Positions 1 through 64,000 of a DNA stretch of 64,000 nucleotides are shown here, piece after piece. Both the position numbers and the translations under genes were made by a program. Origin of the DNA: a virus (taxonomy: Duplodnaviria; Heunggongvirae; Uroviricota; Caudoviricetes); the IMG/VR virus record IMGVR_UViG_2802429052_000001, positions 27,845-91,844 of that record. One strand, 5' to 3'. The notes beneath the pieces are model-generated. The model made no database searches, was not told the origin of the DNA, and worked only from the letters and a program-made list of their open reading frames with translations. Numbering within the stretch: the stretch's first letter is position 1; each line of letters begins with the position of its first letter.

Positions 1-1286
1 AGCAGCCGAAGGCGTGGATGCTGCTCGCGCAGGCTGATCACGGGATCTTGCTGACAATGGCGGCGAATCTACTTCGGTTGCAGCTGACCAACATTGACAT
101 CGGCACCCTGTTCAAACTGCTCGACCCGGCCAACTGGAACATTCCCGAGCTGGTCGACACATTCCTCAACATCTGGCAGCAGTCGCAAATCGTCATCGTG
201 CCACGCACGTTCGGCGATTCGGTGGCCCCGCTGTCGCTGGTCGTCGGCAGCATCAAGACATCGATCTTCGACGTGGCCGCGCCGATCATGGAAGACGCAG
301 AGCTGCAATGGGATCTGAGGCGCTGGAAGACCGGCGACCCCGAACCGTGGCCTGGCGCAGGCACCAACTGGCGCAACGGCACCCTGTTCGTCCGCATCGT
401 CGACAAGTCCGGTTTCCGCACCGGCACGTCCATCGGCGGCAACCTGGCTACGGGCCTGACTCGCACAATCGCCGATGTGCTGTCGAACCATGTCGAGGAC
501 AGCTACGACCTGTTTACCGGGGACACGATCGACGAGACCGGCTACCGACTGCCCGGCATCCTCGGCACCGAGGCCGCGCACCCCTACGTGACGTACCGCG
601 ACGGCGACATCACCGGCATTCAAACATCGAACTTCTCACGCTCACCCGGTGGGGCAGGGCGTATCACTGTGGGCGGGCAGTCAATGCCCGGCGTGAACGA
701 ATTGATCAGTGCAGCAATTCAATACGGTGGCGATGTTCTGGGGGACAACATCTCGGCCACTATCAGTCTTGCCGTCGGTTTCAACATCAGCGTCGGCTCA
801 CTCGGTGGCGCGATCGATTCGTTTCTCAACCCGATCTACCGCGATTCGATCCTGGCGTTCATGTCGGTACCGCTGCTGTTGCGGACAAGTCGGCAGGGCT
901 GGGGTCACTACCTGGAGACCACGAGTACGAATGTCACACAGGCATTTACTGCGGCCTCGACGATGGATCTGCGCCGACGTCGGCGCGAGACCGACCCCGA
1001 CACCTCGTTCACGCTGACCGTCGCCAACGCTGCGCCGTGGCTGATCGGCGACAACGGCTTTGGGCACTGGTGGAACGGAGATCGGGTCGGCGGCACCAGC
1101 AAGTACCTCATGCCGCGGGTATTCGTGCGCCGCTGCCGCTCCCTGGACATCACCTGGGGTCAGGGCAGAGCGCTGGCAGTCGAGGGCACCTTCGGGGATA
1201 CCCGCCAGGAGAAGGACGCGATCGAGCGCATGGCCGAACTGATGAGCCGCACCATGAGCGGCCTGCAACAGATAGGACTGTGGTGA
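1..1286 (+). CDS. Minor tail protein (5' end outside window)
   Basis: ORF open to window start; weak similarity to C-terminal part of the 568-aa minor tail protein of prophage B; upstream of other tail genes. Confidence 0.55.
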   Translation, partial: QPKAWMLLAQADHGILLTMAANLLRLQLTNIDIGTLFKLLDPANWNIPELVDTFLNIWQQSQIVIVPRTFGDSVAPLSLVVGSIKTSIFDVAAPIMEDAELQWDLRRWKTGDPEPWPGAGTNWRNGTLFVRIVDKSGFRTGTSIGGNLATGLTRTIADVLSNHVEDSYDLFTGDTIDETGYRLPGILGTEAAHPYVTYRDGDITGIQTSNFSRSPGGAGRITVGGQSMPGVNELISAAIQYGGDVLGDNISATISLAVGFNISVGSLGGAIDSFLNPIYRDSILAFMSVPLLLRTSRQGWGHYLETTSTNVTQAFTAASTMDLRRRRRETDPDTSFTLTVANAAPWLIGDNGFGHWWNGDRVGGTSKYLMPRVFVRRCRSLDITWGQGRALAVEGTFGDTRQEKDAIERMAELMSRTMSGLQQIGLW

Positions 1287-1699
1287 CAGAGGGTATCTCT
1301 CCGGAAGAGGCAAAAGCACTAGCCGACAAGGTTGTCGAATCGGAGTTCATTCCGAAGAAGATCCCGGCCGCTGATGACATCGACGGCCAGGTCAAGGCCC
1401 TGGGCGGTGCGCTGGCCTCGGCGCTGCTGACTGCGACCGAGTTGCCGTTGACGGTGATGCAGCCAGTTGTCGCCGACCTGGCAACTCAGCTTGTCGCCCT
1501 GGGCATCCGGCAGACCGAGCACATTGACCCCGCTGCGGTGCACGCGCCGGCCTGGATCACCGATGGGGTACGCCAGGAATCGATCAAGCTGCCCGAGCAG
1601 CCCCAACACACCGAAGCCGATCCGCATGTGGAGATGACCGCCACCGCGCCCAAGTGCCCCAAGCGCATACCCAAGGCAGCCCGGGCGGTGCGGCGGTGA
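1283..1699 (+). CDS. Hypothetical protein (138 aa), GTG start
   Basis: GTG start overlapping upstream stop (GTGA); the downstream gene's GTG also overlaps its stop (GTGA). Confidence 0.4.
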   Translation: MTEGISPEEAKALADKVVESEFIPKKIPAADDIDGQVKALGGALASALLTATELPLTVMQPVVADLATQLVALGIRQTEHIDPAAVHAPAWITDGVRQESIKLPEQPQHTEADPHVEMTATAPKCPKRIPKAARAVRR

Positions 1700-4380
1700 C
1701 CACCCCCGGCGGTGTGTCCAACCTTCCCGTTGGCGCACTGACAGTCGAGACTCTGGCTGAGAAGCTGCAGAACTTGACGCCCGCGGCGATGCGCAACCGC
1801 GCCGCCGAACGCATGCCCGGCACGTTCCACGGCTCCACCGGCGGTGACCCGCTGCAAGACCTGACGCCGTTCGGGATCTTGACGAAGCTGTTCGCCGGAT
1901 TCAATTCCCACGTCGCCAACGCTGACCCGAACGATATTCAGGGCCCCGAAGACCTGCCCGGACTGCTGCTGGACTTCATCGAAAGCCTGCCCGTGGTCGG
2001 CCAGTTCGTTGGTTTGGCCGAGGCGATCATGGGCACCTACGACGGCGACGACGAGACACTGTTGGCGATTCAACAGATCTTCATGCCGATACGCCGGCTG
2101 CTCCAGCTCGCCTCTGGACAGGACGTTGGCTGGCCCACCCTAGAAGAGATTGAAGAGGGTTGGGGCAACCTGTTCGCGGCTATCGCCAAGGCGGTCAGCC
2201 AGTTCTTCAAGGGCGTCATCCCCGCGGCGTGGGTTGCTGATGTCCAGAAGGATCTGACTGACGGTGCCGGCGGATTCACCGACCCGTCGGTGGTCGACGA
2301 TAACCCGGACTGGCACTACGACGCCGCGCAGAACGGGCACCTGTCGGGCAAGTCGATCTACGTCAACGCCGACGGCCATCTGTACGCGATCAGCGTCAAA
2401 GACCCCTTCGAGGTGGCGCCGGGCCAGACCGTCGATATGGCGGCCTCGGCGATGTGGCAGGGCCTCACGGCCACGGCGGGGTCCAATCCGATTCGGCTGT
2501 GCATCACGCCCTTCGGCCCGGACGGCACCAAGCTGCCCGATATCGTCATCAAGCAGATACAGCCGATGGCCGCGGACTCGGCATGGGTGCGCGCCAGCCT
2601 GACTGGCTCATGGACCGTCCCGGCCGATGGTTCGATCAAGTGGGCAACGGTGACATTGGTGGTCACCGAGGGCGCCTCGGGTGGGCCGGTCCATTTCTCG
2701 AACGTCGCCTCGGCGATGTCAAACCTGGGACCGGTGCTGGGTAAGTTCAGATCGTTCTTCGATGCCATTGGTGGACAAGCCAACTCGGGTATCGTGCAGT
2801 TCGAGCAGCGATTCGCCGCGATCACCGCCGACGGCAAAATCACCGCCTCGGAACTGTTGGGCCTAATCGGCCTAGGCAACATTCCGACGTTGCCCCAGGT
2901 CAAGATCCAAGACCTGCAAACCACGTTCAATCAGTTGGGTGACATCTACAACGGCTTGGTGGTAACGCCGATCAACGGATTCGTCGCGGCCATCGCAACG
3001 TGGTTCGGAACCAACAAGGACAAGACCCAGAAACTCACCAGCGGCGGAACCCTGTCCGTCGGAGATGTCGTCGGCAATTTCGATATGAGCCGGGTCGACG
3101 ATCTTGTCGACAACCTCGGCAACATCCTGTCCGGGGTCAAGGACGGCGCCGACGGCGTAGGCACCGGCACCACGGGCGCCATCGGGGACCGCATCAACCA
3201 AGCCAAGGACTCGCTACTGGCGCTACTGGGCCTGTCTCAAGATGCGCTCAAAAGCGCTATCGCCGCACAGACCACGTTGCAAGAGCAGGAGACCGAGCAG
3301 AACACCGGCGACGGCAACAGCTACAGCTTCGTGTTCTCCGGGGCCGACGGTGCCGCACTGAATACGACCGATTGGACCACCGGCCCCACGCCCGGCGATA
3401 TCACCATTCGGGGCGACTCGGGATATGCGGGCGTCAAGAACGGCAACCCTGACGGTTACTTTTTCGCCAGCCCCAACTACACCTATGCCAGCGACGGACA
3501 GTCGGCCTCATTCGTGCTCGGCAACACCCAAAACGGAAACTACTACTCCGGGGTGTTCATTCGCTGCAACGCCGATCGCACCACGGGCGCCTACTGCCTG
3601 GCCAAAGAGGGCGAGGTCCGCGTCGGCAAGTTCACCCGCTCAGGTACCAGCTGGACGTTCGCTACACCGATGACCTTTCAAGGCGGGCTCTCGTCAGTCA
3701 AACAGGGTGCCCGTATCGAAATTCGTTGCAGCGGCAACAACTTCTTTGTTCGCGTGAACGGCAAGCCGGCCACCTCCGCGACCGATGTCGCGGGCACCAT
3801 CGCCGCCGGGCCGGACTATCGATACGCCATGTTCTGTGTTCAGCGCGCAACGTCGTGGTTCACCTACGACTCCTACCGCATCGCAGCATTCGCCATGTCC
3901 GATTACAGCCCCTCGGGAGGTAGTGCCACCTTGTCGAACGCGTGGAGCCTAACCCGCTCGTCCACTTCAGGTTTCACCTACACCGACCCCATCACCTCAG
4001 CGGGCCAGCTACCGGCGTCGTTCTTCACCTTCACCGACTACGCCAATGGCGCCACCATCACCGACCTTGGCCGAGGCGCGGTGACCGTGGACCAAGCCGG
4101 GCTCTACAAGCTGGCGACCACCTGCCGCCCATACTCGGCCAAGGGGCCGGTCACCCCGCATTGGTGCCTGTACCGCAACGACGTTCAGGTCACCGGAGCC
4201 ATCGGCCCCGGCGCCGAATTCGAGATCCTGCTCAACGCGGGCGACAAGATCCAACCCGCCCTGATCGTCGTCGATTACGACGTGCGCTCAAACGGCTCCA
4301 CCGGCTCGGAAACCGTTGTCTCGCGCACCATCACCCAAGTATTCGGCGTGGCCTCCTTCACCGGCCGAAAACTCATCTAA
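1696..4380 (+). CDS. Minor tail protein, large (about 894 aa), likely receptor-binding
   Basis: About 80% identity over the N-terminal two-thirds to B 23894..26341; C-terminal beta-rich domain divergent; GTG start with GTGA overlap. Confidence 0.75.
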   Translation: MTTPGGVSNLPVGALTVETLAEKLQNLTPAAMRNRAAERMPGTFHGSTGGDPLQDLTPFGILTKLFAGFNSHVANADPNDIQGPEDLPGLLLDFIESLPVVGQFVGLAEAIMGTYDGDDETLLAIQQIFMPIRRLLQLASGQDVGWPTLEEIEEGWGNLFAAIAKAVSQFFKGVIPAAWVADVQKDLTDGAGGFTDPSVVDDNPDWHYDAAQNGHLSGKSIYVNADGHLYAISVKDPFEVAPGQTVDMAASAMWQGLTATAGSNPIRLCITPFGPDGTKLPDIVIKQIQPMAADSAWVRASLTGSWTVPADGSIKWATVTLVVTEGASGGPVHFSNVASAMSNLGPVLGKFRSFFDAIGGQANSGIVQFEQRFAAITADGKITASELLGLIGLGNIPTLPQVKIQDLQTTFNQLGDIYNGLVVTPINGFVAAIATWFGTNKDKTQKLTSGGTLSVGDVVGNFDMSRVDDLVDNLGNILSGVKDGADGVGTGTTGAIGDRINQAKDSLLALLGLSQDALKSAIAAQTTLQEQETEQNTGDGNSYSFVFSGADGAALNTTDWTTGPTPGDITIRGDSGYAGVKNGNPDGYFFASPNYTYASDGQSASFVLGNTQNGNYYSGVFIRCNADRTTGAYCLAKEGEVRVGKFTRSGTSWTFATPMTFQGGLSSVKQGARIEIRCSGNNFFVRVNGKPATSATDVAGTIAAGPDYRYAMFCVQRATSWFTYDSYRIAAFAMSDYSPSGGSATLSNAWSLTRSSTSGFTYTDPITSAGQLPASFFTFTDYANGATITDLGRGAVTVDQAGLYKLATTCRPYSAKGPVTPHWCLYRNDVQVTGAIGPGAEFEILLNAGDKIQPALIVVDYDVRSNGSTGSETVVSRTITQVFGVASFTGRKLI

Positions 4381-4402
4381 CACACCACAGGAGAACTCAC
4401 CC

Positions 4403-4708
4403 ATGACCACGCCCGAAGCACCAGCCACCGTCGATGACAACGAGGATCTGACAGACCCCCCGGCCCCCTCGCCCACCCCGGATCCACCCGCGCCAGAACT
4501 GCCGCAAGAACCGCCCACGCCACCCCAGGCGGCGCAGATCCCCGAGCCGAGCACCACGTTCACCATGCCCGAGCTGCCCGGAATCACCTTCGCTGTCGTG
4601 CGTGGCGGCTTGGACATCGACGGCAAGCTCAACCCGTCTTGGATTCAGATCACCGGCACTGACAGCGAGGGTGCGATAGTGTCCCGCATAGGATTCGCCG
4701 GGCCCTAA
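4403..4708 (+). CDS. Small proline-rich tail-associated protein
   Basis: AGGAG RBS upstream of ATG; PxP-rich N-terminus; within tail gene block. Confidence 0.5.
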   Translation: MTTPEAPATVDDNEDLTDPPAPSPTPDPPAPELPQEPPTPPQAAQIPEPSTTFTMPELPGITFAVVRGGLDIDGKLNPSWIQITGTDSEGAIVSRIGFAGP

Positions 4709-4709
4709 C

Positions 4710-5864
4710 GTGCCCTGGTCCACCAGCCCGACCGTTGCCGCCACGCGGTCGGGCGGTAAGTGGTCGGTCAATCCGGCCGTGCCAGCTCCCGCACCAAACG
4801 GCCGGTGGCACGCCATCATCGGGATCGACGCCGCACTGGCAGTGATGTGTGTCGGCGAGGTCGAGCTGACCGCCATGCAAGCCATGGGCGTGGTCTTGTC
4901 GGTACACCTTGACCGCGAGCTGGCGTTGGCCGCTGTGTACCAGCTGGCCGCGCAACGCTCGATCCTCATCACTCGCAACCTTGCGCTACAGGCCACATTC
5001 CAACAAGACCTCGCGCTGGCCGTCACCATGGAACGGGCCCTGTTCCTGGCCAAGGTCATCGGGTGCGGCCTCGCACAGGCCGTGAGCATGACCGGCACCC
5101 TCGACCTGGCCCGGGTAGCCCCGATCGACCTGACGCGCAACCTCACGGCGCCGCGCTCGATCAGTTTCGACAAACTGCTACCCGTCGACCTGACACGCAC
5201 CGTCTCGATGTCCTCGGCGCTGGCGATCGAGCGCGTCGCCAAGATCGACGCCGCACTGACGGTAACCATGACGCGGGCATGCAGCCTCGGTTATCCGCCA
5301 GGCGGGCTGCCCACGCTGGCCACCTACACCACGGCCGGGGCGTTCACTCACAACATCGTGCGCAACTGCGACTTCATGGACTGCGTTGGGTGCGGTGCCG
5401 GAGGCGGCGGGGGTGGCGGTGACGGCGGCCTGGGCAGCACCGGACAGGGCGGCCGTAAAGGCGCATGGAACGCGCGCACCGTGGCCCGCAACATCGACAT
5501 CCCCGGCTCCGCATTGACCCTGACCGGCATGGTGGGCGCGCCCGGAGCCGCGGGGGCCAAGGAGAAAGACGGCGGCGCCGGCGGTGACACCACATTCCTG
5601 ATCAACGGAATCACCACCACGTGTGCCGGCGGCGCCGGCGGTAAAGGCGCCTACGCCGGCAACGGACTCAACCAGCCCGGCGAGGCTGCGGGCAACACCA
5701 CCCTCAACGGCCAGACCTACACCGGCGGCGCACAGGCAGGCACCAACACCAACGGCAACTCACCCGGAGGTGGCGGCGGCCCCGGCTCGGGCGGCGCCTT
5801 CGGAATCGCCAACCCCGGACGCCTCGGCGGAACGGGCATAGCACATATCCGGTCCTACCAATAG
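4710..5864 (+). CDS. Minor tail protein with glycine-rich (collagen-like) C-terminus
   Basis: N-terminus MPWST matches B 22839..23894; poly-Gly tracts GGGGGGGDGG. Confidence 0.65.
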   Translation: MPWSTSPTVAATRSGGKWSVNPAVPAPAPNGRWHAIIGIDAALAVMCVGEVELTAMQAMGVVLSVHLDRELALAAVYQLAAQRSILITRNLALQATFQQDLALAVTMERALFLAKVIGCGLAQAVSMTGTLDLARVAPIDLTRNLTAPRSISFDKLLPVDLTRTVSMSSALAIERVAKIDAALTVTMTRACSLGYPPGGLPTLATYTTAGAFTHNIVRNCDFMDCVGCGAGGGGGGGDGGLGSTGQGGRKGAWNARTVARNIDIPGSALTLTGMVGAPGAAGAKEKDGGAGGDTTFLINGITTTCAGGAGGKGAYAGNGLNQPGEAAGNTTLNGQTYTGGAQAGTNTNGNSPGGGGGPGSGGAFGIANPGRLGGTGIAHIRSYQ

Positions 5865-5878
5865 AAGGGAAAACCATT

Positions 5879-6262
5879 ATGGCATGGGGAATTTCGTCCT
5901 ACCTGGCGAACAAACTGCTCGATCACATCTGCCGCAACGTCGCCTACACACCACCGGCAACCGTGTACGCCAAGATGCACACCGGCGATCCCGGCGCGAA
6001 CGGAACGGCTAACGCATCCTCGGTGGCCACCCGCTACGCCTGCGCGTTCAACGCGGCGGCAGCCGGGTCGATCAGCCAATCCAACACCCCCGAGCACACT
6101 CTCGGCGCCACGGAAACCATTGCCGGGGTGTCATTCTGGGATCACCCCACGGCCGGGAACTTCTTGTGGTCATCGCAGGCCGCCGCCTCCAAGTCCGGTG
6201 CCAGCGGCGACATCATCCGCATCAACACCGACACCCTCGCACTCGGCCCGCTGGCGGCATGA
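5879..6262 (+). CDS. Minor tail protein (127 aa)
   Basis: RBS-like GAAGGGAAAA upstream; loosely similar to B 21979..22341; last tail gene before lysis cassette. Confidence 0.5.
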   Translation: MAWGISSYLANKLLDHICRNVAYTPPATVYAKMHTGDPGANGTANASSVATRYACAFNAAAAGSISQSNTPEHTLGATETIAGVSFWDHPTAGNFLWSSQAAASKSGASGDIIRINTDTLALGPLAA

Positions 6263-6405
6263 TGCGCCGCCAGCTGCTCATCTATCCGGCCCTCTACCTC
6301 GCCGTGTTCGCCGTCGCGTTCCGCCTCGGCTGGTGGGCATCCGACCAGCTCTCTTCCTACGCACAAGAAATCGACCCACGCATCGAAAAGGAGTACACCC
6401 GATGA
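6259..6405 (+). CDS. Small membrane protein (48 aa) translationally coupled to lysin A
   Basis: ATGA overlaps at both ends; one TM helix; close homolog at B 21833..21976. Confidence 0.5.
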   Translation: MMRRQLLIYPALYLAVFAVAFRLGWWASDQLSSYAQEIDPRIEKEYTR

Positions 6406-7091
6406 CCACCGTGATCACGAAACTCAAGGCCCGCGAGGTTGACAACTTCTGTCGCGCCCGCCGCGGCTTGCCGTACGCATTCGGTGGCGCATTCAGTACC
6501 GACCCGAAGCGCTCCACCGACTGCTCGGGTCTGGTATTGCAGACCGGCGCGCTGCTGATGGGGCGCACCGACTGGTCCGGAAACCGCTACGGCTCAACGG
6601 AATCGTTCCGCTTGAACTACCCGATTGTTTTCGACATCGGGTTCAAGCGACTGCCCGCCGGCGGCGTGAAGGCGTTGGGTTTTGCGCCGATCATGCTCGT
6701 CGGGTTACAGCACGGCGGCGGCGGCGAATACAGCCACACCGCGTGCACACTGTTCTACGCCGATGCTCCCGGCGGTGAGATCAAACAGTCGGTGCGCGGT
6801 ATTGACTGGGAGAGCCACGGAAACCGCAACGGCGTCGGAGTCGACTACTACGACAACGCCCGCGCCTGGAATGACCCGCTGTTCAGCGACTTCTGGTACC
6901 TGGATGCCAAGCTCGAAACCGCTGCCACCCCTGCAACGCCACAGCCTGTCATCGTGGGGCCCGCTGACGATCAGCTCAACATGCAGTGGAACTGCCTCGG
7001 CGGCCAAACCCTCGTCGAGGCCGTCGCCCAGATCCGAGACAAGGTGTGCGGCACCGCAGATCGCAGCAAGGCCGGGGTGGTGCTCCGATGA
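6402..7091 (+). CDS. lysA: Lysin A, NlpC/P60-type cysteine peptidase
   Basis: DCSGLV catalytic Cys context, conserved His downstream; AAAGGAG RBS; upstream of lysin B. Confidence 0.7.
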   Translation: MTTVITKLKAREVDNFCRARRGLPYAFGGAFSTDPKRSTDCSGLVLQTGALLMGRTDWSGNRYGSTESFRLNYPIVFDIGFKRLPAGGVKALGFAPIMLVGLQHGGGGEYSHTACTLFYADAPGGEIKQSVRGIDWESHGNRNGVGVDYYDNARAWNDPLFSDFWYLDAKLETAATPATPQPVIVGPADDQLNMQWNCLGGQTLVEAVAQIRDKVCGTADRSKAGVVLR

Positions 7092-8323
7092 GCGCGCGGC
7101 TTCCGCTCAAGCCCGGGTCTTCGGATGCGCGCGGTGACGACGTGTCGCACTGGCAGCGGTGGGGCAAGCAGTACGCCTCGGCGTACGGAGACCTCATGGG
7201 TCCGGTGGACGGGTACTACGGAAACGGTGATGCCGCGTTCACCCGAGAGATGCAGCGCCGACTCGGATTACCGCAGACCGGTGTATTCGATGAGCTGACC
7301 GCCAGCCGGGTCGGCTATGGCGGCACCGTGGCTCCACGCCCGCGCCGCAAGATCTGGTTGTATTCCTCGCCGGGCTCGGGAGCAGATTGGAACGTGGGTC
7401 CGAGCTTCGCCCTCGGCGAGTGGTGCAAGGACGTGCTCAAGATCAACCATCAACCGCTGTCATTCCAAAAGGGCGGCTACCTCGGACTGCTCGGCGGCGA
7501 TGCGAAATTCAGCTACAACGAGGTCACCTACGACCAGTACAAGTCGCTGCAGTACTGCCTCGACCACAACCCCGACATCAACGACCCGGATCTCGAGCTG
7601 TGGTTTTCCGGCTACTCGCAATCGGCCGACGGCATGGAGGACGCACTCGAAATCCTGTTCGGCGACGGCGGTTTCATCCATCCCGGCGACCCGACGCGGA
7701 CACCTTCGCCTCCCGGCAAGTACCGGCATCTGCGCGACCGGATCAACGGCGTGGTCCAGTTCGGCAACCCCTCGACACCCGTCACGGGCATCGCCCGCAA
7801 GGCGCGGCCCGCGTGGCTGGCCAAGCTGGTGCGCAACGTCAACGCCCGGAACGACTTCTACGCCGTCGCGCCAGACAACATCCGCCCGGCGTTCTATGCG
7901 ATCATCGTGCAGGCCGAGCTGGAGCTGCCGTTCTTCGTACACGTACTGCGCATCGCGGTACCCATCATCACCGACTGGGCCACCGCGGCGCTGCCAATCA
8001 TCGGCCCGCTACTCGGCGGGTTCGGCCCCATGGCGCAAATGGGCCTGGGCATGATCTCCGGTCTACAGGGGATGGGGCAGAACCCCCTCTTTGGCAACCT
8101 CATGGGCCAGGCCGGATCCTCGCGCGATACCAAGGTCGACGACGATCTGCGCCGGCTGCTCTCGCCCACCGGAGTACTACAGAACATCCCCGGCCTCATC
8201 GCCCTCATCGCTGCACTACCCGGCCTACAAGCACACGGCGAATACCACCTGCCCAAACCCGAGTTCGGCGGCCGGGACGGCATCGCGGTCGCCTACGACA
8301 TCATCGCCGGATTCCGCCGATAA
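7088..8323 (+). CDS. lysB: Lysin B, mycolylarabinogalactan esterase (cutinase-like) with N-terminal peptidoglycan-binding domain
   Basis: PG-binding-like N-terminus, GYSQS serine-esterase motif, ATGA coupling to lysA; hydrophobic Gly/Met-rich C-terminal extension. Confidence 0.65.
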   Translation: MSARLPLKPGSSDARGDDVSHWQRWGKQYASAYGDLMGPVDGYYGNGDAAFTREMQRRLGLPQTGVFDELTASRVGYGGTVAPRPRRKIWLYSSPGSGADWNVGPSFALGEWCKDVLKINHQPLSFQKGGYLGLLGGDAKFSYNEVTYDQYKSLQYCLDHNPDINDPDLELWFSGYSQSADGMEDALEILFGDGGFIHPGDPTRTPSPPGKYRHLRDRINGVVQFGNPSTPVTGIARKARPAWLAKLVRNVNARNDFYAVAPDNIRPAFYAIIVQAELELPFFVHVLRIAVPIITDWATAALPIIGPLLGGFGPMAQMGLGMISGLQGMGQNPLFGNLMGQAGSSRDTKVDDDLRRLLSPTGVLQNIPGLIALIAALPGLQAHGEYHLPKPEFGGRDGIAVAYDIIAGFRR

Positions 8324-8498
8324 GCCTGGCATAGCTGGACTAGCCCGGACGGTCGAGCACGTGAAGTAGTCCACCCAAAACCCCAGCACAACGGCAGTGG
8401 TGGACGAAATAGCCGAAAACATACCGGGATCTATACCGGGCTACTCATGACCTGCACTGTTTCCGGTTTTGATCACGAAAATGAGAGGACAACCAACC

Positions 8499-8711
8499 AT
8501 GCCCAACGACAACGTACGCCTGGCAATCCACGCTGCGAGTCTGCTCGTCTTCATTATCGCGGTGGCAGTGCTCGTCGCTCTCGATAAGCTCCAGAGTGGC
8601 GATGGCCTGACGTGGATCGTCACCGGCGCCGGTCTCATCACAGCCGGGCTCTCCACAACCAAGATGATTCAGGACCGGCGCGGCAACGGGCCGGACGGGT
8701 CGGCTCAGTGA
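8499..8711 (+). CDS. Holin-like membrane protein (2 TM)
   Basis: Two hydrophobic helices, charged C-terminus, GAGGA RBS, position after lysins. Confidence 0.5.
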   Translation: MPNDNVRLAIHAASLLVFIIAVAVLVALDKLQSGDGLTWIVTGAGLITAGLSTTKMIQDRRGNGPDGSAQ

Positions 8712-9070
8712 TCCTGCCATCAATCCCGATCACCGAATGGCCCCCACTGCCTCCGCTGGCCCGCGACGGATGGGAACTGGCCACCTGGATCGTCATCGCC
8801 CTGGTCGTGCTCGTCCTCGGCCTGTACCGCAAGGATCTTCGCGCCGTGCTCCACCAGGTCAAGAACAGCCACAAGACCAACCTCCGCGACGACGTGGACG
8901 GAGTTGGTGACCGACTCGACGACGTGCTCGACCGGCTCGAAGAGTTCGGCCGCGACCTGCGCGGAATGCGCTCCGATATCGGCGGCCTACGCGGCGAGTT
9001 GAGAGAAGAACGCAAGGACCGCTTAGCATTCGAGCACCAGGTAACAGAGAAGCTGCGCGACTCAAACTAG
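8708..9070 (+). CDS. Membrane-anchored coiled-coil protein (holin/lysis regulator candidate)
   Basis: GTGA overlap with upstream holin; TM helix then charged coiled coil with DIGGLRGE motif shared with B 18991..19353. Confidence 0.5.
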   Translation: MILPSIPITEWPPLPPLARDGWELATWIVIALVVLVLGLYRKDLRAVLHQVKNSHKTNLRDDVDGVGDRLDDVLDRLEEFGRDLRGMRSDIGGLRGELREERKDRLAFEHQVTEKLRDSN

Positions 9071-9082
9071 CCGACCGGAAAC

Positions 9083-9117
9083 GGCCCTGCTCAAATCCAC
9101 TGAGCAGGGGCGTTTTT
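9083..9117. terminator. Rho-independent terminator between convergent lysis operon and toxin cassette
   Basis: GC hairpin CCCTGCTCA..TGAGCAGGG followed by TTTTT. Confidence 0.55.
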
Positions 9118-9130
9118 CGCCGTCTATCGG

Positions 9131-9877
9131 CTAGTGAGATACCTCATCGAGACCATTTTCCCGCAGCGTGGCCGTCATCGCCTCGACAACCCTTGCGGCC
9201 GGCCAATCATCCGGCGCTGAAATCAACGTGCCCCCGGCCAGCTCAGTCGCGGTTAGCCGGTCAACGAGATGGCTGACCGTACCAACCTCGGCGCTGATCC
9301 ACATTCGGTAGCCGACGCCGATCTTCCAGTTGCCACGACGAGCGAGACGACGCACTGCGAGATCCGCGAATTCGGTGGTTGCGGGCTCCCACGTCTCGAC
9401 CACCGCAGCTGTTACGGCGTCGGCATCCACAGACCGCAGCGCGTTCTCATGCGCTTCACGGAGCTCGACTGCCAGACGGCGGCGAGGTAGCCGCTGTCCG
9501 ACTGCTGGGTGACCGGCTGCGATACGCACCAGAGGGGAAACACGGGGGCCTGCGCCCGAAATGGTGAAGGAGTAACCCTCACCGGGTAGCGCATCACCGA
9601 TATCTTCCGAGGCCCCTACGAATTCACGAACGGGATGTTTGCGAACTATGTTGACCAGTTCGTCGGGGGAACCTTCCCACAGTTCCCAATCGTTGTCGGC
9701 CGCAATCTGCCAGCTCGATACGTCGAACGCTGATTGCAACGAACGGAGCAGGCTGTCGGTGCGTGCGGCGATCCATTCGGGAGATTCGCCAGCTGCTACC
9801 CGGAGAGCGAGCAGCGACGGCCGCGATGCGCCCCAGACTGGGTTCTGCACCTCGTTCACAGCTGCCACCTCACTCAT
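9131..9877 (-). CDS. Putative immunity protein for toxin 9874..11892
   Basis: Start overlaps toxin stop (ATGA); position and coupling typical of immunity genes; no recognisable domain. Confidence 0.5.
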   Translation of the reverse strand: MSEVAAVNEVQNPVWGASRPSLLALRVAAGESPEWIAARTDSLLRSLQSAFDVSSWQIAADNDWELWEGSPDELVNIVRKHPVREFVGASEDIGDALPGEGYSFTISGAGPRVSPLVRIAAGHPAVGQRLPRRRLAVELREAHENALRSVDADAVTAAVVETWEPATTEFADLAVRRLARRGNWKIGVGYRMWISAEVGTVSHLVDRLTATELAGGTLISAPDDWPAARVVEAMTATLRENGLDEVSH

Positions 9878-11892
9878 GGTTTCGGAGTGTAGATGACCTC
9901 TACACCGTAGACACCGTTTGAATCGAACAGGTCACGAAGGGCCGCGGCACCATAGGGATCGGATACGTGCCACTCAAGTCTCGCACCTGGTGGGAGCGCG
10001 CCGAGCTGTCGGTCAACTTGTTCGAGCGCCGACTCTGCCCGCCCCGTCCAGTACGCGTTGTCCGGCGCGAACGCCAAGCCCCGAAAGCCGTCCTTTGCTT
10101 CGAGAAAGACCTCTTGCGGGCCGCGATAGGTGTGTCCGTCGAAGGAAACTGGGGCTCCCGTATCTAGGTCATGTTGCACCCATTCGGGCAGTGCTCCGCT
10201 GGGTGTTCGTTCAATTCCGCCGATTTGTTCCTGGTACGGCATCCAGTCTTTGTCGAAGTTGTGGTTGATGTGCTTCCAGCCTGGCTCGGTGTCGCCCTTG
10301 TTCCATGTGGCCTCGGGGGTGCCGGGCGGCCATCCGCCCGGGTGGTGCGGGTCCCCGGAGGTGTAATGCTGGCCGCCGCCAGGATCGAACTCATATGGTG
10401 CGGGCGGCTGATACGACGGCGGGGTGTGGTCACCACCTGCTGAGGGGGCCTGATGGTCCATCACGGGCCAGGAATGCGCGCCGGCGCCGGGCTGCTCGAC
10501 GTGCGCGGACGTCGGTTCGTGGGTGCTGGATAGATCGTGGGTGATGGCGCGTCCTTCGGTGCCGGTGAGGTCGCCGAGCAGTCCGCGCGCACCGGCTGCC
10601 GCTTCGCCTCCGATTGCCCCGCCTCCGAGGGCTTCGGTGCCGTGGATGATGTTTTTGCCGATGAACTCGCCGGGGTGGTTGTAGAACTCTTTGGCTTGTT
10701 CGATGCCCATCTTGGGCGCGGCCAGTGGATCGCTCGTCAGCTCGTGAACCTGTTTGACTGCGCCCAGGCCTACGTCTTTCCATGCTTCGGCGACACCGGG
10801 AGCGCCCGGACCTGCTTGCCCGGTAAGAACTTTCGCTTGTTCGATCTGGCCGTCAATGGTTTTGGTGGCCTCATCGTTAGCGCGGCCCACGATGTCGTTG
10901 AACTGATCACCGGGTGAGTTATGCAGCGGCACCTGACCAGGGGTGCGCATCGGATCGGCGTCGGGGGCAAAACGCGGTGCCTGCGCCCGCTGGACCGCCT
11001 CATTGACCCGCTGCTCGATCTGGTTGGCGGGCACACCCTCGTGTTGCAGGCGCTCGCGGGTCGCCTGGGCGAACGCGGGAACATCGCGATCGGCCAAGGT
11101 GGGGGCGAGCTTGGCCGGTTTGGTCTTGTCGATATCCCCCACACCGGGCATGGCCCCGATGCTGCCGAGCTGATGCCCATCCACCGACGCGGTTTTCGGG
11201 TACAGCTCTTTGTAATTGATCGTCTCCGGGCCGCTGGCGGCTGCGGCTGGGGTGGTGCTGGCCGGGTCGGTGGCCTTGGGGTACTGCTGTTTGTAGTCGA
11301 TCGTCTCGGCTGCTGGTTGGCCTGGCGTGGCCTCGCGCAGGATCTTGCGCGCATCGACTAGGGCCGCTTTGGGGTTGATGCGGGAGAGCATTTTCTCGCG
11401 CGCGGCATCGGTCTGTGTCTTGAGTTCTTGGGTGGCCTTCTCCCACTTGGCGACATACTCGCGTAGTTCGCGCTCAGCGTCAGCCACGATCTGTTTGTTG
11501 CGGGCCACCGACTTTTCGCTTTCACCCTCAGCCGGGTGATAGGTCATCGTGAAGTCTTGACCGACCGTGACGCCCTCGCGCAACGCGTTGGTGACGATGT
11601 TCTGCCCGCTGGTCAACGGTGGCAACACCTCGAACTCGATGGTGGCGCTGACGAGCTTGACAGCATCTTCGGTGGTGTCGTCGGCGTTATCGGTGCCCTT
11701 GCAGTCATCGGCGGCGGCTTCCTGGGCGGCGCCCGCGAATTGCCCAGACCAGTAGGTTCCGTTCGGGGTGGTGGCCCACCGTTTGTAGTCGTCGTAGGTG
11801 GCTTTCAACGCCGCTGTGCGCGGCCGCAAACTGTCCACCACCGCCATATAGTCGTTGGCCTTCTTGGCCATGAACTCATCGAGGATTGTCAC
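9874..11892 (-). CDS. Polymorphic toxin (672 aa) with WXG100-like N-terminal domain (YWSGQ), Pro-rich linker and C-terminal toxin domain of unknown fold
   Basis: GTG start with GAGG RBS; N-terminal helical domain containing W-x-G; long low-complexity linker; distinct C-terminal about 120 aa. Confidence 0.65.
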   Translation of the reverse strand: MTILDEFMAKKANDYMAVVDSLRPRTAALKATYDDYKRWATTPNGTYWSGQFAGAAQEAAADDCKGTDNADDTTEDAVKLVSATIEFEVLPPLTSGQNIVTNALREGVTVGQDFTMTYHPAEGESEKSVARNKQIVADAERELREYVAKWEKATQELKTQTDAAREKMLSRINPKAALVDARKILREATPGQPAAETIDYKQQYPKATDPASTTPAAAASGPETINYKELYPKTASVDGHQLGSIGAMPGVGDIDKTKPAKLAPTLADRDVPAFAQATRERLQHEGVPANQIEQRVNEAVQRAQAPRFAPDADPMRTPGQVPLHNSPGDQFNDIVGRANDEATKTIDGQIEQAKVLTGQAGPGAPGVAEAWKDVGLGAVKQVHELTSDPLAAPKMGIEQAKEFYNHPGEFIGKNIIHGTEALGGGAIGGEAAAGARGLLGDLTGTEGRAITHDLSSTHEPTSAHVEQPGAGAHSWPVMDHQAPSAGGDHTPPSYQPPAPYEFDPGGGQHYTSGDPHHPGGWPPGTPEATWNKGDTEPGWKHINHNFDKDWMPYQEQIGGIERTPSGALPEWVQHDLDTGAPVSFDGHTYRGPQEVFLEAKDGFRGLAFAPDNAYWTGRAESALEQVDRQLGALPPGARLEWHVSDPYGAAALRDLFDSNGVYGVEVIYTPKP

Positions 11893-11902
11893 GGCTGGAG
11901 CC

Positions 11903-12214
11903 TCATGCGCGTTGCGGCGGCTGATAGATGCTCGGCAACTTGTAGTACCCGGCGTGCAGCTGCTCGGTGGTCAAGAAGCCTCTGTGTGCCTCGTCGTATA
12001 CATCGCTGATCGCCTCCAGGCGAGCGGCGGCGATGCGCTCCACATCCGAGATCGCTTTCGAGAAAGCCTCAAGCGCCGCCAAACCCGGATCCGCCCCAGG
12101 GGTCACATGGTCTGCCGGGATACGCCCCCGGATCTGCCTGGCACTCTCGCGCAGGTGCGGACCAATCTTGGCCATCGCGTCAAGGTCGGCCTGCAACACC
12201 TTGTCATCGCTCAC
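11903..12214 (-). CDS. Small alpha-helical accessory protein (WXG100/Lap-like helper candidate)
   Basis: GTG start with AAGGGGG RBS; about 100 aa helical protein immediately upstream of toxin. Confidence 0.4.
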   Translation of the reverse strand: MSDDKVLQADLDAMAKIGPHLRESARQIRGRIPADHVTPGADPGLAALEAFSKAISDVERIAAARLEAISDVYDEAHRGFLTTEQLHAGYYKLPSIYQPPQRA

Positions 12215-12330
12215 ACCTGCCCCCTTGCCCGATCTGGTTACGGGGCAGACTACAGGCACAGTAGGAAACCGGTCGTGCAATGCCGATCACCGGGCGGCAA
12301 TCTGTCAACAGCAGCGGGGTTGCCCGGGGC

Positions 12331-12573
12331 TCAGCGCCCGCGGGTCGCCAGCTCAGGGCACTCGCTCATGACCTCTTTGTCCACGACAGCCCTGGCAGCA
12401 TCGTAACTGCTGTAGAGGTGTTGATCTTCTGAGAACGTTAGGGCCACGTCGGTCGGCCCCATGCCGGGGTACTTGCGCAGCGTGTCACACACAATCCCAG
12501 TTAGACGAGGACTGGCGTGCGCAATTGGAGCGCACCCGAGAGTGATCACCGCGGCCAGCACGAGCGCCTTCAT
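12331..12573 (-). CDS. Small secreted protein (signal peptide, Cys pairs)
   Basis: N-terminal signal peptide MKALVLAAVITLGCAPIAHA; ATGA coupled to upstream gene. Confidence 0.45.
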   Translation of the reverse strand: MKALVLAAVITLGCAPIAHASPRLTGIVCDTLRKYPGMGPTDVALTFSEDQHLYSSYDAARAVVDKEVMSECPELATRGR

Positions 12574-12920
12574 TCGATGTGCCCCGGCTCGCCAGGAGGG
12601 ATAGTGTCAGCGGTGACGGTGTAGGTCTCGATCCCGCTCCGCTCGGCGGGGATCACGTCATGCGCCCACTGGGGGCAGCCACCGTAGTAGTAGACGCCGC
12701 CGCAACTGCTGTGGACATATTGCGGGTGCCAGTATCGGCGCGCTCGCTCCCATGATCCGTCCGGGTTGATCGGTCCGTCGCACATCTCGAGAATCTGTGG
12801 ATTGAGGCCGAGTAGCGGCACGCGCGCACAGCCGGGTGGTGGTGGGTCAGCATTGGCCGACGGGCTGAACATCAACGCCGCCGCGCAAATTGCGACCACA
12901 ACCCCCGTGATCTTGTTCAT
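12570..12920 (-). CDS. Secreted Cys-rich protein (116 aa)
   Basis: Signal peptide ending ANADPPPPGC; multiple Cys. Confidence 0.45.
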   Translation of the reverse strand: MNKITGVVVAICAAALMFSPSANADPPPPGCARVPLLGLNPQILEMCDGPINPDGSWERARRYWHPQYVHSSCGGVYYYGGCPQWAHDVIPAERSGIETYTVTADTIPPGEPGHIE

Positions 12921-12943
12921 GCGCGGATCGTACTGCGATTTAC

Positions 12944-13180
12944 TCAGCTTCCGGCCAGGAATGCCACCAGTCGATCTACCTTGTCGATCCCCGCGAAATG
13001 CCGGGGCGCCCTGCGACTATCCTGACCATCGGCCCACAAGATCACGCCGGTGTGCGCGTACATGACGGAAACCCACGACGCGGTGCCGGGGCGGCGGTAG
13101 ACGAGCTCGCCACTGTCGCCTCCCACGGCTACCCAGCCATGCACGCGTGCGGCCCGATCGACGGTCTGCTGTCCAGTCAT
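12944..13180 (-). CDS. Hypothetical protein next to integrase (possible recombination directionality factor)
   Basis: ATGA coupling with integrase stop; small size. Confidence 0.3.
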   Translation of the reverse strand: MTGQQTVDRAARVHGWVAVGGDSGELVYRRPGTASWVSVMYAHTGVILWADGQDSRRAPRHFAGIDKVDRLVAFLAGS

Positions 13181-14091
13181 GTCGATTGCCCTTCTGTTGC
13201 GATCGTCGAACGCCGCCGGGTGGCCTTCTTAATTCGGGGAGCGGCACACAGCCGGGAAGCGAGCGCATCGACGCCAGCAGCCCCGCGTCGCGCGGAATAT
13301 CCGAGGTAAACCATTGTGGTAGAGAGGCTTTGATGGCCGAGGGCTTCCTGTATGTAGCGGATATCCACGCCGGCCTCCAGCAGTGCCGTGGCGAATCTAT
13401 GGCGCAGTGTGTGCAGCGTGTAGGGGAGTTTCAGGTTCGCCAGAAACTCCGAAGACGTAACCGAGACATAGTTCGGAGTGACGGGCCCACCCTCGGGGCG
13501 CCGGAACATTGCGCCCGGCTGGCTCATCTGGTTACTCAGGCGCTCAAGCACAATCGGAGGTACCCGCACAATCCGCTGCTTCCCGCCCTTTCCGTGCACA
13601 GTCAGGAACGCGCCGCCGTCGCCGTCCGGCCGAAAATCGCTGCGCTCCATTGCCGCGATCTCTCCGGCGCGCAAACCGCAGTAGCCGGCCAGGAGTAGCC
13701 ACGCATGCATGTCCGACCCGATAGGCGCGGCCATCAGTGCGAGGTCGAGGTGATCGTCGGGGATCGGCCGGGGCATCCGGCGCTTGATCTTCGGCTGGAC
13801 CAGACGTGCGGATGGGTCCGCGGCGATGAGGTTGGCCCCGTGGGCCCAGCGGTAGAACGCGCAGACGTGGCTAGTGTAGGTCTGAACGCTTGAGGCGCAC
13901 ACCCGTAGGGAGCGCTGCCATGCCTCCAGCTGTTCGGGTGTGGCGTCCATCAATGCGGTGTCGCCCAGCCAGCGGTCGAGACGATCGAGTTGGCCGAGAC
14001 GGTGCTCGATGGTTTTCGGAGTCATGTTGCGGAGCTTTAGATACGCTGTGAATGCACTGAGAGCCGCCCCGGAGCTGTGAAGGTTTTCCAT
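13177..14091 (-). CDS. int: Tyrosine integrase (prophage A)
   Basis: SAM-like N-terminal domain, catalytic HTLRHRFAT (R..HxxR) and terminal Tyr in TTMVYL. Confidence 0.85.
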   Translation of the reverse strand: MENLHSSGAALSAFTAYLKLRNMTPKTIEHRLGQLDRLDRWLGDTALMDATPEQLEAWQRSLRVCASSVQTYTSHVCAFYRWAHGANLIAADPSARLVQPKIKRRMPRPIPDDHLDLALMAAPIGSDMHAWLLLAGYCGLRAGEIAAMERSDFRPDGDGGAFLTVHGKGGKQRIVRVPPIVLERLSNQMSQPGAMFRRPEGGPVTPNYVSVTSSEFLANLKLPYTLHTLRHRFATALLEAGVDIRYIQEALGHQSLSTTMVYLGYSARRGAAGVDALASRLCAAPRIKKATRRRSTIATEGQST

Positions 14092-14099
14092 GCCGAATA

Positions 14100-14330
14100 T
14101 GAATAGCGGCTAGGTGATCTTGATCTGACGGTTGTTGCAGGTCAGATGCTTTTTAGAGCGTAACCCGTGACCCTTTGCCGACCGGCGCAAGCCTGACTTA
14201 CGCGGTTCATACTCACGAGTATGAACCGTATAAGTCCGCGTTCCGGCGCGCCAGCTCAGGTCACGGTTTCCGCTCGGGGAAGCAACTGACCTGCAACAAG
14301 TCCACCCGTTCGGTTTCCTAGCAAAAGGAC
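14100..14330. repeat. Quasi-palindromic junction between divergent integrases (putative att/P-arm region); perfect 10-bp inverted repeat GTTCATACTC-ac-GAGTATGAAC at 14205..14226
   Basis: Arms about 80% identical as inverted copies (TTGTTGCAGGTCAG, CCGTGACC, CCGGCGC blocks). Confidence 0.55.
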
Positions 14331-14341
14331 GGGCTGTACTT

Positions 14342-15232
14342 ATGTCACCTGTGAATAATGACACCGTCGTCTCAGAGTTTGCTCGTTATCTGAAGCTGAA
14401 GAACTTCACAGCTAAAACGATCGAGCACCGCTTGGGGCAGATTGCTAGATTAGCTAGATGGCTTGGGGAAACATCTTTGCTGGAGGCCACCCCAGAGCAG
14501 CTTGAGGCCTGGCAAGGTTCGTTGCGGGTGTGCCCGTCTAGCATCCAGACCTACACGTCGCATGTTTGCACCTTCTATCAGTGGGCCTACCGCTGTGGTC
14601 GCACTAGCGAATACGTCGCAAAAGACTTGGTGCAACCGAAGATTCAGCGCCGCATGGCCCGGCCCATCCCCGAGGACCACTTGCGGATCGCGCTGACCGG
14701 CGCGCCTGTCGGGACTGACATCCATGCATGGCTGCTATTGGCCGGATACTGCGGTCTGCGCGCTGGGGAGATCGCGCAGATGTCACGCAACGACTTTCGC
14801 CCCGACGAAGGCGGCGGTGCCTTCCTGACCGTGCACGGCAAGGGAGGGAAGCAACGCATCGTCCGAGTTGCCCCCGAGGTCATGCAACGTCTGGCAATCC
14901 AGCTGAGCCGACCCGGCACCATGTTCTGCCGTCCCCGCGGCGGGCCAGTAACACCCAACTACGTCTCGGTCGTGGGTGCGGAATTCCTAACCAATCTCGG
15001 GCTCCCGTACACGCTGCACACCCTGCGACACAGGTTCGCGACCGTGCTCGCCGACGAAGGCGCGGACCTTCGCGATATCCAGGAATTGATGGGGCACGAG
15101 AGCCTGGCCACCACCATGCGGTATCTCGCCTACTCAACCCGACGTGGAGCGGCGTCCGTCGACTCGCTCGCGTCGCACCTGTGCCCCTCGCGGTCGTCGG
15201 CATCAAGAATGGAACAGCGCAGTCACAAGTAG
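14342..15232 (+). CDS. int: Tyrosine integrase (prophage B), about 70% identical to integrase A
   Basis: Same SAM-like N-terminus and HTLRHRFAT...Y catalytic motifs. Confidence 0.85.
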   Translation: MSPVNNDTVVSEFARYLKLKNFTAKTIEHRLGQIARLARWLGETSLLEATPEQLEAWQGSLRVCPSSIQTYTSHVCTFYQWAYRCGRTSEYVAKDLVQPKIQRRMARPIPEDHLRIALTGAPVGTDIHAWLLLAGYCGLRAGEIAQMSRNDFRPDEGGGAFLTVHGKGGKQRIVRVAPEVMQRLAIQLSRPGTMFCRPRGGPVTPNYVSVVGAEFLTNLGLPYTLHTLRHRFATVLADEGADLRDIQELMGHESLATTMRYLAYSTRRGAASVDSLASHLCPSRSSASRMEQRSHK

Positions 15233-15313
15233 GTGTCACATCTAGGAGGTCGGCCAGCGGACACGAGGGGATGCCCATATGGTCTCCGAATGCCCGCTCG
15301 CCGGTCCCCCTGG

Positions 15314-15595
15314 ATGAACGAACGCGCCCAGTTGCTCGTGCGCTATCTCGCCGAGCAGCACGCCCTGAACATGACCGAGGCCATGGCGCGAGAGCGTATT
15401 TCGGCGAAAGTCGACCTCACGGCCGAGCTGATGGGCATCAGCCGGCAGTCGGCCAAGGCCTACGTCGATGAGGACTACGTGCGCCGGATGGCCGACAGCT
15501 TCGCGGCAGCGGTCCGAGACCTACAAGCTCGGTCACCGCGCCGTGGACTGAGGGCGGTGCCCGACCAGTCTGGCATGGCGACGGAATGGCAATAA
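15314..15595 (+). CDS. Hypothetical HTH-like protein downstream of integrase (possible excisionase/regulator)
   Basis: ORF immediately after int; ISRQSAKAYV helix-turn-helix-like segment; start uncertain (15233, 15290 or 15314). Confidence 0.3.
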   Translation: MNERAQLLVRYLAEQHALNMTEAMARERISAKVDLTAELMGISRQSAKAYVDEDYVRRMADSFAAAVRDLQARSPRRGLRAVPDQSGMATEWQ

Positions 15596-15686
15596 CCCTG
15601 CGAACGCCGTCGAAACGTGCTGTTCGGATGGGTATCGCTTCGCACTCCTATTGCGGTGGCAAACTGGGCGGCGATACCATCCGGCA

Positions 15687-15998
15687 ATGAGTGGAGGGGT
15701 CCTCGGGGTTTCGCCAGAAGAGTTGCAGCGGGTTTCGCGATTGGTCACCGCGACCGCAGGCGGTTTGGCGACTGAGCTGGACGCCCTCGACGCCGAGGTG
15801 TCGCGATTTGTCGGCTCCGGTTGGTCTGGTGGGTCGGCGAGCGCGTTCACCGCGCGGTGGTTCCAGTGGTACGAGGGCGCCAAGCTGGTGCACCAGGGCC
15901 TTGCGCAGATGGGCAGCTTGTTGGCGAGCACCGGGGAGGCGTTCGTGGGCCAGGATGCGGCCACCGCCGCCAACGTCAACGCCGCTGGCGGAATGTAG
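15687..15998 (+). CDS. WXG100 family protein (Esx-like), first of pair
   Basis: About 100 aa helical hairpin with WSGGS W-x-G motif. Confidence 0.65.
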   Translation: MSGGVLGVSPEELQRVSRLVTATAGGLATELDALDAEVSRFVGSGWSGGSASAFTARWFQWYEGAKLVHQGLAQMGSLLASTGEAFVGQDAATAANVNAAGGM

Positions 15999-16007
15999 GG
16001 GGAGGGG

Positions 16008-16298
16008 ATGTCAGGTGAATTCGGCGTTGTGCCCGACGAGCTCATGCGGATCATCGAGCGCATGGCAGAGGTTGAGCAGCGAGCCGAGGCGTCGATAGCG
16101 GCCATGGACACCGAGGTGCACAACCTGCACGCCACCTTCACAGGTGAAGCTGCCACGGCCCACACGCAGGCGCACGAGAAGTGGGCCAAGGGCGCCGAGC
16201 AGATGCGCGAAGCACTCAGGGGCCTACGTGGCGCGAGCCACGCGGCGCACGGCAATTACACGGGCGCCGCTGCCAAGAACATGCAGAACTGGGCATAG
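16008..16298 (+). CDS. WXG100 family protein (Esx-like), second of pair
   Basis: 96 aa, HEKWAKGAEQ central motif, tandem with upstream WXG100 gene. Confidence 0.6.
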   Translation: MSGEFGVVPDELMRIIERMAEVEQRAEASIAAMDTEVHNLHATFTGEAATAHTQAHEKWAKGAEQMREALRGLRGASHAAHGNYTGAAAKNMQNWA

Positions 16299-16302
16299 CG
16301 CG

Positions 16303-17952
16303 ATGGCACCCCCGATTCATGTCGACCCGGTTGCCCTCGATGGCGCCGGTAGAACGGTCTCCAGCTCGGTGGGCGGGTGGGGCTCTGCGCTGTCGGCATT
16401 GCAGTCGGCGCTGTCGAGTTCGGCCGGTATGGGTGGGGATGACCCCGCCGGGATCGTGTTCGCGCGATCGTATGACTCGTCAGCCAAGGAACTCCTTGAG
16501 GCGATGGTGGACGTGTCCAACGGTGCGGGGCGGGCCGCTGACGGCATCCGGGCCTCGGCGACCAACTATTCGCGTGCCGAGGTGGCGTCCAACATCGACG
16601 GCAAGGGTGGCGACCCACTGCCCGCCGCCTCACCCACTCCCTCGGTGAAGGCCGGGACCCCGCCGTCTGCGGTGGGTAGCGATGTTGGCGACCCACCCGG
16701 TTGGTTTCTGGTGGAGCCGTTCATCGGAATGATTTGGCCAAACGGCGATTCGGCGAAGCTGCGCGCCGCTGGCACCGCGTGGACCGCTGCCGGTGCGGCA
16801 TTCACCGCTCAGCAGGCCGGGCTGGCGGGGGCGCAGGCAACCGCGCAGGCCCAGCAGATACCCGAAGGCCCCAAGATCGATAGCGCGTTCAAGACGATTG
16901 ACGGTGCTGTCGGCGAGGTCGGCGGCATGTGCAGCACCATGGGCGCCAAGCTCAACGACTACGCGGCCAAGATCGATACGGCGCATGCGTCGATACTGGA
17001 TCTGTTGGCCCGCTTGGTAAATCCGCTGACCGGTGCCAAACAGGTCGTGGACTGGATTACCGGCGAAGACGACGACGAAATAAAGAAAATCGCCACCGAC
17101 ATCCGCAACATCGTCAACCAGTTCAAGTCGGAAGTGCAGTCGCTCGCGCTGCTGCTGGCACCGATCATCCAGGGCGCATCGATGGTCATCGACACCCTAA
17201 AGTCGTTGGTACAGATGCAAGTTGAGCTTTTCGGCAACGAGATATACAACACCGTGGCCCCGCTAGTGAACGCCACTGCATCCTTTGGGCAGGCCATGAT
17301 CGACAACCCCGGCCAGACAATCCAGATGGCAGCTGGAGTCGGCATGATGGCGGTCGGCTACGACATGATGGCTGCGGCGGGCGTCGGTGAGGTCTTTACC
17401 GGTGGGGCTGCCACGCCGGTCGCTGCGCCCGTCGCTGTTGCCGGTGCTGGCCTGCTCGCTGGTGGCGCGGTCGTCGCCATACCGCCAGCCCTCGACCTCT
17501 CGAAAGAGGCTGCGGTCAACGGTGTGACGGTGATGGAGGCCCGGACTGGACGACCCGGCGAGGGCATCAACCGTGGCGACGACCGCGATTCCATCGGCAC
17601 GTTCACAGGCCGAGGCGGCACGGCGCGGGGATACGGCCGCCAACCAGAGGCGGAGGGTGTCGCCAAGTACAAAGACGAGACCGGGCGTTGGGTGAGCACC
17701 GAGACGAAAAAGTCGAGAGTGGACGGCGTTGACCATGGCCGCTACTACGACGGGCATGCCCGTAAGCCGGACGGTACGTACGAGGGTATCGAGGTGAAGT
17801 CGGGGGGTGCATCGAGGGACGGCCAGCAGAGGGCATTCGATGATGCTGTGTCGTATGAGAATCCGGCCTATGTGACGATCACCAATGAACAAGGCGTCGT
17901 GGAAACAGTGAAGATCACCTCGGTGAGAGTTGTGGAGGTTCCTGCAGAATGA
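16303..17952 (+). CDS. Polymorphic toxin (about 549 aa): helical N-terminal secretion domain, Ala/Gly-rich middle, C-terminal toxin domain (nuclease-like, unassigned)
   Basis: ATG right after WXG100 stop; long ORF; C-terminal about 130 aa module (DHGRYYDGHARKPDGTYEGIEVKSGG) distinct from toxin A. Confidence 0.65.
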   Translation: MAPPIHVDPVALDGAGRTVSSSVGGWGSALSALQSALSSSAGMGGDDPAGIVFARSYDSSAKELLEAMVDVSNGAGRAADGIRASATNYSRAEVASNIDGKGGDPLPAASPTPSVKAGTPPSAVGSDVGDPPGWFLVEPFIGMIWPNGDSAKLRAAGTAWTAAGAAFTAQQAGLAGAQATAQAQQIPEGPKIDSAFKTIDGAVGEVGGMCSTMGAKLNDYAAKIDTAHASILDLLARLVNPLTGAKQVVDWITGEDDDEIKKIATDIRNIVNQFKSEVQSLALLLAPIIQGASMVIDTLKSLVQMQVELFGNEIYNTVAPLVNATASFGQAMIDNPGQTIQMAAGVGMMAVGYDMMAAAGVGEVFTGGAATPVAAPVAVAGAGLLAGGAVVAIPPALDLSKEAAVNGVTVMEARTGRPGEGINRGDDRDSIGTFTGRGGTARGYGRQPEAEGVAKYKDETGRWVSTETKKSRVDGVDHGRYYDGHARKPDGTYEGIEVKSGGASRDGQQRAFDDAVSYENPAYVTITNEQGVVETVKITSVRVVEVPAE

Positions 17953-18419
17953 GGATTGACAAGCCAACCCACATCGCAGAATCAAACCTGGCCAAAATGC
18001 GTACCAGTGACTTTACGGAAGAAATACCAGGCCAGCTCGCAGCGGGGATAAATCGTTTAGGCACAAAGGGATACACGTACTACTCAATCTACCCGGTTGC
18101 GCCAGAGGTCCGATACGATGAGTTCCCATACTCGCCTGAGCGCATCCAAGCCTGTGGTAGGGATGGCAGGCTCACGGTCGAGATTAAACGGCTTGAGGCT
18201 GATGGTGTGCGGCGCCATTACACCATCGGAAGACCTTCTGCAGCAAACGAATCCGAGACCGAAGTGGTCTACAACGGCGATAGCGCTTACCCGGTACGCC
18301 CATCAGAGGTATTGACACCAACCGAGGCCATCAGACTATTCCTGGGCTACTACGACACAGGCGACGTTGCGCCAGGCTGGCACCTGCGCGAGCAACCCGA
18401 ATTCGCCGACGCCGGGTAG
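17949..18419 (+). CDS. Putative immunity protein for toxin 16303..17952
   Basis: ATGA overlap with toxin stop; 156 aa cytoplasmic protein. Confidence 0.5.
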   Translation: MRIDKPTHIAESNLAKMRTSDFTEEIPGQLAAGINRLGTKGYTYYSIYPVAPEVRYDEFPYSPERIQACGRDGRLTVEIKRLEADGVRRHYTIGRPSAANESETEVVYNGDSAYPVRPSEVLTPTEAIRLFLGYYDTGDVAPGWHLREQPEFADAG

Positions 18420-18493
18420 GGTGCATGTCCACCGCTGTGTGGGCACTCCTGTTACCACTTCTGACCTGTGCGTGATCTTGTAATCTGCCGTCC

Positions 18494-18922
18494 ATGGCGA
18501 GAGAGATGGGCACCCCGGCGAAAGCGTTGTGGGTGTGTCTGGGGGTATTTGTCGGGCTGCTGGCGTTCATGGCGGCGTGCGCAATAGGGCTGTCGGGCCA
18601 ATCCGGAAACGTTGGTGTGAGCGTTGAAGTGAGGCAAAAGTACGCGATCGAGACATGCCAGTCTGCTCTCATGAAGCGTATGCGTGACCCTGAGAGTGCG
18701 AAGTTCGCCGATGAGGTGGCCCGTGAAGGTGTGGCGCATGGAGGTGGGCGTGATCCCGAGTTGGACTACTCGCCCGACCGCGGTGATATCTACTTTACGG
18801 TGACGGGCAATGTCAACGCCAAGAACGCGTTTGGTGGTTACACGGGGATGCGTCCCTACACCTGCGATGCGGTGGTGGACAGAAACGGCACAACGCAAAG
18901 CCGGGCCCGCGTGCTGGATTAG
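18494..18922 (+). CDS. Lipoprotein/secreted protein (142 aa)
   Basis: N-terminal TM/signal with lipobox-like MAACA; last gene before terminator. Confidence 0.45.
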   Translation: MAREMGTPAKALWVCLGVFVGLLAFMAACAIGLSGQSGNVGVSVEVRQKYAIETCQSALMKRMRDPESAKFADEVAREGVAHGGGRDPELDYSPDRGDIYFTVTGNVNAKNAFGGYTGMRPYTCDAVVDRNGTTQSRARVLD

Positions 18923-18937
18923 TGCACTAGAAACACT

Positions 18938-18976
18938 AATAGCGCCCCTCACCGGGTCGGGGTGAGGGGCGCTATT
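18938..18976. terminator. Strong bidirectional terminator between toxin cassette (+) and lysis operon (-)
   Basis: 16-bp perfect GC-rich stem AATAGCGCCCCTCACC..GGTGAGGGGCGCTATT followed by TTTCGTT. Confidence 0.65.
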
Positions 18977-18990
18977 TCGTTGGCCTGCAA

Positions 18991-19353
18991 TTAGTGTGGC
19001 CAGCGCTCGATCAGCTCTCGGATGTGCTGGTCTGCCCTCCCGCGCTCGGTGCGCTCGGTTCGCATTTCCTCGCGCAGGCCTCCGATGTCGCGGGCCTGCT
19101 GGCCCTGTTGTTCCTCGATTCGCTTGATCCCCTTGAGAATTTCGTCGAGATCAACGCGCATGTTGGTCTCATGGTCGTTCTCGGTCTGCTCACGGATGGC
19201 TCCGGTATCGGCGGCGATAGCGCCCAGCTTCTTACGGTGCGCGAACGTGGCCGTGGCCCAGGCCACCGCGACCGATCCGCAGATCGGGGCGAGTAGCGCC
19301 ATCGTGAGTGCCGCGAACTGCTTTGGGGTATCGATGCTGCTGACATCCACCAT
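18991..19353 (-). CDS. Membrane-anchored coiled-coil protein (homolog of A 8708..9070)
   Basis: TM helix plus coiled coil; DIGGLREE motif; follows holin. Confidence 0.5.
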   Translation of the reverse strand: MVDVSSIDTPKQFAALTMALLAPICGSVAVAWATATFAHRKKLGAIAADTGAIREQTENDHETNMRVDLDEILKGIKRIEEQQGQQARDIGGLREEMRTERTERGRADQHIRELIERWPH

Positions 19354-19367
19354 TTCGGTCAGCAGGC

Positions 19368-19664
19368 TCACCGGCCGCTGCCCGCCACGAGCTTGAACAG
19401 GCTGGACGGTACGACCGCCTTGGTGGCCGAGGCGGTACCGGATCGGCCCAGCTTGATCGATGCCGCAGAGAAGATGAGCGATACCGCCAGCGTTCCGGCG
19501 CCGACATTGATACCGCTCTGCCAATCGATCTCGGTCAGGGCTGCGTTCACCGCGGCGTCGGCCAGGTTGGCGCCGACGATGAAGCCACCCGCGAACGTCT
19601 TGATAGCGCGCTCGGCAGCGTCAATGGCGGCGTCTTTGAGCCAGGGCGGGATAGTGATGTGCAT
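19368..19664 (-). CDS. Holin-like membrane protein
   Basis: GAGAGGA RBS 6 nt before ATG; amphipathic/TM segments; unrelated in sequence to the holin-like gene of A. Confidence 0.5.
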   Translation of the reverse strand: MHITIPPWLKDAAIDAAERAIKTFAGGFIVGANLADAAVNAALTEIDWQSGINVGAGTLAVSLIFSAASIKLGRSGTASATKAVVPSSLFKLVAGSGR

Positions 19665-19954
19665 GACGGTCCTCTCGGCGGTTGGGTTGTGGATAACTGC
19701 GTTTGGGCAGTTCAGGGGGAGTTTTTTCGATGGCGCCATGGATAGGGAGCGCTACGGTGTGGGGAGTCCCTGCGCGCTCTCCTCGCGCGGGGCCGATCGG
19801 GCGTAGCATCTACGTTTGTTCGGCGAAGGTGCTTTGAGCCTGAATTGACAGGCTTGAGACGGCACCCCGGCCTAGACGGTGGAACGAAGCTCGGCGCGCA
19901 GCGGTTGCAAACGCAGCGCATAGAGCGGAAGGCGTGCGAACGCTGCAGACACCC

Positions 19955-19986
19955 AGTCGGCTGGGTTCAATTCCCAGGCGCCGAAC
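19955..19986 (+). other. tRNA-like fragment (T-arm CTGGG-TTCAATT-CCCAG plus acceptor-like GCGCCGA) in 330-bp noncoding gap
   Basis: Canonical G53/TTCAATT/C61 T-loop signature; full cloverleaf could not be folded by eye. Confidence 0.3.
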
Positions 19987-19995
19987 TTTTCGGAA

Positions 19996-21180
19996 CTAAG
20001 CCGCCACGGCGGGGGTGCGGCTGGCCCAGTCGCGGACGTGCTGGATGGCGAGCCCGAGATAGGTTTGGCCGGGCCAGACCTCGCGGTACTCGTATTGAAT
20101 GTGTGCGGCGGTCGGTGGGCTGGTGGTGACGAAACGCAGCGCGATCAGGGCGGCCTGTGCCGCGGCCGCGGGCCCGGTGAGCTTGTTGATATCGCCCCAG
20201 CCGAGTAGTCCCTGTAGACCGCCGAGGACTATGGGTAGGCCGAGCGCGGCGATACCGTTGGGGCCGCCAGTGAGCGCGCCGAATATGGCGGGCAGCTCGA
20301 TGCCTAATGCCTTGGCGGCGATTTCGGGGATTTTGGGCAGGATGGCGCCTGCGGCCCCGAGTGGGTCGGTGATCTGGAATGCGGTCACCATGTCGAAACA
20401 GTCGTCCATGATGTCCCCGACAACACCGAGGGGGATGTTGCCGTACATGTCGCCGGGGTCGGTGAGCCAGCAGTGCCGGTAGTCGGTGATGTCGCCGTAG
20501 CGCCGTGACGAGATGCCTTGCCCAGCAAGGACCGGGCCGCCGTAGTAGCTGCCACCGTGGGGTCGGGTGGGGTCACCGATGCTGAATGAACACAGGTAGT
20601 TGTTCGGGTAGTGCTCCAGCAGCCACACGCGGAATCTGGCCGCCGCGACGGCGCCGGCCGAGTATCCACCGATGACGACCTTGGTGTTGGGGTTGGCGCG
20701 GTAGCGCTCCAGGAAGATGCGCTGTGCGTCGGCGACCGCGATCTCGACGGCCTTGGCCATTGAGATGTCACCGGGGCTGCCCGCGGCGCCGACCGGCAGA
20801 CCGCCCATGGTCGCGGCGAATTCGGGGTGCACTTCCTCGACGAGGTTGGCCACCGCTTGCATGACGCGAGATACGTAGTCCTGGCCGATGATGCCTCCGG
20901 TGCCCCGGAACATCAGCCCGAGGTGGCGATTGGCGGGCGGGGCCGGGGGCGTGATGCCCAGCGCGCGTAGGTCATCGTCGGACACCTGCCCGGTGGGGAT
21001 CTGGCCGGTGCGGCGCTGATACTCGGCGGCCCACAGGGCAGCACGCGGCCCGAACTCGTCGGTGTCTTGCGGAAGCGGCCCCAACAGCCGGGTGTACAGC
21101 GGGCCAAACCAGTCGTTCATCACGGCCCGCCACCGACGGACCGTTTCATTGCGGTCTCCGATGCGGATCATTTGGACCAC
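19996..21180 (-). CDS. lysB: Lysin B, mycolylarabinogalactan esterase with PG-binding N-terminus
   Basis: GYSAG serine esterase motif; PG-binding-like N-terminus; overlaps lysin A stop. Confidence 0.7.
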   Translation of the reverse strand: MVQMIRIGDRNETVRRWRAVMNDWFGPLYTRLLGPLPQDTDEFGPRAALWAAEYQRRTGQIPTGQVSDDDLRALGITPPAPPANRHLGLMFRGTGGIIGQDYVSRVMQAVANLVEEVHPEFAATMGGLPVGAAGSPGDISMAKAVEIAVADAQRIFLERYRANPNTKVVIGGYSAGAVAAARFRVWLLEHYPNNYLCSFSIGDPTRPHGGSYYGGPVLAGQGISSRRYGDITDYRHCWLTDPGDMYGNIPLGVVGDIMDDCFDMVTAFQITDPLGAAGAILPKIPEIAAKALGIELPAIFGALTGGPNGIAALGLPIVLGGLQGLLGWGDINKLTGPAAAAQAALIALRFVTTSPPTAAHIQYEYREVWPGQTYLGLAIQHVRDWASRTPAVAA

Positions 21181-21836
21181 ACCTTGTCACGCAGCGTCAT
21201 ACCTTTTGATGCCCAGTCGGGATGTCCCGGGCCGAGTTGTTCGGCGATGTATTCCAGTAGCTTGCGGTCGGGAGCTTCTTTGACGAATTTCTGGTGTAGC
21301 GCAATAGGATCGACCGCCGGGGGCTGCGCGGGCGCGTAGATTCCGAGGTATCCGGCGCGCAGCTTGTCGGCGAACGCGTCATTGCGTTTGTCGCCCTCGG
21401 GCCAGGCCATCTGGTAGTGCATCTCGTCGGGGCGCGACCAGTCGCGGCCCCAGAACACCGAGCCCTCGAACAGGGCCAGGCCCTTGCGGACCTTGGCCTG
21501 TGTGGCGGCGTCCATGGTGTACCGCTGCCAGGGGTACTTGGGCGCCATCACGTCAACGGCTGTGGCCGACAGGTGATTTGATCCGTCGTTGCGCCCGGGA
21601 GTGCCGAGCACGTCATTGTCGAGTGACCAGCCCCATACTGGGGAGGTGATCTCCTCGACGTTGCGGTCATACCAGTACAGCCAGGCGCCGAGGATGATCA
21701 GCGGGGCGCCCTTGCGCAGGGGCGCGGTGTCGACGAGGTACAGCTCGGGTATGCGTACAATGTCGCATTCGTCCCGATTGCAGCACCGCCAGCCGTCCTC
21801 TGTGTGGGTGTTGCCGTTCACGGTGCGGAAACTCAT
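21168..21836 (-). CDS. lysA: Lysin A, LAS/M15-type zinc peptidase domain (SNHLSATAVD ... HYQM)
   Basis: SxHxxxxAxD and downstream His motifs typical of M15/VanY-like peptidases; ATGA coupling to upstream small membrane gene. Confidence 0.6.
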   Translation of the reverse strand: MSFRTVNGNTHTEDGWRCCNRDECDIVRIPELYLVDTAPLRKGAPLIILGAWLYWYDRNVEEITSPVWGWSLDNDVLGTPGRNDGSNHLSATAVDVMAPKYPWQRYTMDAATQAKVRKGLALFEGSVFWGRDWSRPDEMHYQMAWPEGDKRNDAFADKLRAGYLGIYAPAQPPAVDPIALHQKFVKEAPDRKLLEYIAEQLGPGHPDWASKGMTLRDKVWSK

Positions 21837-21976
21837 CGGGTGTACTTCCTTTCGATGCGTGGGTCGATCTCTTGGGCGTAGGACGAGAGCTGGTCGGATG
21901 CCCACCAGCCGAGCCGGAATGAGAGGGCGGCAAGTGCGGCGTAGAAGGCCGCGTATTTGAGCAGCTGGCGGGCCAT
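21833..21976 (-). CDS. Small membrane protein (48 aa), homolog of A 6259..6405, coupled to lysin A
   Basis: MARQLLKYAAFYAALAALSFRLGWWASDQLSSYAQEIDPRIERKYTR; about 75% identical to the A copy. Confidence 0.5.
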   Translation of the reverse strand: MARQLLKYAAFYAALAALSFRLGWWASDQLSSYAQEIDPRIERKYTR

Positions 21977-21978
21977 GA

Positions 21979-22341
21979 CTACACCCCCCAGAACTTGAAT
22001 GTTGGTGTGACATCGACTTGTAACGGCTGTGATCCGTCGTTGACGGTCAGGGAGACCGGTAGTGTCTCGGTGCGCAGCAGGGTCGCGCCGTTGAACACGC
22101 CGTACCGGTTGATCACCGTGCCGTTGGCCACGGTGCCGCCAGGTACCGAGATGGTCACCAGCGAGCCGGTGGATGATGCCTTGTCGATGCCGGATTCGGT
22201 GACATCGACTGGGGTGGCCCAGGTGGTGTCGGCGTAGGCGGTGCCTACGCGGGTGGAACCGGCGAATAGGCCGATTCGGTTGCCGAGTGCGGTGATTGCG
22301 GCGCAGCAGGCGCGTCGGTGCGCGCCTTGGTATTCGGACAT
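21979..22341 (-). CDS. Minor tail protein (120 aa)
   Basis: Position; loose similarity to A 5879..6262. Confidence 0.45.
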   Translation of the reverse strand: MSEYQGAHRRACCAAITALGNRIGLFAGSTRVGTAYADTTWATPVDVTESGIDKASSTGSLVTISVPGGTVANGTVINRYGVFNGATLLRTETLPVSLTVNDGSQPLQVDVTPTFKFWGV

Positions 22342-22360
22342 GCGGGGGCCTTTCTGTTGG

Positions 22361-22816
22361 TTACGGGGTTTCCCAGGTGGTCCATCCGCTGATGCGCGGG
22401 GTGTATCCCAGCGCGACGTTGCGGGGTGATTCGGTCGTCCATTGGTGGTCTCTGTAGGGGGCGATAACGGATTTGAGGTAGGCGCATCCGAGTTGGCCCT
22501 CGATCATCAGGCCGCCGAAGGGCTGGTAATCGCCTGTGATGACGTAGGTTTCGTTGACCTGGTACCAGAGGTAATCCTCGGTGTTGACCGGAAGGCTGTC
22601 GTCGTCAAAGTCCCAGATGGTGGTGTTGAGCTTGGGGACGTATTGCAGGAGGCATTCGCCGACGTTCGGGTCGTGTGGGGCCGCGTCGAGGTAGTAGTTT
22701 CCGTTGATCAGTCCGATTGGGCCGTCGTTCATGTAGATGTCGAAATAGGAGGTTTCGCGTCTGCTGTAGAAGTGGATTCGGAATGAGTAGTTGTCGATGT
22801 CGTTGGGGTTGGCCAT
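22361..22816 (-). CDS. Minor tail protein (151 aa)
   Basis: Strong AGGAGGGA RBS before ATG at 22816; aromatic-rich beta protein. Confidence 0.5.
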   Translation of the reverse strand: MANPNDIDNYSFRIHFYSRRETSYFDIYMNDGPIGLINGNYYLDAAPHDPNVGECLLQYVPKLNTTIWDFDDDSLPVNTEDYLWYQVNETYVITGDYQPFGGLMIEGQLGCAYLKSVIAPYRDHQWTTESPRNVALGYTPRISGWTTWETP

Positions 22817-22838
22817 GTTTGGGTGGTCCCTCCTGCGG

Positions 22839-23894
22839 TTACTGGTATGCGCGGCACCAGGCACCGCCTGTGCCGCCGATGCCGCCGGGGCCGCCGAAGT
22901 TGGCACCGCCCGCACCGGCACCGCCGGGCGCGTAGCCCGTTCCGCCATCAGAGGTTTGCGTGGCGCCGCCCGGGTAGGTCACGCCGTTGTAGGTCTTGTC
23001 GCCCGGGCCGGGGCCGTCGTTGGCGTTGATGCCGGTGGGATGCTGCGGGCCACCAGCGCCGCCAGCAGCGGACAGGCCCGCCCATCCGTCGCCGATAGCG
23101 GTGGTTGCCGCACCTGGGCCGCCCGCGGTTCCGGCGAAACCGCCGCTACCTTTTGCGCCGCCTGCGCCGATGACGAATGTCAGGGTTGTTGTGGTCCAGG
23201 GGATGTGGATGCCGCGCTCCAAAGTGGTGGTGGCCCAGGTTCCCGGGCTGCCGGGGAAACCGCCGAGTAGGTAGAACGTGCCCGAGCTCGCACCGCCGCC
23301 GCCAGCGCCGACCAGCGCCAGATCGAGATAGCGGCACCACACCGGGATCGGGACCACGGTCGTGCCGACTGCGGTGATCGCGGTCAGCGCTGCCGGTTGC
23401 GGACTGAACCGGGCGGTGGCGGTATCGGCCCCGATGGCTTGACTGACGCTGGAGGGAAGCCGAACCCGCGACAGCACCGCGATATCGGCGGCCGCGGCGG
23501 CACCGACGGCGGCCAGGCGGGGGAGCATCTGCGCCATCTCGGCGGCCACGGCCGAATCGGTGGCGCGCACACCGGGGCGGGCCGAGTCGGCACCTATCCC
23601 GGCGTCTCGTGCACCCACGCGCAGCTTCGCCTGAGCCAGGTCGGCGCCCCGGCCGGCATCACTGGCGCCCAAGCCCAGTCCTGCGACGGCGAGATCTGCG
23701 CCAACACCCTGATCGATGCCCGTGTGGGCCACCCGCAGCAGACGGGCCAGATCGGCGCCGACTGCCGAGTCCGCGACGGTGACCCGTGGCATCCAGACCC
23801 ACTTGCCCATGGATGGCGGCGAGGGCGGATCGGGATTGGTCGACCACCTACTCGATTGCCCCGAGGGCGCAGACGGATTGGTGGACCAGGGCAT
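22839..23894 (-). CDS. Glycine-rich minor tail protein (collagen-like C-terminus)
   Basis: N-terminus MPWSTNP matches A 4710..5864; G-rich C-terminal half; 1-nt overlap with upstream stop. Confidence 0.65.
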   Translation of the reverse strand: MPWSTNPSAPSGQSSRWSTNPDPPSPPSMGKWVWMPRVTVADSAVGADLARLLRVAHTGIDQGVGADLAVAGLGLGASDAGRGADLAQAKLRVGARDAGIGADSARPGVRATDSAVAAEMAQMLPRLAAVGAAAAADIAVLSRVRLPSSVSQAIGADTATARFSPQPAALTAITAVGTTVVPIPVWCRYLDLALVGAGGGGASSGTFYLLGGFPGSPGTWATTTLERGIHIPWTTTTLTFVIGAGGAKGSGGFAGTAGGPGAATTAIGDGWAGLSAAGGAGGPQHPTGINANDGPGPGDKTYNGVTYPGGATQTSDGGTGYAPGGAGAGGANFGGPGGIGGTGGAWCRAYQ

Positions 23895-26341
23895 CAGACC
23901 GCCTTGATCGCGGCGTACCCCGCGGCACCCCAGCCGCCGGTACCGGCGCTGCCCCCGGTACCACCGCCGCCGCCCGCGCCGCCGCCACCGGGCCCGTTGC
24001 CCGGGGCTCCGTTGGCCGCACCCACCGACGCGCTGGGCGGGGTGTTCTGCCCGCCCTTGAACAGGCGCGCGGAGAACCCAAGATCGCCGGGGCCGTAGCC
24101 CACCGAGTCGCGGTTGTAGAAGCTGCCATAGGCCAGGCGCCCCAGTCGGCCACCAGCGCAACGCAGGATCTCGCTGTTGTCGCTGCCGTTGCGGAACACG
24201 ATGTCGTGCCCCGGCTTGCCGTCGGTCTCCTTGCTGCCGGGCTCGCCGCCAATACCCGTGGGTGAACCCACACGCTCGGACTGCACCGTGATCTGAGTGA
24301 CGGACCCCGGGATGTCGACGCCGCGCTCCAGCCGTAGCGAGTTCCAGGAACCGCCGCCCCCACCCTCGCCGGGCTTGTTCCAGCCGCCGTCACCGCCGCC
24401 GCCCCCACCACCGCCACCGCAGCCCGCCAGGTACAGCACGGTGCTGGCGCTGGGGATGTCGTAGACGGACAGGGGCAGGTTCGCCCCGGTGGATGAGTAC
24501 TCGGTCCATTGATCTGCCAAGTTGGTCGACTCGCCCAGGGCGCCCCATACCGGCGTGAATTCCACGTGCCCGCCCACCAGGGTGGGCAGGGAGGTGTAGC
24601 CGGTGCCGCCGTCCTGGGTGAAGAACAGGGGGATGTTCTGCACGACTTCCAGCACGGTCGGCATGGCCGGTGTGGTGTAGAGGCCCTGCGGGTTGCCGAC
24701 CTGCAGCACACCGATGAACGCGGTATGACCCTTGGGCACCGTCAATCCCGGCGACGGAATTGTCAGAGCTTGCACGCGGCTGGTACCCGATAGCCGTGCC
24801 TTGACGTTCCCGAGGTCGACGGCCTTCTGAATTTGCAGCGACTCATTGATCCGGTACACGCCCACGTAGCACTGCGTCATGCCATTGCCGGTGATGGCGA
24901 ATTTCACGGTGCGATACGTGCGCTCAACACCCGGCGTGATGGGGATGAACACCAGCTTTTGATCGGCCGGTACGAATGTCGACTGTGCATTGATGATGGG
25001 GAACGACACATCGTCGTTGATGCCTGTGGACATCCAGCGAGGGGTCAGTCGTGGCAGATTCACAACATCGGTGGCGTACACCGCGGCCGCGTACGCGTCA
25101 TCGGCCTTCTTCTTGAGGGCAGCGGTCGCAGTGGATACATCGACAGGACCCCTGCCACTAGATCCGTCCCCAAATACCGCATTCCAGAAGTTGTTCCACG
25201 TGTCCTTGAGGTCTTCTCCGATGTCGGTGCTGCCGATCGGGCTGTGCACCTTGGCCGGGGGCAGCTTCGGGATATTGCCCAACCCGAGTAGCCCGATGAT
25301 TTCCTCGGCGGTGATCTTGCCGTCGGCGGTGATCGCGGCGAATCGCTGCTCGAAATCGGCGATGTCCGAATTGGCTTTGCCGCCCAGGGTGTCAAAGAAC
25401 GATCTCCACTTGCCGAGCAGCGGCCCGAGGTTCGACATGACCGAGGTGACGTTGGAGAAGTGGATGCGGCCGGCGGTGGCGCCCTCGGTCACAACCAGGG
25501 TCACTGTCGCGGACTTGACCGATCCGTCGGTCGGCACCGTCCACGAGCCGGTCAGGCTGGCACGTATCCAGGACGAATCGGCGGCCACGGGCTGAATTTT
25601 CTTGATGACGATATCGGGGAGCTTGGTGCCATCGGGGGCAAACGGGGTGATGCACAACCGGATCGGATTGGAACCCGCTGCAGCCGAGACGCCTTGCCAC
25701 ATCGCCGATGCGGCGATGTCCACCGCCTGGCCGGCAGCCACGTTGAACGGGTCTTTGATGCTGATCGCATGCAGCTGGCCATCGGCGTTGAGGTAGATCG
25801 ACTTACCCGACAGGTGCCCGTTCTGGGCGGCATCAAATCGCCAGTACGGGTTGTCCTCGACCATCTTCGGGTCGGTGAATCCGCCAGCACCGCCCAGTAG
25901 GTCATGGGCCACATCAGCCACCCACGACGCCGGTATGACGCCCTTGAAGAACTGGCCCGCCACCTTGGCGATAGCAGTCAGGATCGATTCAGGATGAGCC
26001 AGATCGATGCCAGCCAGGGCGTTGCGGATACCGAGGGCCCATGTCCCTAAATCATTTTCATCGCCGTCCTCGATCCCGGTCAGCAGCTCGACCAGATCGC
26101 CGAGACCAGGTTTGTCTTTGGCCCACTCGCGCAGCTGATCAAACGAACCCACGCCGGGAATGAGGTGCCCCATGACCGCGAGCACCACGCGACCGAGAAA
26201 CTGCTCAATGAACCCCTTGCCGAACTCCTGGAGCTGTTGGGCTGTGAACGGCCGCGTGAGACCGCCGCCCTGCTCGCGGTGCACCGGGGCCGAGGGGACA
26301 TCCCTTGCCCAATCGGGGATCTCGGGCAGGTTGTCGGTCAC
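23894..26341 (-). CDS. Large minor tail protein (about 815 aa) with poly-Gly segment, paralog of A 1696..4380
   Basis: High identity block (NGHLSGKSIY..GKITA) to the A protein; GTG start overlapping upstream stop. Confidence 0.75.
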   Translation of the reverse strand: MTDNLPEIPDWARDVPSAPVHREQGGGLTRPFTAQQLQEFGKGFIEQFLGRVVLAVMGHLIPGVGSFDQLREWAKDKPGLGDLVELLTGIEDGDENDLGTWALGIRNALAGIDLAHPESILTAIAKVAGQFFKGVIPASWVADVAHDLLGGAGGFTDPKMVEDNPYWRFDAAQNGHLSGKSIYLNADGQLHAISIKDPFNVAAGQAVDIAASAMWQGVSAAAGSNPIRLCITPFAPDGTKLPDIVIKKIQPVAADSSWIRASLTGSWTVPTDGSVKSATVTLVVTEGATAGRIHFSNVTSVMSNLGPLLGKWRSFFDTLGGKANSDIADFEQRFAAITADGKITAEEIIGLLGLGNIPKLPPAKVHSPIGSTDIGEDLKDTWNNFWNAVFGDGSSGRGPVDVSTATAALKKKADDAYAAAVYATDVVNLPRLTPRWMSTGINDDVSFPIINAQSTFVPADQKLVFIPITPGVERTYRTVKFAITGNGMTQCYVGVYRINESLQIQKAVDLGNVKARLSGTSRVQALTIPSPGLTVPKGHTAFIGVLQVGNPQGLYTTPAMPTVLEVVQNIPLFFTQDGGTGYTSLPTLVGGHVEFTPVWGALGESTNLADQWTEYSSTGANLPLSVYDIPSASTVLYLAGCGGGGGGGGGDGGWNKPGEGGGGGSWNSLRLERGVDIPGSVTQITVQSERVGSPTGIGGEPGSKETDGKPGHDIVFRNGSDNSEILRCAGGRLGRLAYGSFYNRDSVGYGPGDLGFSARLFKGGQNTPPSASVGAANGAPGNGPGGGGAGGGGGTGGSAGTGGWGAAGYAAIKAV

Positions 26342-27177
26342 AGCGGCCAGGCCTCGATGTTGAAGTGCGACATCGCGGCGGTGGCGATGTACGTCGATGT
26401 GCCGGTTTGGCGCTCGCACCGGATGTGCACGGTGGCCGAGGTGCCCGCGGCAATGGTGTCGTAGTCGGCGGCGGTGCTGCCGGGGCCGATGGGCTTGCCC
26501 GGTGAGAACGCCAGCCGATCAGTCTGGGCGATGCCCACGCAGCGGCCCACGATGTTGCCGTCGGTCTCGCCGTTGAGCCGGGCCAGCAGATTCACGCGCA
26601 CATCGGCGGCTTCGCCAGTAACGACCGTTTGGCCTTGTGCACGGATGCGCCGAGGCCACGGGCGCGCAGGGATGTCGATCGCGGCCATAGTCCCGTTCGC
26701 GTTGCCCGTACCGATGTTCTTGATTTCGCCCGGGTAGAACACCTCGGCAACCTTTTGCGGCACAAGCTCAAAACCGAGTAGGTCGGTTTTGACGGCCGGA
26801 ATCCACCCCGCCTTGGGATTGGTCGACAGGTCCAGCGGATTCCAGCGCGTCGCGCCGTCTTTACCGGTCTTGCCGGTGTGTAGCGCCAGGTGCATTTTCC
26901 ACTTGCCGGGCGTGGTATCGGTTGGGGGAGTGATGAGTTCGAAAAATGCCGAATCGGGTGTCGCGTCTTCCGGCGCCAGCGGGGTCAGGGCGATCCTGGT
27001 GTCGAACTCGGCATGCTTTCCTGGCGGGCCCTGCTCGACCCCGGACACCCCTCCCATGATTCCGCCGTCTTCGCGCAGCAGCACGTGCGCCACCCCGGTG
27101 CCATCGACCGGGACCAGGGTGTAGCCCTGTCCCTGGTAGTAGCGTGCACCGTTGAAATCGACGATAGGCCAAGCCAT
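26338..27177 (-). CDS. Minor tail protein (279 aa)
   Basis: Position in tail block; beta-rich. Confidence 0.55.
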   Translation of the reverse strand: MAWPIVDFNGARYYQGQGYTLVPVDGTGVAHVLLREDGGIMGGVSGVEQGPPGKHAEFDTRIALTPLAPEDATPDSAFFELITPPTDTTPGKWKMHLALHTGKTGKDGATRWNPLDLSTNPKAGWIPAVKTDLLGFELVPQKVAEVFYPGEIKNIGTGNANGTMAAIDIPARPWPRRIRAQGQTVVTGEAADVRVNLLARLNGETDGNIVGRCVGIAQTDRLAFSPGKPIGPGSTAADYDTIAAGTSATVHIRCERQTGTSTYIATAAMSHFNIEAWPL

Positions 27178-27192
27178 GTGGGTTACCTCCGG

Positions 27193-28899
27193 TTAGGACT
27201 GGGGGGCCAGTGTGATGACGTTGATGGCTTCAAATGCGCCAGTGATGAAGCGTTGAATCCTGCCCAAGGGGGCCTCGTCGCGGCGGCCGTCACCGAGCTG
27301 CACCAGGGTGGTCTGCTCGGTGGGGGTGATGCGCCACATGGTGTTCTCGATGTAGTCGGTGATCATCTTGGTTCGGCGGTGATACACCAGCGACATCAAG
27401 CCGCCCTCGAAAATGTCTCGGCCCAAGGCATATTGGTCACCGTTTCGGAAAGTGACCTGCGCCGTGGTAGCACCCTGGGCATCGAAAATCGCGTTAATGA
27501 ACGCGAACATGGTTTCGATGTTGTACGGGGCGCTGGCGGTCGGGTAGAACCGCTCGATGGCCGGATGAAAGGGGCCCACCTCGTCGCGGACCTGGTACAC
27601 CTGGACCATCTGGAACGCCAGGAAGCTGTTGTTGAGAAATCCCGAGAGCAGATCCGACGGGATGCCGGAGAACCCAACCACGATCATCAACGAATCGATC
27701 AACCACGCAAACGTGGCATTCATAAGATCGTTCAACCACTTTGGAGAACGACCGCCGATGATGTGTTGCCAGCCCTCGGGGGTGTGGTCGGCGATTTCGC
27801 AGCTGATGATGTTGGAGTCCTCGCCCTCTTCGGGGGCGACGACGTAGGCGTAGGGCTGCTCGAAATCGACACCGAGCTTGGGTGCGTAGAACACTCCGCT
27901 CATGCCGGGTACCTGCTGAATGACTGGCTTGAAGATGTCGCCGAGTGATCCGCCGAGGTCGATGACTGTCTTGATCACCGAATCAGCAACGGTTTTGGTG
28001 GGTCCCGAGATTTGTTGGCGGTCCCGGGTCGAAAACACGTAGGTGGGCGAATCGAGGTTGGCCCACTTGTCCGGTTGCGGGTCACCGGGGCGCCACAGGT
28101 CCATGCGGGTGTCCACACCGTAGGCGCGGGTGACATCCTTGATGACCGTTCCGCAGGTTTCCATGCGAACGGTCTTGGCGCACATGGGCGATGTGTCCAG
28201 GAATGGGTCGGTGCGCTGCACATAGGTGGGGGTGCGCAGCATCTTGCCGAAGGTCTGCACCGAGAGCCCGTCACGTTTGAGGGCCTGCAGGATCGTGCCC
28301 ATCCATGCCCGGATGTCGCCGTTGAGTGACAGGCCGTTGTTGACGAACTCCAGCCACCCGGACTGAATGCGCAACGCGCACTCGGCGACCATGTTCTCCA
28401 CGCAGGTCTGCAGCGCCCAGATGAAGATCGCGTGCGAAATGGGCTGGGCGGCAAGGGGAAGCCACCACGTCGGCCAGATCACGTAGTAGTTCAGGATGTC
28501 CCAAATGCCGCGCATCTCGACATTGCCTGTCCACGCGTCCTTTTCGTAGCGGTAGCGGTGAACCTTGGTGTAGAAGTTCTGTCGGCTGCCGGCGGTCTCC
28601 ATCTCGACCCCGACCAGGGTGTTGCGGCAGTCCATGAACATCTGGATCAGCGGCGAGCTGCCCTTGAGCATCAGCTTTCCGGTGGGGCAGTCGTTGCGCG
28701 GCCGGGCGCCCGAACCCTCCATCAGGTCCGAGCCCACCGAGGCCATTGGGGTCCACATCTTGTCGCAGACGGTGAACCGATAGCTGGTGTCGACCTTCGA
28801 GTTTTTCTCGGTCAGGGCGCGGGCGGTGGCGGCGATCCGCGCGATATCGCCCGAGCGCTTGGCCGCCTCCCAGCGCTGCTCATCGGATATGGGCATCAC
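27193..28899 (-). CDS. Minor tail protein (568 aa)
   Basis: Large protein between tape measure-proximal tail genes; homolog of truncated A ORF 1..1286. Confidence 0.6.
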   Translation of the reverse strand: MMPISDEQRWEAAKRSGDIARIAATARALTEKNSKVDTSYRFTVCDKMWTPMASVGSDLMEGSGARPRNDCPTGKLMLKGSSPLIQMFMDCRNTLVGVEMETAGSRQNFYTKVHRYRYEKDAWTGNVEMRGIWDILNYYVIWPTWWLPLAAQPISHAIFIWALQTCVENMVAECALRIQSGWLEFVNNGLSLNGDIRAWMGTILQALKRDGLSVQTFGKMLRTPTYVQRTDPFLDTSPMCAKTVRMETCGTVIKDVTRAYGVDTRMDLWRPGDPQPDKWANLDSPTYVFSTRDRQQISGPTKTVADSVIKTVIDLGGSLGDIFKPVIQQVPGMSGVFYAPKLGVDFEQPYAYVVAPEEGEDSNIISCEIADHTPEGWQHIIGGRSPKWLNDLMNATFAWLIDSLMIVVGFSGIPSDLLSGFLNNSFLAFQMVQVYQVRDEVGPFHPAIERFYPTASAPYNIETMFAFINAIFDAQGATTAQVTFRNGDQYALGRDIFEGGLMSLVYHRRTKMITDYIENTMWRITPTEQTTLVQLGDGRRDEAPLGRIQRFITGAFEAINVITLAPQS

Positions 28900-28939
28900 G
28901 AGATGGCCCCTGGATCGCAGGGGCGCAACGCATTGCGCA

Positions 28940-30670
28940 TTAGAGCGGGTATCTCCGTCGCGGCGTGCCCGAGGCGATGATCTTGGAGTCGGCGTTGCCG
29001 CCCTCGATCGAGACCTTCACGAAATACGGCTGCGCGGGATTGCCCGGTGATTTCGGTGGTATCGCCGCGTTCTTGGAAAAGCGGCCCTTGAGGTACTTGT
29101 ACAGCGGGCCCTGCGGCGGGGTGATGCCGAACTGCGACTTGATCTGATCGGCGAACGCCGTACCGTTCATGCCCGCAAAGCTCATGAACTTCTCGATCGC
29201 CTCCTGGAACAAATCGAGTTCCTGCGGTGAGGGCGGCACCGAGGTCAGGTCTTGCACCAAGGTGGTGTGTACGCGCGGATCGGTGCGCAAAAACACCACC
29301 TGATTGGGTAGCAGCGGACCGAATTCGACATATTCGTCCGAGCCGGGCCCGTCGTAGATCTTGACCTTGGTGAACGGCCCGAATAGCACGTAGTCGTCGT
29401 ACATGTCCTGATCACCGATGTTGATGCGCTTGAGGAACCCGGTTTGCGCCACGGCAGCGTTATCGCCCGCGGAAAGTTTGCGGATAGAGGACGGTGTAGC
29501 CTGGCTGATCACCGCACCGGCGGCGAACATGCCGTTGCCGACGCCCCGATGCGCTGCCCCCAGGGGCGAGCCCGTGCCGGCTTCGGTGACCGACAAGATC
29601 TCCATGTCGTTGCGCAGCACGCGGAACGTGCGCGGGTGATCCTCGGTGCCGCACACCAGCGTGAACTTCTCGCCCGGCAGCGGCCCGATGGGGATGGCCA
29701 GCGGCCAGCTGCGCAAGGTGGTCTCAACGAAGTTCACCGTGTAGTACACGCGCAGGTATCCAGCGCCGTACTCGACGAACACCCCGTCGCCAGCCCAGCT
29801 GCCGTCAGGATTGCGGTTCATGCGCGCGCCCAGGATGTTTCGGCCCGAGTCGGGCACCGACCACTCCTGAAATCCCCCGTGCACCTGGGAGACGACCTGG
29901 TTATCGGTATCGGTGTCGAAATCGGGCCAGGGCCCGTTGATGACCCGGCGCCACTGGGTGCCAAACCCGTGTTCGGGGTCGTCCCACCAACGCATTTGGT
30001 CGTTGTAGGAGGTGCAGAACCCGCCGCCGGGGCCGCTGTAGCGCTGCGGAATCGCGCCGAGATCCTTGGTTTGGCGATGGTCGACCGCGAAGGTGTCGGT
30101 CATCGCGTCGTAGGTGAACGCGAACGAGTCCGCGTGGTCGAACGACTTCCAGGTGCCGGTGTCGGCCTGTAGCCGCAGCGTGGCTTTCTGCGAGGTGCCC
30201 TTGCGCATAGCCGAAACCGGATCGGGTTGCCCGCCTTGGAACCAGCGCACGTCGGCCCACCAGTACCCGGCATCGTGATCGAAAAAGTCCAGCCGGGAAC
30301 ACTTGATGGCGTCCAGCGAATCGATCAGATGCCGATAGACCCGGCGCGTGCGCGCGGCGTTGCGGCCCCGGCACTTGACCGTGAGCTTGACCTCGACCGG
30401 ATCCAAAAACGCGTCGATATGGTGAACGCCATCCTCGGTCGCACCCTTCTGGGTGACGTGCTTCCACGGCGCGATCAGGCCTTCGAGGTCGATCAAATGC
30501 ACGGCTTCTGGCGCCGTGTACGGGTCGGGAATCGCGTACCCGCCGATCATGAACATCTCGACCGACCCGTCAAAGGCGGTCAGGCGCATCATGGGCTTTT
30601 CGCCGTTGACGAGGTGATACCAGCCATGGGGTGTGACGGGGTTGGCCGGATAACGGATCGTCACGGTCAC
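28940..30670 (-). CDS. Minor tail protein (576 aa), distal tail/baseplate-like
   Basis: First large gene after tape measure, 4-nt overlap with it. Confidence 0.6.
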   Translation of the reverse strand: MTVTIRYPANPVTPHGWYHLVNGEKPMMRLTAFDGSVEMFMIGGYAIPDPYTAPEAVHLIDLEGLIAPWKHVTQKGATEDGVHHIDAFLDPVEVKLTVKCRGRNAARTRRVYRHLIDSLDAIKCSRLDFFDHDAGYWWADVRWFQGGQPDPVSAMRKGTSQKATLRLQADTGTWKSFDHADSFAFTYDAMTDTFAVDHRQTKDLGAIPQRYSGPGGGFCTSYNDQMRWWDDPEHGFGTQWRRVINGPWPDFDTDTDNQVVSQVHGGFQEWSVPDSGRNILGARMNRNPDGSWAGDGVFVEYGAGYLRVYYTVNFVETTLRSWPLAIPIGPLPGEKFTLVCGTEDHPRTFRVLRNDMEILSVTEAGTGSPLGAAHRGVGNGMFAAGAVISQATPSSIRKLSAGDNAAVAQTGFLKRINIGDQDMYDDYVLFGPFTKVKIYDGPGSDEYVEFGPLLPNQVVFLRTDPRVHTTLVQDLTSVPPSPQELDLFQEAIEKFMSFAGMNGTAFADQIKSQFGITPPQGPLYKYLKGRFSKNAAIPPKSPGNPAQPYFVKVSIEGGNADSKIIASGTPRRRYPL

Positions 30671-33600
30671 ATCCCCGGCCCGGAGTTACGGGCCTGCTGA
30701 TGGAACGCGATATCGCGGCCGGTGCCGTCCTCGGTGGCGCGGTTGTTGGTGACGTGGATATTGGTGTCGCCCGCCTTGACGGGGCCGCCTTGGGCGTTCG
30801 GGTCGCCCTGATTCGGGTTCGGTGGCGCGGTCGCCTTGCCGGCCACGTTCGGGATCGCCGGGGCAGCACCAGCGACACCACCGAGGATCTTGGTCAGCCA
30901 ACTCTTGTTGGCCAGCTCCGAACCCGCGGTCGGCAGCACCGTATCCATCAAGCCCTGCACCCCGATACCTGCAGCCTGCGCACCAAACTGAATCGCCCTG
31001 TTGGCCAGCTTGATCCCGGTCTGCGCTGCCTGCCCGGCACCGGGGGCGAAGATGTCGGCCGCCGAGGCGGCCATCCCGATCGCGGTATCGATAGTGCCGC
31101 CGGGAGTGATACCGACCCCGCCCGCACCCGAACCGCTCGCCGGTTCCACACCACCAATGCGCGTCGATGACGGGCTCCAGGCCTGCGCAGGCCCGGTAGC
31201 CCCACCCCACCCGCCGCCAGCGGCCGGAATACCTGCCGTCAGGGCAGGATTGGTCAACGTCGGATCGCTCATCACCGGATCGGTACCGTCCAGGGACGGA
31301 TTACCGGTGACCGCTACGCCAGGACCGGCCGTCTTGGGGTAGAGCGCCCGGTAATCGACCGTGGGCCCGATCGGCTGCGGCGACGGTGCGCTCGACGTGC
31401 CCGACCCAAGAGGCATGTAGTACTGCTTGGGGAACTGCTTATCGAGGGCACCGGCCGCCGAGCCTCCCAGCATCGGGCCGTGTCCTCCACCAGATTCGAA
31501 ATTCATGCCGTTGGGCAGCGTCGCGGCCATGTGGCCCTGCTGCCCCGGCAGGGGATTCACGCCGACATTGAAGGCACCCGGCTGGTAGCCGGGCAGGAAA
31601 CCGAGCTTGGCAGCGCTGGCATCGGTGGCGAACGCAGTGGTATCGAACAGCCGTGCCGGTGAGGACTTCCCGTCGCGCAGCACCTCCACCAAATCCGAGA
31701 CGGCACCCGAGCAGTCGGCCAGCCCGTTCTGCAGATCAGATGCCGGAGCGTACTTTCCGCCACGCGCGGCCAATGCGTACATCGCGGCGAGGTTGGGATT
31801 TGCACCCTGTTGCAGCGCCATCGGCCCGATGCCCGCCATGGCAACGTCCTGGGCAACACCGGTGTACTGCGGCCCAAACACGCCCTGGGCGGCCAGGATG
31901 CCCATGGCGCCGTATCCGCCCTTGGACGGGTTGAGCTGGCTGACCGCGCCGAGCTGGCCAAGGATCGGGGCCGCCGCCATATTGGCCAGGAACTTAGTCA
32001 GATTCTCGGCCAGCCCCGGCAGGCCCTTGGAGATCCCGAAATCCTTGTCCAGTGCCGCACCGATCTGGCCCATGCCGTCGGCGAGGCCCTGCGTTGCACC
32101 CTCCAGCTTCTTCCACGTACCTTGCTGCGCCTCAGCCAGTTTCATCTGCGCCGAAACGTACGAGCGCTCGGCGTCAGCAACCTGATTGCGCGCTCGCAGT
32201 AGTGCATCCTGATCGGCGTTACCCTGCTGCTCCAGCCGGATCAACGCAATGCGGTCCTGCTCCAGAGAGTTCTTGGCCCGGATCGCCGACGACTCAGCGT
32301 CATACACCCGCATGGGGTCGACCTCGTAGCGACCGAGACCGGGGCCGCCCTTGGGAGATGAAACGAGTACCCCGGGCGCTGCGGTCGGCGCCGTGGCCAA
32401 TCCTGGCGGCATGGCAACGGGCTTAGCCTCCACCGACCAAAGACTCGGATCGATCGGGGGCTTGGTCTTGTCACCCTTGTCAGCGGCCTCGATCTGCTTC
32501 TTGGCCTCGTCGAACGGCATTCCCGGGCCGGCTGGCGTCGGGCCTGCGGGACTCTGCGGCTTGGGGGCCAGTGGTGAGTTGGCCGGTACCGGGACGCCGG
32601 GCGTGGGGTTGATCAAGTTGCCCAGTCCGAGCCCCACGCCGTCGCCGATAGCGTTGGCGGTGCTGCCCGGTGCGGGGATGAAAGCGCCGGGCAGATTCGG
32701 GTCGAGCTGAACCGGGGTCGTCGGCGCGGTGATCTCATCGCCCGCGCTGTTTCGCCCGCCTCCCGACCCGCCGTAGACGGGGTGGGTTACCTGCTCGCCA
32801 ATCCAGTTCGGGATGCTCTGACTGAAGAACTTCACGAATGAGGTGTTGGCGAGCCTCTTTTCGATCTTGTCTATCTCGTTGGAGATGGTGTCGCCCAGCT
32901 TGGTCCAACCGCTGGCGTGCTCCTGCAGGGTGTCAGTTGCCTTGTCGGTCTTGCCCTTGATGTCGTCGAACTGCTGTCCGGCCTTCTTGAGGTCCATGGC
33001 AGCGATGGCGGTGTTGGCTTCTTCCCATCGGGTTTTGAACAGCGCCAGCCCGATGTTCGTGCGCTGTTGCGGGTCCTCGATGGCCGCCATTGCGACCATG
33101 ATGGCCTCGAACGCCCTTTTGGCTTCGTCCCCGCCCGCGGCGAAAGACTTGCCCATCGCGTCGGAGTCGAATCCCAAGGCCTTGAACGCCGCACGCGTGC
33201 TGACCGAGCCGTCGTTGGCGCTGATGGCGAACTCGCGCAATGAGTCTGCGGCCAGATCGGTGTTGCGGATGTTCGCCTCGTACATCTGGTTGATCAGGCC
33301 CAGTGCCTCGCCGCCGGTTAGTCCGAGGTTTTTGAAGTTGATGGCGTACTCGTTGAGTGTGTCCATCATGTCGCCGGTGAGATTGAGGCCCTTTTGCTGC
33401 GCGCCGAGGATTAGGTCGAAGGCGTCGACATAGCTCTTAACCATGCCGCCGGAGACGAGACCGCGCGCTCCCAGTGCCAGCGAGCGGGCATCTTCGCCGG
33501 TGAACGCTTGGACTGTCTGCATGCGTTCGACGAACTTCTGCGCGTCCTGCTCACTGGTGTTCGCGTTGATCAGTCGTGCCTGAAATCCCACGTCGAGCGT

Positions 33601-34359
33601 CGACAGATTCTCTTGCGCGGACTGTCCAAAACCCTTGGCCCATGCGCTACCTGCGGCGTTACTGAACCGGCCCATGGTGTCCTTGTCCACACCCATGCGA
33701 GTTCGGAACACATCCTCGACACGCAACTGGGCCATGCCGTCGGCGATGCCGCTGGCGATCCGGCTTCCGACAAGGACGCCGACGGCGGTCAAGCCCAACA
33801 GTGCCATTCCGATGGGACCGCCTGCGGTGCCGAGTCGGGCGATTGAGGCCGCGCTGCTCACGCCATGGGTGAATCCGCCCGAGAATCCGTCGGCCATGTC
33901 GCGGCCGAGCTGGGCCGCCTGGCCAGCCTGAGCGCGCATCCCGCCGATGAAGTTGGTGTTGTTGCGGCGGCCAGCTTCGTCTGCGGCTTCCTGGTATTCG
34001 CGATAGGCCTGCGTTGCATCACGGACGGCGCGTGATTCGGCACGGCGGGCGGTCTCTACCCTTTCGGCCTGGCGCACGATCCGGGCACCATCGGCATCGC
34101 TGTCGCGTAGGCGCTGCAGCTGCGCTTCTTCGGACTTGAGTCGACCAACGGCATCCGATGCCTTGTCGTAGGCATCAGAAGCCCTGTCGCCCATGCGCTT
34201 TAGCGACTTCTCGACTTCCTTGGAGCTGCCCGCCAGTGCGTTGGCGAAATCGCGGCCGGCGTCCTTGCCCGCGTTGCCGAATGTACGTGTGGCGTCGTCG
34301 GCAACCCGCTTCCACGACCGATGATCAGCGGCGGCCCCGATGGGTATCTGCACGGACAT
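30667..34359 (-). CDS. Tape measure protein (1230 aa)
   Basis: Very long helical/Gly-Ala rich ORF downstream of tail chaperones. Confidence 0.85.
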   Translation of the reverse strand: MSVQIPIGAAADHRSWKRVADDATRTFGNAGKDAGRDFANALAGSSKEVEKSLKRMGDRASDAYDKASDAVGRLKSEEAQLQRLRDSDADGARIVRQAERVETARRAESRAVRDATQAYREYQEAADEAGRRNNTNFIGGMRAQAGQAAQLGRDMADGFSGGFTHGVSSAASIARLGTAGGPIGMALLGLTAVGVLVGSRIASGIADGMAQLRVEDVFRTRMGVDKDTMGRFSNAAGSAWAKGFGQSAQENLSTLDVGFQARLINANTSEQDAQKFVERMQTVQAFTGEDARSLALGARGLVSGGMVKSYVDAFDLILGAQQKGLNLTGDMMDTLNEYAINFKNLGLTGGEALGLINQMYEANIRNTDLAADSLREFAISANDGSVSTRAAFKALGFDSDAMGKSFAAGGDEAKRAFEAIMVAMAAIEDPQQRTNIGLALFKTRWEEANTAIAAMDLKKAGQQFDDIKGKTDKATDTLQEHASGWTKLGDTISNEIDKIEKRLANTSFVKFFSQSIPNWIGEQVTHPVYGGSGGGRNSAGDEITAPTTPVQLDPNLPGAFIPAPGSTANAIGDGVGLGLGNLINPTPGVPVPANSPLAPKPQSPAGPTPAGPGMPFDEAKKQIEAADKGDKTKPPIDPSLWSVEAKPVAMPPGLATAPTAAPGVLVSSPKGGPGLGRYEVDPMRVYDAESSAIRAKNSLEQDRIALIRLEQQGNADQDALLRARNQVADAERSYVSAQMKLAEAQQGTWKKLEGATQGLADGMGQIGAALDKDFGISKGLPGLAENLTKFLANMAAAPILGQLGAVSQLNPSKGGYGAMGILAAQGVFGPQYTGVAQDVAMAGIGPMALQQGANPNLAAMYALAARGGKYAPASDLQNGLADCSGAVSDLVEVLRDGKSSPARLFDTTAFATDASAAKLGFLPGYQPGAFNVGVNPLPGQQGHMAATLPNGMNFESGGGHGPMLGGSAAGALDKQFPKQYYMPLGSGTSSAPSPQPIGPTVDYRALYPKTAGPGVAVTGNPSLDGTDPVMSDPTLTNPALTAGIPAAGGGWGGATGPAQAWSPSSTRIGGVEPASGSGAGGVGITPGGTIDTAIGMAASAADIFAPGAGQAAQTGIKLANRAIQFGAQAAGIGVQGLMDTVLPTAGSELANKSWLTKILGGVAGAAPAIPNVAGKATAPPNPNQGDPNAQGGPVKAGDTNIHVTNNRATEDGTGRDIAFHQQARNSGPGM

Positions 34360-34376
34360 GGTTCACCTCCTGATCA

Positions 34377-34685
34377 TTAGTCGCCAAAAGCGTCTTCTAA
34401 CAGCTCTTCTCGCGCCGATTCGATGAATTCGTTTTCAGCGGAGTCAAGTTCGTGCTGTTTGCGAGATGCCAGCGGCGATGAGTACTTGGTGTACATGTAC
34501 TCGTGCGGGGTGCCGGTGTACTTGCTGGCGCGATATGCCGCCAGCTCGTTGTGCGTCTCGGCGGCGATCTTCTGCATGACCGTCCAGTCGCCGTCGCGCC
34601 CAAACGGCGGCGGCGCATGGGTTTTGAACTCCGAGTCTTCGGGTAGCTGGTGGATCAGCGACAGTAGTTGACGGCTGGAGAGCAC
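34377..34685 (-). CDS. Tail assembly chaperone, frameshift-extension (T) portion
   Basis: Frame stays open upstream to overlap end of 34798..35316; position before tape measure. Confidence 0.5.
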   Translation of the reverse strand: MLSSRQLLSLIHQLPEDSEFKTHAPPPFGRDGDWTVMQKIAAETHNELAAYRASKYTGTPHEYMYTKYSSPLASRKQHELDSAENEFIESAREELLEDAFGD

Positions 34686-34797
34686 CAGGGCGCCGCGCTC
34701 ATCACGCGTGCCCTGGTGCCAATCAGCGATGCGTACACCGCGAAAACGTAGATCAGCCTCGATGGCGTTGGGCCATCGACTCCAAAGTGCGACTGCC

Positions 34798-35316
34798 TCA
34801 ATTACTTTTGGAGTCGATCTTTGTCCGTTCCTCCAGCTGGCGTTGCATCAGCTTCCAGTGCGTATCGATCTGGCCGGGAACACCGCCCGCGGCGAGGAAT
34901 TTGTCGTAGATGGCTCTGCTACCCATGAGCGCGATGCACAGCTGCTCGTCAGGGTCGTAGTCCTGGCCATCCTTGAGGTACGGGTAGATGGTGCGCTCGA
35001 CCTTCTTACCCTCGACGAGCGGATGGTCGATGAGCTCGGTATCGAGGGCGTTCATTTCCCGCAGGTAGTCGCGATACCGCTTGCGCTGCTCGGTGTCGAG
35101 AAACGCGGGGTTGGGCAGCTCCCAAACTTCGCCGCCGCCGAGGTCAAAGGTCACACCCGCCATGAACCCAAGAAGGTCAGCGGCTTGCCCGCGCGCCTTC
35201 TTCGGGTCAACGGGATGTAGCGGGTCAGTGGCGTCGTCGTGGCTCTGGTTGTCAGGCATGGTGAAACCTTTCGGGCTGTTGGACTTCGGTTTTCGGGCTG
35301 CATGGGTGGGGCTCAC
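34798..35316 (-). CDS. Tail assembly chaperone (G)
   Basis: Acidic about 170 aa protein between major tail and tape measure. Confidence 0.55.
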   Translation of the reverse strand: MSPTHAARKPKSNSPKGFTMPDNQSHDDATDPLHPVDPKKARGQAADLLGFMAGVTFDLGGGEVWELPNPAFLDTEQRKRYRDYLREMNALDTELIDHPLVEGKKVERTIYPYLKDGQDYDPDEQLCIALMGSRAIYDKFLAAGGVPGQIDTHWKLMQRQLEERTKIDSKSN

Positions 35317-35355
35317 CTGGCGGGCGCAGCCCGACGCCCGCCGGGTGAGGGTTCA

Positions 35356-36435
35356 TTAGGCGATGGTCACGACGGCAGACTTCGGGGTGTAGACCGAGGC
35401 GCCGTTGGTGCCGGTCACCTTTACGCGGAACTTGGTTGCACCGGCTGCCACGCCCTTGACCTTGACCGTGGTGTTGCCACCCGAGGAGACCGCGGCGCCA
35501 TCGAGCTCTGCGGGCAGCCAGGTGGTCCCGTCATCGACGGTGCTTTCGACGGTGAAGGTGAACGGATCACCGGCGCCCGTGGGGTCGGTGAATACGATCG
35601 AGGCCTTACCGGCGGCACCGGGGGTGACCGTCGGCGGGGTGTTCGACACCTTGGGGGCGCCCTGAATCGTGGTCCAGCCCTTGCCGCCGACCCATTCGCC
35701 ATCCAGGCCGGGAATCAGGATGCCCGGGTTGCGCGGATCGGGGATCAGGAAGAACGGGTCAGGTTCGAGCGAAAACTCCAACTCGGCGGCGTCGGCGTCT
35801 TCCTTGTCCATCTTGGCCGCGCCGATCTTGGTCAGCTTGCACAGCGGGATGGGCTCGACGGTGTACAGCTTGCCGCCGGCCCGGGACCGTGCGCGCACCA
35901 AAAGTAGCTGGCGGGGAACGAAATCGGCTTCCAGTGGGGTGCCGACGAAAAAGTCCTTCTGACCGGCGTCCTCGACCAGCAGGTTGCCGTCCTCGTCCTG
36001 TAGCGGCAGGTTGTTGCGCACTCGCTTGACCAACGGCTTGAGCGATTCGATCGGGGTGAACTTCACCGTCTTGCCGATCTTGGTGATGTCGTTCTCGATC
36101 GGGAAGTTCGACTGCAAGATCTCCAGCGGACTGACGTCGACGTTCGGTTCGCGCTCGGGGCCACCGGTCTTGGTGTTGGCACCCATGAACAGCCAGCCCT
36201 GGTTGGGCTCGGGGTTGGTGCGCCATTCGCCGCCGATCTTGCGCTGCGCGAACAGATCCGGGCGTAGCTTGCCGTCCTCGGTGAGCGGGTTGAACACGTG
36301 CGGGCTGATATCGGTCGCGGCGCCGCGGTAGTCGCGGATCAGCACGGCCACCAGTGGGCCACGAATGGCGAACCGGTTATCAACGTCGTTGAATCCGCCG
36401 TCGCTCCAGTCAACGCCGGGTGTGGGTTGCGTCAT
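35356..36435 (-). CDS. Major tail subunit with C-terminal Ig-like domain
   Basis: GAAAGGAG RBS; C-terminal TVTPGAAGKASIVF...KVKGVAAG Ig-like repeat. Confidence 0.65.
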   Translation of the reverse strand: MTQPTPGVDWSDGGFNDVDNRFAIRGPLVAVLIRDYRGAATDISPHVFNPLTEDGKLRPDLFAQRKIGGEWRTNPEPNQGWLFMGANTKTGGPEREPNVDVSPLEILQSNFPIENDITKIGKTVKFTPIESLKPLVKRVRNNLPLQDEDGNLLVEDAGQKDFFVGTPLEADFVPRQLLLVRARSRAGGKLYTVEPIPLCKLTKIGAAKMDKEDADAAELEFSLEPDPFFLIPDPRNPGILIPGLDGEWVGGKGWTTIQGAPKVSNTPPTVTPGAAGKASIVFTDPTGAGDPFTFTVESTVDDGTTWLPAELDGAAVSSGGNTTVKVKGVAAGATKFRVKVTGTNGASVYTPKSAVVTIA

Positions 36436-36532
36436 GTGACGCTCCTTTCATGGGTGAGGAACCGGAAAGGGGAACAGATTCCGGCGATTTGGTGCGGCAC
36501 AGCGCCGCGACGCGATCGAGGGACCGCGACGT

Positions 36533-36943
36533 TTAGATGAAGGACAAGCCGAGTTCGCAGATCGCCTTGAGGCGAAAGGCGTTGTCGGCCTTGTATTCGC
36601 GCAGCGTGGAGAGCTGCTGAAAGTCGATGTAGTCGACGTTGGCGACCGTGCCATCGGGCATGGGCACATCCACGATGTCTTTGCCGAGCAGCATGATCCG
36701 CCGATCGGTCTTGATGCCCTCACGCTGCGCCTCGGTGATCGTCTTGCCGAAGGTGTGGATCGACAGGACAGCGGTGCAGTAGAACAGGTTCGCGTCGTAG
36801 GTGCCGTCAATCATGTTGATCTGGCGGAACGGAAGCGGATCGTCGGGCTTGCGTTCGATGTCGCAGGGGCCCAGCGGTGCGAGGTGGGCGAGCATCATCA
36901 CGATCGCGTTGGGGGGCATCTGCTCATGCAGCGCGGCAGTCAT
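36533..36943 (-). CDS. Head-tail connector/tail terminator protein
   Basis: Small gene chain between capsid and major tail with 1-4 nt overlaps. Confidence 0.45.
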   Translation of the reverse strand: MTAALHEQMPPNAIVMMLAHLAPLGPCDIERKPDDPLPFRQINMIDGTYDANLFYCTAVLSIHTFGKTITEAQREGIKTDRRIMLLGKDIVDVPMPDGTVANVDYIDFQQLSTLREYKADNAFRLKAICELGLSFI

Positions 36944-37302
36944 CAGTCGGGCCTGTTGATGACATCGGCGGCCGTGCCGCCGAACGCGATGGCGGTGCGG
37001 GCCGCGACGGCGAACTCCGGTGTCGGGCTGGTGCCCCCGGTGCCGTCCTCGATCCAGTGGGCTTTGAAGTTGTCGTTGACGACCCTGGTGTCATCGTCAC
37101 GGCCCTTGCCCTGCTGCACTTTCCACGCCGCGCCGTAGTCGCCGTGATCGACCGGCGAGATGGCCTTGGCGTGTGCGGCCATCTCCTTGCCGACGCGCGC
37201 CTTCTCAGCTTTGGCTTGCGCCGAGGTGTGGATCGCCTTGTCGATCTCGGACTGCGGCACACCCAATGCGACCAGCGGGTTGGGTCTGCGATCTGCGGCC
37301 AT
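36943..37302 (-). CDS. Head-tail connector protein
   Basis: Same chain; ATGA overlap. Confidence 0.45.
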   Translation of the reverse strand: MAADRRPNPLVALGVPQSEIDKAIHTSAQAKAEKARVGKEMAAHAKAISPVDHGDYGAAWKVQQGKGRDDDTRVVNDNFKAHWIEDGTGGTSPTPEFAVAARTAIAFGGTAADVINRPD

Positions 37303-37709
37303 CAGCCGACCCTGCGCTGGCAGATACAGAACACATGATCTTCGCGGCCGTCGAGGTCGAATTCGAGCACCGCGTCACCGACCATGCTGTGATCGCGGCC
37401 CAGGTGGCGAATCCGGTGCGCCGATCCGATGTCGGCGACCGCGACGGGCGCGGCGGCACCACTGCCGTCAACAGCAGGTATGTGACCATCGACGACCGGC
37501 AGGAACGCCCACGATTGCTCAGTGGTTGTGGTGGTGATCCCCTGGTTGTCCTCGGCCGTCGACTGCACCTCGAACAGGCAGTTATCGACCCACACAACGC
37601 GTTCGGTGACTTGCGGCTTGCGGTACTCGTCCAGGATCGGGTCGCCCTGCCCGTCGAGCACCGGCACATCCCACACGATCGCGAGCCGCTGCCCGCCCAG
37701 GGTGTCCAT
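37302..37709 (-). CDS. Head-tail adaptor protein
   Basis: Same chain. Confidence 0.45.
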   Translation of the reverse strand: MDTLGGQRLAIVWDVPVLDGQGDPILDEYRKPQVTERVVWVDNCLFEVQSTAEDNQGITTTTTEQSWAFLPVVDGHIPAVDGSGAAAPVAVADIGSAHRIRHLGRDHSMVGDAVLEFDLDGREDHVFCICQRRVG

Positions 37710-38071
37710 CAGTAGTCACCCCTGGGGAAGTGGCCGCGCGCCTTGGCCTGTAGCGCCAGGCCGAGCATGCGGTAGTGGCGGCGTGCAATGAACTTCTCGA
37801 CGGCTTCACGATCGATCGCAGTCTGTTTGGTGCGATGACCCACCGTCTTGGTGAACGATGAGACCGGGCCAAACTCGCCATACATCAGCGCGTCCCGGGT
37901 GACCTCGAATGTGACCACCTTGGCCGCCGGATCATCGTCGGCAATGGCCGGTTTCTTGTCGCGTATCCAATCGGAGACGACCGTCAGTAGAGGCGCCGCC
38001 ACCAGTTTCTCAGCTGCCGACAGCGGCCGGAACATGGCGGCGAACGCCTCTACGTCAAGGAAGTCGGTCAC
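37709..38071 (-). CDS. Head-tail connector protein
   Basis: Same chain. Confidence 0.45.
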   Translation of the reverse strand: MTDFLDVEAFAAMFRPLSAAEKLVAAPLLTVVSDWIRDKKPAIADDDPAAKVVTFEVTRDALMYGEFGPVSSFTKTVGHRTKQTAIDREAVEKFIARRHYRMLGLALQAKARGHFPRGDY

Positions 38072-38075
38072 GAAA

Positions 38076-38525
38076 CTAGTCCGTGGCCTCGATTAGCGCC
38101 CACAGGTCGTCCTTCTCCCGTGCCTCCAGCTCGTCACGGTCATACGTGCCGTTGGCCATCAGCCAGTCGACCAGCACAGGCTTGGTCGCGGCCTTGAGCG
38201 GCTTCTTACGGGGCGCATCACCCTCGGTACCGGTGGCCTGGCTCGGGTTCCCGGAATCGCCTGCGGAGGAGCCGGGATCGCCATCCCCACCGTCACCGCT
38301 ATCGGTGTCGCCGTCATCGGTGGCATCCGCCTCGACCGCTTCGCTGCCGTCGTCGGTCGATTCGGTCGGCGGCTCAACACCGAGGGCACCGACGGCGAGG
38401 CCGCGCTCGACCTCATCATCGGTGAGCGTGACGAGTTCGCCGAAGAACGCGCGCCGCCGAGTGCCTGCGGGCGTGAGGTATTCCCATGTCGCCGCAGTCA
38501 CCCGATGTTCTGTGACCTCGGGCAT
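38076..38525 (-). CDS. Acidic hypothetical head protein
   Basis: Asp/Glu/Gly-rich 149 aa ORF directly after capsid gene. Confidence 0.4.
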   Translation of the reverse strand: MPEVTEHRVTAATWEYLTPAGTRRRAFFGELVTLTDDEVERGLAVGALGVEPPTESTDDGSEAVEADATDDGDTDSGDGGDGDPGSSAGDSGNPSQATGTEGDAPRKKPLKAATKPVLVDWLMANGTYDRDELEAREKDDLWALIEATD

Positions 38526-39436
38526 TACGGGGCGCCCTTCAATCCGGTCACCTTCTTGACCGCGTACGGGTCGGTGACGCCCATGATGGGCAGCACCGAA
38601 GACTGGACCCAGTTCTGCTTGGTCTTGGGCTCGCGCCAGGTCTCAGTCGAGAGCATCTGCTCGTAGTCCAGGAACCCGACACCGCCGCGCACACCCGCGT
38701 AGGCGGTGCCGTTGGCGACGCGGTTGGACCGGAACATCGAGATATCGGCGTCGGCCAAGATCTGCGGTAAGTCTGGGCCGTAGGCGATACGCAGGTCCGC
38801 GTACTGCACGGGGTTGACGACCCACACGTTGTAGACGTAGCCCAATTCCTCGACATCGGCGGCCAGCTGTGCGGCGATGATGTCGGCGAACGGGCGCGCG
38901 TTGTTCGGGGTCGGGTTGTTGCCGGTCAGGGTGACGTTGCCCCAGTCGTGTCCGGGGATGACACCCGCGCCGCCGAGACTGGCGATTACCGCCTCCAGCA
39001 CGGCCACGGTGCGCTGATTGATCTTGCGCACCAGCGTGTTTGCCAGCTGTGTGGTCAGGCGGTCCATCTGGGCGCGGTCGTTGCGCCGGATAGCCTCATC
39101 GGACATCCAGAACTTGCCACCCCAGTCCTCGGACTTGGCGACCTCGGGCTGAGTGCGCTCACCCTGCACGATCGTGTACTCATCGGACGGGCCGCGCTGT
39201 TCCACATCGTTCTTGGTGTACAGCTCGTTGATGCGGATCACGTCGTAGATGATCGCCCCGGCCGTGGTGCTCGCCCCCGAGGACGAAAACAGTTCCGGGG
39301 TAATGAACTTCTGCAGCGTCAGGTCCGAGAGCCGCTTGGTGATCCGGCCGGGCTGCTTATATGCCAGGTCGACCGAGATCTTGTTGTCATTGATGACCGG
39401 CGCACCCAGCGGGTACGCGACGGGAGATGTTGCCAT
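38525..39436 (-). CDS. Major capsid protein (HK97-like), start at MATSPVAY
   Basis: GGAAAGGG RBS; size about 303 aa; located after protease and before connectors. Confidence 0.75.
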   Translation of the reverse strand: MATSPVAYPLGAPVINDNKISVDLAYKQPGRITKRLSDLTLQKFITPELFSSSGASTTAGAIIYDVIRINELYTKNDVEQRGPSDEYTIVQGERTQPEVAKSEDWGGKFWMSDEAIRRNDRAQMDRLTTQLANTLVRKINQRTVAVLEAVIASLGGAGVIPGHDWGNVTLTGNNPTPNNARPFADIIAAQLAADVEELGYVYNVWVVNPVQYADLRIAYGPDLPQILADADISMFRSNRVANGTAYAGVRGGVGFLDYEQMLSTETWREPKTKQNWVQSSVLPIMGVTDPYAVKKVTGLKGAP

Positions 39437-39452
39437 GGTGGGTAGCCCTTTC

Positions 39453-39830
39453 CTAGTAGAGGCTGATCTCGGCGTCGGCGCCATCGGCCGCCGCGGACAG
39501 TGCGTAGCCAACGGCGACGCCGCTGGCGAACTTCTTGGCCTTGCCGGCCGTGCCGACCTCGACCTCATCGAATGCGGCGAGCGTGCCGTCGGCGGTCACG
39601 TAGGTGACACGCGAATTGCCCCGCGCCACACCAACGATGTCGCCGCTGGCCGCGTCGTACTTGGAGACGCCGCACACCCGGCCCGCCGCATCAGCGGGGG
39701 CCACGGCGATGTTGCCGGTGGCGGTGCGGTTGCCGCTGATCTTGAGGAACCGCTTACCGGTGATGGCAGCTGTGGCGCGGCCGGTGATGTCGCGGCCGGG
39801 CTCGTAGACGCCCACGTTCTCGTTGGTCAT
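39453..39830 (-). CDS. Head protein (125 aa, Gly/Ala-rich; decoration or scaffold-like)
   Basis: ORF between protease and capsid gene. Confidence 0.4.
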   Translation of the reverse strand: MTNENVGVYEPGRDITGRATAAITGKRFLKISGNRTATGNIAVAPADAAGRVCGVSKYDAASGDIVGVARGNSRVTYVTADGTLAAFDEVEVGTAGKAKKFASGVAVGYALSAAADGADAEISLY

Positions 39831-39833
39831 GAT

Positions 39834-41087
39834 CTATTCCTTCCCTTCCGAACTCGGCGCGGTGGGCGCGGAGTCGAACCAGCTGAGGTCATTGGGCACC
39901 GGACCGTCTGCGGGCTGCGTCGAATGCCCCGTCTCGGCGAGAGGGACCACCCCGGGTGCCAGCGCGGCCAGTACGGCGGTGTGTCCCTCACGGTCGGCGG
40001 CGAGCGCCTGCAAGTGGTGCTCGCGACGTGCCGGGGCGACCTTGCCGTCGGCGATGGCCTGATCGACCACACGCTCGTCGCCCTCGCGCAACTGCTGTGC
40101 GCGCGCCTCGGCGCCCGCCTGCGCCGCCGCGACGGTGGCCTCGTACTGGGCCCGCTCGACGACCGTCATACCGGCCTTGGCGAGCGCGGCCGTGGCCTGC
40201 TCCAGACTCGGCGCAGCGGGTGGGGTTTCGCCACTTTCCTGGCCGTCGTCGGCACGCTCTTCGAGCGCTTCGGCGGCAGCAGACAAAATGGTCTCGTCGT
40301 CGGCGTCGGCATCGATACCGAGCAGCTTGGCGAGGCCCTCATTCAGGGTTGCCACAATGGGCTCCTTTCCTCTGTTGACCTCGCCCTTCTCGGGCCGAGG
40401 GGTCTTGTTGTGCACCAGCGGAATTCGTGGCGCAGGCGCGGACTGGCGTCCGGCATAGCGGAACGCCGACAGATCGAACACCGATGCACGCGCGGCGGCC
40501 GACTTCGCGTCAGGCTCGGGTAGCTCGACGACACGATCAGCGAGACCGGCCTCGACCGCTTCGTCGGCGAGCAGCCAGGTTTCCTCAGCCATCACGTCGA
40601 GCCAGTCCTCGACAGTGCCCCCTGCCCGGTCGGCGTAGATCTGCGCAATGTTGCTGTTGTGCTGAGCCAGTCGCGCCGCGCTCTTCTCCATATCGCGGGC
40701 ATCTCCCACACACACCGCCCACGCGTTATGCACCATCATCTGGCTGTTGCGGTTCATCACGATCTCATCGCCCGCCATCGCGATCACCGACGCGATCGAC
40801 GCCGCAAGGCTGTCGACCACGACGGTCACCGTGGCGGGATGATCACGTAGCGCGTTGAGAATGGCGATGCCGTCGAACACCGACCCGCCGGGACTGTTGA
40901 TGCGCACCGTGATGGCATCGTTGTCGATGGCCTTCAGATCGCGGGCGAACTGTTCGGCGGAAATGCCGTACCACGAATCGATTTCGTCATAGATCAGCAA
41001 CTCAGCGGGACCATCATCGGTCTTGGTGGCGTTGCGGATGCTGTACCACGGGGGACGTTGGCCCGCCGTGAGATTCTTGGTCACCAC
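39834..41087 (-). CDS. Prohead protease (ClpP/S14-like) fused to scaffold-like C-terminal domain
   Basis: ClpP-like core VDSLAASIASVIAMAG, His/Asp downstream; acidic helical C-terminus. Confidence 0.8.
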   Translation of the reverse strand: MVTKNLTAGQRPPWYSIRNATKTDDGPAELLIYDEIDSWYGISAEQFARDLKAIDNDAITVRINSPGGSVFDGIAILNALRDHPATVTVVVDSLAASIASVIAMAGDEIVMNRNSQMMVHNAWAVCVGDARDMEKSAARLAQHNSNIAQIYADRAGGTVEDWLDVMAEETWLLADEAVEAGLADRVVELPEPDAKSAAARASVFDLSAFRYAGRQSAPAPRIPLVHNKTPRPEKGEVNRGKEPIVATLNEGLAKLLGIDADADDETILSAAAEALEERADDGQESGETPPAAPSLEQATAALAKAGMTVVERAQYEATVAAAQAGAEARAQQLREGDERVVDQAIADGKVAPARREHHLQALAADREGHTAVLAALAPGVVPLAETGHSTQPADGPVPNDLSWFDSAPTAPSSEGKE

Positions 41088-42529
41088 AGCGTCGGGTCTC
41101 CGTTCCTCGTGGCCGTGCTGGCGCCACCGGGGCGCGCTCGGGTATGGGTGCGCACACGCACCGGCCCTGCGCTATTGCGGGGCGCGGCGGCGGATTCGTC
41201 GGCGGGCTCGGATTCGGCCTCGGGCGAGTTGGGGTCGGGACCAGGCAGGCCAGTAGCCGAGCGGATGAAGGCCTCAAGACGTGGATCGGGCGTCAACAGT
41301 CCTGCGTTGACCAGCATTTGCAGCGCCGCGGCGGTAGCGTCCTGGCGCGAACCGATCTCATCGAACACCAGCAGCGGCGCCGGTTCGTCCTCGCCGAAAT
41401 TGAGGTCGACCAGATCCTCGACGACATGCGCCTGTGCGGTGTTGCGGATGTCTTCGGCGACCGTCTGGACCGACTGCACGAACGTATCGGCCTGCACACT
41501 GGCCAGCGCGTACGAGCCGCCCTTACCGTCCAGATTCAGGAAGTGCGCCAACGCAACCAGCGCCATCTGGTGGTCGTGGTACTCGATCGCACGGCGCGGG
41601 TCCATCGGGGTGCCCGATGGCGACATGATCCCGGCCTCTTGTCCCTCAGCCAGGGCTAGGCCGGACGACTCGCCACCGCTGTACTTAGAGGCGACATCGA
41701 GCAGCGCGTCCATGCGCTCTTCGTCCTGAGAGTCGTTCTCGTTGCCCTTGATCCACGGGACGCCGATGCCGTGGCGGCGTGCGGCGGCGGCCTCGATGCG
41801 CATCAGCTCGTCTTTGAGCTTCCAGTGCTTATAGGCAGGCCGCAGCAGGCTGTTGCCGATCCACACACCCGGATCGGGCTCGTACGCATACACGACCAGC
41901 CGGTTGATGGGAATGATCGAATCCATTGACCCGCCAGCTGGTATCGCCACTCCGCTCGATGTCATGGTGAACCCGCTGGAGGGGTGTTGTTCGATCGAGG
42001 CCAGGCCGCCGTCGCGGTCGACGTTCCACTTGGCGATGGTCACTTGGGGACGTGGGGCGAGCTTGCGCAGTACGGCGCGGATGTTGGCGCCTTCGCCTTC
42101 GAGGCGGTAGACCTGCTCAAATACCGAGTGCCCGTACCGTAACGCCATGAGGGCCTGCTGCAGGTGCTTATCCCAGGAGAACCGGCCACGGGTCCGCGCC
42201 TGGGGTTCGTCCTCGTCGGCGGCGCCCTCGATGGGTAGGCCCAGATTGCGGGCGATGAACTCGGTGACCTCATCGCTGGCGCCGTTCTGGCGGATACGCC
42301 ACGCGGTGCGGCGAATGGGCAGCCCAATTGCCCGCAGCACCGATGAGATTCGGGCGTCCTCGCGGACCATGCGCGTGTAGGTCCACACCGACAGCGGCCA
42401 GATCAGGTCGGCGGTCTGCTCGAACTGGTCGATAGGTTCACCCCAGCCGGTCGCGCCGGCCGAGCTGAGCACGTACCCCTGTTCGGTACGCGGGGCGGCG
42501 GTCTTCTTCGGTGCCTGCTGATCGGCCAT
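41081..42529 (-). CDS. Portal protein
   Basis: 482 aa between terminase and protease. Confidence 0.75.
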   Translation of the reverse strand: MADQQAPKKTAAPRTEQGYVLSSAGATGWGEPIDQFEQTADLIWPLSVWTYTRMVREDARISSVLRAIGLPIRRTAWRIRQNGASDEVTEFIARNLGLPIEGAADEDEPQARTRGRFSWDKHLQQALMALRYGHSVFEQVYRLEGEGANIRAVLRKLAPRPQVTIAKWNVDRDGGLASIEQHPSSGFTMTSSGVAIPAGGSMDSIIPINRLVVYAYEPDPGVWIGNSLLRPAYKHWKLKDELMRIEAAAARRHGIGVPWIKGNENDSQDEERMDALLDVASKYSGGESSGLALAEGQEAGIMSPSGTPMDPRRAIEYHDHQMALVALAHFLNLDGKGGSYALASVQADTFVQSVQTVAEDIRNTAQAHVVEDLVDLNFGEDEPAPLLVFDEIGSRQDATAAALQMLVNAGLLTPDPRLEAFIRSATGLPGPDPNSPEAESEPADESAAAPRNSAGPVRVRTHTRARPGGASTATRNGDPTLW

Positions 42530-42543
42530 GCTCGCCCCCTTTC

Positions 42544-44142
42544 TCAGAATGCGGCGCTCATCGCGTCGAAATCGGCGCTATGCCGGTGTGATTGGTGCTC
42601 TCGTGCGGCGCCGGTGCGGGCGCTGACGGTCTTTGCGGGCGCCTTGGTTCCGTACTTGCGAAGGGCCCAGTGCGCCATGGACACGTTCATCAGCGGCATG
42701 CCTGCGCCGTTGGGTTCCTCGGCCCAGACGAAATCGCCGCCCGGCAGCTCGCGCATGCTGGCGGTGGCCACCTCGTCGTTGAGCACTGTTTGATCGCTGT
42801 GCGACAACTTGACGGCATCGGCGTCTGCCAGGAAACCGCTACAGGACTGCGCGATCTCGGACGTGCCGATCATCAGCGGCTCGATACCGGCGGCGATGAG
42901 CAGCGGTTCAAGTACCTGCGCGGTGTTCTTACGGTCGATCACCAGCGCCACCGGATTCCACGCGGTGACTTTGGCGACCAGGTACTCGGCGATCTCGGAG
43001 TGCGTGCCGGTGCGCAGCGGTGCCACCTCGACATGGATGTTGCCGTCTTCGGCCATCTGCGCGGCGCTGATTGACCACACCTGACGGTTCCAGGATCGCC
43101 GCACCGCGATGGTGCGGGCTCCCGTGAGCTTCGCGTCGGCGTTCGCCATGTCGCTCCAGTTCGGGATCGGCGAGCCAACCTCGTCCTCGTCGGGCGGGTA
43201 GTCGCCGATCCCGAGGTAGTCGGCGGTGAAGATCGCCCGCTGTTCGGCGGTGCGGGCCTTGCGCCGTTTGGCTTCGAGCTCGTGCTCGTCGCCGACGACA
43301 CCCAGGGAGGGGTGCGCCAGGCGGTATGCGTCGATATCGCCGAGCTCGGTGCCCTCGGGTACCGCATAGAGGGCGTAGTACAGATCCGGGGACCGCTTGT
43401 GCCCGAGGTTGTGCATGCCGGTGAGGATCTGGCAGTTGGGATGTACCGAGGCCACCGGAGGTGTTGAGACGTACCAGATCTGCGGCCCGGTCGCCTTGGT
43501 CGAGGCGCGGGTCGCGCCGGTCAAGCTCGCTTCGGCTTGCGCGGTGAGGTCGTAGGCCTCGTCGAGTATCAGCAGATCCACTTCGGTCAGACCGCGACCG
43601 AACTTGGCGGTGCGCGGCCCGAACTTGGCCTCTCCGTTGCCGAGCTTGATCAGCCCGCGGTTGCCCGCCGAAGTTGGCTCGGAGCGTAGGCGTTTCTTGA
43701 GAGACGGGATGCGGTCGATGACATCGACGCAGCGGCCGAATACGTCCTTGGCCGTCTCCCATTCCTGGGCGGTGTAGGCGATTTTCTCCCCGAGCACCAG
43801 CATCCCGAAGATGATGCGTAGCACCACGATCAGGGTCTTGCCGTTCTGACGTGGGCACTCGATACACACGTCGCGGTGCGTCCAGACGCGATCGCCCCAC
43901 TCGTTGGGCTCCTGTAGCGAGAGCACCGCGCGTAAGGTGAGCCACTGCCAGGGCATGCAGCGCACGCCAATTCGCGATCCCAAGCGCGCCGCCCGGTCGC
44001 CCCATGATTCATCGCCGGGGTGTCGGGACTCGAATCGTGGTGTCTGACTGCCCTTCAGGCGTGGCCACAAGCCGATGAACTCTGGCCACTCACGCGGTGC
44101 CAGGTCAGATACCGGCGAGCACGTCGTCGTCATCGGGATCAT
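42544..44142 (-). CDS. terL: Terminase large subunit
   Basis: 532 aa, ATPase N-terminus and nuclease C-terminus, first large gene of late operon. Confidence 0.8.
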   Translation of the reverse strand: MIPMTTTCSPVSDLAPREWPEFIGLWPRLKGSQTPRFESRHPGDESWGDRAARLGSRIGVRCMPWQWLTLRAVLSLQEPNEWGDRVWTHRDVCIECPRQNGKTLIVVLRIIFGMLVLGEKIAYTAQEWETAKDVFGRCVDVIDRIPSLKKRLRSEPTSAGNRGLIKLGNGEAKFGPRTAKFGRGLTEVDLLILDEAYDLTAQAEASLTGATRASTKATGPQIWYVSTPPVASVHPNCQILTGMHNLGHKRSPDLYYALYAVPEGTELGDIDAYRLAHPSLGVVGDEHELEAKRRKARTAEQRAIFTADYLGIGDYPPDEDEVGSPIPNWSDMANADAKLTGARTIAVRRSWNRQVWSISAAQMAEDGNIHVEVAPLRTGTHSEIAEYLVAKVTAWNPVALVIDRKNTAQVLEPLLIAAGIEPLMIGTSEIAQSCSGFLADADAVKLSHSDQTVLNDEVATASMRELPGGDFVWAEEPNGAGMPLMNVSMAHWALRKYGTKAPAKTVSARTGAAREHQSHRHSADFDAMSAAF

Positions 44143-44509
44143 CCGGCAGTGCGGCGCGCTGGCGATAGACCTCGGTGATCAGCTTGCGCATCTGCTCGGC
44201 CTGCTGGCGCTGCTGCACCAGCACGTTGTTCACCACCACTTCGACGGTCTTGGCGCCGATCTTGAGCTGTAGCCAGGCCTCGCGGTCGCCGTCCAGTAGA
44301 GCGTTGAGCCGGGCGAGGTAGTCGGCGGCGTACCCGGCCTGCTCGATGATGAGCCGCAAGGGGTAGGGGTCGTCGGGTTGTGACAACTCTTCGATGAGTC
44401 GCTGGCCGACTGTCTTCTCGGAGGCCGGTTGCCGACGCGTTGCCCGCTTAGCTGGAGTCTTTGCTGAGTTAGCGGTGGCCTTTGCCGGTTTCGTGTCTGC
44501 TGTCATCAC
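44105..44509 (-). CDS. Terminase small subunit candidate
   Basis: 134 aa basic N-terminus, overlaps terL start. Confidence 0.4.
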   Translation of the reverse strand: MMTADTKPAKATANSAKTPAKRATRRQPASEKTVGQRLIEELSQPDDPYPLRLIIEQAGYAADYLARLNALLDGDREAWLQLKIGAKTVEVVVNNVLVQQRQQAEQMRKLITEVYRQRAALPDDPDDDDVLAGI

Positions 44510-44512
44510 TCG

Positions 44513-44546
44513 CCGCGTTCAAAAAAAACCTGACGGGAGCCTCCGG
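44513..44546 (-). terminator. Hairpin plus T8 on minus strand upstream of terS (terminator or cos-proximal structure)
   Basis: CCTGAC..GTCAGG stem followed by TTTTTTTT. Confidence 0.4.
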
Positions 44547-44666
44547 GGGTCAGGAAGGCCCCCCACCTGGATAATTTCAGGGGGAGGGGCTTTGACCTGC
44601 GGTTATGGCACTTTCGGGCGTGTGCATCGGTGCTGGTCAGGAGCTTTTCGGCCCATCGGCTGGTCA

Positions 44667-45119
44667 TCACCACGACATCACACCTCCGTCGTGTTTGCTG
44701 GCAGGGTCGGCATGTTTGCTGTGTGACTGGTCGGCGTACCACCGCTTTGCTGCCTGCGCCATGCGCCACGGTCGCTCGGCTTTGCATCGGGCCATGACCA
44801 CGCTCCGACCAGGGTCGATGGTGATGACCTGCGCCCCAGCGGATCGGTAGCGCGCGAGCAGTCCCTCGCCGGGCATGGAGTGGATCAGGTACACATCGCA
44901 CTGGCCCGCGAACGTCAGCGCCGTATCGATCGCGGCCAGCCGTGCGGCCTTGGTGACCGAGCGGATGTGCTGGGGCGGGTCGTGTGGATCTCCACCCGCG
45001 GGCGTGAGTACCGAAGCGATGGCGTCGTAGTCGATCGTGATGTCGCCATGCTTGGCGTGCTGTCTCACCCATGTGGACTTGCCGGCCGCAGGCGGGCCGG
45101 TCACCAGGTACAGGGTCAC
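44667..45119 (-). CDS. P-loop NTPase/kinase (Walker A GPPAAGKST)
   Basis: Walker A motif; GTG start with GTGA overlap to HNH stop. Confidence 0.55.
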   Translation of the reverse strand: MTLYLVTGPPAAGKSTWVRQHAKHGDITIDYDAIASVLTPAGGDPHDPPQHIRSVTKAARLAAIDTALTFAGQCDVYLIHSMPGEGLLARYRSAGAQVITIDPGRSVVMARCKAERPWRMAQAAKRWYADQSHSKHADPASKHDGGVMSW

Positions 45120-45517
45120 CAGTCCATCGCCAGGTTGTCGGTAGTGGTGATCGGCGCGGTGGTAATCCCCAGTGTCGCAAGGGCTGTTGACCACTCGGAT
45201 GGCTGAACGTCGAGCACTGCGGGCCGGTGGGCGTCGTGCCTGCCGTCTTGGCGCTGGCTGTTGCAGATGCCGTGCAGTAGGCGATCGGCGCGTTGTCCGC
45301 CGAATGCGCGAGCTTGGCTATGGTCTGCGGCCAGTTGCTTGCGGTCCCAGTTGCGCTCCAGCAAGGGCGCTTTGAACATCGGTAGGCCACACCACCAGCA
45401 CAGTGTGCCGTCGACGTGACGGCGCAACAGCCCTTCGGCTTGCTGTTGGTGTTTCCAGCCCAGACCGCGATCTGTGGTGCTGGCCTTACGGCCGGGCCTC
45501 GGCGACATAGGGCTCAT
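45116..45517 (-). CDS. HNH endonuclease (terminase-associated)
   Basis: CWWCG...ADHSQARAFGG...HGICNSQRQ HNH motifs. Confidence 0.7.
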   Translation of the reverse strand: MSPMSPRPGRKASTTDRGLGWKHQQQAEGLLRRHVDGTLCWWCGLPMFKAPLLERNWDRKQLAADHSQARAFGGQRADRLLHGICNSQRQDGRHDAHRPAVLDVQPSEWSTALATLGITTAPITTTDNLAMDW

Positions 45518-45884
45518 CCATGATCAGCGCATCCGACGAAAACCCCTGGCGGCCAGCGCTTGCATCGGCCTCGGCGTGCGCTGGTGGTGCCGTAGGTGCG
45601 GGTGCGACCTTGACGGGTGCGACGGATGGCTCGCTGCCGTCCTGCTCCACATCCAGTGTCCAGCCGTTGGCGCGGGTAGTGATGGTCATCGTGGTGTCCC
45701 CAATGGGCTGGCCCAGCTCGGCCAGCGTGCCCGCCTGCGCGAGAGTGACCATCACGGCCAGACCCCAACCCTGCCCGCCGGATTGGCGCTTAAGGTCGGG
45801 GATATCCGGCGGCGTGGAACGCCACTTACCCGGGTCGGTGCCCATGAGGACCTTGCCGTCGACGGTGATCTTGATATTGCTCAT
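45486..45884 (-). CDS. Hypothetical protein
   Basis: ORF in coupled gene chain. Confidence 0.4.
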   Translation of the reverse strand: MSNIKITVDGKVLMGTDPGKWRSTPPDIPDLKRQSGGQGWGLAVMVTLAQAGTLAELGQPIGDTTMTITTRANGWTLDVEQDGSEPSVAPVKVAPAPTAPPAHAEADASAGRQGFSSDALIMDEPYVAEARP

Positions 45885-46282
45885 TGGGCTAGGAACTTTC
45901 GTAGTTGACGGGCATCGATCGTCACGTCGTCGGTCTTGCCGACCGTCAGCACCAACAAGGGCGTGGCGCGCTGGTGGTCGGTGCGGTCATACAGCGTGAC
46001 GATTCGGGTGCCATCCGGCGCTTCTGCGGCATCCTGGCGCAGCTGTGCCGCATCGGCTTTCGTCAGTACGTCGAATTCGCCATCGATGACCGACCCAAGG
46101 GCCTCGGCCCACAGCTTTGCGGCCTGGCCGATCATTTCCTGCGCTTGAGCCTCTGGCATGCCAGTGGAGCGGAAGCCGGGAATCGGAATCACTCGTGCGG
46201 GACTGTTTGCGTCGCCGGGATGTTGAAGGGCTCCCGAAGCGAATGTGCGGGTGAGCAGATCCACCAAGAGCTGATTGGCCAT
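45881..46282 (-). CDS. Hypothetical protein
   Basis: ORF in coupled gene chain. Confidence 0.4.
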   Translation of the reverse strand: MANQLLVDLLTRTFASGALQHPGDANSPARVIPIPGFRSTGMPEAQAQEMIGQAAKLWAEALGSVIDGEFDVLTKADAAQLRQDAAEAPDGTRIVTLYDRTDHQRATPLLVLTVGKTDDVTIDARQLRKFLAQ

Positions 46283-46443
46283 CAGGGGAACGGGTTTCCA
46301 GGTGCTTGCATGTGTTGCCTGAACGCGTCGCCAGCGCTTCGCCCGGCCGCGGCATGTGCATATTCGACGTTGACGGTCCAGCCGCGCGACGGGTCGAGAC
46401 GATTCGCAAGCCTGCGCAGCGCGCGGGCAATGGTGCGCTTCAT
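46283..46443 (-). CDS. Small basic protein (about 54 aa) not in ORF track
   Basis: GAGGGGG RBS 4 nt before ATG; first ORF after terminator. Confidence 0.35.
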
Positions 46444-46502
46444 GAGTCCCCCTCGGGCTAAGGGATGAGGTTGGGCGGAATGGACATCGCCCCTGAAACG
46501 AC

Positions 46503-46530
46503 GAAAACCCCAGCTAGGCCGGGGTTTTCA
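46503..46530. terminator. Bidirectional terminator separating early and late operons
   Basis: AAAACCCC..GGGGTTTT hairpin with flanking A/T runs. Confidence 0.5.
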
Positions 46531-46588
46531 TGCAGTGGACATAGTTGTCCCACCGACATGTTGGGACTCATTTTGCCATACGTGCAGG

Positions 46589-47014
46589 TCAGGCCTGCGA
46601 TATGGGTTTTCGCGTGTCGCGACGCCACAGGGTATGCGCGGCCATGAGTGCTGAGGCCAATGCTGGCGCGTCCTGCATGGACAGTTTGTCGGGCACGTTG
46701 CGGATGGCCACCTGGTCGCCGTGCGGGCTGATGCGAACGGCGCCGTCAGACCATGGTTGTGCGGTGATGGGTACACGGACGTATTGCCGGCCGGACTCGT
46801 AGGTTTCGACCCCGGGTAGTGCGATCACCACATGCCCCTTGGTCTTGAGGGCGTCGGGCAGTATCGAGGCGATGATGTCGGCGACCTGCGCCTGCGTGTA
46901 AAGAACGGTCTCGGTCTGACCTTCGGCACCGATGGTCACACCTCGGGTTATCCCGAACAGGTTCGGGATGCTCTCGATGACCTCACGAATGGCCTTACGG
47001 GCGTCCATGGGCAA
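46589..47014 (-). CDS. Hypothetical protein
   Basis: 141 aa ORF, last gene before terminator. Confidence 0.4.
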   Translation of the reverse strand: MPMDARKAIREVIESIPNLFGITRGVTIGAEGQTETVLYTQAQVADIIASILPDALKTKGHVVIALPGVETYESGRQYVRVPITAQPWSDGAVRISPHGDQVAIRNVPDKLSMQDAPALASALMAAHTLWRRDTRKPISQA

Positions 47015-47043
47015 GTTCTACGCCGAGGGTCTGACAGCGCTGG

Positions 47044-47556
47044 TCAGGCGTGGCTGAAATTTCCCAGGATTGCCCGAGCATCCTTCATGAGCAGGAAGAG
47101 GTGAAGCGGATCGGTGGGGGAGGGTTCGAAATCAAACCGCTCGTAGAAGGTGCGAGCCTCTTCGTGCAGGGCGTGGACCAGCAGGATTTTCACGCCGACT
47201 TGTTCGGATACCTGCACAGTGCGCAGGATGGCATCGCGCAGCAATGAACCGCCCAACCCCATGCCCTGCGTCTTCCGGTCGACAGCCAAGCGCGCCAACA
47301 GAATTGCAGGGATTGGGTCAGGCATGTTTCGCCGCACCCTCCCTGGCATATCAGAACGGAGAACAGCCGTAGACGACAGCGAGTAGTAACCCATTACGCG
47401 GCCGTCCTTGCATGTGACAAAGCATCGCGAACCGTCACCTACATGGTTGGCCAATGCCCGGTTGTGCAGGTACTCGTCGAGACTGGGGGCACCACTCTCG
47501 AAACCGCTGATGTCATCGCGCTCGGTGATGGCCCGGGGGCGGCTGTACTCACTCAT
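47044..47556 (-). CDS. GNAT acetyltransferase toxin (TacT-like)
   Basis: Acetyl-CoA motif QGMGLGGSLL; overlaps upstream antitoxin stop. Confidence 0.65.
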   Translation of the reverse strand: MSEYSRPRAITERDDISGFESGAPSLDEYLHNRALANHVGDGSRCFVTCKDGRVMGYYSLSSTAVLRSDMPGRVRRNMPDPIPAILLARLAVDRKTQGMGLGGSLLRDAILRTVQVSEQVGVKILLVHALHEEARTFYERFDFEPSPTDPLHLFLLMKDARAILGNFSHA

Positions 47557-47818
47557 CGAAAACAGATGGGCTGGTCAGCAGCTTCTCCAACCGTGCCTTG
47601 AACTGCACAGGGCGATCAAGGATTGCGTTGAACTCTGCCCATGCGGCGTTGTCAATGATGAACAGCCGCCTGTCGGCGAGAACGTCGCGTGCGTGAGACA
47701 AGGTGGCACTGAGTGTGAACTCGCTCAAGGTAGCCCCCTCGACCTCAGCGGCACGACGAATCAGTGCGTCCTGCTCTGATGTCAGGCGCACAGCCAGTCG
47801 CTGCTCCTTGGTACTCAT
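47549..47818 (-). CDS. DUF1778/TacA-like antitoxin (about 89 aa)
   Basis: Ribbon-helix-helix-like N-terminus, 8-nt overlap with GNAT gene. Confidence 0.6.
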   Translation of the reverse strand: MSTKEQRLAVRLTSEQDALIRRAAEVEGATLSEFTLSATLSHARDVLADRRLFIIDNAAWAEFNAILDRPVQFKARLEKLLTSPSVFDE

Positions 47819-47825
47819 GCATACA

Positions 47826-47868
47826 TTGTGTGCCCGGTGTACGCACAAGTCAACAGTCAATGTCAATA
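47826..47868. promoter_or_regulatory. Putative TA operator: inverted repeat TTGTGTGC..GCACAAG and three GTCAA direct repeats
   Basis: Directly upstream of antitoxin start in 255-bp divergent intergenic region. Confidence 0.35.
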
Positions 47869-48120
47869 GATGCCCTAAAGCTGCAGGTCAATCGGCATGT
47901 TCTAAGGCGTGATGTTTACCACGGCACCCTTCGCGAAACTACGCGCCATCACTTCGCAGAGCTATCCCTCGGAGTTAAAGACTGTCGAGCGGTATCCCCG
48001 TGGTGAGTGAAATTTCGGCGTGTCGCGTCGGCGCACTGTCTACGCGGCTACGTGTCTGCCATGGTTGCTACGTTAAGCCGAATGGACAAACTCTATGTGA
48101 GTCGCAAGTAAGGGGCGGAA

Positions 48121-48771
48121 ATGACTGTAGCTGCAGATGAAAATGAAGAAGGCAGGGCGAACACTGCTGGAATTAGGATGCTCGCCATTATGGGTGCAGT
48201 AATCGTACTGTTCGCACTGTCGCGTTTCGTCGATGGGTCTCGAATTGCTCGTTTCAAGCAATTTCATCCCACTTCGTTCTCTTGGACTGTGGCCGTGGTT
48301 GGGGCAAACGTAGCGGTGGTGCTGCTTGCAGCAGTAGTTTTGTGGGAATGCCCACCTCGACCCCTAATACCAGACAATCGACTCACGGTTCGACTTAAGC
48401 AGATCGCGAAATTCTTGGTTGGTGTGACAACATTTGGGCTTGCGGCCTTTTGGGGTGCGCTGGCTGGTGCCATGATGCCCTCGCGTGAAGATAAGTTCAC
48501 GACCGACGATATGAATCACCTTTTAGGGCAAGTTGTAGGTGAACCTTTGAAGTTCACGACCTTACTCGCGGCGGTAGGAATGATCCTGGCCCTTTGTCTA
48601 GATCTATATGTGGTCGGTCGAGATCGTCGAGAATCCGCATTTCGCGGGCTTCGACCTAGCCTGGCTTGGCTTTGCACATTCCTGACCGCACCATGGGTGA
48701 TCGGAACTGCCTCGTACCTGTCCTTGGGCATGGTTCTCTGGTGTGTCACGCTTCCGGTGCCACAGCCCTAA
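48121..48771 (+). CDS. Multi-pass membrane protein (216 aa), divergent from TA module
   Basis: 4-5 predicted TM helices; AAGGGG RBS. Confidence 0.5.
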   Translation: MTVAADENEEGRANTAGIRMLAIMGAVIVLFALSRFVDGSRIARFKQFHPTSFSWTVAVVGANVAVVLLAAVVLWECPPRPLIPDNRLTVRLKQIAKFLVGVTTFGLAAFWGALAGAMMPSREDKFTTDDMNHLLGQVVGEPLKFTTLLAAVGMILALCLDLYVVGRDRRESAFRGLRPSLAWLCTFLTAPWVIGTASYLSLGMVLWCVTLPVPQP

Positions 48772-48794
48772 CTGCAATCCCGTGTGTGCATCAT

Positions 48795-50003
48795 TCAGCC
48801 ATGTGACCTCGCATTCCGGGGGCGCTCCGCTCGCACCGCGCGCACATCGCCGATGCGCACCATCTGGTGCCCCTGGGCGTCCCGGCCACGCACCGGCACC
48901 CACCCGCGTCTAATCCACCGCTCGATGGTCGATTGTGGCACGTGTTCGTCGAGGCGGGGTAGTACCACGTCGACCAGCTCGCGCACCGTGACATTGCGGT
49001 CGTCCAGACCCGCCAGGTTGTACTCCAGCACCTCGGCGGCCACATACACCAGCCCGCATTGTGGGCATTCGACATCGATGTTGGGCGGGCGCACGGTGAG
49101 CGCATAGCCACAGACGGTGTCGGTGTCCCCCCTCTCGGCGCGGGCTTTGAGCACCTCATCGGGAGCGGGGTCGGTGACACACGGGCCGATGGTCATGGGC
49201 TCGGGTGGGCGGTTCACCACGCGCGTGATTGACCGGTACACCTGCTCGATCTCGTCGCAGATCTCGGCGCCGTTCTCCTGCAGCGCGATATTGGCCGCGT
49301 GCCGGTGCAGCCACTTGGCCATGCGCGCTGTCGTCGCGACTGAGTGCGTGTCGTCGCCGCGCCTTCCGGCGTAGGTCACGCGTAGGTCATCCGCGGGGGA
49401 GTCGTCGGCCGTGCGCGTCTCCGGGGCGCCGTCGCAGTCGTCGCACAGCGGTCCGGCGGACGAGGCGGGCAGTGTGACGAAGCACCGTCGACACGAGCCC
49501 GCCCGGGCCGGCGGCGCCGAATCGAGGCTGAACCGATCTGCCGGCCGCCGTGCACCCGATTCGACGACCACCGGCAGAGGCCTTGGCCGGGTGCGGAACT
49601 CGGGCACCTCCAGCCCGCGCGTCTCGCACATGTCGCGGATGGTCGTAGAGAGCGCGTTGCGTATCCGGTCCAGCTCGTCGCTTGCGCGTCCGTTGACCCG
49701 GCCGAGTGCCAGGGCATGCCACAGTGCCGCCTGGTGTCGGTCTCGGTGGTCCCTGGCGGTCGGGGTGGTGTCCTTGTCGCGCGGGAACGGTTCGACGTGG
49801 CTCACGAGCGCGTCGTCACCGTGTAGCACGTCGCGGCGCTCGCCCTTGCGTGCTCCGTCGCCCAGGTTCGCCTGCCCGACAGCGGTCTCGGTGAGTCGGT
49901 CGATCCACCACGGCAGATCAGCCAGGCGCTTGCGCAGCTCCGCGATGCAGGCCTTGCACACGAACAGATCGGTTGCGCGTTCGCACCGCTTGCACTTGGT
50001 CAA
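48795..50003 (-). CDS. Cys-rich zinc-ribbon protein (402 aa)
   Basis: CxxC pairs at both ends. Confidence 0.4.
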   Translation of the reverse strand: MTKCKRCERATDLFVCKACIAELRKRLADLPWWIDRLTETAVGQANLGDGARKGERRDVLHGDDALVSHVEPFPRDKDTTPTARDHRDRHQAALWHALALGRVNGRASDELDRIRNALSTTIRDMCETRGLEVPEFRTRPRPLPVVVESGARRPADRFSLDSAPPARAGSCRRCFVTLPASSAGPLCDDCDGAPETRTADDSPADDLRVTYAGRRGDDTHSVATTARMAKWLHRHAANIALQENGAEICDEIEQVYRSITRVVNRPPEPMTIGPCVTDPAPDEVLKARAERGDTDTVCGYALTVRPPNIDVECPQCGLVYVAAEVLEYNLAGLDDRNVTVRELVDVVLPRLDEHVPQSTIERWIRRGWVPVRGRDAQGHQMVRIGDVRAVRAERPRNARSHG

Positions 50004-50335
50004 CGGTTGAATCCCCTTACCATTTCGGCGAATTGGACATCGATATCGTGCTGTTCGAGCCTGGTGAGGAACTGAATTTGCCAGGGCTGCAACGGCTTAC
50101 CAGCCTCGGAGCAGAGCTCATCTATCCGGTCAGCGTCGCCGGGGCGCGTGCGCCTCATCGCCCGTCCCTCTTGGGTGGTGCGCACATCACCGCACCGGCT
50201 ACCGGTCGCACGAAGGCGTCGCAGTCGCGGCAGCGCCGGTTTCCGTACTCGTCGCGGTAGTGGCGCTGGTTGTGTCGGCAGCGACGGATTTTCAGCACCC
50301 GCCCATCGAGGTCGCGGTCTCTCATCGCGCACCAC
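50000..50335 (-). CDS. Hypothetical protein
   Basis: ATGA-coupled ORF. Confidence 0.35.
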   Translation of the reverse strand: MVRDERPRPRWAGAENPSLPTQPAPLPRRVRKPALPRLRRLRATGSRCGDVRTTQEGRAMRRTRPGDADRIDELCSEAGKPLQPWQIQFLTRLEQHDIDVQFAEMVRGFNR

Positions 50336-50609
50336 CGGCCGCGAACGCAGCGAAGGCTTCGCCGCTGGTGTCGAATCGGCACCAGGTCTCGTAGCCGTCG
50401 GTGAGCCGCTTCTCGATGCGCCACTCGCGGTTCACCGGCCAGATCCGCCAGGGCGCGGGTGGGCGCGCTAGCGTGCGCGGCTGGTCGTGTACCGCGCCGT
50501 CGTACCAGTAGCCCTCGGTCAGCGTGCCGTCGGCGAGCTGGATGGCCACGCGGTCGCCCTCTTCCAGCCCGGGGCAGGTAAACCGCTCGGGGTCCGTTTC
50601 CTGGGTCAT
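50322..50609 (-). CDS. Hypothetical protein
   Basis: Coupled ORF. Confidence 0.35.
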   Translation of the reverse strand: MTQETDPERFTCPGLEEGDRVAIQLADGTLTEGYWYDGAVHDQPRTLARPPAPWRIWPVNREWRIEKRLTDGYETWCRFDTSGEAFAAFAAGGAR

Positions 50610-50678
50610 CGTGTCTCCGTTCGCATATCGATTCCTGGGGCTGTGGTCGCCGCTGGCGGGATTTCAGGGGATTGGTGA

Positions 50679-51608
50679 CTATCCGGTCGCGGCGGGGGGA
50701 TTTTCGAGCGCTGCGCGGGCTCTGGCGAGTCCGGCTCTGGCGGTGGCCGAGCGGTCGACGTGATCGCAGACGGAGAGGCCGTTGTAGCCGTCCTGGTCGC
50801 ACAGGCGGCACGCGGCGATGGCCTGGCGCTTGGCATCTCGCTCGCCCCGGTGTTGTGCGCGCTGCTCGGCGGCGGCGAGAGCCGCGTCGTCTGCGGCCCA
50901 CTGGGAGTACTGCACCCGGTAGCGCTGGCAGGCGCGGCACGGGTCCTCGGTGCCGCCAGGATGCTTGGGGCAGAACTCGGGGGGCGGCGCGCAGCGCTCC
51001 CCAACTTGAGTACTTACCAACTTAAGTTCCCTTACCCCTACCCTTACCCTTTCCCTAGAGGGTTCGGGCACGGTGCCGTCAGGGTTCACGGTTCCGGCAG
51101 GGTTCTCGCACCCTTCGGGCACGGTGCCGTCAGGGTTCTCGCACGGTTCCGTCACGGTGTCATCGGGGTCAGGGTCAGACGGGTCAATCTCATCGGCGAC
51201 CTTGGTCGCCTCGGGCTTGCGCAGGCGACGTAGCTCGACCGCCAGCTCATGGCGCAGCTTGGGCGAGGCCACCATGACGGCGCATTTCAAGGCGCTCTTG
51301 AGGTACTGCGGATACCGCGTGACCTCGGTGGTACGCATGTAGGCGCGCACGAACAGTTCGTCAGTGTCCTCGTCGTAGAACACGAACCGTTCACGCTCCA
51401 GCTCGTCGAGGTCGGCCTGTAGGTCATGAACGGACATCTCGTTGCACCCCTTGGCCCACTTGGTGATTTGAAGTGGTTGCATCCCGGCGCGGTCCAGATC
51501 CTTCTGACTGAGCAGCTGCGCATAGGTGCATTGCGCGGTGCGCGTGAGCGCTCGGAAATGGCCGTCGCGCCAGATTGATTCCTTGAGCATTCCGGCCGAG
51601 TTAGCCAC
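50679..51608 (-). CDS. Hypothetical DNA-binding/replication-associated protein with internal repeats and C-terminal Cys cluster
   Basis: 309 aa; PDGTVPE peptide repeats; CxxC..CxxC. Confidence 0.4.
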   Translation of the reverse strand: MANSAGMLKESIWRDGHFRALTRTAQCTYAQLLSQKDLDRAGMQPLQITKWAKGCNEMSVHDLQADLDELERERFVFYDEDTDELFVRAYMRTTEVTRYPQYLKSALKCAVMVASPKLRHELAVELRRLRKPEATKVADEIDPSDPDPDDTVTEPCENPDGTVPEGCENPAGTVNPDGTVPEPSRERVRVGVRELKLVSTQVGERCAPPPEFCPKHPGGTEDPCRACQRYRVQYSQWAADDAALAAAEQRAQHRGERDAKRQAIAACRLCDQDGYNGLSVCDHVDRSATARAGLARARAALENPPAATG

Positions 51609-51640
51609 GGTGTTCCTTCCTCTGATTCGCGTGCATGTAT

Positions 51641-52039
51641 TCAGACTGCGGCACGTTCTGCACCCCCCTCACACCCCAAAATTCCGGGGCCGAATAGCGG
51701 ATCCATCTGTGCCTCCAGAGCTGCCGTGCGTGCCCGCTGGCGTGTCTGTGCGTGGTGCTCCAGGTCGTAGTGCAGGTGGCACCCCTGGCACATCGCGCGC
51801 AGGTTCTCGTCGCGGCAGTCCTCGGGTGTGTGGTTCAGGTGCGCGACGGTGAGCACGACGCGGCTACCGGTGCCGTAGGCGGGTGCTCCGTTGACGTTCG
51901 GGCACTGACCTCGGTGCGTACTCCGGCCACACTCGCCGACGCATTCGCAGCGGCCCTTGGCGCGCTCGAACCGGATCCGGCGCGAGATCTCGGGCCAGTC
52001 CTTGGGGTACCGGGCCCGGTTCTCCGGACGAATGGGCAT
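51641..52039 (-). CDS. HNH endonuclease
   Basis: N-terminus MPIRPENRARYPKDW and HLNHTPEDCRDENLRAMCQGCH motif. Confidence 0.6.
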   Translation of the reverse strand: MPIRPENRARYPKDWPEISRRIRFERAKGRCECVGECGRSTHRGQCPNVNGAPAYGTGSRVVLTVAHLNHTPEDCRDENLRAMCQGCHLHYDLEHHAQTRQRARTAALEAQMDPLFGPGILGCEGGAERAAV

Positions 52040-52416
52040 CAGAGGCCTTCGGTGCCAGACAGGTCGTAGCAGACCAGGCCGGTCACTGGGAATGTCGGTT
52101 TCCATTCGCCGGTTCGATCGTTGCCTCCGCAGCAGTCCGACCCGGCGGGGTGGATGCAAGGCATGAATCCGTCCTCGCCCGGTGAGTAGTACTCGAAACC
52201 CCACCCGTCTCCACCGGGTGCTGTGCGACAGGCCAGGACAGCGTGACCGCTTGCGTCGATGATCGGAACGTCGGGATCGACACCGATTTGGTTCAGCCGC
52301 TCGGCATGGTCGTGTAGGTGTTCTTCGGTCTCGAATGTGATGAGTCGAGGCACAACCGTTGTGCGCATTCGTTTCTCCTTCGGGTAGCGGTCGCGATTCT
52401 CTGGGCGGATCGGCAT
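52039..52416 (-). CDS. Hypothetical protein sharing the HNH N-terminal MPIRPENRxRYPK motif
   Basis: Same 13-aa N-terminus as the downstream HNH gene, then divergent. Confidence 0.4.
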   Translation of the reverse strand: MPIRPENRDRYPKEKRMRTTVVPRLITFETEEHLHDHAERLNQIGVDPDVPIIDASGHAVLACRTAPGGDGWGFEYYSPGEDGFMPCIHPAGSDCCGGNDRTGEWKPTFPVTGLVCYDLSGTEGL

Positions 52417-52540
52417 CAGGCACCCCTTCGGTGTTTCTGGTGGCACTTCTCGCACCGCGGCCGACCGGGGCTGTGCGGCTCGGTCTTGCAGTCCGTGCAC
52501 AGTCCGGCGCGGTACGCCGCTGAACTCTCTGCGGTGCGGG

Positions 52541-52861
52541 TCACGACAGGCACCCCCACGACGCACACCCAGGGGCGCCGCACAAGCGCGCGCAGTCGCT
52601 CGCTCGCGCCGGTTTGCGGTCCCCATTGGGCGGGGCCTGCCGTGCCTGGTCGACTGCGGTCAGCGCCTTGCGGACCAGCGCCCAGGACCCATCGCCATAT
52701 CGGTGCTCGACGGTTACGGTGTGCCACTTGCCGTCGCACTTGGCCTGCACAACATAGGTGTTCACGTCGTCGGGCACTGGTTGCCCCGGTGCCATGCGCT
52801 TGATGTCCATGCCCTCGCCGATTGATCGGCCGTTGACGTGCAGCTCGAAATGGAGGGTCAC
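52541..52861 (-). CDS. Small hypothetical protein (GTG start)
   Basis: GTGA overlap in coupled chain; frame choice uncertain. Confidence 0.3.
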   Translation of the reverse strand: MTLHFELHVNGRSIGEGMDIKRMAPGQPVPDDVNTYVVQAKCDGKWHTVTVEHRYGDGSWALVRKALTAVDQARQAPPNGDRKPARASDCARLCGAPGCASWGCLS

Positions 52862-53178
52862 GGCATCGGCCAATCGGCGATCGAGTACTCGGGGTTGTCG
52901 CTGGGGGCACCAAGTGACACGGGGTGGCCGTCGTCCTGGTACACGGTTATCCGGTGCCAGCCTCTTGCCTTCGGGGTTCGTGTTGCCACTACCTCGCCGC
53001 CAATGACCGGCGAGTGAGCGCTCCAGACGTGCATGCGCCGTAGGTTGATCAGCCGGTGCTCGCGGTCGGTGTACCTCCACTTGCGGCCCCAGTAGATGAG
53101 CGTGCAGCGGTGCGGTATCTGGTTGCGCCACACGACGACCAGGGGCTCGGGTGGAGTCCTGGGGATGCGGAGTGCCAT
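52858..53178 (-). CDS. Small hypothetical protein
   Basis: ATGA coupling with upstream gene. Confidence 0.3.
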   Translation of the reverse strand: MALRIPRTPPEPLVVVWRNQIPHRCTLIYWGRKWRYTDREHRLINLRRMHVWSAHSPVIGGEVVATRTPKARGWHRITVYQDDGHPVSLGAPSDNPEYSIADWPMP

Positions 53179-53786
53179 CACGCCGCCGCCGTCTTGGCCG
53201 CGTCGTATCGGTTGATGCCCCACACGATCGCGTGCAGGGACAGCAGGAAATGAAAGTCGTAGTCCTTGAGGTCCCACTCCCAGCTGTCAACGAACTCGAA
53301 ATCGCCGTAGTGGAAATCAGTTAGAACCTGGTGCGCACTGGTCTCATTGTGATCATCTGTGTAGCGCAGGACCTGATCACGGATCGCTTTCCACAGTGGG
53401 GCGTGGGGGCCGTCGTGCGGTCCAGCGTTCCACCTGCACCAATCGCGGAAGTATTCGTATACATGTCGCTTGAAAACATCCGGCGAGAACGAGTCGTATC
53501 GCTGTGGTCCACAGAGCTTTTCGGACCAATAGGACGGGTTGATGTACCCAACCGGCTTGCGGAAGAACTCGAACATGTCGGGGATGCGCGCGAAATGAAA
53601 GTCCTCAAGGTCCCCGGTGATCACCAGGTGGCCTGGCCACGTCACGAGGTCGAATCGCCAGATGCCTGTGCCCGGCTTGGCGAACTGAACGTGCCGGTAA
53701 AGGCCATCGTCGCGAAGCACCGTCATCTGGTGGTCGCGGGTGGATACCTCAAGCATTTTCTCGGGCGTGGTCATCACTGCACCCAC
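53178..53786 (-). CDS. Hypothetical protein (202 aa, aromatic-rich)
   Basis: Long ORF with protein-like composition. Confidence 0.45.
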   Translation of the reverse strand: MGAVMTTPEKMLEVSTRDHQMTVLRDDGLYRHVQFAKPGTGIWRFDLVTWPGHLVITGDLEDFHFARIPDMFEFFRKPVGYINPSYWSEKLCGPQRYDSFSPDVFKRHVYEYFRDWCRWNAGPHDGPHAPLWKAIRDQVLRYTDDHNETSAHQVLTDFHYGDFEFVDSWEWDLKDYDFHFLLSLHAIVWGINRYDAAKTAAA

Positions 53787-54133
53787 TCACGAACCGTCGT
53801 GCCCTCTGGGCATTCGACGATGAGCGCCGGATCTTCCGGCCCGTCGGGGCGCGCGCCGAACCTGACGGGCCACCGCCAGCCGTGCATTGGATCAGGATGT
53901 AGCACGGACAGCACCCATCCCTGGCCTATTCCACGCAAGGGCGCATCAATATCAAATACCGCACGGACCCAGAGGCTTTCACCACTTGGCGCTTCTACCA
54001 CCACCGTCACTCCGCGGTATGCGTCGAACTCTTCGGTGAATGCGCCCTCGACCTCCAGTAGGTCATCACTGGCGCCGTAGATGATCATCTCGTTCATGTC
54101 GTTGTCTCCATTCGTGTTCGGGTTGTCGCTCAT
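53774..54133 (-). CDS. Hypothetical acidic protein
   Basis: Start at MSDNPNT; coupled chain. Confidence 0.35.
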   Translation of the reverse strand: MSDNPNTNGDNDMNEMIIYGASDDLLEVEGAFTEEFDAYRGVTVVVEAPSGESLWVRAVFDIDAPLRGIGQGWVLSVLHPDPMHGWRWPVRFGARPDGPEDPALIVECPEGTTVREWVQ

Positions 54134-54284
54134 GTGCCGCTCAGTTCGATGACCTCGGTAGGTCCCTCGGGGAATGCGTCTCGCTGCGCCGTACGGCATT
54201 TGAAGCACTCGTGTGCGATGCGGTTGGCCTGGAACTCGCGGGCGCATCGCATGCAGTGGAATCGGAACCATGTGCGGGCGGTGG

Positions 54285-55325
54285 TCATGTGCCTGCCTCG
54301 AAATCGAGCGGGGCGGCGTGCAGCCGGGTGCGTAGCGACAGGTCTAGGTAGTCGCGATTGAGTTCGATGCCGATGTACTTGCGACCGAGGCGCTGTGCGG
54401 CCATTCCGGTTGTGCCGGAACCGCTGAACGGGTCGAGCACTGTGCCGCCGGGCTTGCAACCGGCCATCACGCAATGCTGCGCGAGCGCCAGCGGCATCAC
54501 TGCAAAGTGAGCTGCGGTGAATGGTTGCGTCGGAATCACCCACACATCGCCGGGGTTGCGCCCGTTCTGGTGCGCAGCGTCGTGGCGTCGTCCCGTGGAG
54601 GCCTTGGCGCCCTGCGGCCGCATGCCTGGATAGGGCGTCGCGTCAGCACGCCATGGAGTCGCGATGCTGTTGGGCTTGTTCGTGTCACCTGATCGCGCGG
54701 TACGCGACGGTGTGCGGTCGCCGACGTATTCGACGCGCACCGCGTCGAGGTCGAACCAATACCGCGGTGTCTTGCTGAACAGGAATACGTGCTCGTAACG
54801 GTTCGAGAGGCGGTCGGTGACCGATGACGGCATGCCGTTCGGCTTGTGCCAGATGATTGCATTGCGCAGAATCCAGCCGTCATCCTGCAGCGCCAGCGCC
54901 ATGCGCCACGGGATGCCGATCAGATTCTTAGCTGCCGGCATTCCCGGGCCGATTGACCCTGCACGGCTGCGCTTGTCGGGCAACGCCTCCGCGGCTCGGT
55001 ACTTCACATGCAGATCCGCGTGTTTCGGGTCGTGCCCCTGGTTACCCCACGATCCGGCGTAGCTGTCGCCCAGGTTCAGCCAGAGTGTTCCGTCGTCGGT
55101 GAGCACGCGGCGCAGCTCGGCGAACAGCGCGCGCATGTTCTCGACGTACTCAGCGGGCGAGTCCTCCAGCCCATACTGGCCAGGCTCGCCATAGTCGCGA
55201 AGGCCGAAGTAGGGCGGGCTGGTGACGATGCAATCGGCCCCGCCGGCGGGCAGTGCCTTGGCCACGTCGAGCGCGTCGCCGTGGTGCAGGCTGACCGATT
55301 CATCTTGGTAGTAGGGCGCGGTCAT
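54285..55325 (-). CDS. DNA methyltransferase, beta-class N6-adenine/N4-cytosine (orphan)
   Basis: Motif IV IVTSPPY near N-terminus and motif [11 protein letters not shown] near C-terminus; no adjacent restriction endonuclease. Confidence 0.75.
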
Positions 55326-55846
55326 GCGCTGACTCCGAACAGCTCCAGCTGCCCGATGGGCTCGGCCTCGGTGGCGAACCCGAGTGCGCGGTCGAGCAAG
55401 TCGTCGGTCCAGTCCTGGCAGCGCCAGAACTCGGCCTTGGCGTCGGCTTCCTGCTGCCCGGTCGGCGGGCAAATGCGATCGCCCATGTACGCGTAGCCGC
55501 ACGGTTCGCTCCCGCAGTGGCAGAACTGGTGGCGACGTAGGTTATTGCGCTGTGCGGCGGTGGCGCACTCGCGCATCTCGGCGACAAGATCGACCGGCAG
55601 GGAGCGCGCGTACTTGTTCAGCTGCGCGGTGGTCACGGTGACGACGGGGACGCCCCTCGATACGATCTTGCCGTGTCCGCACTCAAATCCCTTGAGGTGA
55701 GACGGGTATCCGTCTGTAGGCAGGCGGGTACCGCCGTAGCAGGATTGCATCAAGCGGGTGACACCTGCGGGACCGATGAGGCAGTCGCGCATTTCCCACC
55801 CGCCGACCATCCGCAATAGCCAGCGTTGATCTTCGGTGAGCATCAT
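55322..55846 (-). CDS. Hypothetical Cys-rich protein
   Basis: Coupled ORF. Confidence 0.4.
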
Positions 55847-56259
55847 GCAGGTGCCTTGGCTTTCTCGCGTTCCTCGCGGGCCAGCTCATACAGCAGTGCA
55901 GATGGCTGGAAACCGTTGCGCCGTAGCTGTTCCGACATGGAGTTGTAGGTGATGCCCATTTCGCGCGCAGCCGCATGGTCGGGTACGCCGATGTACACGT
56001 ATTCGGACCATTTGAGTACGAACGGTTTTCCGGTCTCGGGAGGTAGCTCGGGGTCCATCCACATCACGTAGTCGCGGGTCGATGGGGCGCAGGTTTGTTG
56101 GCCGCGAAGGATCTGGCGCAGAGTAGTGACGAGCTTTCCCGGGTGACCGTTGGCGGCCGCGATGGCGTTGATGGTCCAGCCGATCGCCTGCAGCTTCTCC
56201 AGGTGCTCGCGCACGGGGGTGGCGTCGATGTAGCGACGGGAGATGGAGGGGGCGGTCAT
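55843..56259 (-). CDS. Hypothetical HTH-like protein
   Basis: Start at MTAPSIS; ATGA coupling. Confidence 0.4.
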   Translation of the reverse strand: MTAPSISRRYIDATPVREHLEKLQAIGWTINAIAAANGHPGKLVTTLRQILRGQQTCAPSTRDYVMWMDPELPPETGKPFVLKWSEYVYIGVPDHAAAREMGITYNSMSEQLRRNGFQPSALLYELAREEREKAKAPA

Positions 56260-56795
56260 CGCGCGGACTCCCGCTGTTCTGCGTAGATGTCGCGCAGCTT
56301 CACGAATGCCTTGGCGGTGGCCTCGGCGTCGCCGAGGGCCGAATGTGGGCAACGGTTCTCGATCTTGAGGGCGGCGAGTACGTCGGCCAGTCCCGGCAGC
56401 TCGGACGGGTCGCGCCCGAGTGCTGGGGCGGCGTAGGCGGCGAGGTCGGCCAGGCGGTAGTGCCAGGTCGGCGTGCAAGCGTTGGCGACTATCCGAGCGT
56501 CGAAGGCGGGGTTGCAGCCTGCGAATGTGTTTTTGCGCAGCATGTCCCGGAATTGCATCCAGTGCTTGGTGGTCTCGTCGGGAGTGAGCATCACCTCGTA
56601 CGCGCCGCGTTCGAAGTATCGGTTGGTCGCGAACGCTTTGGGCTCCAGCGTGATGGCGTAGTCCTTGAGGTCGATGTACGGCACGAATTCGAGTGTTTCT
56701 CCGGTGTCGACGTTGATGGCCGCAACCTCGATCGGCGCGCACTGCGGGCCGAGGCCGGTTGTTTCCAGGTCTACGACGATGAGGTTGCGGGACAT
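56256..56795 (-). CDS. DnaQ-like DEDD 3'-5' exonuclease
   Basis: Exo I motif VVDLETTG; GAGGAGA RBS. Confidence 0.7.
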   Translation of the reverse strand: MSRNLIVVDLETTGLGPQCAPIEVAAINVDTGETLEFVPYIDLKDYAITLEPKAFATNRYFERGAYEVMLTPDETTKHWMQFRDMLRKNTFAGCNPAFDARIVANACTPTWHYRLADLAAYAAPALGRDPSELPGLADVLAALKIENRCPHSALGDAEATAKAFVKLRDIYAEQRESAR

Positions 56796-56805
56796 CAGGT
56801 CTCCT

Positions 56806-57693
56806 CTATTTGGTGGGGATGGTGGGCAGGACGGGGGTGGGCCAGCACAGCAGCGCGAGGCCCTTCTCGCGGGCGATGTCCAGGCACTTGGAGACCAGGA
56901 CGTTGGGGTCATGTGAGACCGATCCCGCCAGCTCGCCGTTGGCCTTGGCCTGCTCCACGGCCGTTTTCTTGGCCTGCTCCACGGCCGTTTTCTTGGCCTG
57001 CTCGGCCACAGCCGTCGCGGCGCGTTCCTGGTTGAGCTGGTTGATCTTCTGCTCGGTGCCGTCGTCGTAGTCGATGGTCGGCACCGCCACGTCGAGAATT
57101 TCGACCTGATCGCCCACCTTGCCCGCCAGGATCACCTTCGCCTTCTCCGAGAGTTCGGGCAGTGGCGAGCGGTCGAGGTTCTGCGGCGCCAACGGATCGA
57201 ATGAGGCGAACACCTCATTGAGCGCGACTTGCAGATTCCGGGTGACCAGGTTCGACCGCACGTTGTCGAACGTCTTGTACTGCACGAAAAGATCGGGCGT
57301 GGCATCCGGCTTGATCTGCCAGCGCACCGAGACATCAGCGTCCGCGGTGGAGCTGTTGCCCAGTCGCACCTTGATGCGGTGATCGCCTGTGTGCTGGTCG
57401 ATCTGCACGGCGCCATCCATCTCGGTGACCTCCGTCCATGGCGCCTTGAGGTGCAGGCCGTTGGTCAGCGTGGTGCCGGTCGGACGGCTGAATGTCGTCT
57501 CGATACCGATCTGGCGAGTGCCGACCACAGTGGTCGCGGCGAACACCAGGAAAACCAGCGCGAACAGGAACACCACACCCGCGCCGCCGAAACAGATTCG
57601 TTTGTCGTTGCCGCGCTGCATGAACAGCCCGACAATCACCGCGATCACGGCGATGACGACCAAGATCAGGAAGAACCACATGGATACTGGCAT
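56806..57693 (-). CDS. SPFH/band-7 (HflK/C-like) membrane protein with 24-bp tandem repeats
   Basis: N-terminal TM, SPFH-like core, C-terminal AVEQAKKT repeats. Confidence 0.55.
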   Translation of the reverse strand: MPVSMWFFLILVVIAVIAVIVGLFMQRGNDKRICFGGAGVVFLFALVFLVFAATTVVGTRQIGIETTFSRPTGTTLTNGLHLKAPWTEVTEMDGAVQIDQHTGDHRIKVRLGNSSTADADVSVRWQIKPDATPDLFVQYKTFDNVRSNLVTRNLQVALNEVFASFDPLAPQNLDRSPLPELSEKAKVILAGKVGDQVEILDVAVPTIDYDDGTEQKINQLNQERAATAVAEQAKKTAVEQAKKTAVEQAKANGELAGSVSHDPNVLVSKCLDIAREKGLALLCWPTPVLPTIPTK

Positions 57694-57702
57694 TGTCGGC
57701 CC

Positions 57703-58539
57703 CTACTTGCCCAGATTGGCGGCGTAGACGGGCACCCCGAGTGCTTCGGACAGCTCGCCGGTTACGTGCGTCCACGCATCGCGCACGAGGTGCTGATAGG
57801 GCTGTGGGAACAGACCGAGCCCCAATTGCCCCTGCGAGATGTTCAGGCGCAACCAGCACCGAACCTCGATGACCGGGTAGTCCTCGAATGGTCGGGCCGA
57901 CAAGGTGATTTCGCGCGGTACCTCAAGCTGCCGAGTTGCGGTGCCCGCCTTGGCCGATACTTCCTCGCTGTAGGTCAGGTTCACGCTGCTGGTGGCACGC
58001 TTGATTCCTGACTCGAATGATCCCTTGCTCGATGCTCGGATGCTGTCGACGATCTCCATGACATCGGCGGCCTGGTGCGAGGTGATCAGGTGCCCGGCTT
58101 GTTCGATCAGGTCGCCGAATTCCAGCTGAGTGTGGAACCTGCCGTCAGCGGCGTTGAACAGGGTGGCCCAATCGGGATCGGCGACGAACTGAAGAGTGAG
58201 CACATCGTTTCGGCGGGTGTAGTCGGCCGTTGCGTCCGTGCCGAGTTCGTTGTAGATGACGCTGACCTGGCCCTTGTCGCGGTTGCCCCAGACGGTCGAG
58301 AGGCCTTGGAGTAGTGGCCGGCGGGTGACCTCGGCCAGGAATGAGGCTGTGTCGGTGACGGTTCGGCGCTCGGGTGCGCGCGGCGGGAACGCTGCGGGCA
58401 CCTTGCCTCGTACGTCGACAACCTCGGTCTGGAGGCCGTTCTCGCCGTTGGCGGTGACGAGGTAGAGGGAGGTGTCGGCCTCGGGTTCATCGATCAGTTC
58501 GGTCGCGTGGACGGGTAGTGCAATGGCGTTGTCGGACAT
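57703..58539 (-). CDS. Hypothetical protein (278 aa)
   Basis: Long ORF. Confidence 0.45.
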   Translation of the reverse strand: MSDNAIALPVHATELIDEPEADTSLYLVTANGENGLQTEVVDVRGKVPAAFPPRAPERRTVTDTASFLAEVTRRPLLQGLSTVWGNRDKGQVSVIYNELGTDATADYTRRNDVLTLQFVADPDWATLFNAADGRFHTQLEFGDLIEQAGHLITSHQAADVMEIVDSIRASSKGSFESGIKRATSSVNLTYSEEVSAKAGTATRQLEVPREITLSARPFEDYPVIEVRCWLRLNISQGQLGLGLFPQPYQHLVRDAWTHVTGELSEALGVPVYAANLGK

Positions 58540-58566
58540 GGGTGTTACTCCTTTGGACGGGTTGGG

Positions 58567-58908
58567 TTACTTGGTGCCGTAGAACATGGCGGCGTTGTCG
58601 CGGGACAGACCCCCCTCGCCGTCGGCGAAGAAAATCGTTCCGGCAGGGTCTTTGGCGGGGGCGCTGACGACATCGGGGACAAGGCACACCGCCCCGGACT
58701 CGCGGGGCTCGACCTTGATCTTGAGCGTGACGCAACCGCCCTTCTTGCCGGTTGCCATTGCAGCCTCGACACATTCGTGCAGCGCCTTGGTTGCGGCGGT
58801 TTGCGTGCGGCCCTTGTCGAGCTGCGTCAGCACGACGATGAACTCGGTGATGTCGCCTGGCGCGAGTTCGGTGCCTTCCTCTTTCTTCTCGGTGTCGTTG
58901 TCGGACAT
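58567..58908 (-). CDS. Hypothetical protein
   Basis: ORF. Confidence 0.4.
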   Translation of the reverse strand: MSDNDTEKKEEGTELAPGDITEFIVVLTQLDKGRTQTAATKALHECVEAAMATGKKGGCVTLKIKVEPRESGAVCLVPDVVSAPAKDPAGTIFFADGEGGLSRDNAAMFYGTK

Positions 58909-58910
58909 GG

Positions 58911-60032
58911 TTATTCATTCCCTTCTGTTGTGGTGGGTTGGTTCAGAACGTCGGTCACTACCTCGGCCTCGGCTTCGGATAGGTCGTTGATATCGGGGAT
59001 TTCGCGGCCGACGACAGTGGCCAGATAGGTGAGCGTTTTGACGGTGGCCGCATCGCCGCGCAGGGAATAGCCCGCGTTGCCGAGCAGGCCGCGGATGGTG
59101 CCGATGGTCTTTTTGGTGGCCAGAAACTCACCGCGCGAGTTGTATTCAGCGGGGTTGGCCTCGGGTGCTTCCTCGACTTTCTCGGAGGCTGGCGCTTGCT
59201 CGGGAGCTGGTGCCGCTTCGGCCTTCGGTTTGTCCGGGGCCTTGGCCTTGATCTCGTCGGCGGTCACTCCTGCGACCGGCGGGAACATCTCGGCTTTGTC
59301 GTAGCCGTCGCGGGTGATCGAGGTGTAGGTGATACCCATCTGTGCGACATCGCCCGCATCCCAGGCGCCGCGCTTCTTGCCGATCTTGGTCTCCAATTGC
59401 GCCTGTGAGACGCCGATGGCGCGGAATCCGGCGATCATGTCCTCGATGCGCTTGGGCAAGGGCACGCCCTCGCCGTTCTCCAGCGTGGCCTTGCAGATGT
59501 CCTGTGCCGCTTCGGTGAACCACTTAGGCAAGATGGCGTTGATGCACTCGCGGACAGCGCGAGCACCAGCATTGTTGTTGTTGTTCGTGATGTCACCGAG
59601 GTCGGTGAGTTCTTGGCGGCGCCCCTTTGACATGCGGGCATGGGGGACGATGAAGGTGCGCGTAGAGCGGGTGTTGGTCTGCACATCCCACGCCCACGCC
59701 TGAACCTCGGACTCGCCCCGGGAGTCGTCGCGGTGCAACTCGTTGACGCCGTACTGCACGTTGCCCCAGACTCGCGCCAGTTCGCGCATGAGGTGCACAG
59801 ATGCGCCGTTACCTCGGTTCGGCACCTGATAGAAGGCCTGTTTCGCCATCGCGGATCGATTGCACGTATCGCGCATCTCCGCTTCGGCGCGCTGCATGTC
59901 GCGCGGGATCTGCTGGGCCACGATGACGGCGGATTGGACCTCGGCGACGGCGCGCGACTGTTCGACCGAGGTGGCCTGGCTGACCGCTGTGCGCGGTGCG
60001 GGCGAGATGGGCTGGTAGGGGGTGACGGTCAC
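58911..60032 (-). CDS. Single-strand annealing protein candidate (RecT-like)
   Basis: 373 aa gene immediately downstream of and overlapping an exonuclease gene, Che9c gp60/61-like arrangement; assignment by context. Confidence 0.45.
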   Translation of the reverse strand: MTVTPYQPISPAPRTAVSQATSVEQSRAVAEVQSAVIVAQQIPRDMQRAEAEMRDTCNRSAMAKQAFYQVPNRGNGASVHLMRELARVWGNVQYGVNELHRDDSRGESEVQAWAWDVQTNTRSTRTFIVPHARMSKGRRQELTDLGDITNNNNNAGARAVRECINAILPKWFTEAAQDICKATLENGEGVPLPKRIEDMIAGFRAIGVSQAQLETKIGKKRGAWDAGDVAQMGITYTSITRDGYDKAEMFPPVAGVTADEIKAKAPDKPKAEAAPAPEQAPASEKVEEAPEANPAEYNSRGEFLATKKTIGTIRGLLGNAGYSLRGDAATVKTLTYLATVVGREIPDINDLSEAEAEVVTDVLNQPTTTEGNE

Positions 60033-60931
60033 TGATCGAGTTCTCCTTCTTGCTGGTAGGTGGCGTAACTGGGGAGCGATACCGAGTGCACGTGGTCGCC
60101 GTAGCCGGGCCAGTGGTCATCGGCGACGCATTGGGCGTACAGGTCGATGGCCTTGCGGTTGCGGCGCCGACCGAGGTCGATGTCCTCGGGCTTGAGCTCG
60201 ACCACGGTGATCGGATAGGGCGCCGTCTTGGACTGCACGACGAACAGGAACGCGGCGTCGTCGGCGATCTCGCACGCGGCCAGGCCGTCCAGATACCACG
60301 GTGCCTGCTGGTGGTAGCCGTATTCGGCTGCGGCCTTGGCGAAGTGGCCCGGGTAGGCGCTGGAGCTGGTCTTGTAGTCGACGACGATCAGCCGTCCCTG
60401 GCCGGGGTTGGGCAGCCAGTCGGGCCGGAACCGCAGGCGCACGCCCGTCTCCCGGTCGTGCCAGTACCCGGACAGCTCCGGTGTCCCGTCGGCTAGTAGC
60501 GGCCCGGCGAGCGGGTGCTCGTGAACCCTGGCCGCCATCGCTTTGGCCTTGGCCACCTCGGCGATGTGCATCGGGATCTGACCGGCCTTGCGCGCTTCCT
60601 CGGCTGCTGCCTGCCACATCGCGGTGGCGGTGGGCGACTTGGCGGGGGAGCCATCCTTGTTCAGCCCGTGAACGGCCGGATCTAGCTCGCAGATATCGGC
60701 GCCTTCGCCCAGCACGAACTTGTGGGCAACGTGCCCGAAGTCGTATTGCGGCTTGGGTTCTGGCGGTTGCCGCTGCTGGTAGTGGAAGATCTCGGGCGAG
60801 GACGGCGCCAGCAGTGCACGGGCACCTGACGACGACAAGCTGGTGCGGTCGGCGTGGTAGACCTCATCAGGAATACCGGCGTATACGCCGTCAGCGGTGG
60901 GGATTTCGACCTGGATGATGCATTCGCTCAT
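60029..60931 (-). CDS. Recombination exonuclease candidate (RecE/YqaJ-like)
   Basis: 300 aa acidic protein paired with the annealing-protein gene; context-based. Confidence 0.45.
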   Translation of the reverse strand: MSECIIQVEIPTADGVYAGIPDEVYHADRTSLSSSGARALLAPSSPEIFHYQQRQPPEPKPQYDFGHVAHKFVLGEGADICELDPAVHGLNKDGSPAKSPTATAMWQAAAEEARKAGQIPMHIAEVAKAKAMAARVHEHPLAGPLLADGTPELSGYWHDRETGVRLRFRPDWLPNPGQGRLIVVDYKTSSSAYPGHFAKAAAEYGYHQQAPWYLDGLAACEIADDAAFLFVVQSKTAPYPITVVELKPEDIDLGRRRNRKAIDLYAQCVADDHWPGYGDHVHSVSLPSYATYQQEGELDQ

Positions 60932-61152
60932 ACGTCAGCCTCGACCCACTCGCGGCCCTTGCGCTGGGCCCAACAGCCCTGGGCATCGTCTTCACGCCAA
61001 GCTAGTTCGTTGTCCCAGATCGCAACCACTTCAACGAACGCGTTGGCCATGTGACTGCCGTCGTGGCCCGCGTCGCGGGTGCACACGTAGTTGTCGAACC
61101 GTGCGGGGCAATCGCCCAAGGCGGCCTCTGGATGTGTCTTCATGCTCTGCAT
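60928..61152 (-). CDS. Hypothetical small protein
   Basis: Coupled ORF. Confidence 0.35.
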   Translation of the reverse strand: MQSMKTHPEAALGDCPARFDNYVCTRDAGHDGSHMANAFVEVVAIWDNELAWREDDAQGCWAQRKGREWVEADV

Positions 61153-61154
61153 GG

Positions 61155-61439
61155 TTAGACCTCAATTCCTTTGTGGGGCAGCGTTGTAATGCCCGCGATT
61201 TCCTCGGCGCGCCGGTCGAGCATCTTGGTTGTCACCGTGTCCGGGTCGAATCCGATGGCAAGCGCCATCATCAGTTGTGCAGCTTTGACCGGGTGGCGCA
61301 ACCACATTGAGACCAGCTCGCGATGCACCTGATGAGGGTCGGTCTCCCGGACAGCCTCGACGAGGCGGTACAGCACGCCCTTGAGGACGCGCATGTTCGT
61401 TTCGTAGCTCTCGTCAACGTCGATCGTCATAACGGTCAT
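61155..61439 (-). CDS. Hypothetical small protein
   Basis: Coupled ORF. Confidence 0.35.
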   Translation of the reverse strand: MTVMTIDVDESYETNMRVLKGVLYRLVEAVRETDPHQVHRELVSMWLRHPVKAAQLMMALAIGFDPDTVTTKMLDRRAEEIAGITTLPHKGIEV

Positions 61440-61807
61440 GACGACACCACCTCCTGGTGGTCGCGCATACTGATCTGGTTGCGCAGGCGCGTAATCACCC
61501 CACGCAGTGCGGCATTGGAGCGGCGAAGATTCTCGATGCTCCGCCCGCGCGCCTCGTACTCCTTCTCACGTCGCGCCTTGCGTGGATGCTCCAGCGAGAG
61601 AACCACGTAGCCATCGGCCACCCACGGGGCCTGGTACATGACGTGCGTGATGGTCCATTCCGCGTACGAGAGTGCCTCGGACGATCCCACCTTGAACAGA
61701 ATGCGGTCGCCCTTCTGGTAATCGCGATCAGCACGGCGCACCTCGTACGTCTTGCTGCCGTCGTAGAGCAGGTCGTGCCAATAACTTTCGATCTTGAGGT
61801 AGTGAGT
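61436..61807 (-). CDS. ASCH domain protein
   Basis: GSKTYEVRR (GxKxxExR) motif; GTGA coupled. Confidence 0.45.
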   Translation of the reverse strand, partial: THYLKIESYWHDLLYDGSKTYEVRRADRDYQKGDRILFKVGSSEALSYAEWTITHVMYQAPWVADGYVVLSLEHPRKARREKEYEARGRSIENLRRSNAALRGVITRLRNQISMRDHQEVVSS

Positions 61808-61809
61808 CG

Positions 61810-62139
61810 TCACCAGCTCACCTCCGATGCACGAATCGCGGCGCTGGCTTTGTCCCGGTTGTCGCGATCGGTGAAGAACTCGACGAGCAAGATCTCGGCG
61901 GTAGCGTCGGCGGTCCAGGCGCATCGCGGGTCTGTACCGGACTCCTTGACGGACTCGCGCCACGCCTTCTGATTGGCGACCAGGACGGCGATACCGCGAT
62001 TGCCCAATCTCTCGAACAGGTCAGCGATTTGCAGGTCCAAGACGTTGTTGGCGACGTTGGGGGAGCACTTCTGCTCGGCCTTGTCGAACGCGGCCATGAG
62101 CTCGTCGAACGTGGGGTTGGGGTCAAAGGTGATGGTCAT
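61810..62139 (-). CDS. Hypothetical protein
   Basis: Start at MTITFDP; ATGA coupled. Confidence 0.35.
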   Translation of the reverse strand: MTITFDPNPTFDELMAAFDKAEQKCSPNVANNVLDLQIADLFERLGNRGIAVLVANQKAWRESVKESGTDPRCAWTADATAEILLVEFFTDRDNRDKASAAIRASEVSW

Positions 62140-62522
62140 GCCGCACGCCCCTGGCTCTGCTGCGGCGTGGAAGCGTAGGTGTCGGCGTATGACTTGAGTA
62201 GTGGCGCATGGCGTTTGCACCACACCTTCACTGAGCCCACGATGATCTGGGCCGACTGATCGAGGCTGTAGCCGCGCGCGGACAGTGCCCGGTATGAGTA
62301 CCGGATGCCGTCGAAATTGGGCTGCGCGTCCAGCTCGTTGCACACGCGCCAGCCGCTCGTCGTCACGAAGTCATCGGTCACCGGGTCGGCGTGCGAGTCC
62401 GGTGACGCCAGCAGCATCGCGGCGAGCACCGCGATAGCAGCCAGCACGACGGTGATCGCGTCGTAGCTGCTCAGCCGGGGTCGGCGGCGCCCGTGCGACC
62501 GCCTGCGGATATGTTGGGGCAT
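62136..62522 (-). CDS. Membrane-anchored/secreted protein (DUF732-like)
   Basis: Basic N-terminus, TM helix, Cys pair. Confidence 0.4.
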   Translation of the reverse strand: MPQHIRRRSHGRRRPRLSSYDAITVVLAAIAVLAAMLLASPDSHADPVTDDFVTTSGWRVCNELDAQPNFDGIRYSYRALSARGYSLDQSAQIIVGSVKVWCKRHAPLLKSYADTYASTPQQSQGRAA

Positions 62523-62624
62523 GCCAAGTCCTCTCAGTAGGATTGGTTGGTAGGGGACGCTGGCGGTTTCTGTTTGGCGACGGGACCGCCAGCGTCTTTA
62601 TCTATTCAGTTGTGGGACTTGCGA

Positions 62625-63401
62625 TTACCTGGGGATTCGGCCCAAGCGTGCGGTGATGAGTTCCATCCCTCGCGGCAGAATGCGCAAGGTGTAGTGGGCG
62701 CAGCTGCCCCATGAGTGCGCGACGACGTGCTCGTGCGCTTGGAAGTAGTGCGCGAACTGCGCGTAGTGGTCGTACTGCACCGCGCCGCACGGAGCGTGTT
62801 TGGCGAAGATCAGCCGCTCATCCAGGAGCCACTGGCGAAACTCGCGCTCGCGCATGCCGAGCAGCTTGCCCGCCTCCCGGATCAGCCGGGGCCCGCCTTG
62901 TGCAGTGAGGTAGGTGTCCGCAAGGTCGGCCTTGGGCTCCAGCTCGGCGATCCGAGCGTCCTTCGCCTCGATCATCCGCTGAGCTTCGAGCACGGCGGCG
63001 GCGAGTAGGTCGGTGCCCGTGAGCGCGGGCGCGGCCGTGGCGGTTTCAGCCTCACGGGTCTTGATGACGAAATAGGTCTGTGCGGCCGCGATCTCGGGCT
63101 TGCGTGGATCGCCATTGAGTGCGACGAGATAGCAGGCGTACCGGGAGAGGTGGTAGTCCTCGACCGCTCGCTGCGCTCCATTGCCGGTGGAGACCAATTT
63201 CCCGGCGCCGGGAAATTGCGTCGCAGGGTCGTACCCGGCGTTGCGTGCAGCGCTCTTGGCGCGGTTGATGGCGTCGGCGAACCGCTCCCACTTCTCGTAT
63301 CCGAGCAACGGCATGAGATCGCGTGCCGACCAGTACTCGCGGCCTCCGTCGGTCAGGTGTCGGATGGCGTCGAACGGGGATACGGCGACGAGCATGCTCA
63401 T
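62625..63401 (-). CDS. Antirepressor (Bro-N/KilA-like)
   Basis: N-terminal Bro-N-like segment; next to cro-like gene. Confidence 0.5.
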   Translation of the reverse strand: MSMLVAVSPFDAIRHLTDGGREYWSARDLMPLLGYEKWERFADAINRAKSAARNAGYDPATQFPGAGKLVSTGNGAQRAVEDYHLSRYACYLVALNGDPRKPEIAAAQTYFVIKTREAETATAAPALTGTDLLAAAVLEAQRMIEAKDARIAELEPKADLADTYLTAQGGPRLIREAGKLLGMREREFRQWLLDERLIFAKHAPCGAVQYDHYAQFAHYFQAHEHVVAHSWGSCAHYTLRILPRGMELITARLGRIPR

Positions 63402-63589
63402 GAGGCCACCGCCTTGGGCTGATTGCACCAGGCACGCAAGGACTCTCGGGACACCGCAACACCGGTCATGTCGTGGATTTCGTTGGCAATGCCCTGCCAG
63501 GACTTGCCCTGTGCCCGGCGTGCGCCGACGAGTTCGGGGAGTCTTCGACCACCGAGCCGAGCCTCGATCAGCAGAAGTTTTGCGCTCAT
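63398..63589 (-). CDS. Cro-like HTH protein
   Basis: 63 aa, HTH (GKSWQGIANEI), divergent from repressor. Confidence 0.45.
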   Translation of the reverse strand: MSAKLLLIEARLGGRRLPELVGARRAQGKSWQGIANEIHDMTGVAVSRESLRAWCNQPKAVAS

Positions 63590-63709
63590 GCCGAAATAAT
63601 TACATGCATGAAATTTAATTGCAAGCATAACTCAGGAATGATCTGTTTACTTGCAGCTCAAGCATGCAATCTTCTTGCATACAGATTGCAGAGATGTCAT
63701 CATTTACCC
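63590..63709. promoter_or_regulatory. AT-rich divergent promoter/operator region with five TTGCA half-sites and GCATGC palindrome
   Basis: GC drop to about 40% in a 65% GC background; repeats TTGCAAG, TTGCAGC, ATGCAA, TTGCATA, TTGCAGA. Confidence 0.5.
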
Positions 63710-64000
63710 ATGACGACAGCAGAGAAGGTTCACGGGAACAACTGGGTTCCGGCAGACACTCTTGCCGCCAGGGTTGTTGTCCTGCGAAATGCGCTCAGGA
63801 TGAGCCGCAGGGAGTTTTCCCAGCTCACTGGATTGACCGAGAATGCCCTACAAGGGATTGAAAGCGGGCGCAGTCCCCACAAGCTCACGGAGAAGATTCA
63901 GGCGATTCATCGGGCCACTGGAGCGAGCCGCGAATGGCTCATGTGGGGCGGGCAGCTAGCCACGGAGGGGGCGAGTAGCACAGTTCTTACTCACGAGTAA
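63710..64000 (+). CDS. XRE-family HTH repressor candidate
   Basis: HTH (MSRREFSQLTGLTENALQGIESG); divergent from cro-like gene. Confidence 0.55.
   Translation: MTTAEKVHGNNWVPADTLAARVVVLRNALRMSRREFSQLTGLTENALQGIESGRSPHKLTEKIQAIHRATGASREWLMWGGQLATEGASSTVLTHE

What the first reader, a model, noticed from the sequence alone, without database searches (positions are those of the whole stretch)
1696..4380. Paralogous large minor tail proteins with conserved N-terminal two-thirds and swapped C-terminal domains
A 1696..4380 and B 23894..26341 share long near-identical stretches (for example AQNGHLSGKSIY, SNPIRLCITPF and GKITA...LGLGNIP). They differ in the C-terminal third:
- A ends in a beta-rich Cys-containing domain;
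- B carries a poly-Gly tract and different terminal beta-domains.

This is a typical host-range determinant swap. Two co-resident prophages with different receptor-binding tips would matter for superinfection and phage therapy.
Basis: seen in the sequence. Interest (0 to 1): 0.5.

Follow-up and report, generated by a model that had tools for sequence, protein, structure and literature searches.

The report
Mosaic central tail fibre proteins, two prophages
Two neighbouring prophages in a Mycobacterium abscessus genome each encode a tail-tip fibre protein; the two share one sugar-binding-type module in the middle and differ at both ends, which is the ordinary cut-and-paste mosaicism already known for phage tail fibres.

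Summary
The similarity is real, but its extent was mis-described. A (1696-4380, +, 894 aa) and B (23894-26341, -, 815 aa) share one internal block: A162-403 / B123-364. It is 726 nt, ungapped, 79% identical in DNA and 76% in protein, with a weaker extension to A107-414 (BLASTP E 7e-130). That is about 30% of each protein, not the "N-terminal two-thirds". The first 120-160 residues are unrelated as well.

Both proteins are the central fibre protein (CFP) of a siphophage tail tip. Each sits after the tape measure, distal tail and hub genes and is homologous to Douge gp20 (PDB 8ZDO/P/Q).
- **Shared block:** the gp20-type CBM-like domain plus the proximal stem.
- **N-terminal arm:** it co-varies with the hub protein.
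- **Distal parts:** no detectable homology. A carries two beta-rich domains; B carries a beta domain plus a polyglycine-rich domain (PF21722).

Public relatives reassort the three segments. prophiGD05-3 gp64, for example, has a B-type arm, the shared block and an A-type distal part.

B is essentially the published prophi52-1 gp60, and A is close to prophi62-3 gp52. A role of the distal parts in host range is plausible by analogy with Muddy gp24 but was not tested here.

Verdict: an ordinary, already known kind of feature. The head-to-head junction of the two prophages is more unusual.

The parts
1696..4380 (+). Protein A: central fibre protein (CFP) of prophage 1 (MabN-like), 894 aa
   Evidence: ORF and translation. 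95.7% nt identity to the prophi62-3 region that includes gp52 'minor tail protein'. phrog_746, E 8.5e-125. Douge gp20 (8ZDO): E 1e-11 with the single sequence, 9e-50 with a profile. Foldseek to 8zdq_v, E 2.8e-17.
1696..2178 (+). A, N-terminal arm (aa 1-161): predicted helical, specific to the tail chassis; presumed anchor to the hub protein
   Evidence: No similarity to B's arm. Shared with only 6 of 84 representative proteins. Douge gp20 N-arm 1-164 anchors the fibre to the hub (PMC13033339).
2179..2904 (+). A, shared module (aa 162-403): CBM-like beta-sandwich (about aa 200-342) plus proximal helical stem ending at LGLGNIP
   Evidence: blastn 79.5% to 25975-25250. 76% aa identity. dS 0.73, dN 0.13. 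AF2 pLDDT 80-94 over residues 200-340. Foldseek hits to Douge gp20 and to CBM16, CBM4 and CBM22.
2905..3300 (+). A, distal stem (aa 404-535), predicted helical
   Evidence: A405-448 matches Douge gp20 stem 419-461 (single-target E 4e-11). Helices predicted at low confidence. A second mosaic breakpoint lies at about aa 445-460 relative to phiGD21-1 gp23.
3301..3915 (+). A, distal beta-rich domain 1 (aa 536-740), contains Cys
   Evidence: phrog_4978 and phrog_2804. Found in 7 other representative proteins. Only weak matches: Douge gp20 CTD 823-864 (single-target E 5e-4) and TP901-1 BPP (E 0.01). Fold not established (pLDDT about 55-60).
3916..4380 (+). A, terminal beta-rich domain 2 (aa 741-894)
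   Evidence: 97-100% aa identity to phiGD21-1 gp23 and P3MA gp22. Only one other representative cluster carries it. Low-confidence model.
23894..26341 (-). Protein B: central fibre protein of prophage 2 (MabC; equals prophi52-1 gp60), 815 aa
   Evidence: ORF and translation. 99.9% nt identity to prophi52-1. phrog_346, E 1e-133. Profile hit to Douge gp20, E 1.6e-27. Foldseek to 8zdq_v (E 3e-20) and to Bxb1 tail tip 9d93_Pa (E 3.5e-14).
25976..26341 (-). B, N-terminal arm (aa 1-122)
   Evidence: 82% identical to the arm of prophiGD05-3 gp64, whose hub protein is 84% identical to prophage 2's. No similarity to A's arm.
25250..25975 (-). B, shared module (aa 123-364)
   Evidence: AF2 pLDDT 80-92 over residues 160-300.
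24506..25249 (-). B, helical linker (aa 365-430) plus beta domain (aa 431-612)
   Evidence: AF2: helices 374-428 at low confidence; strands 462-555 with pLDDT 61-81. Shared with 7 other representative proteins. Only a weak match to the Douge gp20 tip domain 563-625 (single-target E 7e-4). No PDB sequence hit.
23894..24505 (-). B, C-terminal polyglycine-rich domain (aa 613-815)
   Evidence: Pfam PF21722 Gly_rich_2, 29.9 bits against a cut-off of 24.3. AF2 pLDDT 70-88. Foldseek to Bxb1 tail-tip chains 9d93_Qa/Qb and to the cyanophage Pam3 fibre, 22-24% identity.
3..1286 (+). Hub protein (BHP/Tal) of prophage 1, 5' end outside the window
   Evidence: PF14594 Sipho_Gp37, E 3e-37. 98.6% identical to prophi62-3 gp50. 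26% identical to Douge gp18.
1283..1699 (+). Small ORF between hub and fibre genes (138 aa), syntenic with Douge gp19
   Evidence: No family hit.
4710..5864 (+). Separate minor tail protein of prophage 1 with a polyglycine-rich domain (384 aa)
   Evidence: PF21722, E 1.5e-21 over residues 207-383. 39% identity to B646-764. Syntenic with the Gly-rich Douge gp21.
22839..23894 (-). Separate minor tail protein of prophage 2 with a polyglycine-rich domain (351 aa)
   Evidence: PF21722, E 4.4e-23 over residues 174-350. Equals prophi52-1 gp61.
26338..27177 (-). Minor tail protein (279 aa) between hub and fibre genes of prophage 2
   Evidence: Equals prophi52-1 gp59. No Pfam hit.
27193..28899 (-). Hub protein (BHP/Tal) of prophage 2
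   Evidence: PF14594, E 1.9e-7. 84% identical to prophiGD05-3 gp62 and about 24% to prophage 1's hub.
28940..30670 (-). Distal tail protein of prophage 2
   Evidence: PF23918 DUF7257, E 1.7e-58; weak match to Sipho_tail. Equals prophi52-1 gp57.

Best explanation
A and B are the central fibre proteins (CFPs, called 'tail spike' in the Hatfull-lab papers) of two otherwise unrelated siphophage prophages of M. abscessus. Each protein is built from three segments that exchange independently.

1. **N-terminal arm.** A helical arm that anchors the fibre trimer to its own phage's hub protein. It therefore differs between the two tail chassis.
2. **Conserved module.** A CBM-like beta-sandwich plus the proximal stem. 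It probably binds a mycobacterial surface glycan. Because it is conserved at the DNA level, it also offers a substrate for homologous recombination.
3. **Distal cassette.** Stem, beta domains and, in B, a fused polyglycine-rich domain. It probably makes the distal, specificity-determining contacts with the envelope.

The A/B similarity exists because the MabN-like, MabM and MabC lineages acquired the same version of module 2 by horizontal exchange. The exchange is old (dS about 0.7), so it did not happen between these two copies in this host.

Shown here: the homology, the domain boundaries, the synteny, the mosaic breakpoints and the existence of natural chimeras.

Inferred from solved or tested relatives: trimer formation, anchoring to the hub, glycan binding, and a role in host range.
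For: **Context.** Prophage 2 is 99.9% identical to prophi52-1 (MabC). Prophage 1 is 95.7% identical to prophi62-3 (MabN) over window 1-6405. In both, the gene order is tape measure, distal tail protein, hub (PF14594), small ORF(s), CFP, Gly-rich protein, as in Douge gp16-gp21.

**Family.**
- Douge gp20: phmmer E 1e-11; profiles E 9e-50 (A-type) and 1.6e-27 (B-type).
- Foldseek top hits are 8zdq_v and 8zdp_v for both models, followed by CBM16, CBM4 and CBM22.
- Douge domain functions come from PMC13033339: the N-arm anchors to the hub, and the NTD binds LAM/AM and alpha-glucan fragments.

**Mosaicism.**
- Only four short stretches of nt similarity exist between the two prophages.
- Identity drops sharply at A~162 and A~403.
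- prophiGD05-3 gp64 combines a B-type arm (82%), the module, and an A-type distal part (73% over A107-893).
- Its genome matches prophage 2 from 25267 to about 41998 and prophage 1 from 2179 to 8328.
- The arm co-varies with the hub protein: 84% against 24%.
- A460-894 is 93-100% identical to MabB/HB phages, whose module is only about 40% identical (dS 0.17).
- Other combinations occur: P0130 (A-type arm, B-type distal part), P0048 (B-type arm, A-type distal part) and P0133 (A arm and module, another distal part).

**Module spread.** It is present in 293 mycobacteriophage records, mostly at <60% identity. The Douge NTD is found in 1,943 actinophage records.

**Host range.** Muddy gp24 carries the module (E 1.7e-25). 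Its host-range and TPP-independence substitutions G487W, T608A and E680K lie distal to the module (PMC8263002, PMC10465359).

**Polyglycine-rich domain.** PF21722 plus Foldseek hits to Bxb1 9d93_Q and the Pam3 fibre. The literature places such domains on or near the CFP (PMC13252515; 10.64898/2026.07.24.740622).
Against: - No experiment on these two proteins exists. Trimerisation, hub anchoring, glycan binding and receptor specificity are all inferred from Douge, Bxb1, Muddy and BPs.
- AF2 models were confident only for the CBM-like domain in both proteins, and for B's beta domain and polyglycine-rich domain. A's distal domains are unresolved (pLDDT <60), so a shared fold between the distal parts cannot be excluded.
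- Weak matches (single-target E 5e-4 and 7e-4) hint that A's domain 1 and B's beta domain each resemble a different part of the Douge gp20 distal region.
- That the module serves as a recombination substrate is inferred from breakpoint positions. With 79% identity and a longest exact run of 38 nt, recombination between these two particular copies would be inefficient.
Confidence: 0.8

Rival explanations
1. Vertical descent with uneven rates. A and B descend from one ancestral fibre gene without exchange. The middle module is held by strong purifying selection, while both ends diverged beyond recognition.
For: The module is under purifying selection (dN/dS about 0.18). It belongs to a very old and widespread family. 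The hub proteins of the two prophages are distantly related, at 24% identity.
Against: - Similarity changes from about 80% nt to background within 20-40 codons at both borders.
- A-B module identity (76%) far exceeds that of most family members (25-45%), while the rest of the two genomes is unalignable.
- Segment combinations are incongruent across relatives.
Confidence: 0.08
2. True paralogy. One gene was duplicated within this bacterial genome, or copied between the two resident prophages in this host, and the ends were then replaced.
For: The two genes lie 21 kb apart in one chromosome, in adjacent prophages.
Against: - The shared block is only 79% identical, with dS 0.73.
- B is essentially identical to the prophi52-1 gene from another strain, and the A region is 95.7% identical to the prophi62-3 locus from another strain. 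Both forms therefore predate co-residence.
Confidence: 0.02
3. Recombination switch. The two modules lie in inverted orientation in two prophages joined head to head. Recombination between them would invert 2905-25249 and reciprocally swap the distal fibre cassette, lysis genes, toxin cassette and integrase between the two prophages. On this reading the arrangement generates tip-swapped phages at a useful frequency.
For: The geometry holds: inverted 726-nt repeats and a head-to-head junction. prophiGD05-3 has exactly the architecture expected from a crossover in the module between a MabC-like and a prophage-1-like genome.
Against: - Identity is only 79% and the longest exact run is 38 nt.
- No invertase or dedicated crossover site was identified or searched for.
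- All 9 contigs carrying the exact protein A were reported as similar places, and the one read through is identical to the window.
- GD05-3 is only 80-90% identical to either prophage, so it is not derived from these parents.
Confidence: 0.04

Closest known systems
Mycobacteriophage Douge gp20, central fibre protein (PDB 8ZDO/8ZDP/8ZDQ; PMC13033339)
   Same: - Same gene position: after tape measure, distal tail protein, hub and a small ORF.
- Same order of parts: N-arm, CBM-like NTD, helical stem, distal beta domains.
- Significant sequence homology across the distal N-arm, NTD and stem (profile E 9e-50 and 1.6e-27).
- Top Foldseek hit for both models.
   Different: - About 15% identity overall.
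- The N-arms are not alignable with A or B.
- Distal domains match only weakly.
- B ends in a fused polyglycine-rich domain that gp20 lacks; Douge has the separate Gly-rich gp21.
- The host is M. smegmatis.
Mycobacteriophage Bxb1 tail tip (PDB 9D93: chain Pa of 610 aa, and chains Qa/Qb of 230 aa)
   Same: - B's model matches chain Pa (E 3.5e-14).
- B's C-terminal domain matches chains Qa/Qb (23-24% identity, TM about 0.45 on the target).
- PMC13252515 states that in Bxb1 the polyglycine-rich domains are associated with the CFP.
   Different: - In Bxb1 the Gly-rich unit is a separate 230-aa chain. In B it is fused to the fibre, and prophage 2 carries a separate one as well.
- The Bxb1 paper itself was not available to read.
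Muddy gp24 and BPs gp22 'tail spike' proteins (PMC8263002, PMC10465359)
   Same: - Syntenic position.
- Muddy gp24 carries the shared module at residues 133-326 (E 1.7e-25), and its residues 343-682 align weakly with A469-814.
- BPs gp22 residues 376-506 align with B's polyglycine-rich domain (36% identity, E 1e-8).
- Single substitutions in these proteins change host range and remove the dependence on trehalose polyphleates.
   Different: - Low identity (25-36%) over partial regions.
- The family profile did not detect the module in BPs gp22.
- Nothing equivalent has been tested for A or B.
prophiGD05-3 gp64 (cluster MabM, MW584185)
   Same: A natural chimera of the two types in this window: B-type arm (82%), the shared module (about 80-86% to either) and an A-type distal part.
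   Different: It is a third, diverged lineage (dS 0.7-0.9 in the module), not a recombinant of these two copies. It integrates at attB-11 (PMC8092301).
Classical tail-fibre mosaicism and invertible fibre segments of coliphages (P2/Mu/P1/lambda; from my own knowledge, not checked here)
   Same: Conserved proximal parts of the fibre joined to exchangeable distal receptor-binding parts. Exchange occurs across unrelated phages.
   Different: Here the extreme N-terminus is also exchangeable and tracks the hub protein. No dedicated invertase system was identified.

Membership tests
Mycobacteriophage central fibre protein (Douge gp20 type) | Gene lies downstream of tape measure, distal tail protein and hub (Sipho_Gp37-type) genes, usually after a small ORF | tested here: met
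   Annotated relatives. Pfam hits on neighbouring genes. Douge gene order.
Mycobacteriophage central fibre protein (Douge gp20 type) | CBM-like beta-sandwich NTD homologous to gp20 165-321, starting at about residue 120-200 | tested here: met
   A177-344 matches gp20 158-322. Profile E 9e-50 and 1.6e-27. Confident AF2 domain and Foldseek hits to gp20 and CBM16/4/22.
Mycobacteriophage central fibre protein (Douge gp20 type) | Helical stem following the NTD | tested here: inconclusive
   A405-448 matches gp20 419-461 (E 4e-11). Helices are predicted in both proteins, but at pLDDT <50. Monomer models cannot show a trimeric coiled coil.
Mycobacteriophage central fibre protein (Douge gp20 type) | N-arm anchors a homotrimer to the fibre-attachment domain of the hub protein | not testable with these tools
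   Indirect support only: arm identity tracks hub identity (B against GD05-3: 82% and 84%; A against B: no hit and 24%).
Mycobacteriophage central fibre protein (Douge gp20 type) | NTD and distal domains bind mycobacterial surface glycans | not testable with these tools
   Shown for Douge, and for Corndog CFP domains, in PMC13033339 and PMC13252515. Not shown for A or B.
Polyglycine-rich domain (Pfam PF21722 Gly_rich_2) | Score above the Pfam gathering threshold | tested here: met
   B626-814: 29.9 bits against 24.3. Window 4710-5864: 77.9 bits. Window 22839-23894: 82.9 bits. A has no such domain.
Polyglycine-rich domain (Pfam PF21722 Gly_rich_2) | Fold similar to solved polyglycine-rich domains (Bxb1 tail-tip chain Q, Pam3 fibre) | tested here: met
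   Foldseek hits to 9d93_Qa/Qb, 7yfw_a and 7ypx_A: E 7.5e-6 to 2.7e-4, 22-24% identity, target TM 0.43-0.50. The region has pLDDT 70-88.
Paralogues produced by duplication within this genome | Divergence of the copies consistent with duplication in this lineage, and shared flanks | tested here: not met
   dS 0.73 in the block. No flank similarity. Each gene has a near-identical counterpart in a prophage from another strain.
Invertible fibre-gene switch (Mu G / P1 C type) | Site-specific invertase with short inverted crossover sites flanking alternative 3' gene segments | not tested
   Only the geometry was examined (inverted 726-nt homologous blocks). No search for an invertase was made. The genes seen between the blocks include two tyrosine integrases.

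The most novel reading that the evidence does not exclude
The two prophages are joined head to head and carry the shared fibre module in inverted orientation. A single homologous crossover within the module would invert about 22 kb. It would yield two complete reciprocal chimeras: each tail chassis would gain the other phage's distal fibre cassette, lysis genes, toxin-immunity cassette and integrase. If this occurs at a measurable rate in lysogens, the paired prophages would act as a built-in generator of host-range variants. prophiGD05-3-type phages would be the natural outcome of such events.
Probability: 0.05. Interest if true: 0.55.

Novelty: already known. Interest (0 to 1): 0.2.

Why it matters
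The finding is a clean, well-delimited example of three-part modularity in a mycobacteriophage tail-tip fibre: a chassis-specific arm, a conserved glycan-binding module, and an exchangeable distal cassette. The breakpoints at about A162, A403 and A445-460 are natural splice points. Natural chimeras such as prophiGD05-3 gp64 show that they are tolerated. They could therefore guide engineering of M. abscessus phages with altered host range, which is a practical need in phage therapy. Biologically it adds nothing unexpected: both genes are deposited, mosaic tail genes are the rule in these phages, and the family has solved structures.

Tried and rejected
- **Remote homology of the distal parts.** hhalign of the A-type and B-type C-terminal alignments gave probability 0.4%. 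The two beta-domain alignments A3 and A4 also gave 0.4%. No homology was detected.
- **AF2 model of full-length A.** With 37 sequences, only the CBM-like domain was confident. The distal domains had pLDDT <60, so their fold could not be assigned. The Foldseek hits of that model speak only for the CBM-like domain.
- **Profile searches against PDB sequences.** A domain 1 gave only a borderline match to the lactococcal TP901-1 BPP (E 0.01). B's beta domain gave nothing.
- **Pfam.** Nothing significant for A.
- **Homologue search with B's distal part.** Only 12 homologues were returned, probably because Gly-rich words swamped the candidate list.
- **Clustering of distal parts.** Single-linkage clustering among 86 module-bearing proteins collapsed into one group and was uninformative. 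It was replaced by per-segment searches.
- **Exact-pattern scan for the prophage junction.** The scan of genome contigs found nothing. That collection holds one genome per species. The junction was confirmed instead through contigs encoding the exact protein A.
- **Bxb1 structure paper (PMC12124961).** Not held in the library.
- **Rejected readings:** a frameshift or assembly artefact as the cause of the different C-termini (both ORFs are intact and match deposited genes), and duplication within this genome.
Full report
**1. Observation**

Both ORFs exist as stated. A runs 1696-4380 on the plus strand (GTG start, 894 aa). B runs 26341-23894 on the minus strand (GTG start, 815 aa). BLASTP gives a single significant segment, A107-414 against B83-385, at 64% identity and E 7e-130. 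Every other alignment is noise.

At the DNA level the similarity is one ungapped block, 2179-2904 against 25975-25250. It is 726 nt long and 79.2% identical. Of the 151 differences, 92 fall at third codon positions, and the longest exact run is 38 nt. In protein terms this block is A162-403 / B123-364, at 76% identity.

The quoted motifs are all present, as are the poly-Gly tracts of B and the Cys residues in A's distal half. The claim of a conserved "N-terminal two-thirds" is wrong:
- The block covers 27-30% of each protein, or 34-37% with the weak extension.
- The first 161 residues of A and the first 122 of B are unrelated.

**2. Context**

The window is M. abscessus DNA carrying two prophages.
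- **Prophage 2:** window positions 18000-42000 are 99.9% identical to prophi52-1 (cluster MabC, attB-13). The match continues to the end of that record at window 14205.
- **Prophage 1:** window positions 1-6405 are 95.7% identical to prophi62-3 (cluster MabN, attB-13) (PMC8092301).

A corresponds to prophi62-3 gp52 and B to prophi52-1 gp60. Both are deposited as "minor tail protein".

Apart from the block, the two prophages share only three stretches of DNA:
- their integrases, at 70%;
- a 139-nt stretch in front of lysin A, at 85%;
- 125 nt of Gly-rich coding sequence.

**3. What the proteins are**

In both prophages the gene follows the tape measure, distal tail protein, hub protein (PF14594 Sipho_Gp37) and one small or medium ORF. 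It is followed by a minor tail protein with a glycine-rich domain. This is the order of Douge gp16-gp21.

The sequence and fold evidence agree:
- A matches the Douge central fibre protein gp20 (8ZDO/P/Q) at E 1e-11.
- Profiles of the A-type and B-type families match gp20 at E 9e-50 and 1.6e-27, over gp20 residues 82-521 and 93-462.
- AF2 models are confident for a beta-sandwich at A~200-340 and B~160-300.
- Foldseek puts Douge gp20 first for both models. CBM16, CBM4 and CBM22 follow for both, and for B the Bxb1 tail-tip chain 9d93_Pa as well.

The Douge paper (PMC13033339) defines gp20 as follows:
- N-arm, residues 1-164, which anchors the trimer to the hub;
- NTD, residues 165-321, CBM-like, shown to bind LAM/AM and alpha-glucan fragments;
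- stem, residues 322-484;
- tip domain and CTD.

The A/B block therefore corresponds to the last turn of the arm, the NTD and the proximal stem.

**4. The mosaic**

Sliding identity on a four-way alignment shows sharp borders.

- **prophiGD05-3 gp64 (MabM).** It is B-like in the arm (82%), similar to both A and B in the block, and A-like from the end of the block onwards. Its genome matches prophage 2 from 25267 to about 41998 and prophage 1 from 2179 to 8328.
- **Arm and hub.** The arm tracks the hub protein. B and GD05-3 have hubs 84% identical and arms 82% identical. A and B have hubs 24% identical and arms with no similarity.
- **phiGD21-1 gp23 and P3MA gp22 (MabB/HB).** They are 93-100% identical to A from residue ~460 to the end (dS 0.17), but only about 40% identical in the block.
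- **Other combinations among 210 collected relatives**: P0130 has an A-type arm with a B-type distal part. P0048 has a B-type arm with an A-type distal part. P0133 has A's arm and block with a different distal part. P0121 has B's distal part at 90-95% with a 41-43% block.

The block family itself is widespread:
- 84 representative clusters, typically at residues ~95-340 of proteins of 600-1200 aa;
- 293 mycobacteriophage records, of which only the MabN, MabM and MabC groups exceed 60% identity;
- the Douge NTD in 1,943 actinophage records.

With dS 0.73 and dN 0.13 between A and B, the shared version of the block is an old exchange held under purifying selection. It is not a recent event between these two copies.

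**5. The distal parts**

No homology was detectable between them.

- **B.** It has a low-confidence helical linker, a beta domain at 431-612 (pLDDT 61-81), and a polyglycine-rich domain at 613-815. The last scores above the PF21722 threshold, has pLDDT 70-88, and matches Bxb1 9d93_Qa/Qb and the Pam3 fibre by Foldseek.
- **A.** It has a longer stem, whose residues 405-448 match gp20 419-461, followed by two beta-rich domains whose folds I could not establish.

Weak single-target matches link A's domain 1 to the Douge CTD and B's beta domain to the Douge tip domain (E 5e-4 and 7e-4). These are leads only.

Polyglycine-rich domains also occur as separate proteins in both prophages, at 4710-5864 and 22839-23894. 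The poly-Gly feature is therefore not what distinguishes the two phages. What differs is its fusion to the fibre in B. The literature proposes lipid or host binding for such domains (PMC13252515; 10.64898/2026.07.24.740622).

**6. Likely mechanism**

By homology to Douge and Bxb1, the fibre is a trimer held on the hub by its arms. The CBM-like module and the distal domains contact envelope glycans and lipids, and the fibre is released before genome ejection (PMC13033339, PMC13252515).

Two relatives tie the family to host range:
- Muddy gp24 belongs to the same module family (E 1.7e-25). Its host-range and TPP-independence substitutions at residues 487, 608 and 680 lie distal to the module (PMC8263002, PMC10465359).
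- BPs gp22 aligns with B's polyglycine-rich domain and also carries host-range substitutions.

So the distal cassettes of A and B are reasonable candidates for specificity determinants. The shared module probably gives both phages a common glycan-binding activity. All of this is inference for A and B.

**7. Comparison and novelty**

These are members of a structurally characterised family. Both genes are already deposited and annotated, and mosaic tail genes are a textbook property of mycobacteriophages. The stated extent, the term "paralogous" and the uniqueness of the poly-Gly feature are not. I rate the finding as already known and of low interest. The delimited breakpoints have some practical value for fibre engineering.

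**8. Other observations**

The two prophages abut head to head. Their integrase-proximal ends meet at a near-palindrome centred on 14215/14216, with no host DNA between them. The same arrangement is present, base for base, in GCA_900136975.1, and exact protein A occurs on 9 contigs. The published tandem prophages of M. abscessus (strain T36; MabN plus MabB at attB-2) are described as sequential integrations, the second into attR of the first, with the junction named attR-a/attL-b (PMC9934374). That implies the same orientation, so this inverted arrangement looks different and is unexplained.

Because the fibre modules are also inverted relative to each other, one crossover between them would reciprocally swap the right arms of the two prophages. 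I consider this improbable as a regular event, and I did not test it.

Noticed in passing
window 14132-14299 (centre 14215/14216); integrases at 13177-14091 (-) and about 14342-15232 (+): The two prophages are joined head to head at their integrase-proximal ends by a near-palindrome (GGTTCATACTC AC GAGTATGAACC; arms of 32 nt at 78% and 41 nt at 83%), with no host DNA between them. Both relatives use attB-13. The tandem prophages published for strain T36 are described as sequential integrations into attR of the first, which implies the same orientation (PMC9934374). The junction is identical in GCA_900136975.1 (L007). The left end of prophage 1 lies outside the window, so how this arose is unknown.
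   Followed up: partly
window 1-14204: Prophage 1 is a patchwork of known clusters. Positions 1-6405 resemble prophi62-3 (MabN, 95.7%). Positions 2179-8328 resemble prophiGD05-3 (MabM, 90%). The toxin-immunity cassette at 9131-12264 resembles MabC prophages such as prophiGD57-1 (95.6%). The integrase end at 12200-14204 is only 72-79% identical to the MabN and MabO ends.
   Followed up: partly
window 3075-4380 (A residues ~460-894) and downstream to 6405: A's distal half and the genes after it are nearly identical to MabB/HB phages (phiGD21-1, P3MA): 93-100% aa identity, dS 0.17. This exchange is far more recent than the A/B module sharing. In another assembly (GCA_900136995.1, L008) the contig ends about 60 nt after A's stop codon. 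The cause was not examined.
   Followed up: partly
window 6267-6405 (+) and 21833-21971 (-): A 139-nt stretch, 85% identical between the two prophages, covers the small ORF of about 48 aa immediately upstream of lysin A. It is one of only four stretches of DNA similarity between them.
   Followed up: no
window 5879-6262 (+): A 127-aa protein downstream of the Gly-rich tail protein matches Pfam PF23140 (podophage GP4 fibre I protein gp80) at E 3e-36. It is annotated only as hypothetical in the related prophages.
   Followed up: no
window 9874-11892 (-) and 16144-17952 (+): Each prophage carries its own, different polymorphic toxin cassette next to its integrase. In prophage 1 it is a 672-aa protein with a weak Tox-REase-5 hit; in prophage 2 it is the prophi52-1 gp72 homologue. 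The two cassettes face each other across the junction.
   Followed up: no
A residues 607-694 (window about 3514-3777): A profile of A's distal domain 1 gives a borderline match (E 0.01) to the N-terminal part of the receptor-binding protein BPP of lactococcal phage TP901-1. It is too weak to interpret.
   Followed up: no

Follow-up and report, generated by a model that had tools for sequence, protein, structure and literature searches.

Introduction

It is an open question by which route the endolysins of mycobacteriophages arrive at the cell wall, and likewise how many accessory factors lysis of the mycobacterial envelope requires. Gp1 of phage Ms6 is described in PMC9671378 as a soluble protein that assists the export of LysA through the host secretion system. 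This chaperone role has been questioned, as deletion of the homologous genes in phages Girr and NBJ did not lead to a lysis phenotype according to PMC13056207, where the deletion of genes located just upstream of the lysis cassette in F1 phages (gene 29) is likewise reported to be without effect on lysis. LysF1a/b, LysZ/LysY and a lipoprotein of phage D29 were described only in 2025-2026. LysZ, encoded by the last gene of its cassette, consists of a disordered N-terminus, a transmembrane helix, an extended body of alpha-helical structure, a linker rich in proline and a helix at the C-terminus (McKitterick et al.), and it acts against the host envelope polymer LM/LAM and not on the endolysin. 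LysF1b/LysA2b comprises about 124 residues with a single N-terminal transmembrane domain (TMD) in N-out/C-in orientation and a highly charged cytoplasmic C-terminus, and its gene lies 3' of a gene for a protein with two TMDs.

Here, we report on a small gene, the one constant element at the head of lysis cassettes whose other genes are shuffled freely, in prophages of M. abscessus, a drug-resistant pathogen. Its product is connected by homology to no characterized lysis protein in Pfam or NCBIfam, and its PHROG family is listed under 'unknown function'. It is not a LysZ, which is ruled out by its length of 47 residues, by AF2-predicted helices at residues 2-35 and 39-46 and by the first position in the cassette, nor is it a LysF1b/LysA2b, from which it deviates in size, position and a charge-predicted N-in/C-out orientation.

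Results

Two prophages share the first gene of their lysis cassettes

The window, i.e., the whole stretch of 64,000 nucleotides analyzed here, contains two convergent M. abscessus prophages. Prophage A matches prophiGD05-3 at an identity of about 96%, and prophage B is prophi52-1 (100% identical). In both, the small gene is the first of a cassette that further comprises genes for LysA, LysB, a holin-like protein and a LysF1b/LysZ-like protein. The relevant features of prophage A are:

5879..6262, + strand: last gene of the tail region, Gp80-like fibre protein, 127 aa (PF23140, E = 3e-36; phrog_240)
6259..6405, + strand: small gene, MMRRQLLIYPALYLAVFAVAFRLGWWASDQLSSYAQEIDPRIEKEYTR (annotated CDS in prophiGD05-3; phrog_27408, E = 6e-25; purifying selection in its own frame only)
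6319..6405, + strand: region of the small gene encoding the tail (28 aa, F20 to R47, plus stop)
6388..6393, + strand: Shine-Dalgarno sequence AAGGAG for lysin A, located in the final codons of the small gene and 8 nt 5' of ATG 6402
6402..7091, + strand: lysin A, 229 aa, C40/NlpC-P60-type cysteine peptidase (PDB 9HYR; phrog_317, endolysin)
7088..8323, + strand: lysin B, 411 aa; has a PG_binding_1 domain at the N-terminus and is linked to lysin A by ATGA coupling
8469..8711, + strand: holin-like membrane protein, 80 aa, 3' of lysB (labelled 'membrane protein' in prophiGD05-3; phrog_22367)
8708..9070, + strand: protein of 120 aa that starts with a hydrophobic stretch and is charged in its C-terminal region (weak DUF2746 match)

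The corresponding features of prophage B are:

21979..22341, - strand: gene 5' of the small gene, 120 aa (phrog_240, E = 2e-31)
21833..21976, - strand: small gene, 47 aa, MARQLLKYAAFYAALAALSFRLGWWASDQLSSYAQEIDPRIERKYTR (CDS PROPHIGD52-1_65; phrog_27408, E = 1e-23)
21168..21836, - strand: lysin A, 222 aa, M15 (LAS-type) zinc peptidase (PF13539; phrog_1512, E = 1e-81)
19996..21171, - strand: lysin B, 391 aa, cutinase/lipase-like
19368..19664, - strand: annotated holin, 98 aa (coordinates carried over from the annotation of the 100% identical prophi52-1)
18991..19371, - strand: 126-aa gene following the holin gene, positional counterpart of 8708..9070

By position and appearance of the sequence, the product of 8708..9070 resembles the LysF1b/LysZ-type proteins encoded at the end of other cassettes.

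The initial annotation had assigned 48 residues to the small protein in both cassettes and ATGA coupling to both ends of the gene. The length applies to copy A when counted from the first ATG at 6259; from ATG 6262, the GenBank start in prophiGD05-3, it has 47 residues, as does copy B. At the lysin A end, the stop of the small gene and the start of lysin A overlap as ATGA in both copies. At the 5' end, the stop of the fibre gene in prophage A overlaps with the start of the small gene (ATGATG), while a 2-nt spacer separates the upstream stop from this start in prophage B (TAG-tc-ATG). The estimated identity of about 75% between the copies proved accurate (36 of 47 residues, i.e., 77%, and 85% of the nucleotides) and lies far beyond chance, with tblastn E values from 1e-12 to 1e-26 across 58 phage records. 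Over the last 87 nt, 81 positions match, such that 6319..6405 forms an inverted repeat with 21833..21919. When the small genes were aligned together with their flanks, as had been suggested, this conservation was confined to the small gene: identity is only 17% for LysA, 20% for LysB and 16% for the upstream gene, the latter in spite of a common PHROG (phrog_240).

The small ORF is a protein-coding gene

Small-gene sequences were compared across 84 loci, namely 82 plus the two copies from the window, only one of which carries a premature stop. Among the 52 distinct sequences of codons 20-47, none contains a stop in the frame of the small gene, pS amounts to 0.38 and pN/pS to 0.10, whereas the other five frames yield pN/pS values of 0.36-3.6 and all contain stops. 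On this codon-level evidence the small ORF, which had been proposed to head both cassettes, is a genuine protein-coding gene under selection. Among prophages of the M. abscessus/chelonae group, it opens the lysis module. The tail is as diverse at synonymous sites (pS 0.38-0.41) as the variable half, which rules out conservation at the nucleotide level or recent spread as the cause of the identical tails.

It had also been pointed out that an alternative frame reads RLVGIRPAL..RPTHRK in both copies. This reading is indeed present, in the lysin A frame 5' of the start codon, but its conservation is not meaningful. Over codons 20-47 of the small gene, the lysin A frame has a pN/pS of 1.76 and is interrupted by a stop in 13 of the 52 distinct variants, values that rule out an alternative-frame product or an N-terminally extended lysin A and mark the reading as a by-product of nucleotide conservation without biological content. 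The antisense frames are not under selection either. A programmed frameshift joining the hydrophobic segment to LysA was also rejected: no conserved slippery heptamer is visible in the tail-coding sequences, nor does the lysA frame stay open.

The family is restricted to Mycobacteroides prophages

Both small proteins belong to PHROG 27408, a family of unknown function (E = 6e-25 for A and 1.1e-23 for B), the match spanning residues 3-47 and profile positions 7-51 of 52. Known members include PROPHIGD52-1_65, PROPHIGD05-3_68 and PHIGD57-1_23, listed in GenBank as 'hypothetical protein' or 'membrane protein'; depositors labelled the A and B copies 'hypothetical protein' and related alleles 'membrane protein'. 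The gene has thus already been deposited and annotated, as a CDS in 58 phage records, and belongs to a family without assigned function. Pfam and NCBIfam searches with the small protein returned no match. A tblastn search of 50,697 phage records (E <= 10) retrieved 58 records with E values from 1e-12 to 1e-26; apart from one chance match in Streptomyces, all matches were to M. abscessus prophages, and none was to Ms6 or a Cluster F phage. Among 1.84 billion representative proteins, a profile search yielded about six true clusters, consisting of short relatives, in addition to low-complexity matches, and only 2 of 185,579 species genomes carry the gene. Named sources are all Mycobacteroides, except for a few unclassified 'Mycobacterium sp.' isolates. 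The small gene is therefore confined to Mycobacteroides prophages and has a narrow host range. In a survey of M. abscessus prophages (PMC8092301), lysis genes are nowhere mentioned, and the family is not discussed in the publications consulted.

A variable hydrophobic N-terminus precedes a nearly invariant tail

The N-terminal 19 residues of the small protein vary but remain hydrophobic, and the C-terminal 28 (FRLGWWASDQLSSYAQEIDPRIExxYTR) are nearly invariant; mean pairwise identity across the family is 89% for the tails and 47% for the N-terminal 16 residues. Positions 43-44, nearest to the C-terminus, are the least conserved of the tail, in which 9 of 27 residues are charged. A second (type-2) tail allele, ..AANYISDRMDNYDPRIGEGKYGW, is not ATGA-coupled and retains the pattern FxLGWW..S..DPxI.

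For neither copy is the single transmembrane helix claimed in the initial annotation certain, as only 16 residues in A and 13 in B (K7 to R21) make up the uncharged stretch. Kyte-Doolittle means over the best 19 residues reach 1.87 in A and 1.03 in B, where about 1.6 is the usual threshold, and the best 19-mer of the B type gives a simple Hessa-scale sum of +4.6 kcal/mol. Judged by these values, membrane insertion of the B-type copy is doubtful. The flanking charges (N-terminal +2, C-terminal -2) would favour an N-in/C-out topology, with the conserved tail predicted to be extracytoplasmic, at the external side of the plasma membrane. The protein has a positive N-terminus, a hydrophobic segment of 12-16 residues that varies in sequence and keeps a face of small residues, and a tail of 27-28 residues. 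An AF2 model (mean pLDDT 80) predicts a helix from residue 2 to 35, a break at D-P and a second helix from 39 to 46. A charged hydrophilic C-terminal domain and a gene abutting lysA are also traits of holins.

The family matches the pattern of a Sec signal peptide, with a positive n-region, an h-region of 12-16 residues, where 7-15 are usual, and small residues at -1 and -3 relative to the invariant phenylalanine. Among 89 distinct N-termini, position -1 is A, S or G in 100%, and position -3 is A or G in 90% and A, G or T in 92%, the remainder being V or L. However, small residues occur not only at -1 (100%) and -3 (90%) but also at -6 (87%) and -10 (90%), so the pattern is not specific to a cleavage site. 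The tail might be either membrane-anchored or freed, should an AxA-like site before F20 be cleaved. A lipoprotein is ruled out, because no lipobox precedes the cysteine that some alleles contain, and other alleles have tyrosine in its place.

The two lysins A are unrelated enzymes

The catalytic domains had been assigned correctly. Residues 1-173 of prophage A lysin A align with the N4 domain of D29 LysA (PDB 9HYR, E = 1e-78), a C40/NlpC-P60 peptidase by structure (9HYR paper), and C41, H112 and E137, in keeping with the Cys-His-(Glu/His/Gln/Asn) triad of the papain-like C40 fold, are retained; Pfam, including NLPC_P60, gave no match even at E <= 10. For prophage B lysin A, residues 83-143 match Peptidase_M15_4 (PF13539) with 34.1 bits at a cut-off of 25, in agreement with an LAS/M15 zinc peptidase. 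No similarity between the two enzymes is detectable. By reading of the sequences, neither has an obvious hydrophobic or signal-like segment at its N-terminus.

The tail is conserved irrespective of its neighbours

In 69 distinct contexts, at least five classes of upstream gene are combined with at least five kinds of downstream gene. Behind the same tail, we found M15 lysins of about 210-222 aa, C40 lysins of about 229 aa, one lysin of 463 aa, and a small soluble 'MKW..' gene that precedes M23-type or other lysins of 400-427 aa. A different small gene and not lysin A directly follows the tail in 11 of the first 84 loci. The 'MKW..' gene was considered as a Gp1 homologue, and tblastn matched it only to M. 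abscessus prophages; a second query matched nothing. Holin-like genes also differ behind an identical tail (80-aa MPNDN.. in A, 98-aa MHITIPPW.. in B), as do the second genes encoding 83, 120 and 126 aa, and we saw no co-variation of tail type with lysB or holin, the type-2 tail being accompanied by the lysB and holin of prophage B. Across these contexts, conservation of the tail is independent of LysA type.

The N-terminal half of the small gene, on the other hand, co-varies with the class of the upstream gene. In many loci its start overlaps with the upstream stop, and four contexts lack a substantial ORF directly 5' of it. Downstream, an (A/G)TGA overlap is present at every type-1 tail for which the following gene was called, and most of the variants listed keep GAAAGG/GAAAAGG as the Shine-Dalgarno sequence. 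The Shine-Dalgarno sequence in the last codons of the small gene and the stop/start overlap indicate that the downstream lysis gene is translated by coupling to the small gene. Conserved RNA structure was not found by RNAalifold in 44 distinct 3' ends of the small gene (-7.6 kcal/mol compared with -8.0 +/- 2.8 after column shuffling, z = 0.13). In prophi62-3, a match of 97% to prophage A extends to the exact end of the small gene and is followed by LysA and LysB of the B type. The exchange of endolysins is, on this pattern, ordinary phage mosaicism in which modules are shuffled and the small gene provides the hinge through its conserved 3' end; as such, it is textbook mosaicism and nothing new.

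Discussion

What the small protein may do

As the tail stays constant while fibre gene, lysin A, lysin B and holin-like genes change, its partner is most likely a conserved component of the host envelope or membrane rather than lysin A. A membrane-bound or secreted peptide would then act on this target. Our preferred reading, to which we give an even chance, is that the small protein serves as an accessory factor in lysis, assisting the breakdown of the envelope or setting its time, whichever lysin follows. We infer both the host target and the role in lysis. It is the position of the gene and its coupling that link it to lysis. The reading has to contend with several points: a homology link to characterized lysis proteins is missing, the F1-phage genes just 5' of the cassette are reported to be dispensable for lysis (PMC13056207), insertion of the B type into the membrane is doubtful, and the type-2 tail allele is not ATGA-coupled. 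Furthermore, the 5' half of the small gene travels with the upstream tail-fibre-like gene, so the gene may have a tail-related role, and an extra factor is not obviously needed because the cassettes already encode holin-like and LysZ/LysF1b-like genes. A bolder version, in which the invariant 28-residue tail is a host-directed effector that, exposed on the external face of the plasma membrane or set free there, binds a Mycobacteroides-specific envelope component and thereby weakens the envelope or licenses lysis, is decidedly unlikely; candidate targets would be cell-wall synthesis, a lipoglycan or a secretion factor.

Several other explanations have to be weighed. Actinobacterial signal peptides are usually longer than 19 residues, which speaks against the possible but on the whole unlikely case of a secreted peptide, whose first 19-20 residues would be a Sec signal cleaved after A-x-A/S/G to release a free 28-mer (FRLGWW..YTR) acting on the envelope. 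The signal-like n- and h-regions and small residues at -1/-3 described above, tail conservation starting exactly at +1, a B-type hydrophobic stretch of 13 residues that is too short for a comfortable transmembrane helix, and the absence of a membrane protein label on the A and B copies are in its favour; yet the small residues at -6 and -10 follow the periodicity of one helix face, many variants lack a polar c-region or helix breaker, AF2 predicts one unbroken helix across the putative site, and the GWW motif behind it is typical of an interfacial membrane anchor. The initial annotation had also named an antiholin. A peptide that binds the phage's own holin-like proteins and sets the timing of lysis in this way, comparable to T4 RI and holin T in the periplasm, appears quite unlikely. 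It would agree with the location inside the lysis cassette, with a face of small residues fit for helix-helix packing, with the predicted N-in/C-out orientation of small periplasmic antiholins and with the two-component TMD regulation of lysis established in mycobacteriophages (PMC13056207 and a D29 preprint). It is weakened by the variation of holin-like genes behind an identical tail, since the invariant tail would have to bind dissimilar partners, and by the fact that the hydrophobic segment, the likeliest contact with a TMD partner, is the variable part. The co-variation of the N-terminal half with the upstream-gene class, the start overlapping the upstream stop in many loci and the dispensability for lysis of F1-phage genes just 5' of lysA (PMC13056207) could also mean that the gene is not a lysis gene at all but encodes a small membrane protein of the tail-fibre module or has another late function (e.g., exclusion) and merely abuts the cassette. 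This is improbable, as the conserved half is the one that adjoins the lysis genes, coupling to them is invariant and four contexts offer no substantial abutting upstream ORF. Moreover, we know of no role of a 47-aa membrane peptide in tail assembly.

Two further proposals fare worst. The initial annotation had suggested a lysin A chaperone like Ms6 Gp1, i.e., a small protein that attaches to lysin A and carries it to or across the membrane. The gene does lie directly 5' of lysin A, with which it is coupled in translation, and as neither lysin has an obvious signal-like segment, some export route is needed. But a tail found upstream of at least five unrelated gene kinds cannot be co-adapted to one LysA: it precedes unrelated lysins, or even the other small gene in those 11 loci, LysA-A and LysA-B have no detectable common segment, and the tail is predicted to be extracytoplasmic. 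Deletions of Gp1 homologues in Girr and NBJ are, moreover, reported to be without phenotype (PMC13056207). A chaperone of this kind is now very improbable. Arrest peptides such as SecM and MifM combine an N-terminal hydrophobic segment with a conserved C-terminal stalling region. The small protein might by analogy act in cis as a leader whose C-terminus stalls the ribosome over the overlapping start until insertion of the N-terminus into the membrane pulls it free. The hydrophobic segment, about 28 conserved C-terminal residues corresponding roughly to the length of the exit tunnel, the obligatory (A/G)TGA overlap in all type-1 loci and the Shine-Dalgarno sequence inside the last codons are reminiscent of this mechanism. 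Nevertheless, no conserved mRNA structure masks the Shine-Dalgarno sequence and start (alifold z = 0.13), the type-2 allele keeps FxLGWW..S..DPxI without any overlap, positions 43-44 near the C-terminus are the least conserved of the tail, a proline-rich arrest motif is absent from the end, and in a protein of 47 residues the hydrophobic segment would only just have emerged from the ribosome when translation terminates. We consider arrest highly improbable.

If the accessory factor indeed has a conserved host target, a Mycobacteroides-specific vulnerability of the envelope would come into view together with a compact 28-aa tool. As a host-directed effector, the tail would constitute a small 'protein antibiotic' module behind which any endolysin cassette could be plugged. 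Should there be no lysis phenotype, the gene would be a further small phage ORF that is conserved but has no known function.

Comparison with known lysis systems

Like the small gene, Ms6 gp23, encoding Gp1, is located directly 5' of lysA in a mycobacteriophage lysis cassette. Gp1 has 77 aa and is described as a chaperone, whereas the small protein begins with a hydrophobic stretch, is predicted to carry its tail externally, has no tblastn match in Ms6 or Cluster F phages and occurs independently of the type of LysA. LysF1b/LysA2b of F1 phages and D29 and LysZ of Corynebacteriales phages are single-TMD cassette proteins of actinophages that efficient lysis requires, as may be the case here. 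They differ by their size of about 120 aa or more, by being encoded after lysB/holin and by long charged helical domains, while the small protein has 47 aa, is encoded 5' of lysA and shares no sequence similarity with them; by appearance, the window encodes LysF1b/LysZ-like proteins separately (8708..9070 and 18991..19371). The short cytoplasmic N-terminus, single hydrophobic segment and external functional domain predicted for the small protein recur in T4 RI and in class III holins (one TMD, N-in/C-out); the hydrophobic segment may serve as an anchor or as a signal that can be released. RI is an antiholin and binds holin T on the periplasmic side. Homology is absent, the external part would comprise about 22-27 residues compared with about 70 in RI and about 160 in T, and, in contrast to RI, the small protein is not accompanied by a cognate conserved holin.

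The lysins themselves are single-domain versions of the LysA catalytic modules (N4/C40 and M15) of modular mycobacteriophage endolysins (catalogue of Payne and Hatfull 2012), for which exchange of modules between related phages is the established pattern. Compared with these, the enzymes of prophages A and B are short (222-229 aa), with one catalytic domain and a short C-terminal segment, and the swap junction is the stop/start overlap of a conserved upstream gene.

A conserved small gene precedes unrelated lysins in two prophages

The window contains Mycobacterium (Mycobacteroides) abscessus DNA with two prophages in convergent orientation: A, which is 95.6% identical to prophiGD05-3 around 5.8-8.3 kb on the plus strand, and B, which is 100% identical to prophi52-1 at 19.9-22.4 kb on the minus strand. 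Both records show the gene order minor tail proteins, ~120-aa hypothetical protein, 144-nt CDS, lysin A, lysin B and holin/membrane proteins; the small gene is therefore already annotated, as 'hypothetical protein' in these two records and as 'membrane protein' in several relatives. The relevant genes are:

5879..6262, upstream gene of A: PHROG 240 ('head protein'); also Pfam Gp80 (podophage GP4 fibre protein)
6259..6405 (+), small gene copy A: 48 aa, or 47 aa from an in-frame second ATG at 6262 (GenBank's choice)
8708..9070, last cassette gene of A: ~120-aa product, hydrophobic N-terminal stretch and charged C-terminal region
18991..19371, last cassette gene of B: the same organization
21976..21833 (-), small gene copy B: 47 aa
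21979..22341, upstream gene of B: PHROG 240 ('head protein')

The initial annotation of paired 48-aa genes upstream of lysin A, ATGA-coupled at both ends, mostly holds. Copy A shares bases with its neighbours at both ends, its start with the upstream stop (gcATGATGcgc) and its stop with the lysin A start (cgATGAcc), as read from the sequence. Copy B is one residue shorter and has ATGA at its 3' end and TAG-tc-ATG at its 5' end, so that coupling by ATGA at both ends is true of A only. The two proteins have 36 of 47 residues in common, and the genes match at 85% of nucleotides (40/57 over codons 1-19, 81/87 from codon 20 to the stop). Identity between the flanking pairs is 17% for lysin A, 20% for lysin B and 16% for the upstream genes, which are labelled hypothetical in GenBank and probably encode distal tail or fibre components.

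The proposed catalytic domains of the lysins, NlpC/P60 in A and M15 in B, were assigned correctly. Residues 1-173 of lysin A from A align with PDB 9HYR, the N4 domain of D29 LysA (E=1e-78), with C41, H112 and E137 kept, and the paper describing that structure places it in the C40/NlpC-P60 family; a Pfam search with this lysin gave no match even at E<=10. Lysin A of B scores above the cut-off for Pfam Peptidase_M15_4, and BLASTP of one lysin against the other found nothing. Such a domain swap is what the modular evolution of mycobacteriophage LysA ordinarily produces. Otherwise unrelated lysins have a short C-terminal motif in common, W..LGGQTLVEAVAQIRDKV in lysin A of A (6918..7088) and LGNASLVDAVAQVRAS in the M15 lysin of phiGD57-1 (about 4060..4114 of L083, one of our collected loci). 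The C-terminal ends of phrog_6707 and phrog_1512 match this motif too; it may be a shared segment for wall binding or docking.

The C-terminal tail is conserved at the protein level

An alignment of 44 members, together with all distinct sequences, revealed three parts. A short positive N-terminus, M-(M)-R-R/A-R-Q, is followed by a hydrophobic segment of 12-16 residues that falls into a few allelic classes (mean pairwise identity 47%). The C-terminal 28 residues, here called the tail, follow the consensus FRLGWWASD(Q/R)LSSYAQEIDPRIE(R/K)xYTR with a mean pairwise identity of 89% and invariant F20, G23, W24, S31, I37 and I41. A rarer type-2 allele keeps the skeleton FxLGWWA..(I/L)S..DPxI and otherwise differs (..AANYISDRMDNYDPRIGEGKYGW). 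Written out more fully, this tail is FxLGWWA(A/S)(N/H)Y(I/L)SDR(M/I)D..DPxI..GK(Y/H)GW (L083 3004..3150, L085-L089, L100, L106-L109). It has no ATGA overlap, its partner is either an M15 lysin of 318 aa or an 'M(V)TTKDQVAQ' lysin of ~400 aa, and the lysB and holin of prophage B can accompany it.

Selection was assessed on 54 distinct 144-nt sequences from 80 related IMG/VR loci, two GenBank loci and the window copies. Over codons 20-47, the small-gene frame has pS 0.38, pN 0.04 and pN/pS 0.10, with stops in 0/52 variants. The lysin-A frame has pN/pS 1.76 and a stop in 13/52 variants, which means that lysin A keeps no upstream extension and that 'RLVGIRPAL..RPTHRK', initially thought a conserved alternative reading, is a passive by-product of nucleotide similarity. 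The other four frames range from 0.36 to 3.6, all with stops. Because synonymous diversity is as high in the tail as elsewhere, conservation acts on the protein, and a nucleotide element or recent spread is ruled out as its cause; RNAalifold detected no structure in the small-gene sequences beyond column-shuffled controls (z=0.13). A premature stop occurs in one of 84 loci (L067, about 4001..4144; TGG to TAG at W24). This copy, the frameshifted 55-aa database protein P0068, which runs into the alternative frame, and L014 with G23D show that the gene can occasionally be lost without the prophage vanishing from genomes.

With +2 before the hydrophobic segment and -2 behind it, the charge distribution predicts an N-in/C-out topology. 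AF2 with the family alignment gives a helix at 2-35 and, beyond a break at D38-P39, a short one at 39-46 (mean pLDDT 80). The hydrophobic segment may be a stable anchor or a cleaved signal peptide. Signal peptidase I cleavage would agree with the small residues that precede the invariant Phe at -1 (100%) and -3 (90%), and at 13 residues (Kyte-Doolittle mean 1.03) the B-type stretch is short. On the anchor side, small residues also occur at -6 (87%) and -10 (90%), in a helical period, and GWW is typical of membrane interfaces.

The small gene is a hinge in cassette exchange

Throughout 69 distinct contexts, the type-1 (main) tail overlaps the next called gene by (A/G)TGA and the last codons contain a Shine-Dalgarno sequence (GAAAGG/AAGGAG). 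The next gene encodes an M15 lysin (~210-222 aa), a C40 lysin (~225-229 aa), a lysin of 463 aa, or a soluble 'MKW..' protein, the last with the gene for a 400-427-aa lysin behind it. Upstream neighbours likewise vary, the N-terminal allele tending to go with the upstream gene, and in cassettes with the same tail lysin B and both downstream TMD genes differ. Prophage prophi62-3 matches A at 97% identity precisely as far as the small gene's final base, beyond which it has a B-type lysin A/B; it is a natural recombinant with its junction at this hinge.

The 'MKW(L/I/P/F)..' gene encodes a soluble, helical protein of 48-94 aa between small gene and lysin A in relatives with long lysins (400-463 aa; L016, L018, L019, L025, L029-L031, L034, L054, L064 and L081, about 4141..4300-4425 in each). 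In 11/11 loci (A/G)TGA couples it to the small gene; it overlaps the next lysin A in the loci inspected and has neither an annotated function nor a relative detected outside M. abscessus prophages. In L084 (prophiT36-1, 110.8-kb record, 3480..7129), the small-gene homologue is extended to 76 aa and directly followed, in place of lysin A, by three consecutive annotated tyrosine integrases, as if an element with three recombinases had inserted at the hinge.

Within the window, A spans ~1 to about 12264, where phage-like similarity ends, and B spans 14205, to which the end of its record maps, to ~64000; they lie tail-to-tail with about 1.9 kb between them. A leftward polymorphic-toxin/immunity/WXG cassette next to the attR closes each prophage; no tRNA was found at 9-20 kb. 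The same paired layout occurs in IMG/VR contigs 2795386027_000001 (L007/L043) and 2795385758_000004 (L010/L047), where the small-gene copies are oppositely oriented and separated by about 14 kb. The tail-coding regions, 6319..6405 (+) and 21833..21919 (-), form an 87-bp inverted repeat roughly 15.5 kb apart (81/87 identical, longest perfect run about 29 nt). Homologous recombination there would flip the DNA between the repeats, and the two prophages would swap their lysis/attR ends.

Family members come from a single host clade

The family comprises 64 clusters at 90% identity, whose named sources are M. abscessus, chelonae, immunogenum, franklinii and unclassified 'Mycobacterium sp.' isolates and no others. 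A few more short relatives were all that a profile search of 1.84 billion representative proteins contributed, and only two of 185,579 species-representative genomes, those of M. franklinii and Mycobacterium sp. D16Q14, contain the gene. All 58 real matches in 50,697 phage records are M. abscessus (pro)phages, with none in M. smegmatis phages.

Possible function and comparison with known lysis proteins

Since the small gene heads the lysis module at a fixed spot and is obligatorily coupled to the next lysis gene, our best guess from position is an accessory lysis factor. The tail is predicted to face outward and stays constant in one host clade while its phage neighbours, lysin A included, all change. 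The simplest reading is that it recognises a conserved host envelope or membrane component rather than lysin A; that the tail would be a host-targeting peptide is an attractive possibility of low probability. The same features leave unsupported the suggestion of a lysin A chaperone analogous to Ms6 Gp1, a model itself placed in doubt by the F1 phages Girr and NBJ, in which deletion of the gene upstream of lysA had no lysis phenotype (PMC13056207). That result also calls for caution in deducing a lysis role from position. By position and size, the 'MKW..' gene is a better Gp1-like candidate than the small hydrophobic gene. The small protein may instead be an antiholin, as also proposed initially, but the candidate holins vary, which weakens this idea.

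The small gene belongs to a catalogued, uncharacterised family (phrog_27408, 'unknown function'), which we place broadly among the small membrane proteins of lysis cassettes. Added here are its selection pattern, two-part architecture, independence from LysA, LysB and holin type, role as a hinge in cassette exchange and very narrow host range. The known single-TMD actinophage lysis proteins LysF1b/LysA2b and LysZ, in contrast, are larger, differently organised and encoded at the opposite end of the cassette, where A and B each already carry a separate last gene (8708..9070, 18991..19371) that looks LysF1b/LysZ-like.

Follow-up and report, generated by a model that had tools for sequence, protein, structure and literature searches.

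A candidate PEST1-type cassette for an ESX-secreted polymorphic toxin beside the integrase of a MabN-like Mycobacterium abscessus prophage

Cassettes encoding a secreted DNA-cutting toxin, a small export partner and an immunity protein have already been published for Mycobacterium abscessus prophages. Among the 19-21 cassette configurations described by Dedrick et al. 2021 (mBio), prophiGD57-1 represents the Tox-REase-5 example, and lysogenic expression was shown in that study for relatives, prophiGD43A-3 included. The PEST1 type was defined later, with prophiGD43A-6 as its archetype (mSystems 2023, PMC10654092). A PE25/PPE41-like heterodimer was predicted for PEST1, its AlphaFold model superimposing on 2G38, and toxicity in M. 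smegmatis was relieved in an immunity-dependent manner (toxicity and immunity were tested for the PEST1 archetype only). ESX secretion has been demonstrated for none of the PEST systems in the literature covered here, that study included. As for the toxin domain, FDG and EAK motifs form the signature of the Tox-REase-5 family (Zhang et al. 2012).

The window (the whole 64,000-nucleotide stretch of viral DNA analysed) most probably carries, on the minus strand of 9131..12214, a phage-encoded cassette of three genes for an ESX-secreted polymorphic toxin of this PEST1 type, occupying the slot next to the integrase in a MabN-like M. abscessus prophage (probability of about 0.85; Table 1). By analogy with the close relatives described above, this cassette (cassette A) would likewise be expected to be expressed in the lysogen, to show toxicity that its immunity gene relieves and to yield a PE25/PPE41-like heterodimer. 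Every ORF listed in the first-pass annotation was located on the minus strand, both YWSGQ and the coupling by ATGA were as it had described them, and its central proposal of a prophage-borne toxin-immunity cassette adjoining the integrase agreed with relatives annotated and published as such.

Table 1. Features of the cassette slot and of its surroundings (positions in the window)
Feature	Coordinates	Strand	Remarks
G+C-rich hairpin, likely bidirectional terminator	9085..9109	.	Terminator-like site; left edge of cassette slot
Predicted cognate immunity protein, 248 aa, without signal peptide	9131..9877	-	Cassette core; homology and ATGA overlap with toxin gene
Predicted PEST1-type polymorphic toxin, 672 aa, GTG start	9874..11892	-	Cassette core; N-terminal WxG helical secretion domain, Pro/Gly-rich linker, C-terminal Tox-REase-5 nuclease
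Tox-REase-5 nuclease domain, aa 550-645	9958..10245	-	F584-D585-G586 and E598-A599-K600, PD-(D/E)xK-type catalytic core
Toxin N-terminal secretion domain, ~aa 1-175	11368..11892	-	W48-S-G50 at 11743..11751
Small helical export partner, 103 aa, GTG start	11903..12214	-	Cassette core; PE-type helix-turn-helix look
66-bp junction segment	12265..12330	.	Right-hand recombination boundary of cassette slot
80-aa predicted secreted protein or lipoprotein	12331..12573	-	Neighbour; MabN integrase-proximal module, outside toxin cassette
116-aa predicted secreted CDGP-domain protein	12570..12920	-	ATGA-coupled to 80-aa gene; neighbour, outside toxin cassette
78-aa ORF, MabN integrase module	12944..13180	-	ATGA-coupled to 304-aa integrase; absent from first-pass annotation
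Tyrosine integrase of prophage A, 304 aa, MabN type	13177..14091	-	PF00589, E 4.5e-20
att core, 24-bp near-perfect palindrome GGTTCATACTC-AC-GAGTATGAACC	14204..14227	.	Context, outside cassette

As displayed by nucleotide comparison, positions 9131..12264 were 95.6% identical to prophiGD25-1, prophiGD39-2, prophi57-1 and phiGD57-1, and prophiGD43A-3 matched cassette A at 95.3%. At the protein level, identities to genes 71-69 of Mycobacterium phage prophiGD25-1/prophi57-1 reached 99.0% for the partner (gp71), 98.1% for the toxin (gp70, annotated as a polymorphic toxin protein with Tox-REase-5 domain and WXG motif) and 95.6% for the immunity protein (gp69). GenBank labels on the matching prophiGD25-1-type genes read immunity, polymorphic toxin (Tox-REase-5 and WXG) and WXG motif protein. 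A protein 100% identical to the toxin is present in NCBI, and the identical gene string was found in several independent public assemblies and is thus not peculiar to this window.

Homology to the prophiGD25-1 cassette started at 9131 and ended at 12264. On the left, the hairpin separates the cassette from a convergent plus-strand gene (membrane/minor-tail-like, 8612..9070); on the right, the 66-bp segment had no match in the MabN integrase module or in the prophiGD25-1-type cassette, and MabN homology began at 12331-12333. The att core, unique within the window, is common to two head-to-head prophages, and both GenBank prophage models end there. An imperfect palindrome of about 168 bp (14132..14299) surrounds it.

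The 672-aa protein displayed the architecture proposed for it earlier, in which a linker joins the WxG N-terminus to an unrelated toxin domain at the C-terminus. The YWSGQ motif occupies aa 47-51 (W48, 11749..11751), and W48 and G50 were conserved in 117 and 118, respectively, of 121 aligned homologues. The N-terminal domain runs through a helix, the WxG loop, a long helix, a beta-hairpin with Y118-x-P120-x-E122 and a further long helix, its AF2 model (mean pLDDT 75) placing helices at residues 3-41, 51-105 and 126-171. Pfam matched neither WXG100 nor WXG100_2 to this domain, and the PPE15 and PPE41 structures found among its Foldseek matches were, like all the others, not significant (E >= 0.08). 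The nucleotide match of the N-terminal region also falls on gene 91 of prophi_GD43-6, the published PEST1 archetype. Sequence features of the toxin revealed no signal peptide.

Proline accounted for 12% of the residues at aa 186-330 and 16% at aa 451-549, and the GHTYRGPQEVF string begins at aa 586. At the C-terminus, Pfam PF15648 scored 29.7 bits for a gathering score of 25 and covered profile positions 1-94 of 95; D585 and K600 were at least 97% conserved across 38 homologous C-termini. Homologues of the toxin shared a common N-terminus, with C-termini of the Tox-REase-5, GH-E/HNH, Endonuclease_NS_2, TNT or glutamine-deamidase types, so that, in the list of homologues, one N-terminal scaffold bears at least five different toxin domains.

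The 248-aa gene starts with an ATG that shares the ATGA at 9874-9877 with the stop codon of the toxin gene. Its product was also 98.8% identical to prophi62-2 gp80, annotated like prophiGD25-1 gp69 as a polymorphic toxin immunity protein. The immunity role given to this gene in the first-pass annotation gained support from prophi62-2, into which it accompanies the toxin C-terminus. Downstream of diverged Tox-REase-5 toxins (C-termini 43-51% identical) sit diverged immunity homologues (52-57% identical). This co-variation supports the view that the gene behaves as the cognate immunity gene, moving with the toxin C-terminus and diverging in step with Tox-REase-5. The protein matched no described immunity family and nothing in Pfam even at E <= 10. 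Its homologues formed 123 clusters at E <= 0.001; among the 120 of them that were listed, precomputed Pfam matches occurred only in two longer proteins, and the named homologues were all mycobacterial save one probable contaminant. From these comparisons, the immunity protein appears to belong to a mycobacteria-restricted family without a Pfam model.

Cassette A was accordingly mosaic in its homologies, the partner with the toxin N-terminus and the C-terminus with the immunity gene appearing as separately exchangeable modules. Toxin aa 8-454 and the partner were 91.5% and 84% identical to gp91 and gp92 of prophi88-1 (GD43-6-type), while the C-terminus and immunity gene were shared with prophi62-2, where the toxin N-terminus differs. 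Polymorphic toxins are expected to show such independent recombination of two modules.

An alternative is that the nuclease and its inhibitor work within the lysogen, either defending it against other phages in a toxin-antitoxin-like or abortive-infection manner or stabilising the prophage. This is unlikely, although the cassette is prophage-borne and integrase-adjacent, its relatives are expressed in lysogeny, and viral defence is one possibility named by the authors of PMC10654092; the title of a bioRxiv preprint likewise places Tox-REase-5 domains in defensive toxin-antitoxin contexts. PDC-M17A, a candidate defence protein in PADLOC, is also matched by the C-terminal 130 residues (E 1.2e-13), but this match is confined to the nuclease domain, and a conserved WxG domain and linker of some 550 residues, along with a dedicated small helical partner, are hard to explain by an intracellular role. 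Moreover, TNT and deaminase-type heads occur on this scaffold as well as several nucleases, a variety characteristic of exported polymorphic toxins (Zhang 2012).

For an exported toxin, the accessory is the 103-aa helical protein, encoded upstream of the toxin gene with a gap of 10 bp. It corresponds to the helical accessory of about 100 aa noted earlier, the correct coordinates being those of Table 1. Relatives are named "WXG motif protein" or "ESX complex protein" in GenBank, yet the partner contains no tryptophan and no WXG motif, and PF06013 was not matched in a Pfam search. It matched phrog_18870 (E 3e-44). The AF2 model showed two long helices (2-30 and 42-78), for which the best Foldseek matches in the PDB were PE25 of the PE25-PPE41 complex, at non-significant E-values (0.56-1.1). 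Esx structures were also among the matches to the two helical models, again without significance. An hhalign comparison of the partner family with the WXG100 proteins of cassette B, the other toxin cassette of the window, returned a probability of 0.2%.

The 80-aa and 116-aa proteins had been described as small, Cys-containing and bearing signal peptides, which their sequences bear out: both show a basic residue in the N-terminal part and, after it, a strongly hydrophobic segment (Kyte-Doolittle maximum over 12 residues of 2.6 and 2.9, versus 0.7-0.9 in neighbours), one AxA-type cleavage motif each (AHA|S in the 80-aa protein, which also has a lipobox-like TLGC, and ANA|D), and 2 and 4 cysteines in the mature parts. 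Signal peptides are thus predicted on both from these sequence features. The 116-aa protein matched Pfam CDGP (PF24238, 54.6 bits for a cut-off of 24.3) and phrog_549, while Pfam, PHROG and NCBIfam gave nothing for the 80-aa protein and no family for the 78-aa ORF.

The first-pass annotation had taken these two proteins as accessories replacing a WXG100 pair, implying a Sec-type route dedicated to the toxin and distinct from type VII secretion. The two genes directly precede the partner gene on the same strand and no obvious terminator intervenes, the exact arrangement recurs in several assemblies, and the partner lacks a WXG motif. Even so, this reading is very improbable, and the proteins were rejected as cassette members since they assort independently of the toxin. 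Together with the 78-aa ORF and the integrase, they are homologous to the integrase-proximal module of prophiGD53-3, the entire record of which is devoid of polymorphic toxin (80-84% identity to its genes 69, 71 and 72). The 80-aa protein was 82.5% identical to prophiGD53-3 gp69 and 80% to prophi62-3 gp65, the 78-aa ORF 84% and 61% identical to gp71 and gp67 of the same prophages, and the 116-aa protein 36% identical to gp70 and gp66 at the equivalent position; the integrase was about 80% identical to those of both prophages, against 69% to the MabC integrase. The module sits beside a different, unrelated toxin in prophi62-3. Conversely, it is absent from the near-identical prophiGD25-1 cassette, which has an HTH gene in place of the secreted-protein genes, and from two related Tox-REase-5 cassettes (L013 and L014). 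The two homology blocks are split by the 66-bp segment, and the toxin, without signal peptide, retains the invariant WxG. The four genes therefore appear to form an independent MabN module with no specific part in the toxin system.

A structural or lysis function for the 672-aa protein in the phage, such as that of a tail fibre or tail-associated nuclease, is hardly credible: its gene lies just past the lysis genes and caudoviruses are among the Tox-REase-5-carrying taxa of Zhang 2012, but its transcription runs counter to that of the structural and lysis operon, with a hairpin between, neither PHROG nor a PDB sequence search returned the structural-protein homology considered in the first-pass annotation, and every near relative has been annotated and published as a polymorphic toxin.

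Under the preferred reading of an ESX-secreted PEST1 toxin, the lysogen would express the cassette, and the toxin helical domain (~aa 1-175, with its invariant W48-x-G50 loop) would form a PE/PPE-like helical bundle with the helix-turn-helix partner. We infer that this bundle would be recognised and exported by the type VII (ESX) system of the host. The Pro/Gly-rich linker (~aa 186-549) would bear the Tox-REase-5 nuclease with its FDG and EAK catalytic motifs, which would cleave nucleic acid in a recipient cell, while the translationally coupled 248-aa protein would bind and neutralise the nuclease in the producer.

Compared with known systems, cassette A was closest to those of the MabC prophages prophiGD57-1, prophiGD25-1 and prophiGD39-2 (genes 69-71; MW584181, MW584148 and MW584154; Dedrick et al. 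2021 Fig. 4A), with the same three genes, order and spacing, a Tox-REase-5 C-terminus and a slot between lysis genes and integrase. The backbone differs, the tail, lysis and integrase genes of the window being MabN-like, and the partner-to-integrase interval, filled by a single HTH gene in the MabC prophages, here holds the 80-aa, CDGP and 78-aa genes. The archetype prophiGD43A-6 (gp91/gp92) shares the three-gene layout, the one WxG domain and the one PE-like partner, whereas its C-terminal head (ill-defined, Ntox15-like) and its immunity gene (207-aa product) are unrelated to those of cassette A. In the MabF prophages prophi62-2, prophiGD11-3 and prophiGD08-3, the Tox-REase-5 C-terminus and immunity gene are as in the window (~95% nucleotide identity over 9117..10379), but the N-terminus (toxin 51.5% identical overall) and the partner (56%, 128 aa) have diverged.

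Likeness to M. tuberculosis PE25-PPE41 (PDB 2G38, 4W4K) lies in the helix-turn-helix model of the partner and in a WxG loop between long helices as in PPE, without detectable sequence homology or significant Foldseek E-values; the canonical C-terminal YxxxD/E was not recognised in the partner, and the toxin adds a 500-residue linker and toxin extension. Cassette B (prophi52-1, MabC; 15.6-18.4 kb of the window), considered together with M. tuberculosis EsxE-EsxF-CpnT, is like cassette A a toxin-immunity cassette near an integrase, its small helical partners encoded upstream of a WxG toxin. Two of its genes are genuine WXG100 genes (PF06013) and its toxin gives a weak WXG100_2 match, in contrast to the one partner without WXG of cassette A, so that it fits a four-gene PEST3-like, CpnT-like layout. 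The secretion partners of the two cassettes thus differ as had been suggested earlier, although the difference lies not in the secreted proteins but in the published distinction between PEST1 and two-WXG100 (PEST3-like) systems (PMC10654092).

Cassette A, the partner, toxin and immunity genes carried on the minus strand of prophage A, is a PEST1 polymorphic toxin-immunity cassette of mycobacterial prophages (PEST, phage-encoded ESX-secreted toxin) and is already known and annotated. In a megablast search of GenBank phage entries, window positions 9131..12264 displayed 95.6% nucleotide identity to phiGD57-1, a released phage, and to three prophages of Mycobacterium abscessus (prophiGD25-1, prophiGD39-2 and prophi57-1), all with the immunity gene annotated as "polymorphic toxin immunity protein" and the partner as "WXG motif protein". 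Amino acid identities to the prophiGD25-1-type proteins were 95.6% for the immunity protein, 98.1% for the toxin and 99.0% for the partner, and the toxin was identical (100%) to an NCBI protein from M. abscessus subsp. massiliense (P0001). Such cassettes were described beside attachment junctions and as expressed in lysogens, with prophiGD57-1 given as the Tox-REase-5 example (Dedrick et al. 2021), were reported to swap between prophage clusters (Amarh et al. 2023), and were then named PEST systems and divided into three groups (mSystems 2023, PMC10654092). In this scheme PEST1 and PEST2 have one partner, predicted to form a PE/PPE-like heterodimer, and a CpnT-like arrangement with a pair of WXG100 effectors marks PEST3, whose archetype is prophiGD17-1 (PMC10654092). 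Relief of toxicity by the immunity gene was reported for the prophiGD43A-6 and prophiGD17-1 cassettes only, in M. smegmatis (PMC10654092), and ESX export of the cassette toxins was inferred from motifs (Dedrick 2021; PMC10654092).

The minus-strand block 9131..14091 encompassed seven genes, from integrase to immunity. Cassette A was ordered partner, toxin, immunity, with all three genes co-oriented, 10 bp between partner and toxin and an ATGA overlap between toxin and immunity, and was located 1-5 kb from the integrase and the attachment (att) core (14204..14227). A G+C-rich hairpin (9085..9109) lay between the block and the convergent plus-strand genes. No RNA family was found in 8800..14500 by Rfam scan, and a sigma-70 consensus scan gave no convincing promoter candidate for cassette A; a TANNNT-like TAGTCT, spotted by eye only, was located just 5' of the partner gene. 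The first-pass annotation, made from the DNA alone, had described the locus correctly, as the ORFs, the YWSGQ motif, the Pro-rich linker, the ATGA coupling and the hydrophobic N-termini were all present.

Genes of the minus-strand block from integrase to immunity (window coordinates)
Feature	Coordinates	Strand	Remark
Tyrosine integrase, 304 aa	13177..14091	minus	
78-aa ORF	12944..13180	minus	ATGA coupling to integrase
116-aa ORF	12570..12920	minus	
80-aa ORF	12331..12573	minus	ATGA coupling to 116-aa ORF
103-aa ORF (partner)	11903..12214	minus	GTG start
672-aa ORF (toxin)	9874..11892	minus	Start 10 bp past 103-aa ORF
248-aa ORF (immunity)	9131..9877	minus	ATGA coupling to 672-aa ORF

The C-terminal head of the toxin (aa 550-645) matched Tox-REase-5 (PF15648) with 29.7 bits, for a gathering score of 25, over profile positions 1-94 of 95. 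The FDG and EAK signature of Tox-REase-5 (Zhang et al. 2012) was encoded as F584-D585-G586 and E598-A599-K600, D585 and K600 being conserved at 97% or more among 38 homologous C-termini, and the head is, from its sequence, a candidate nuclease. The stretch GHTYRGPQEVF started at aa 586, and two Pro-rich stretches of the toxin (12% and 16% Pro) surrounded a Gly-rich middle. The C-terminal part (aa 534-671, window 9874..10290) also matched three PADLOC models of PDC-M17A, a candidate anti-phage defence protein (best E 1.2e-13), and the authors of PMC10654092 leave a defence option open for these cassettes. An intracellular defence or toxin-antitoxin role of cassette A nevertheless appears unlikely, as the conservation of the WxG domain, the length of the linker and the presence of a dedicated partner point to export.

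Modular exchange was apparent in the cassette. Homologues of the toxin ended in PF15648, PF14410, PF13930, PF14021 or PF15644, with Tox-REase-5, GH-E/HNH, Endonuclease_NS_2, TNT and glutamine-deamidase heads borne on one N-terminal scaffold, which is the pattern a polymorphic toxin should give. The N-terminus and linker (aa 8-454) were 91.5% identical to gp91 of prophi88-1 (GD43-6 type, the PEST1 archetype), which shares this region and the partner (84%) but differs in head and immunity gene, whereas prophi62-2 shares the C-terminal head and immunity gene (98.8% amino acid identity) and has a diverged N-terminus and partner. These two natural recombinants thus defined the cassette modules, N-terminus with partner and C-terminus with immunity. 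Tox-REase-5 heads only 43-51% identical were paired with downstream immunity homologues 52-57% identical, a co-variation expected of a cognate pair. Sequence searches of the toxin, partner and immunity protein against the PDB gave chance-level matches only and no solved structure, and NCBIfam returned nothing useful for any cassette protein.

The YWSGQ motif of the toxin (aa 47-51) contained W48 and G50, which were essentially invariant (present in 117-118 of 121 homologues, and invariant in the curated alignment). In an AF2 model covering aa 1-190 (mean pLDDT 75), a first helix led into the WxG loop, modelled at low confidence; a long helix, a short beta-hairpin and another long helix followed. 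Foldseek searches with this model retrieved generic long-helix proteins (BAR domains), none of them significant, with PPE15 and PPE41 at ranks 23 and 46, also not significant; the outcome is taken as uninformative rather than as counter-evidence to a PE/PPE-like model. A YHPAE motif (Y-x-P-x-E; aa 118-122, window 11527..11541) was located in the predicted beta-hairpin past helix 2, with P120 invariant and Y118 and E122 found in 92 and 88 of the 121 homologues, respectively. The motif is similar to the type VII export signal YxxxD/E, though it lies away from a helix C-terminal tail.

The partner was 99% identical to prophiGD25-1 gp71, 84% to prophi88-1 gp92 and 71% to a McProf 'WXG-100 family protein'. 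Membership of the WXG100/ESAT-6 family was considered and rejected at the sequence level. No tryptophan occurred in the mature region of about 103 aa, either in the partner or in 18 homologue clusters, the central W-x-G was absent, and PF06013 was matched neither by the homologues at E <= 10 nor by the partner itself at E <= 0.1, while a cassette B protein used as positive control scored 60 bits. Alignment of the partner family with the two WXG100 proteins of cassette B by hhalign gave a probability of 0.2%, a weak test given the low diversity of the alignment (Neff 1.3). Hints below threshold were obtained for DUF6317 (E 0.024, one homologue) and T7SS_ESX_EspC (E 0.0013-0.01, two remote relatives). 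A partner-family profile search of 1.84 billion representative proteins recovered 15 relatives only, and a Pfam scan of ten of them gave EspC alone, below threshold. The AF2 model of the partner was a two-helix hairpin (residues 2-30 and 42-78, mean pLDDT 69), for which the best PDB matches by Foldseek were PE25 of the PE25-PPE41 complex and then Esx proteins (E >= 0.56, not significant). A canonical YxxxD/E export signal was looked for at the C-terminal end of the partner and was not found. Taken as predictions, these structures are consistent with the published PE/PPE-like model of PEST1 rather than independent proof of it.

The immunity family comprised 123 clusters at E <= 0.001. Among the 120 clusters listed, the named members were mycobacterial except for one probable contaminant, none carried a Pfam annotation of an immunity family, and only two longer proteins had any precomputed Pfam match (PF15648, PF27060). 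Neither the immunity protein nor two homologues 52-57% identical to it matched Pfam, even at E <= 10. Imm52, the immunity family linked to Tox-REase-5 (Zhang et al. 2012), was on this ground rejected at the sequence level. The C-terminal ~70 residues (RRGNWKIGVGYR.WIS.EVG...LISAPDDWPA.RVVEA.TATLRENGLDEV.H) were near-identical between the homologues 52-57% identical overall, and the variable N-terminal part may form a toxin-specific surface.

The 80-aa and 116-aa proteins encoded between partner and integrase both had hydrophobic N-termini and AxA-type cleavage motifs, which their neighbours lacked. Of these proteins, only the 116-aa one belonged to a curated family, CDGP (PF24238; 54.6 bits for a threshold of 24.3, aa 30-116, profile positions 1-68 of 68), and nothing relevant came out of a literature search on this domain. 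Beginning at 12331, the rightward sequence of the window matched the MabN prophages prophiGD53-3 and prophi62-3 at their right end (71-75% nucleotide identity), and gene order and ATGA couplings were the same as in prophiGD53-3, to whose proteins the amino acid identity was 82.5% (80-aa protein), 36% (CDGP protein), 84% (78-aa ORF) and about 80% (integrase). A 66-bp segment (12265..12330), unlike either source, separated the cassette from the MabN homology block. No polymorphic toxin was found anywhere in the 41.9-kb prophiGD53-3 record, prophi62-3 harbored the same integrase-proximal module with the corresponding slot filled by an unrelated toxin cassette, and prophiGD25-1 harbored a near-identical toxin cassette beside which an HTH gene took the place of the secreted-protein genes. 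The same toxin or a related one also occurred without these genes in prophi62-2, prophi88-1 and the loci L013 and L014. As displayed by the toxin-free, toxin-swapped and module-less genomes, the secreted-protein genes assort independently of the toxin and are most readily taken as belonging to the MabN integrase-proximal module.

The proposal of the first-pass annotation that the secreted proteins are accessories of the cassette was therefore abandoned, since their co-occurrence with the toxin failed across genomes; its identification of a toxin-immunity cassette held, this being a known and annotated one. It was also right that cassettes A and B use different secretion partners, which had already been published, but the difference lies in the 103-aa partner and not in the secreted proteins. 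In a more ambitious reading, the translationally coupled secreted pair would, in this mosaic, be co-transcribed with the PEST1 cassette and functionally linked to the toxin; separately, the 248-aa protein could represent an undescribed, mycobacteria-restricted Tox-REase-5 immunity fold distinct from Imm52. Co-transcription is proposed there on the basis that no terminator was detected between pair and cassette, and the link may involve, for example, envelope remodelling aiding toxin release or self-protection, so that a type VII toxin would be helped by Sec-exported proteins. This reading is very improbable. The idea that the 672-aa protein is a phage structural protein found no support and has next to no chance of being correct.

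The 78-aa ORF, translationally coupled to the integrase, had no family match and was conserved in MabN prophages (84% and 61% amino acid identity). At the equivalent position an HTH DNA-binding gene is found in MabC prophages, and the ORF could encode a recombination directionality factor.

Prophages A and B lay head-to-head (14092..14341), their integrase ends meeting directly without intervening host DNA. The att core was a single 24-bp near-perfect palindrome (GGTTCATACTC-AC-GAGTATGAACC) at which both GenBank prophage models end, and the MabN and MabC clusters both use attB-13. Around the core, two repressor 3' fragments formed a longer palindrome, imperfect and about 168 bp in length (14132..14299). 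The same layout was found in GCA_900136975.1, GCA_900136335.1 and Logan ERR494964. This integrase-to-integrase abutment on one palindromic att core is the most unusual feature seen, and the palindromic core could allow inverted integration of a second phage into the attR of the first; tandem prophages (T36-2a/2b) have been published at attB-2 (Amarh et al. 2023). The window ends (63981..64000) inside an apparent second att core copy of prophage B (…AGTTCTTACTCACGAGTAA), which leaves the host DNA flanking the double prophage out of view here. The same integrase-to-immunity gene string was present in another context at locus L008 (GCA_900136995.1, FVNY01000002.1, 4022..5716 and 14411..15800). 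There, integrase A had two genes immediately upstream, one for a 132-aa protein and one HTH gene, in what looked like an intact repressor-integrase (attP-like) arrangement, and host-like adh_short and glyoxalase genes replaced the tail genes past a truncated 74-aa ORF. A copy of prophage A that has decayed or undergone rearrangement may account for this locus.

Prophage B corresponded to prophi52-1 (MabC; 99.9% identity over 14205..39000). ARAGORN reported an 87-nt tRNA-Ala(GGC) inside it (25652..25738, minus strand), while zero tRNAs are listed for prophiGD52-1 (Dedrick 2021 Table 1), and in view of its unusual length the call appears to be a false positive. Cassette B encoded two PF06013 WXG100 proteins, a toxin of 549 aa that weakly matched WXG100_2 and an immunity protein, which by gene layout alone matches the four-gene PEST3-like arrangement. 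Prophage A had a MabN-like backbone, with tail genes 95.7% identical to prophi62-3, and the PEST1/Tox-REase-5 cassette was swapped into its standard slot. Such cassettes may influence competition, disease or phage resistance of M. abscessus lysogens, effects relevant to phage therapy against this species. The clear negative result that places the neighbouring secreted-protein genes outside the toxin system is a small addition. The cassette itself, its Tox-REase-5 head, the modular exchange and the way it contrasts with cassettes of two WXG100 genes had all appeared before, in GenBank annotations and in three papers (PMC8092301, PMC9934374, PMC10654092), to which the MabN-like prophage with a MabC/MabF-type Tox-REase-5 PEST1 cassette makes a second small addition, as a further combination of backbone and cassette.
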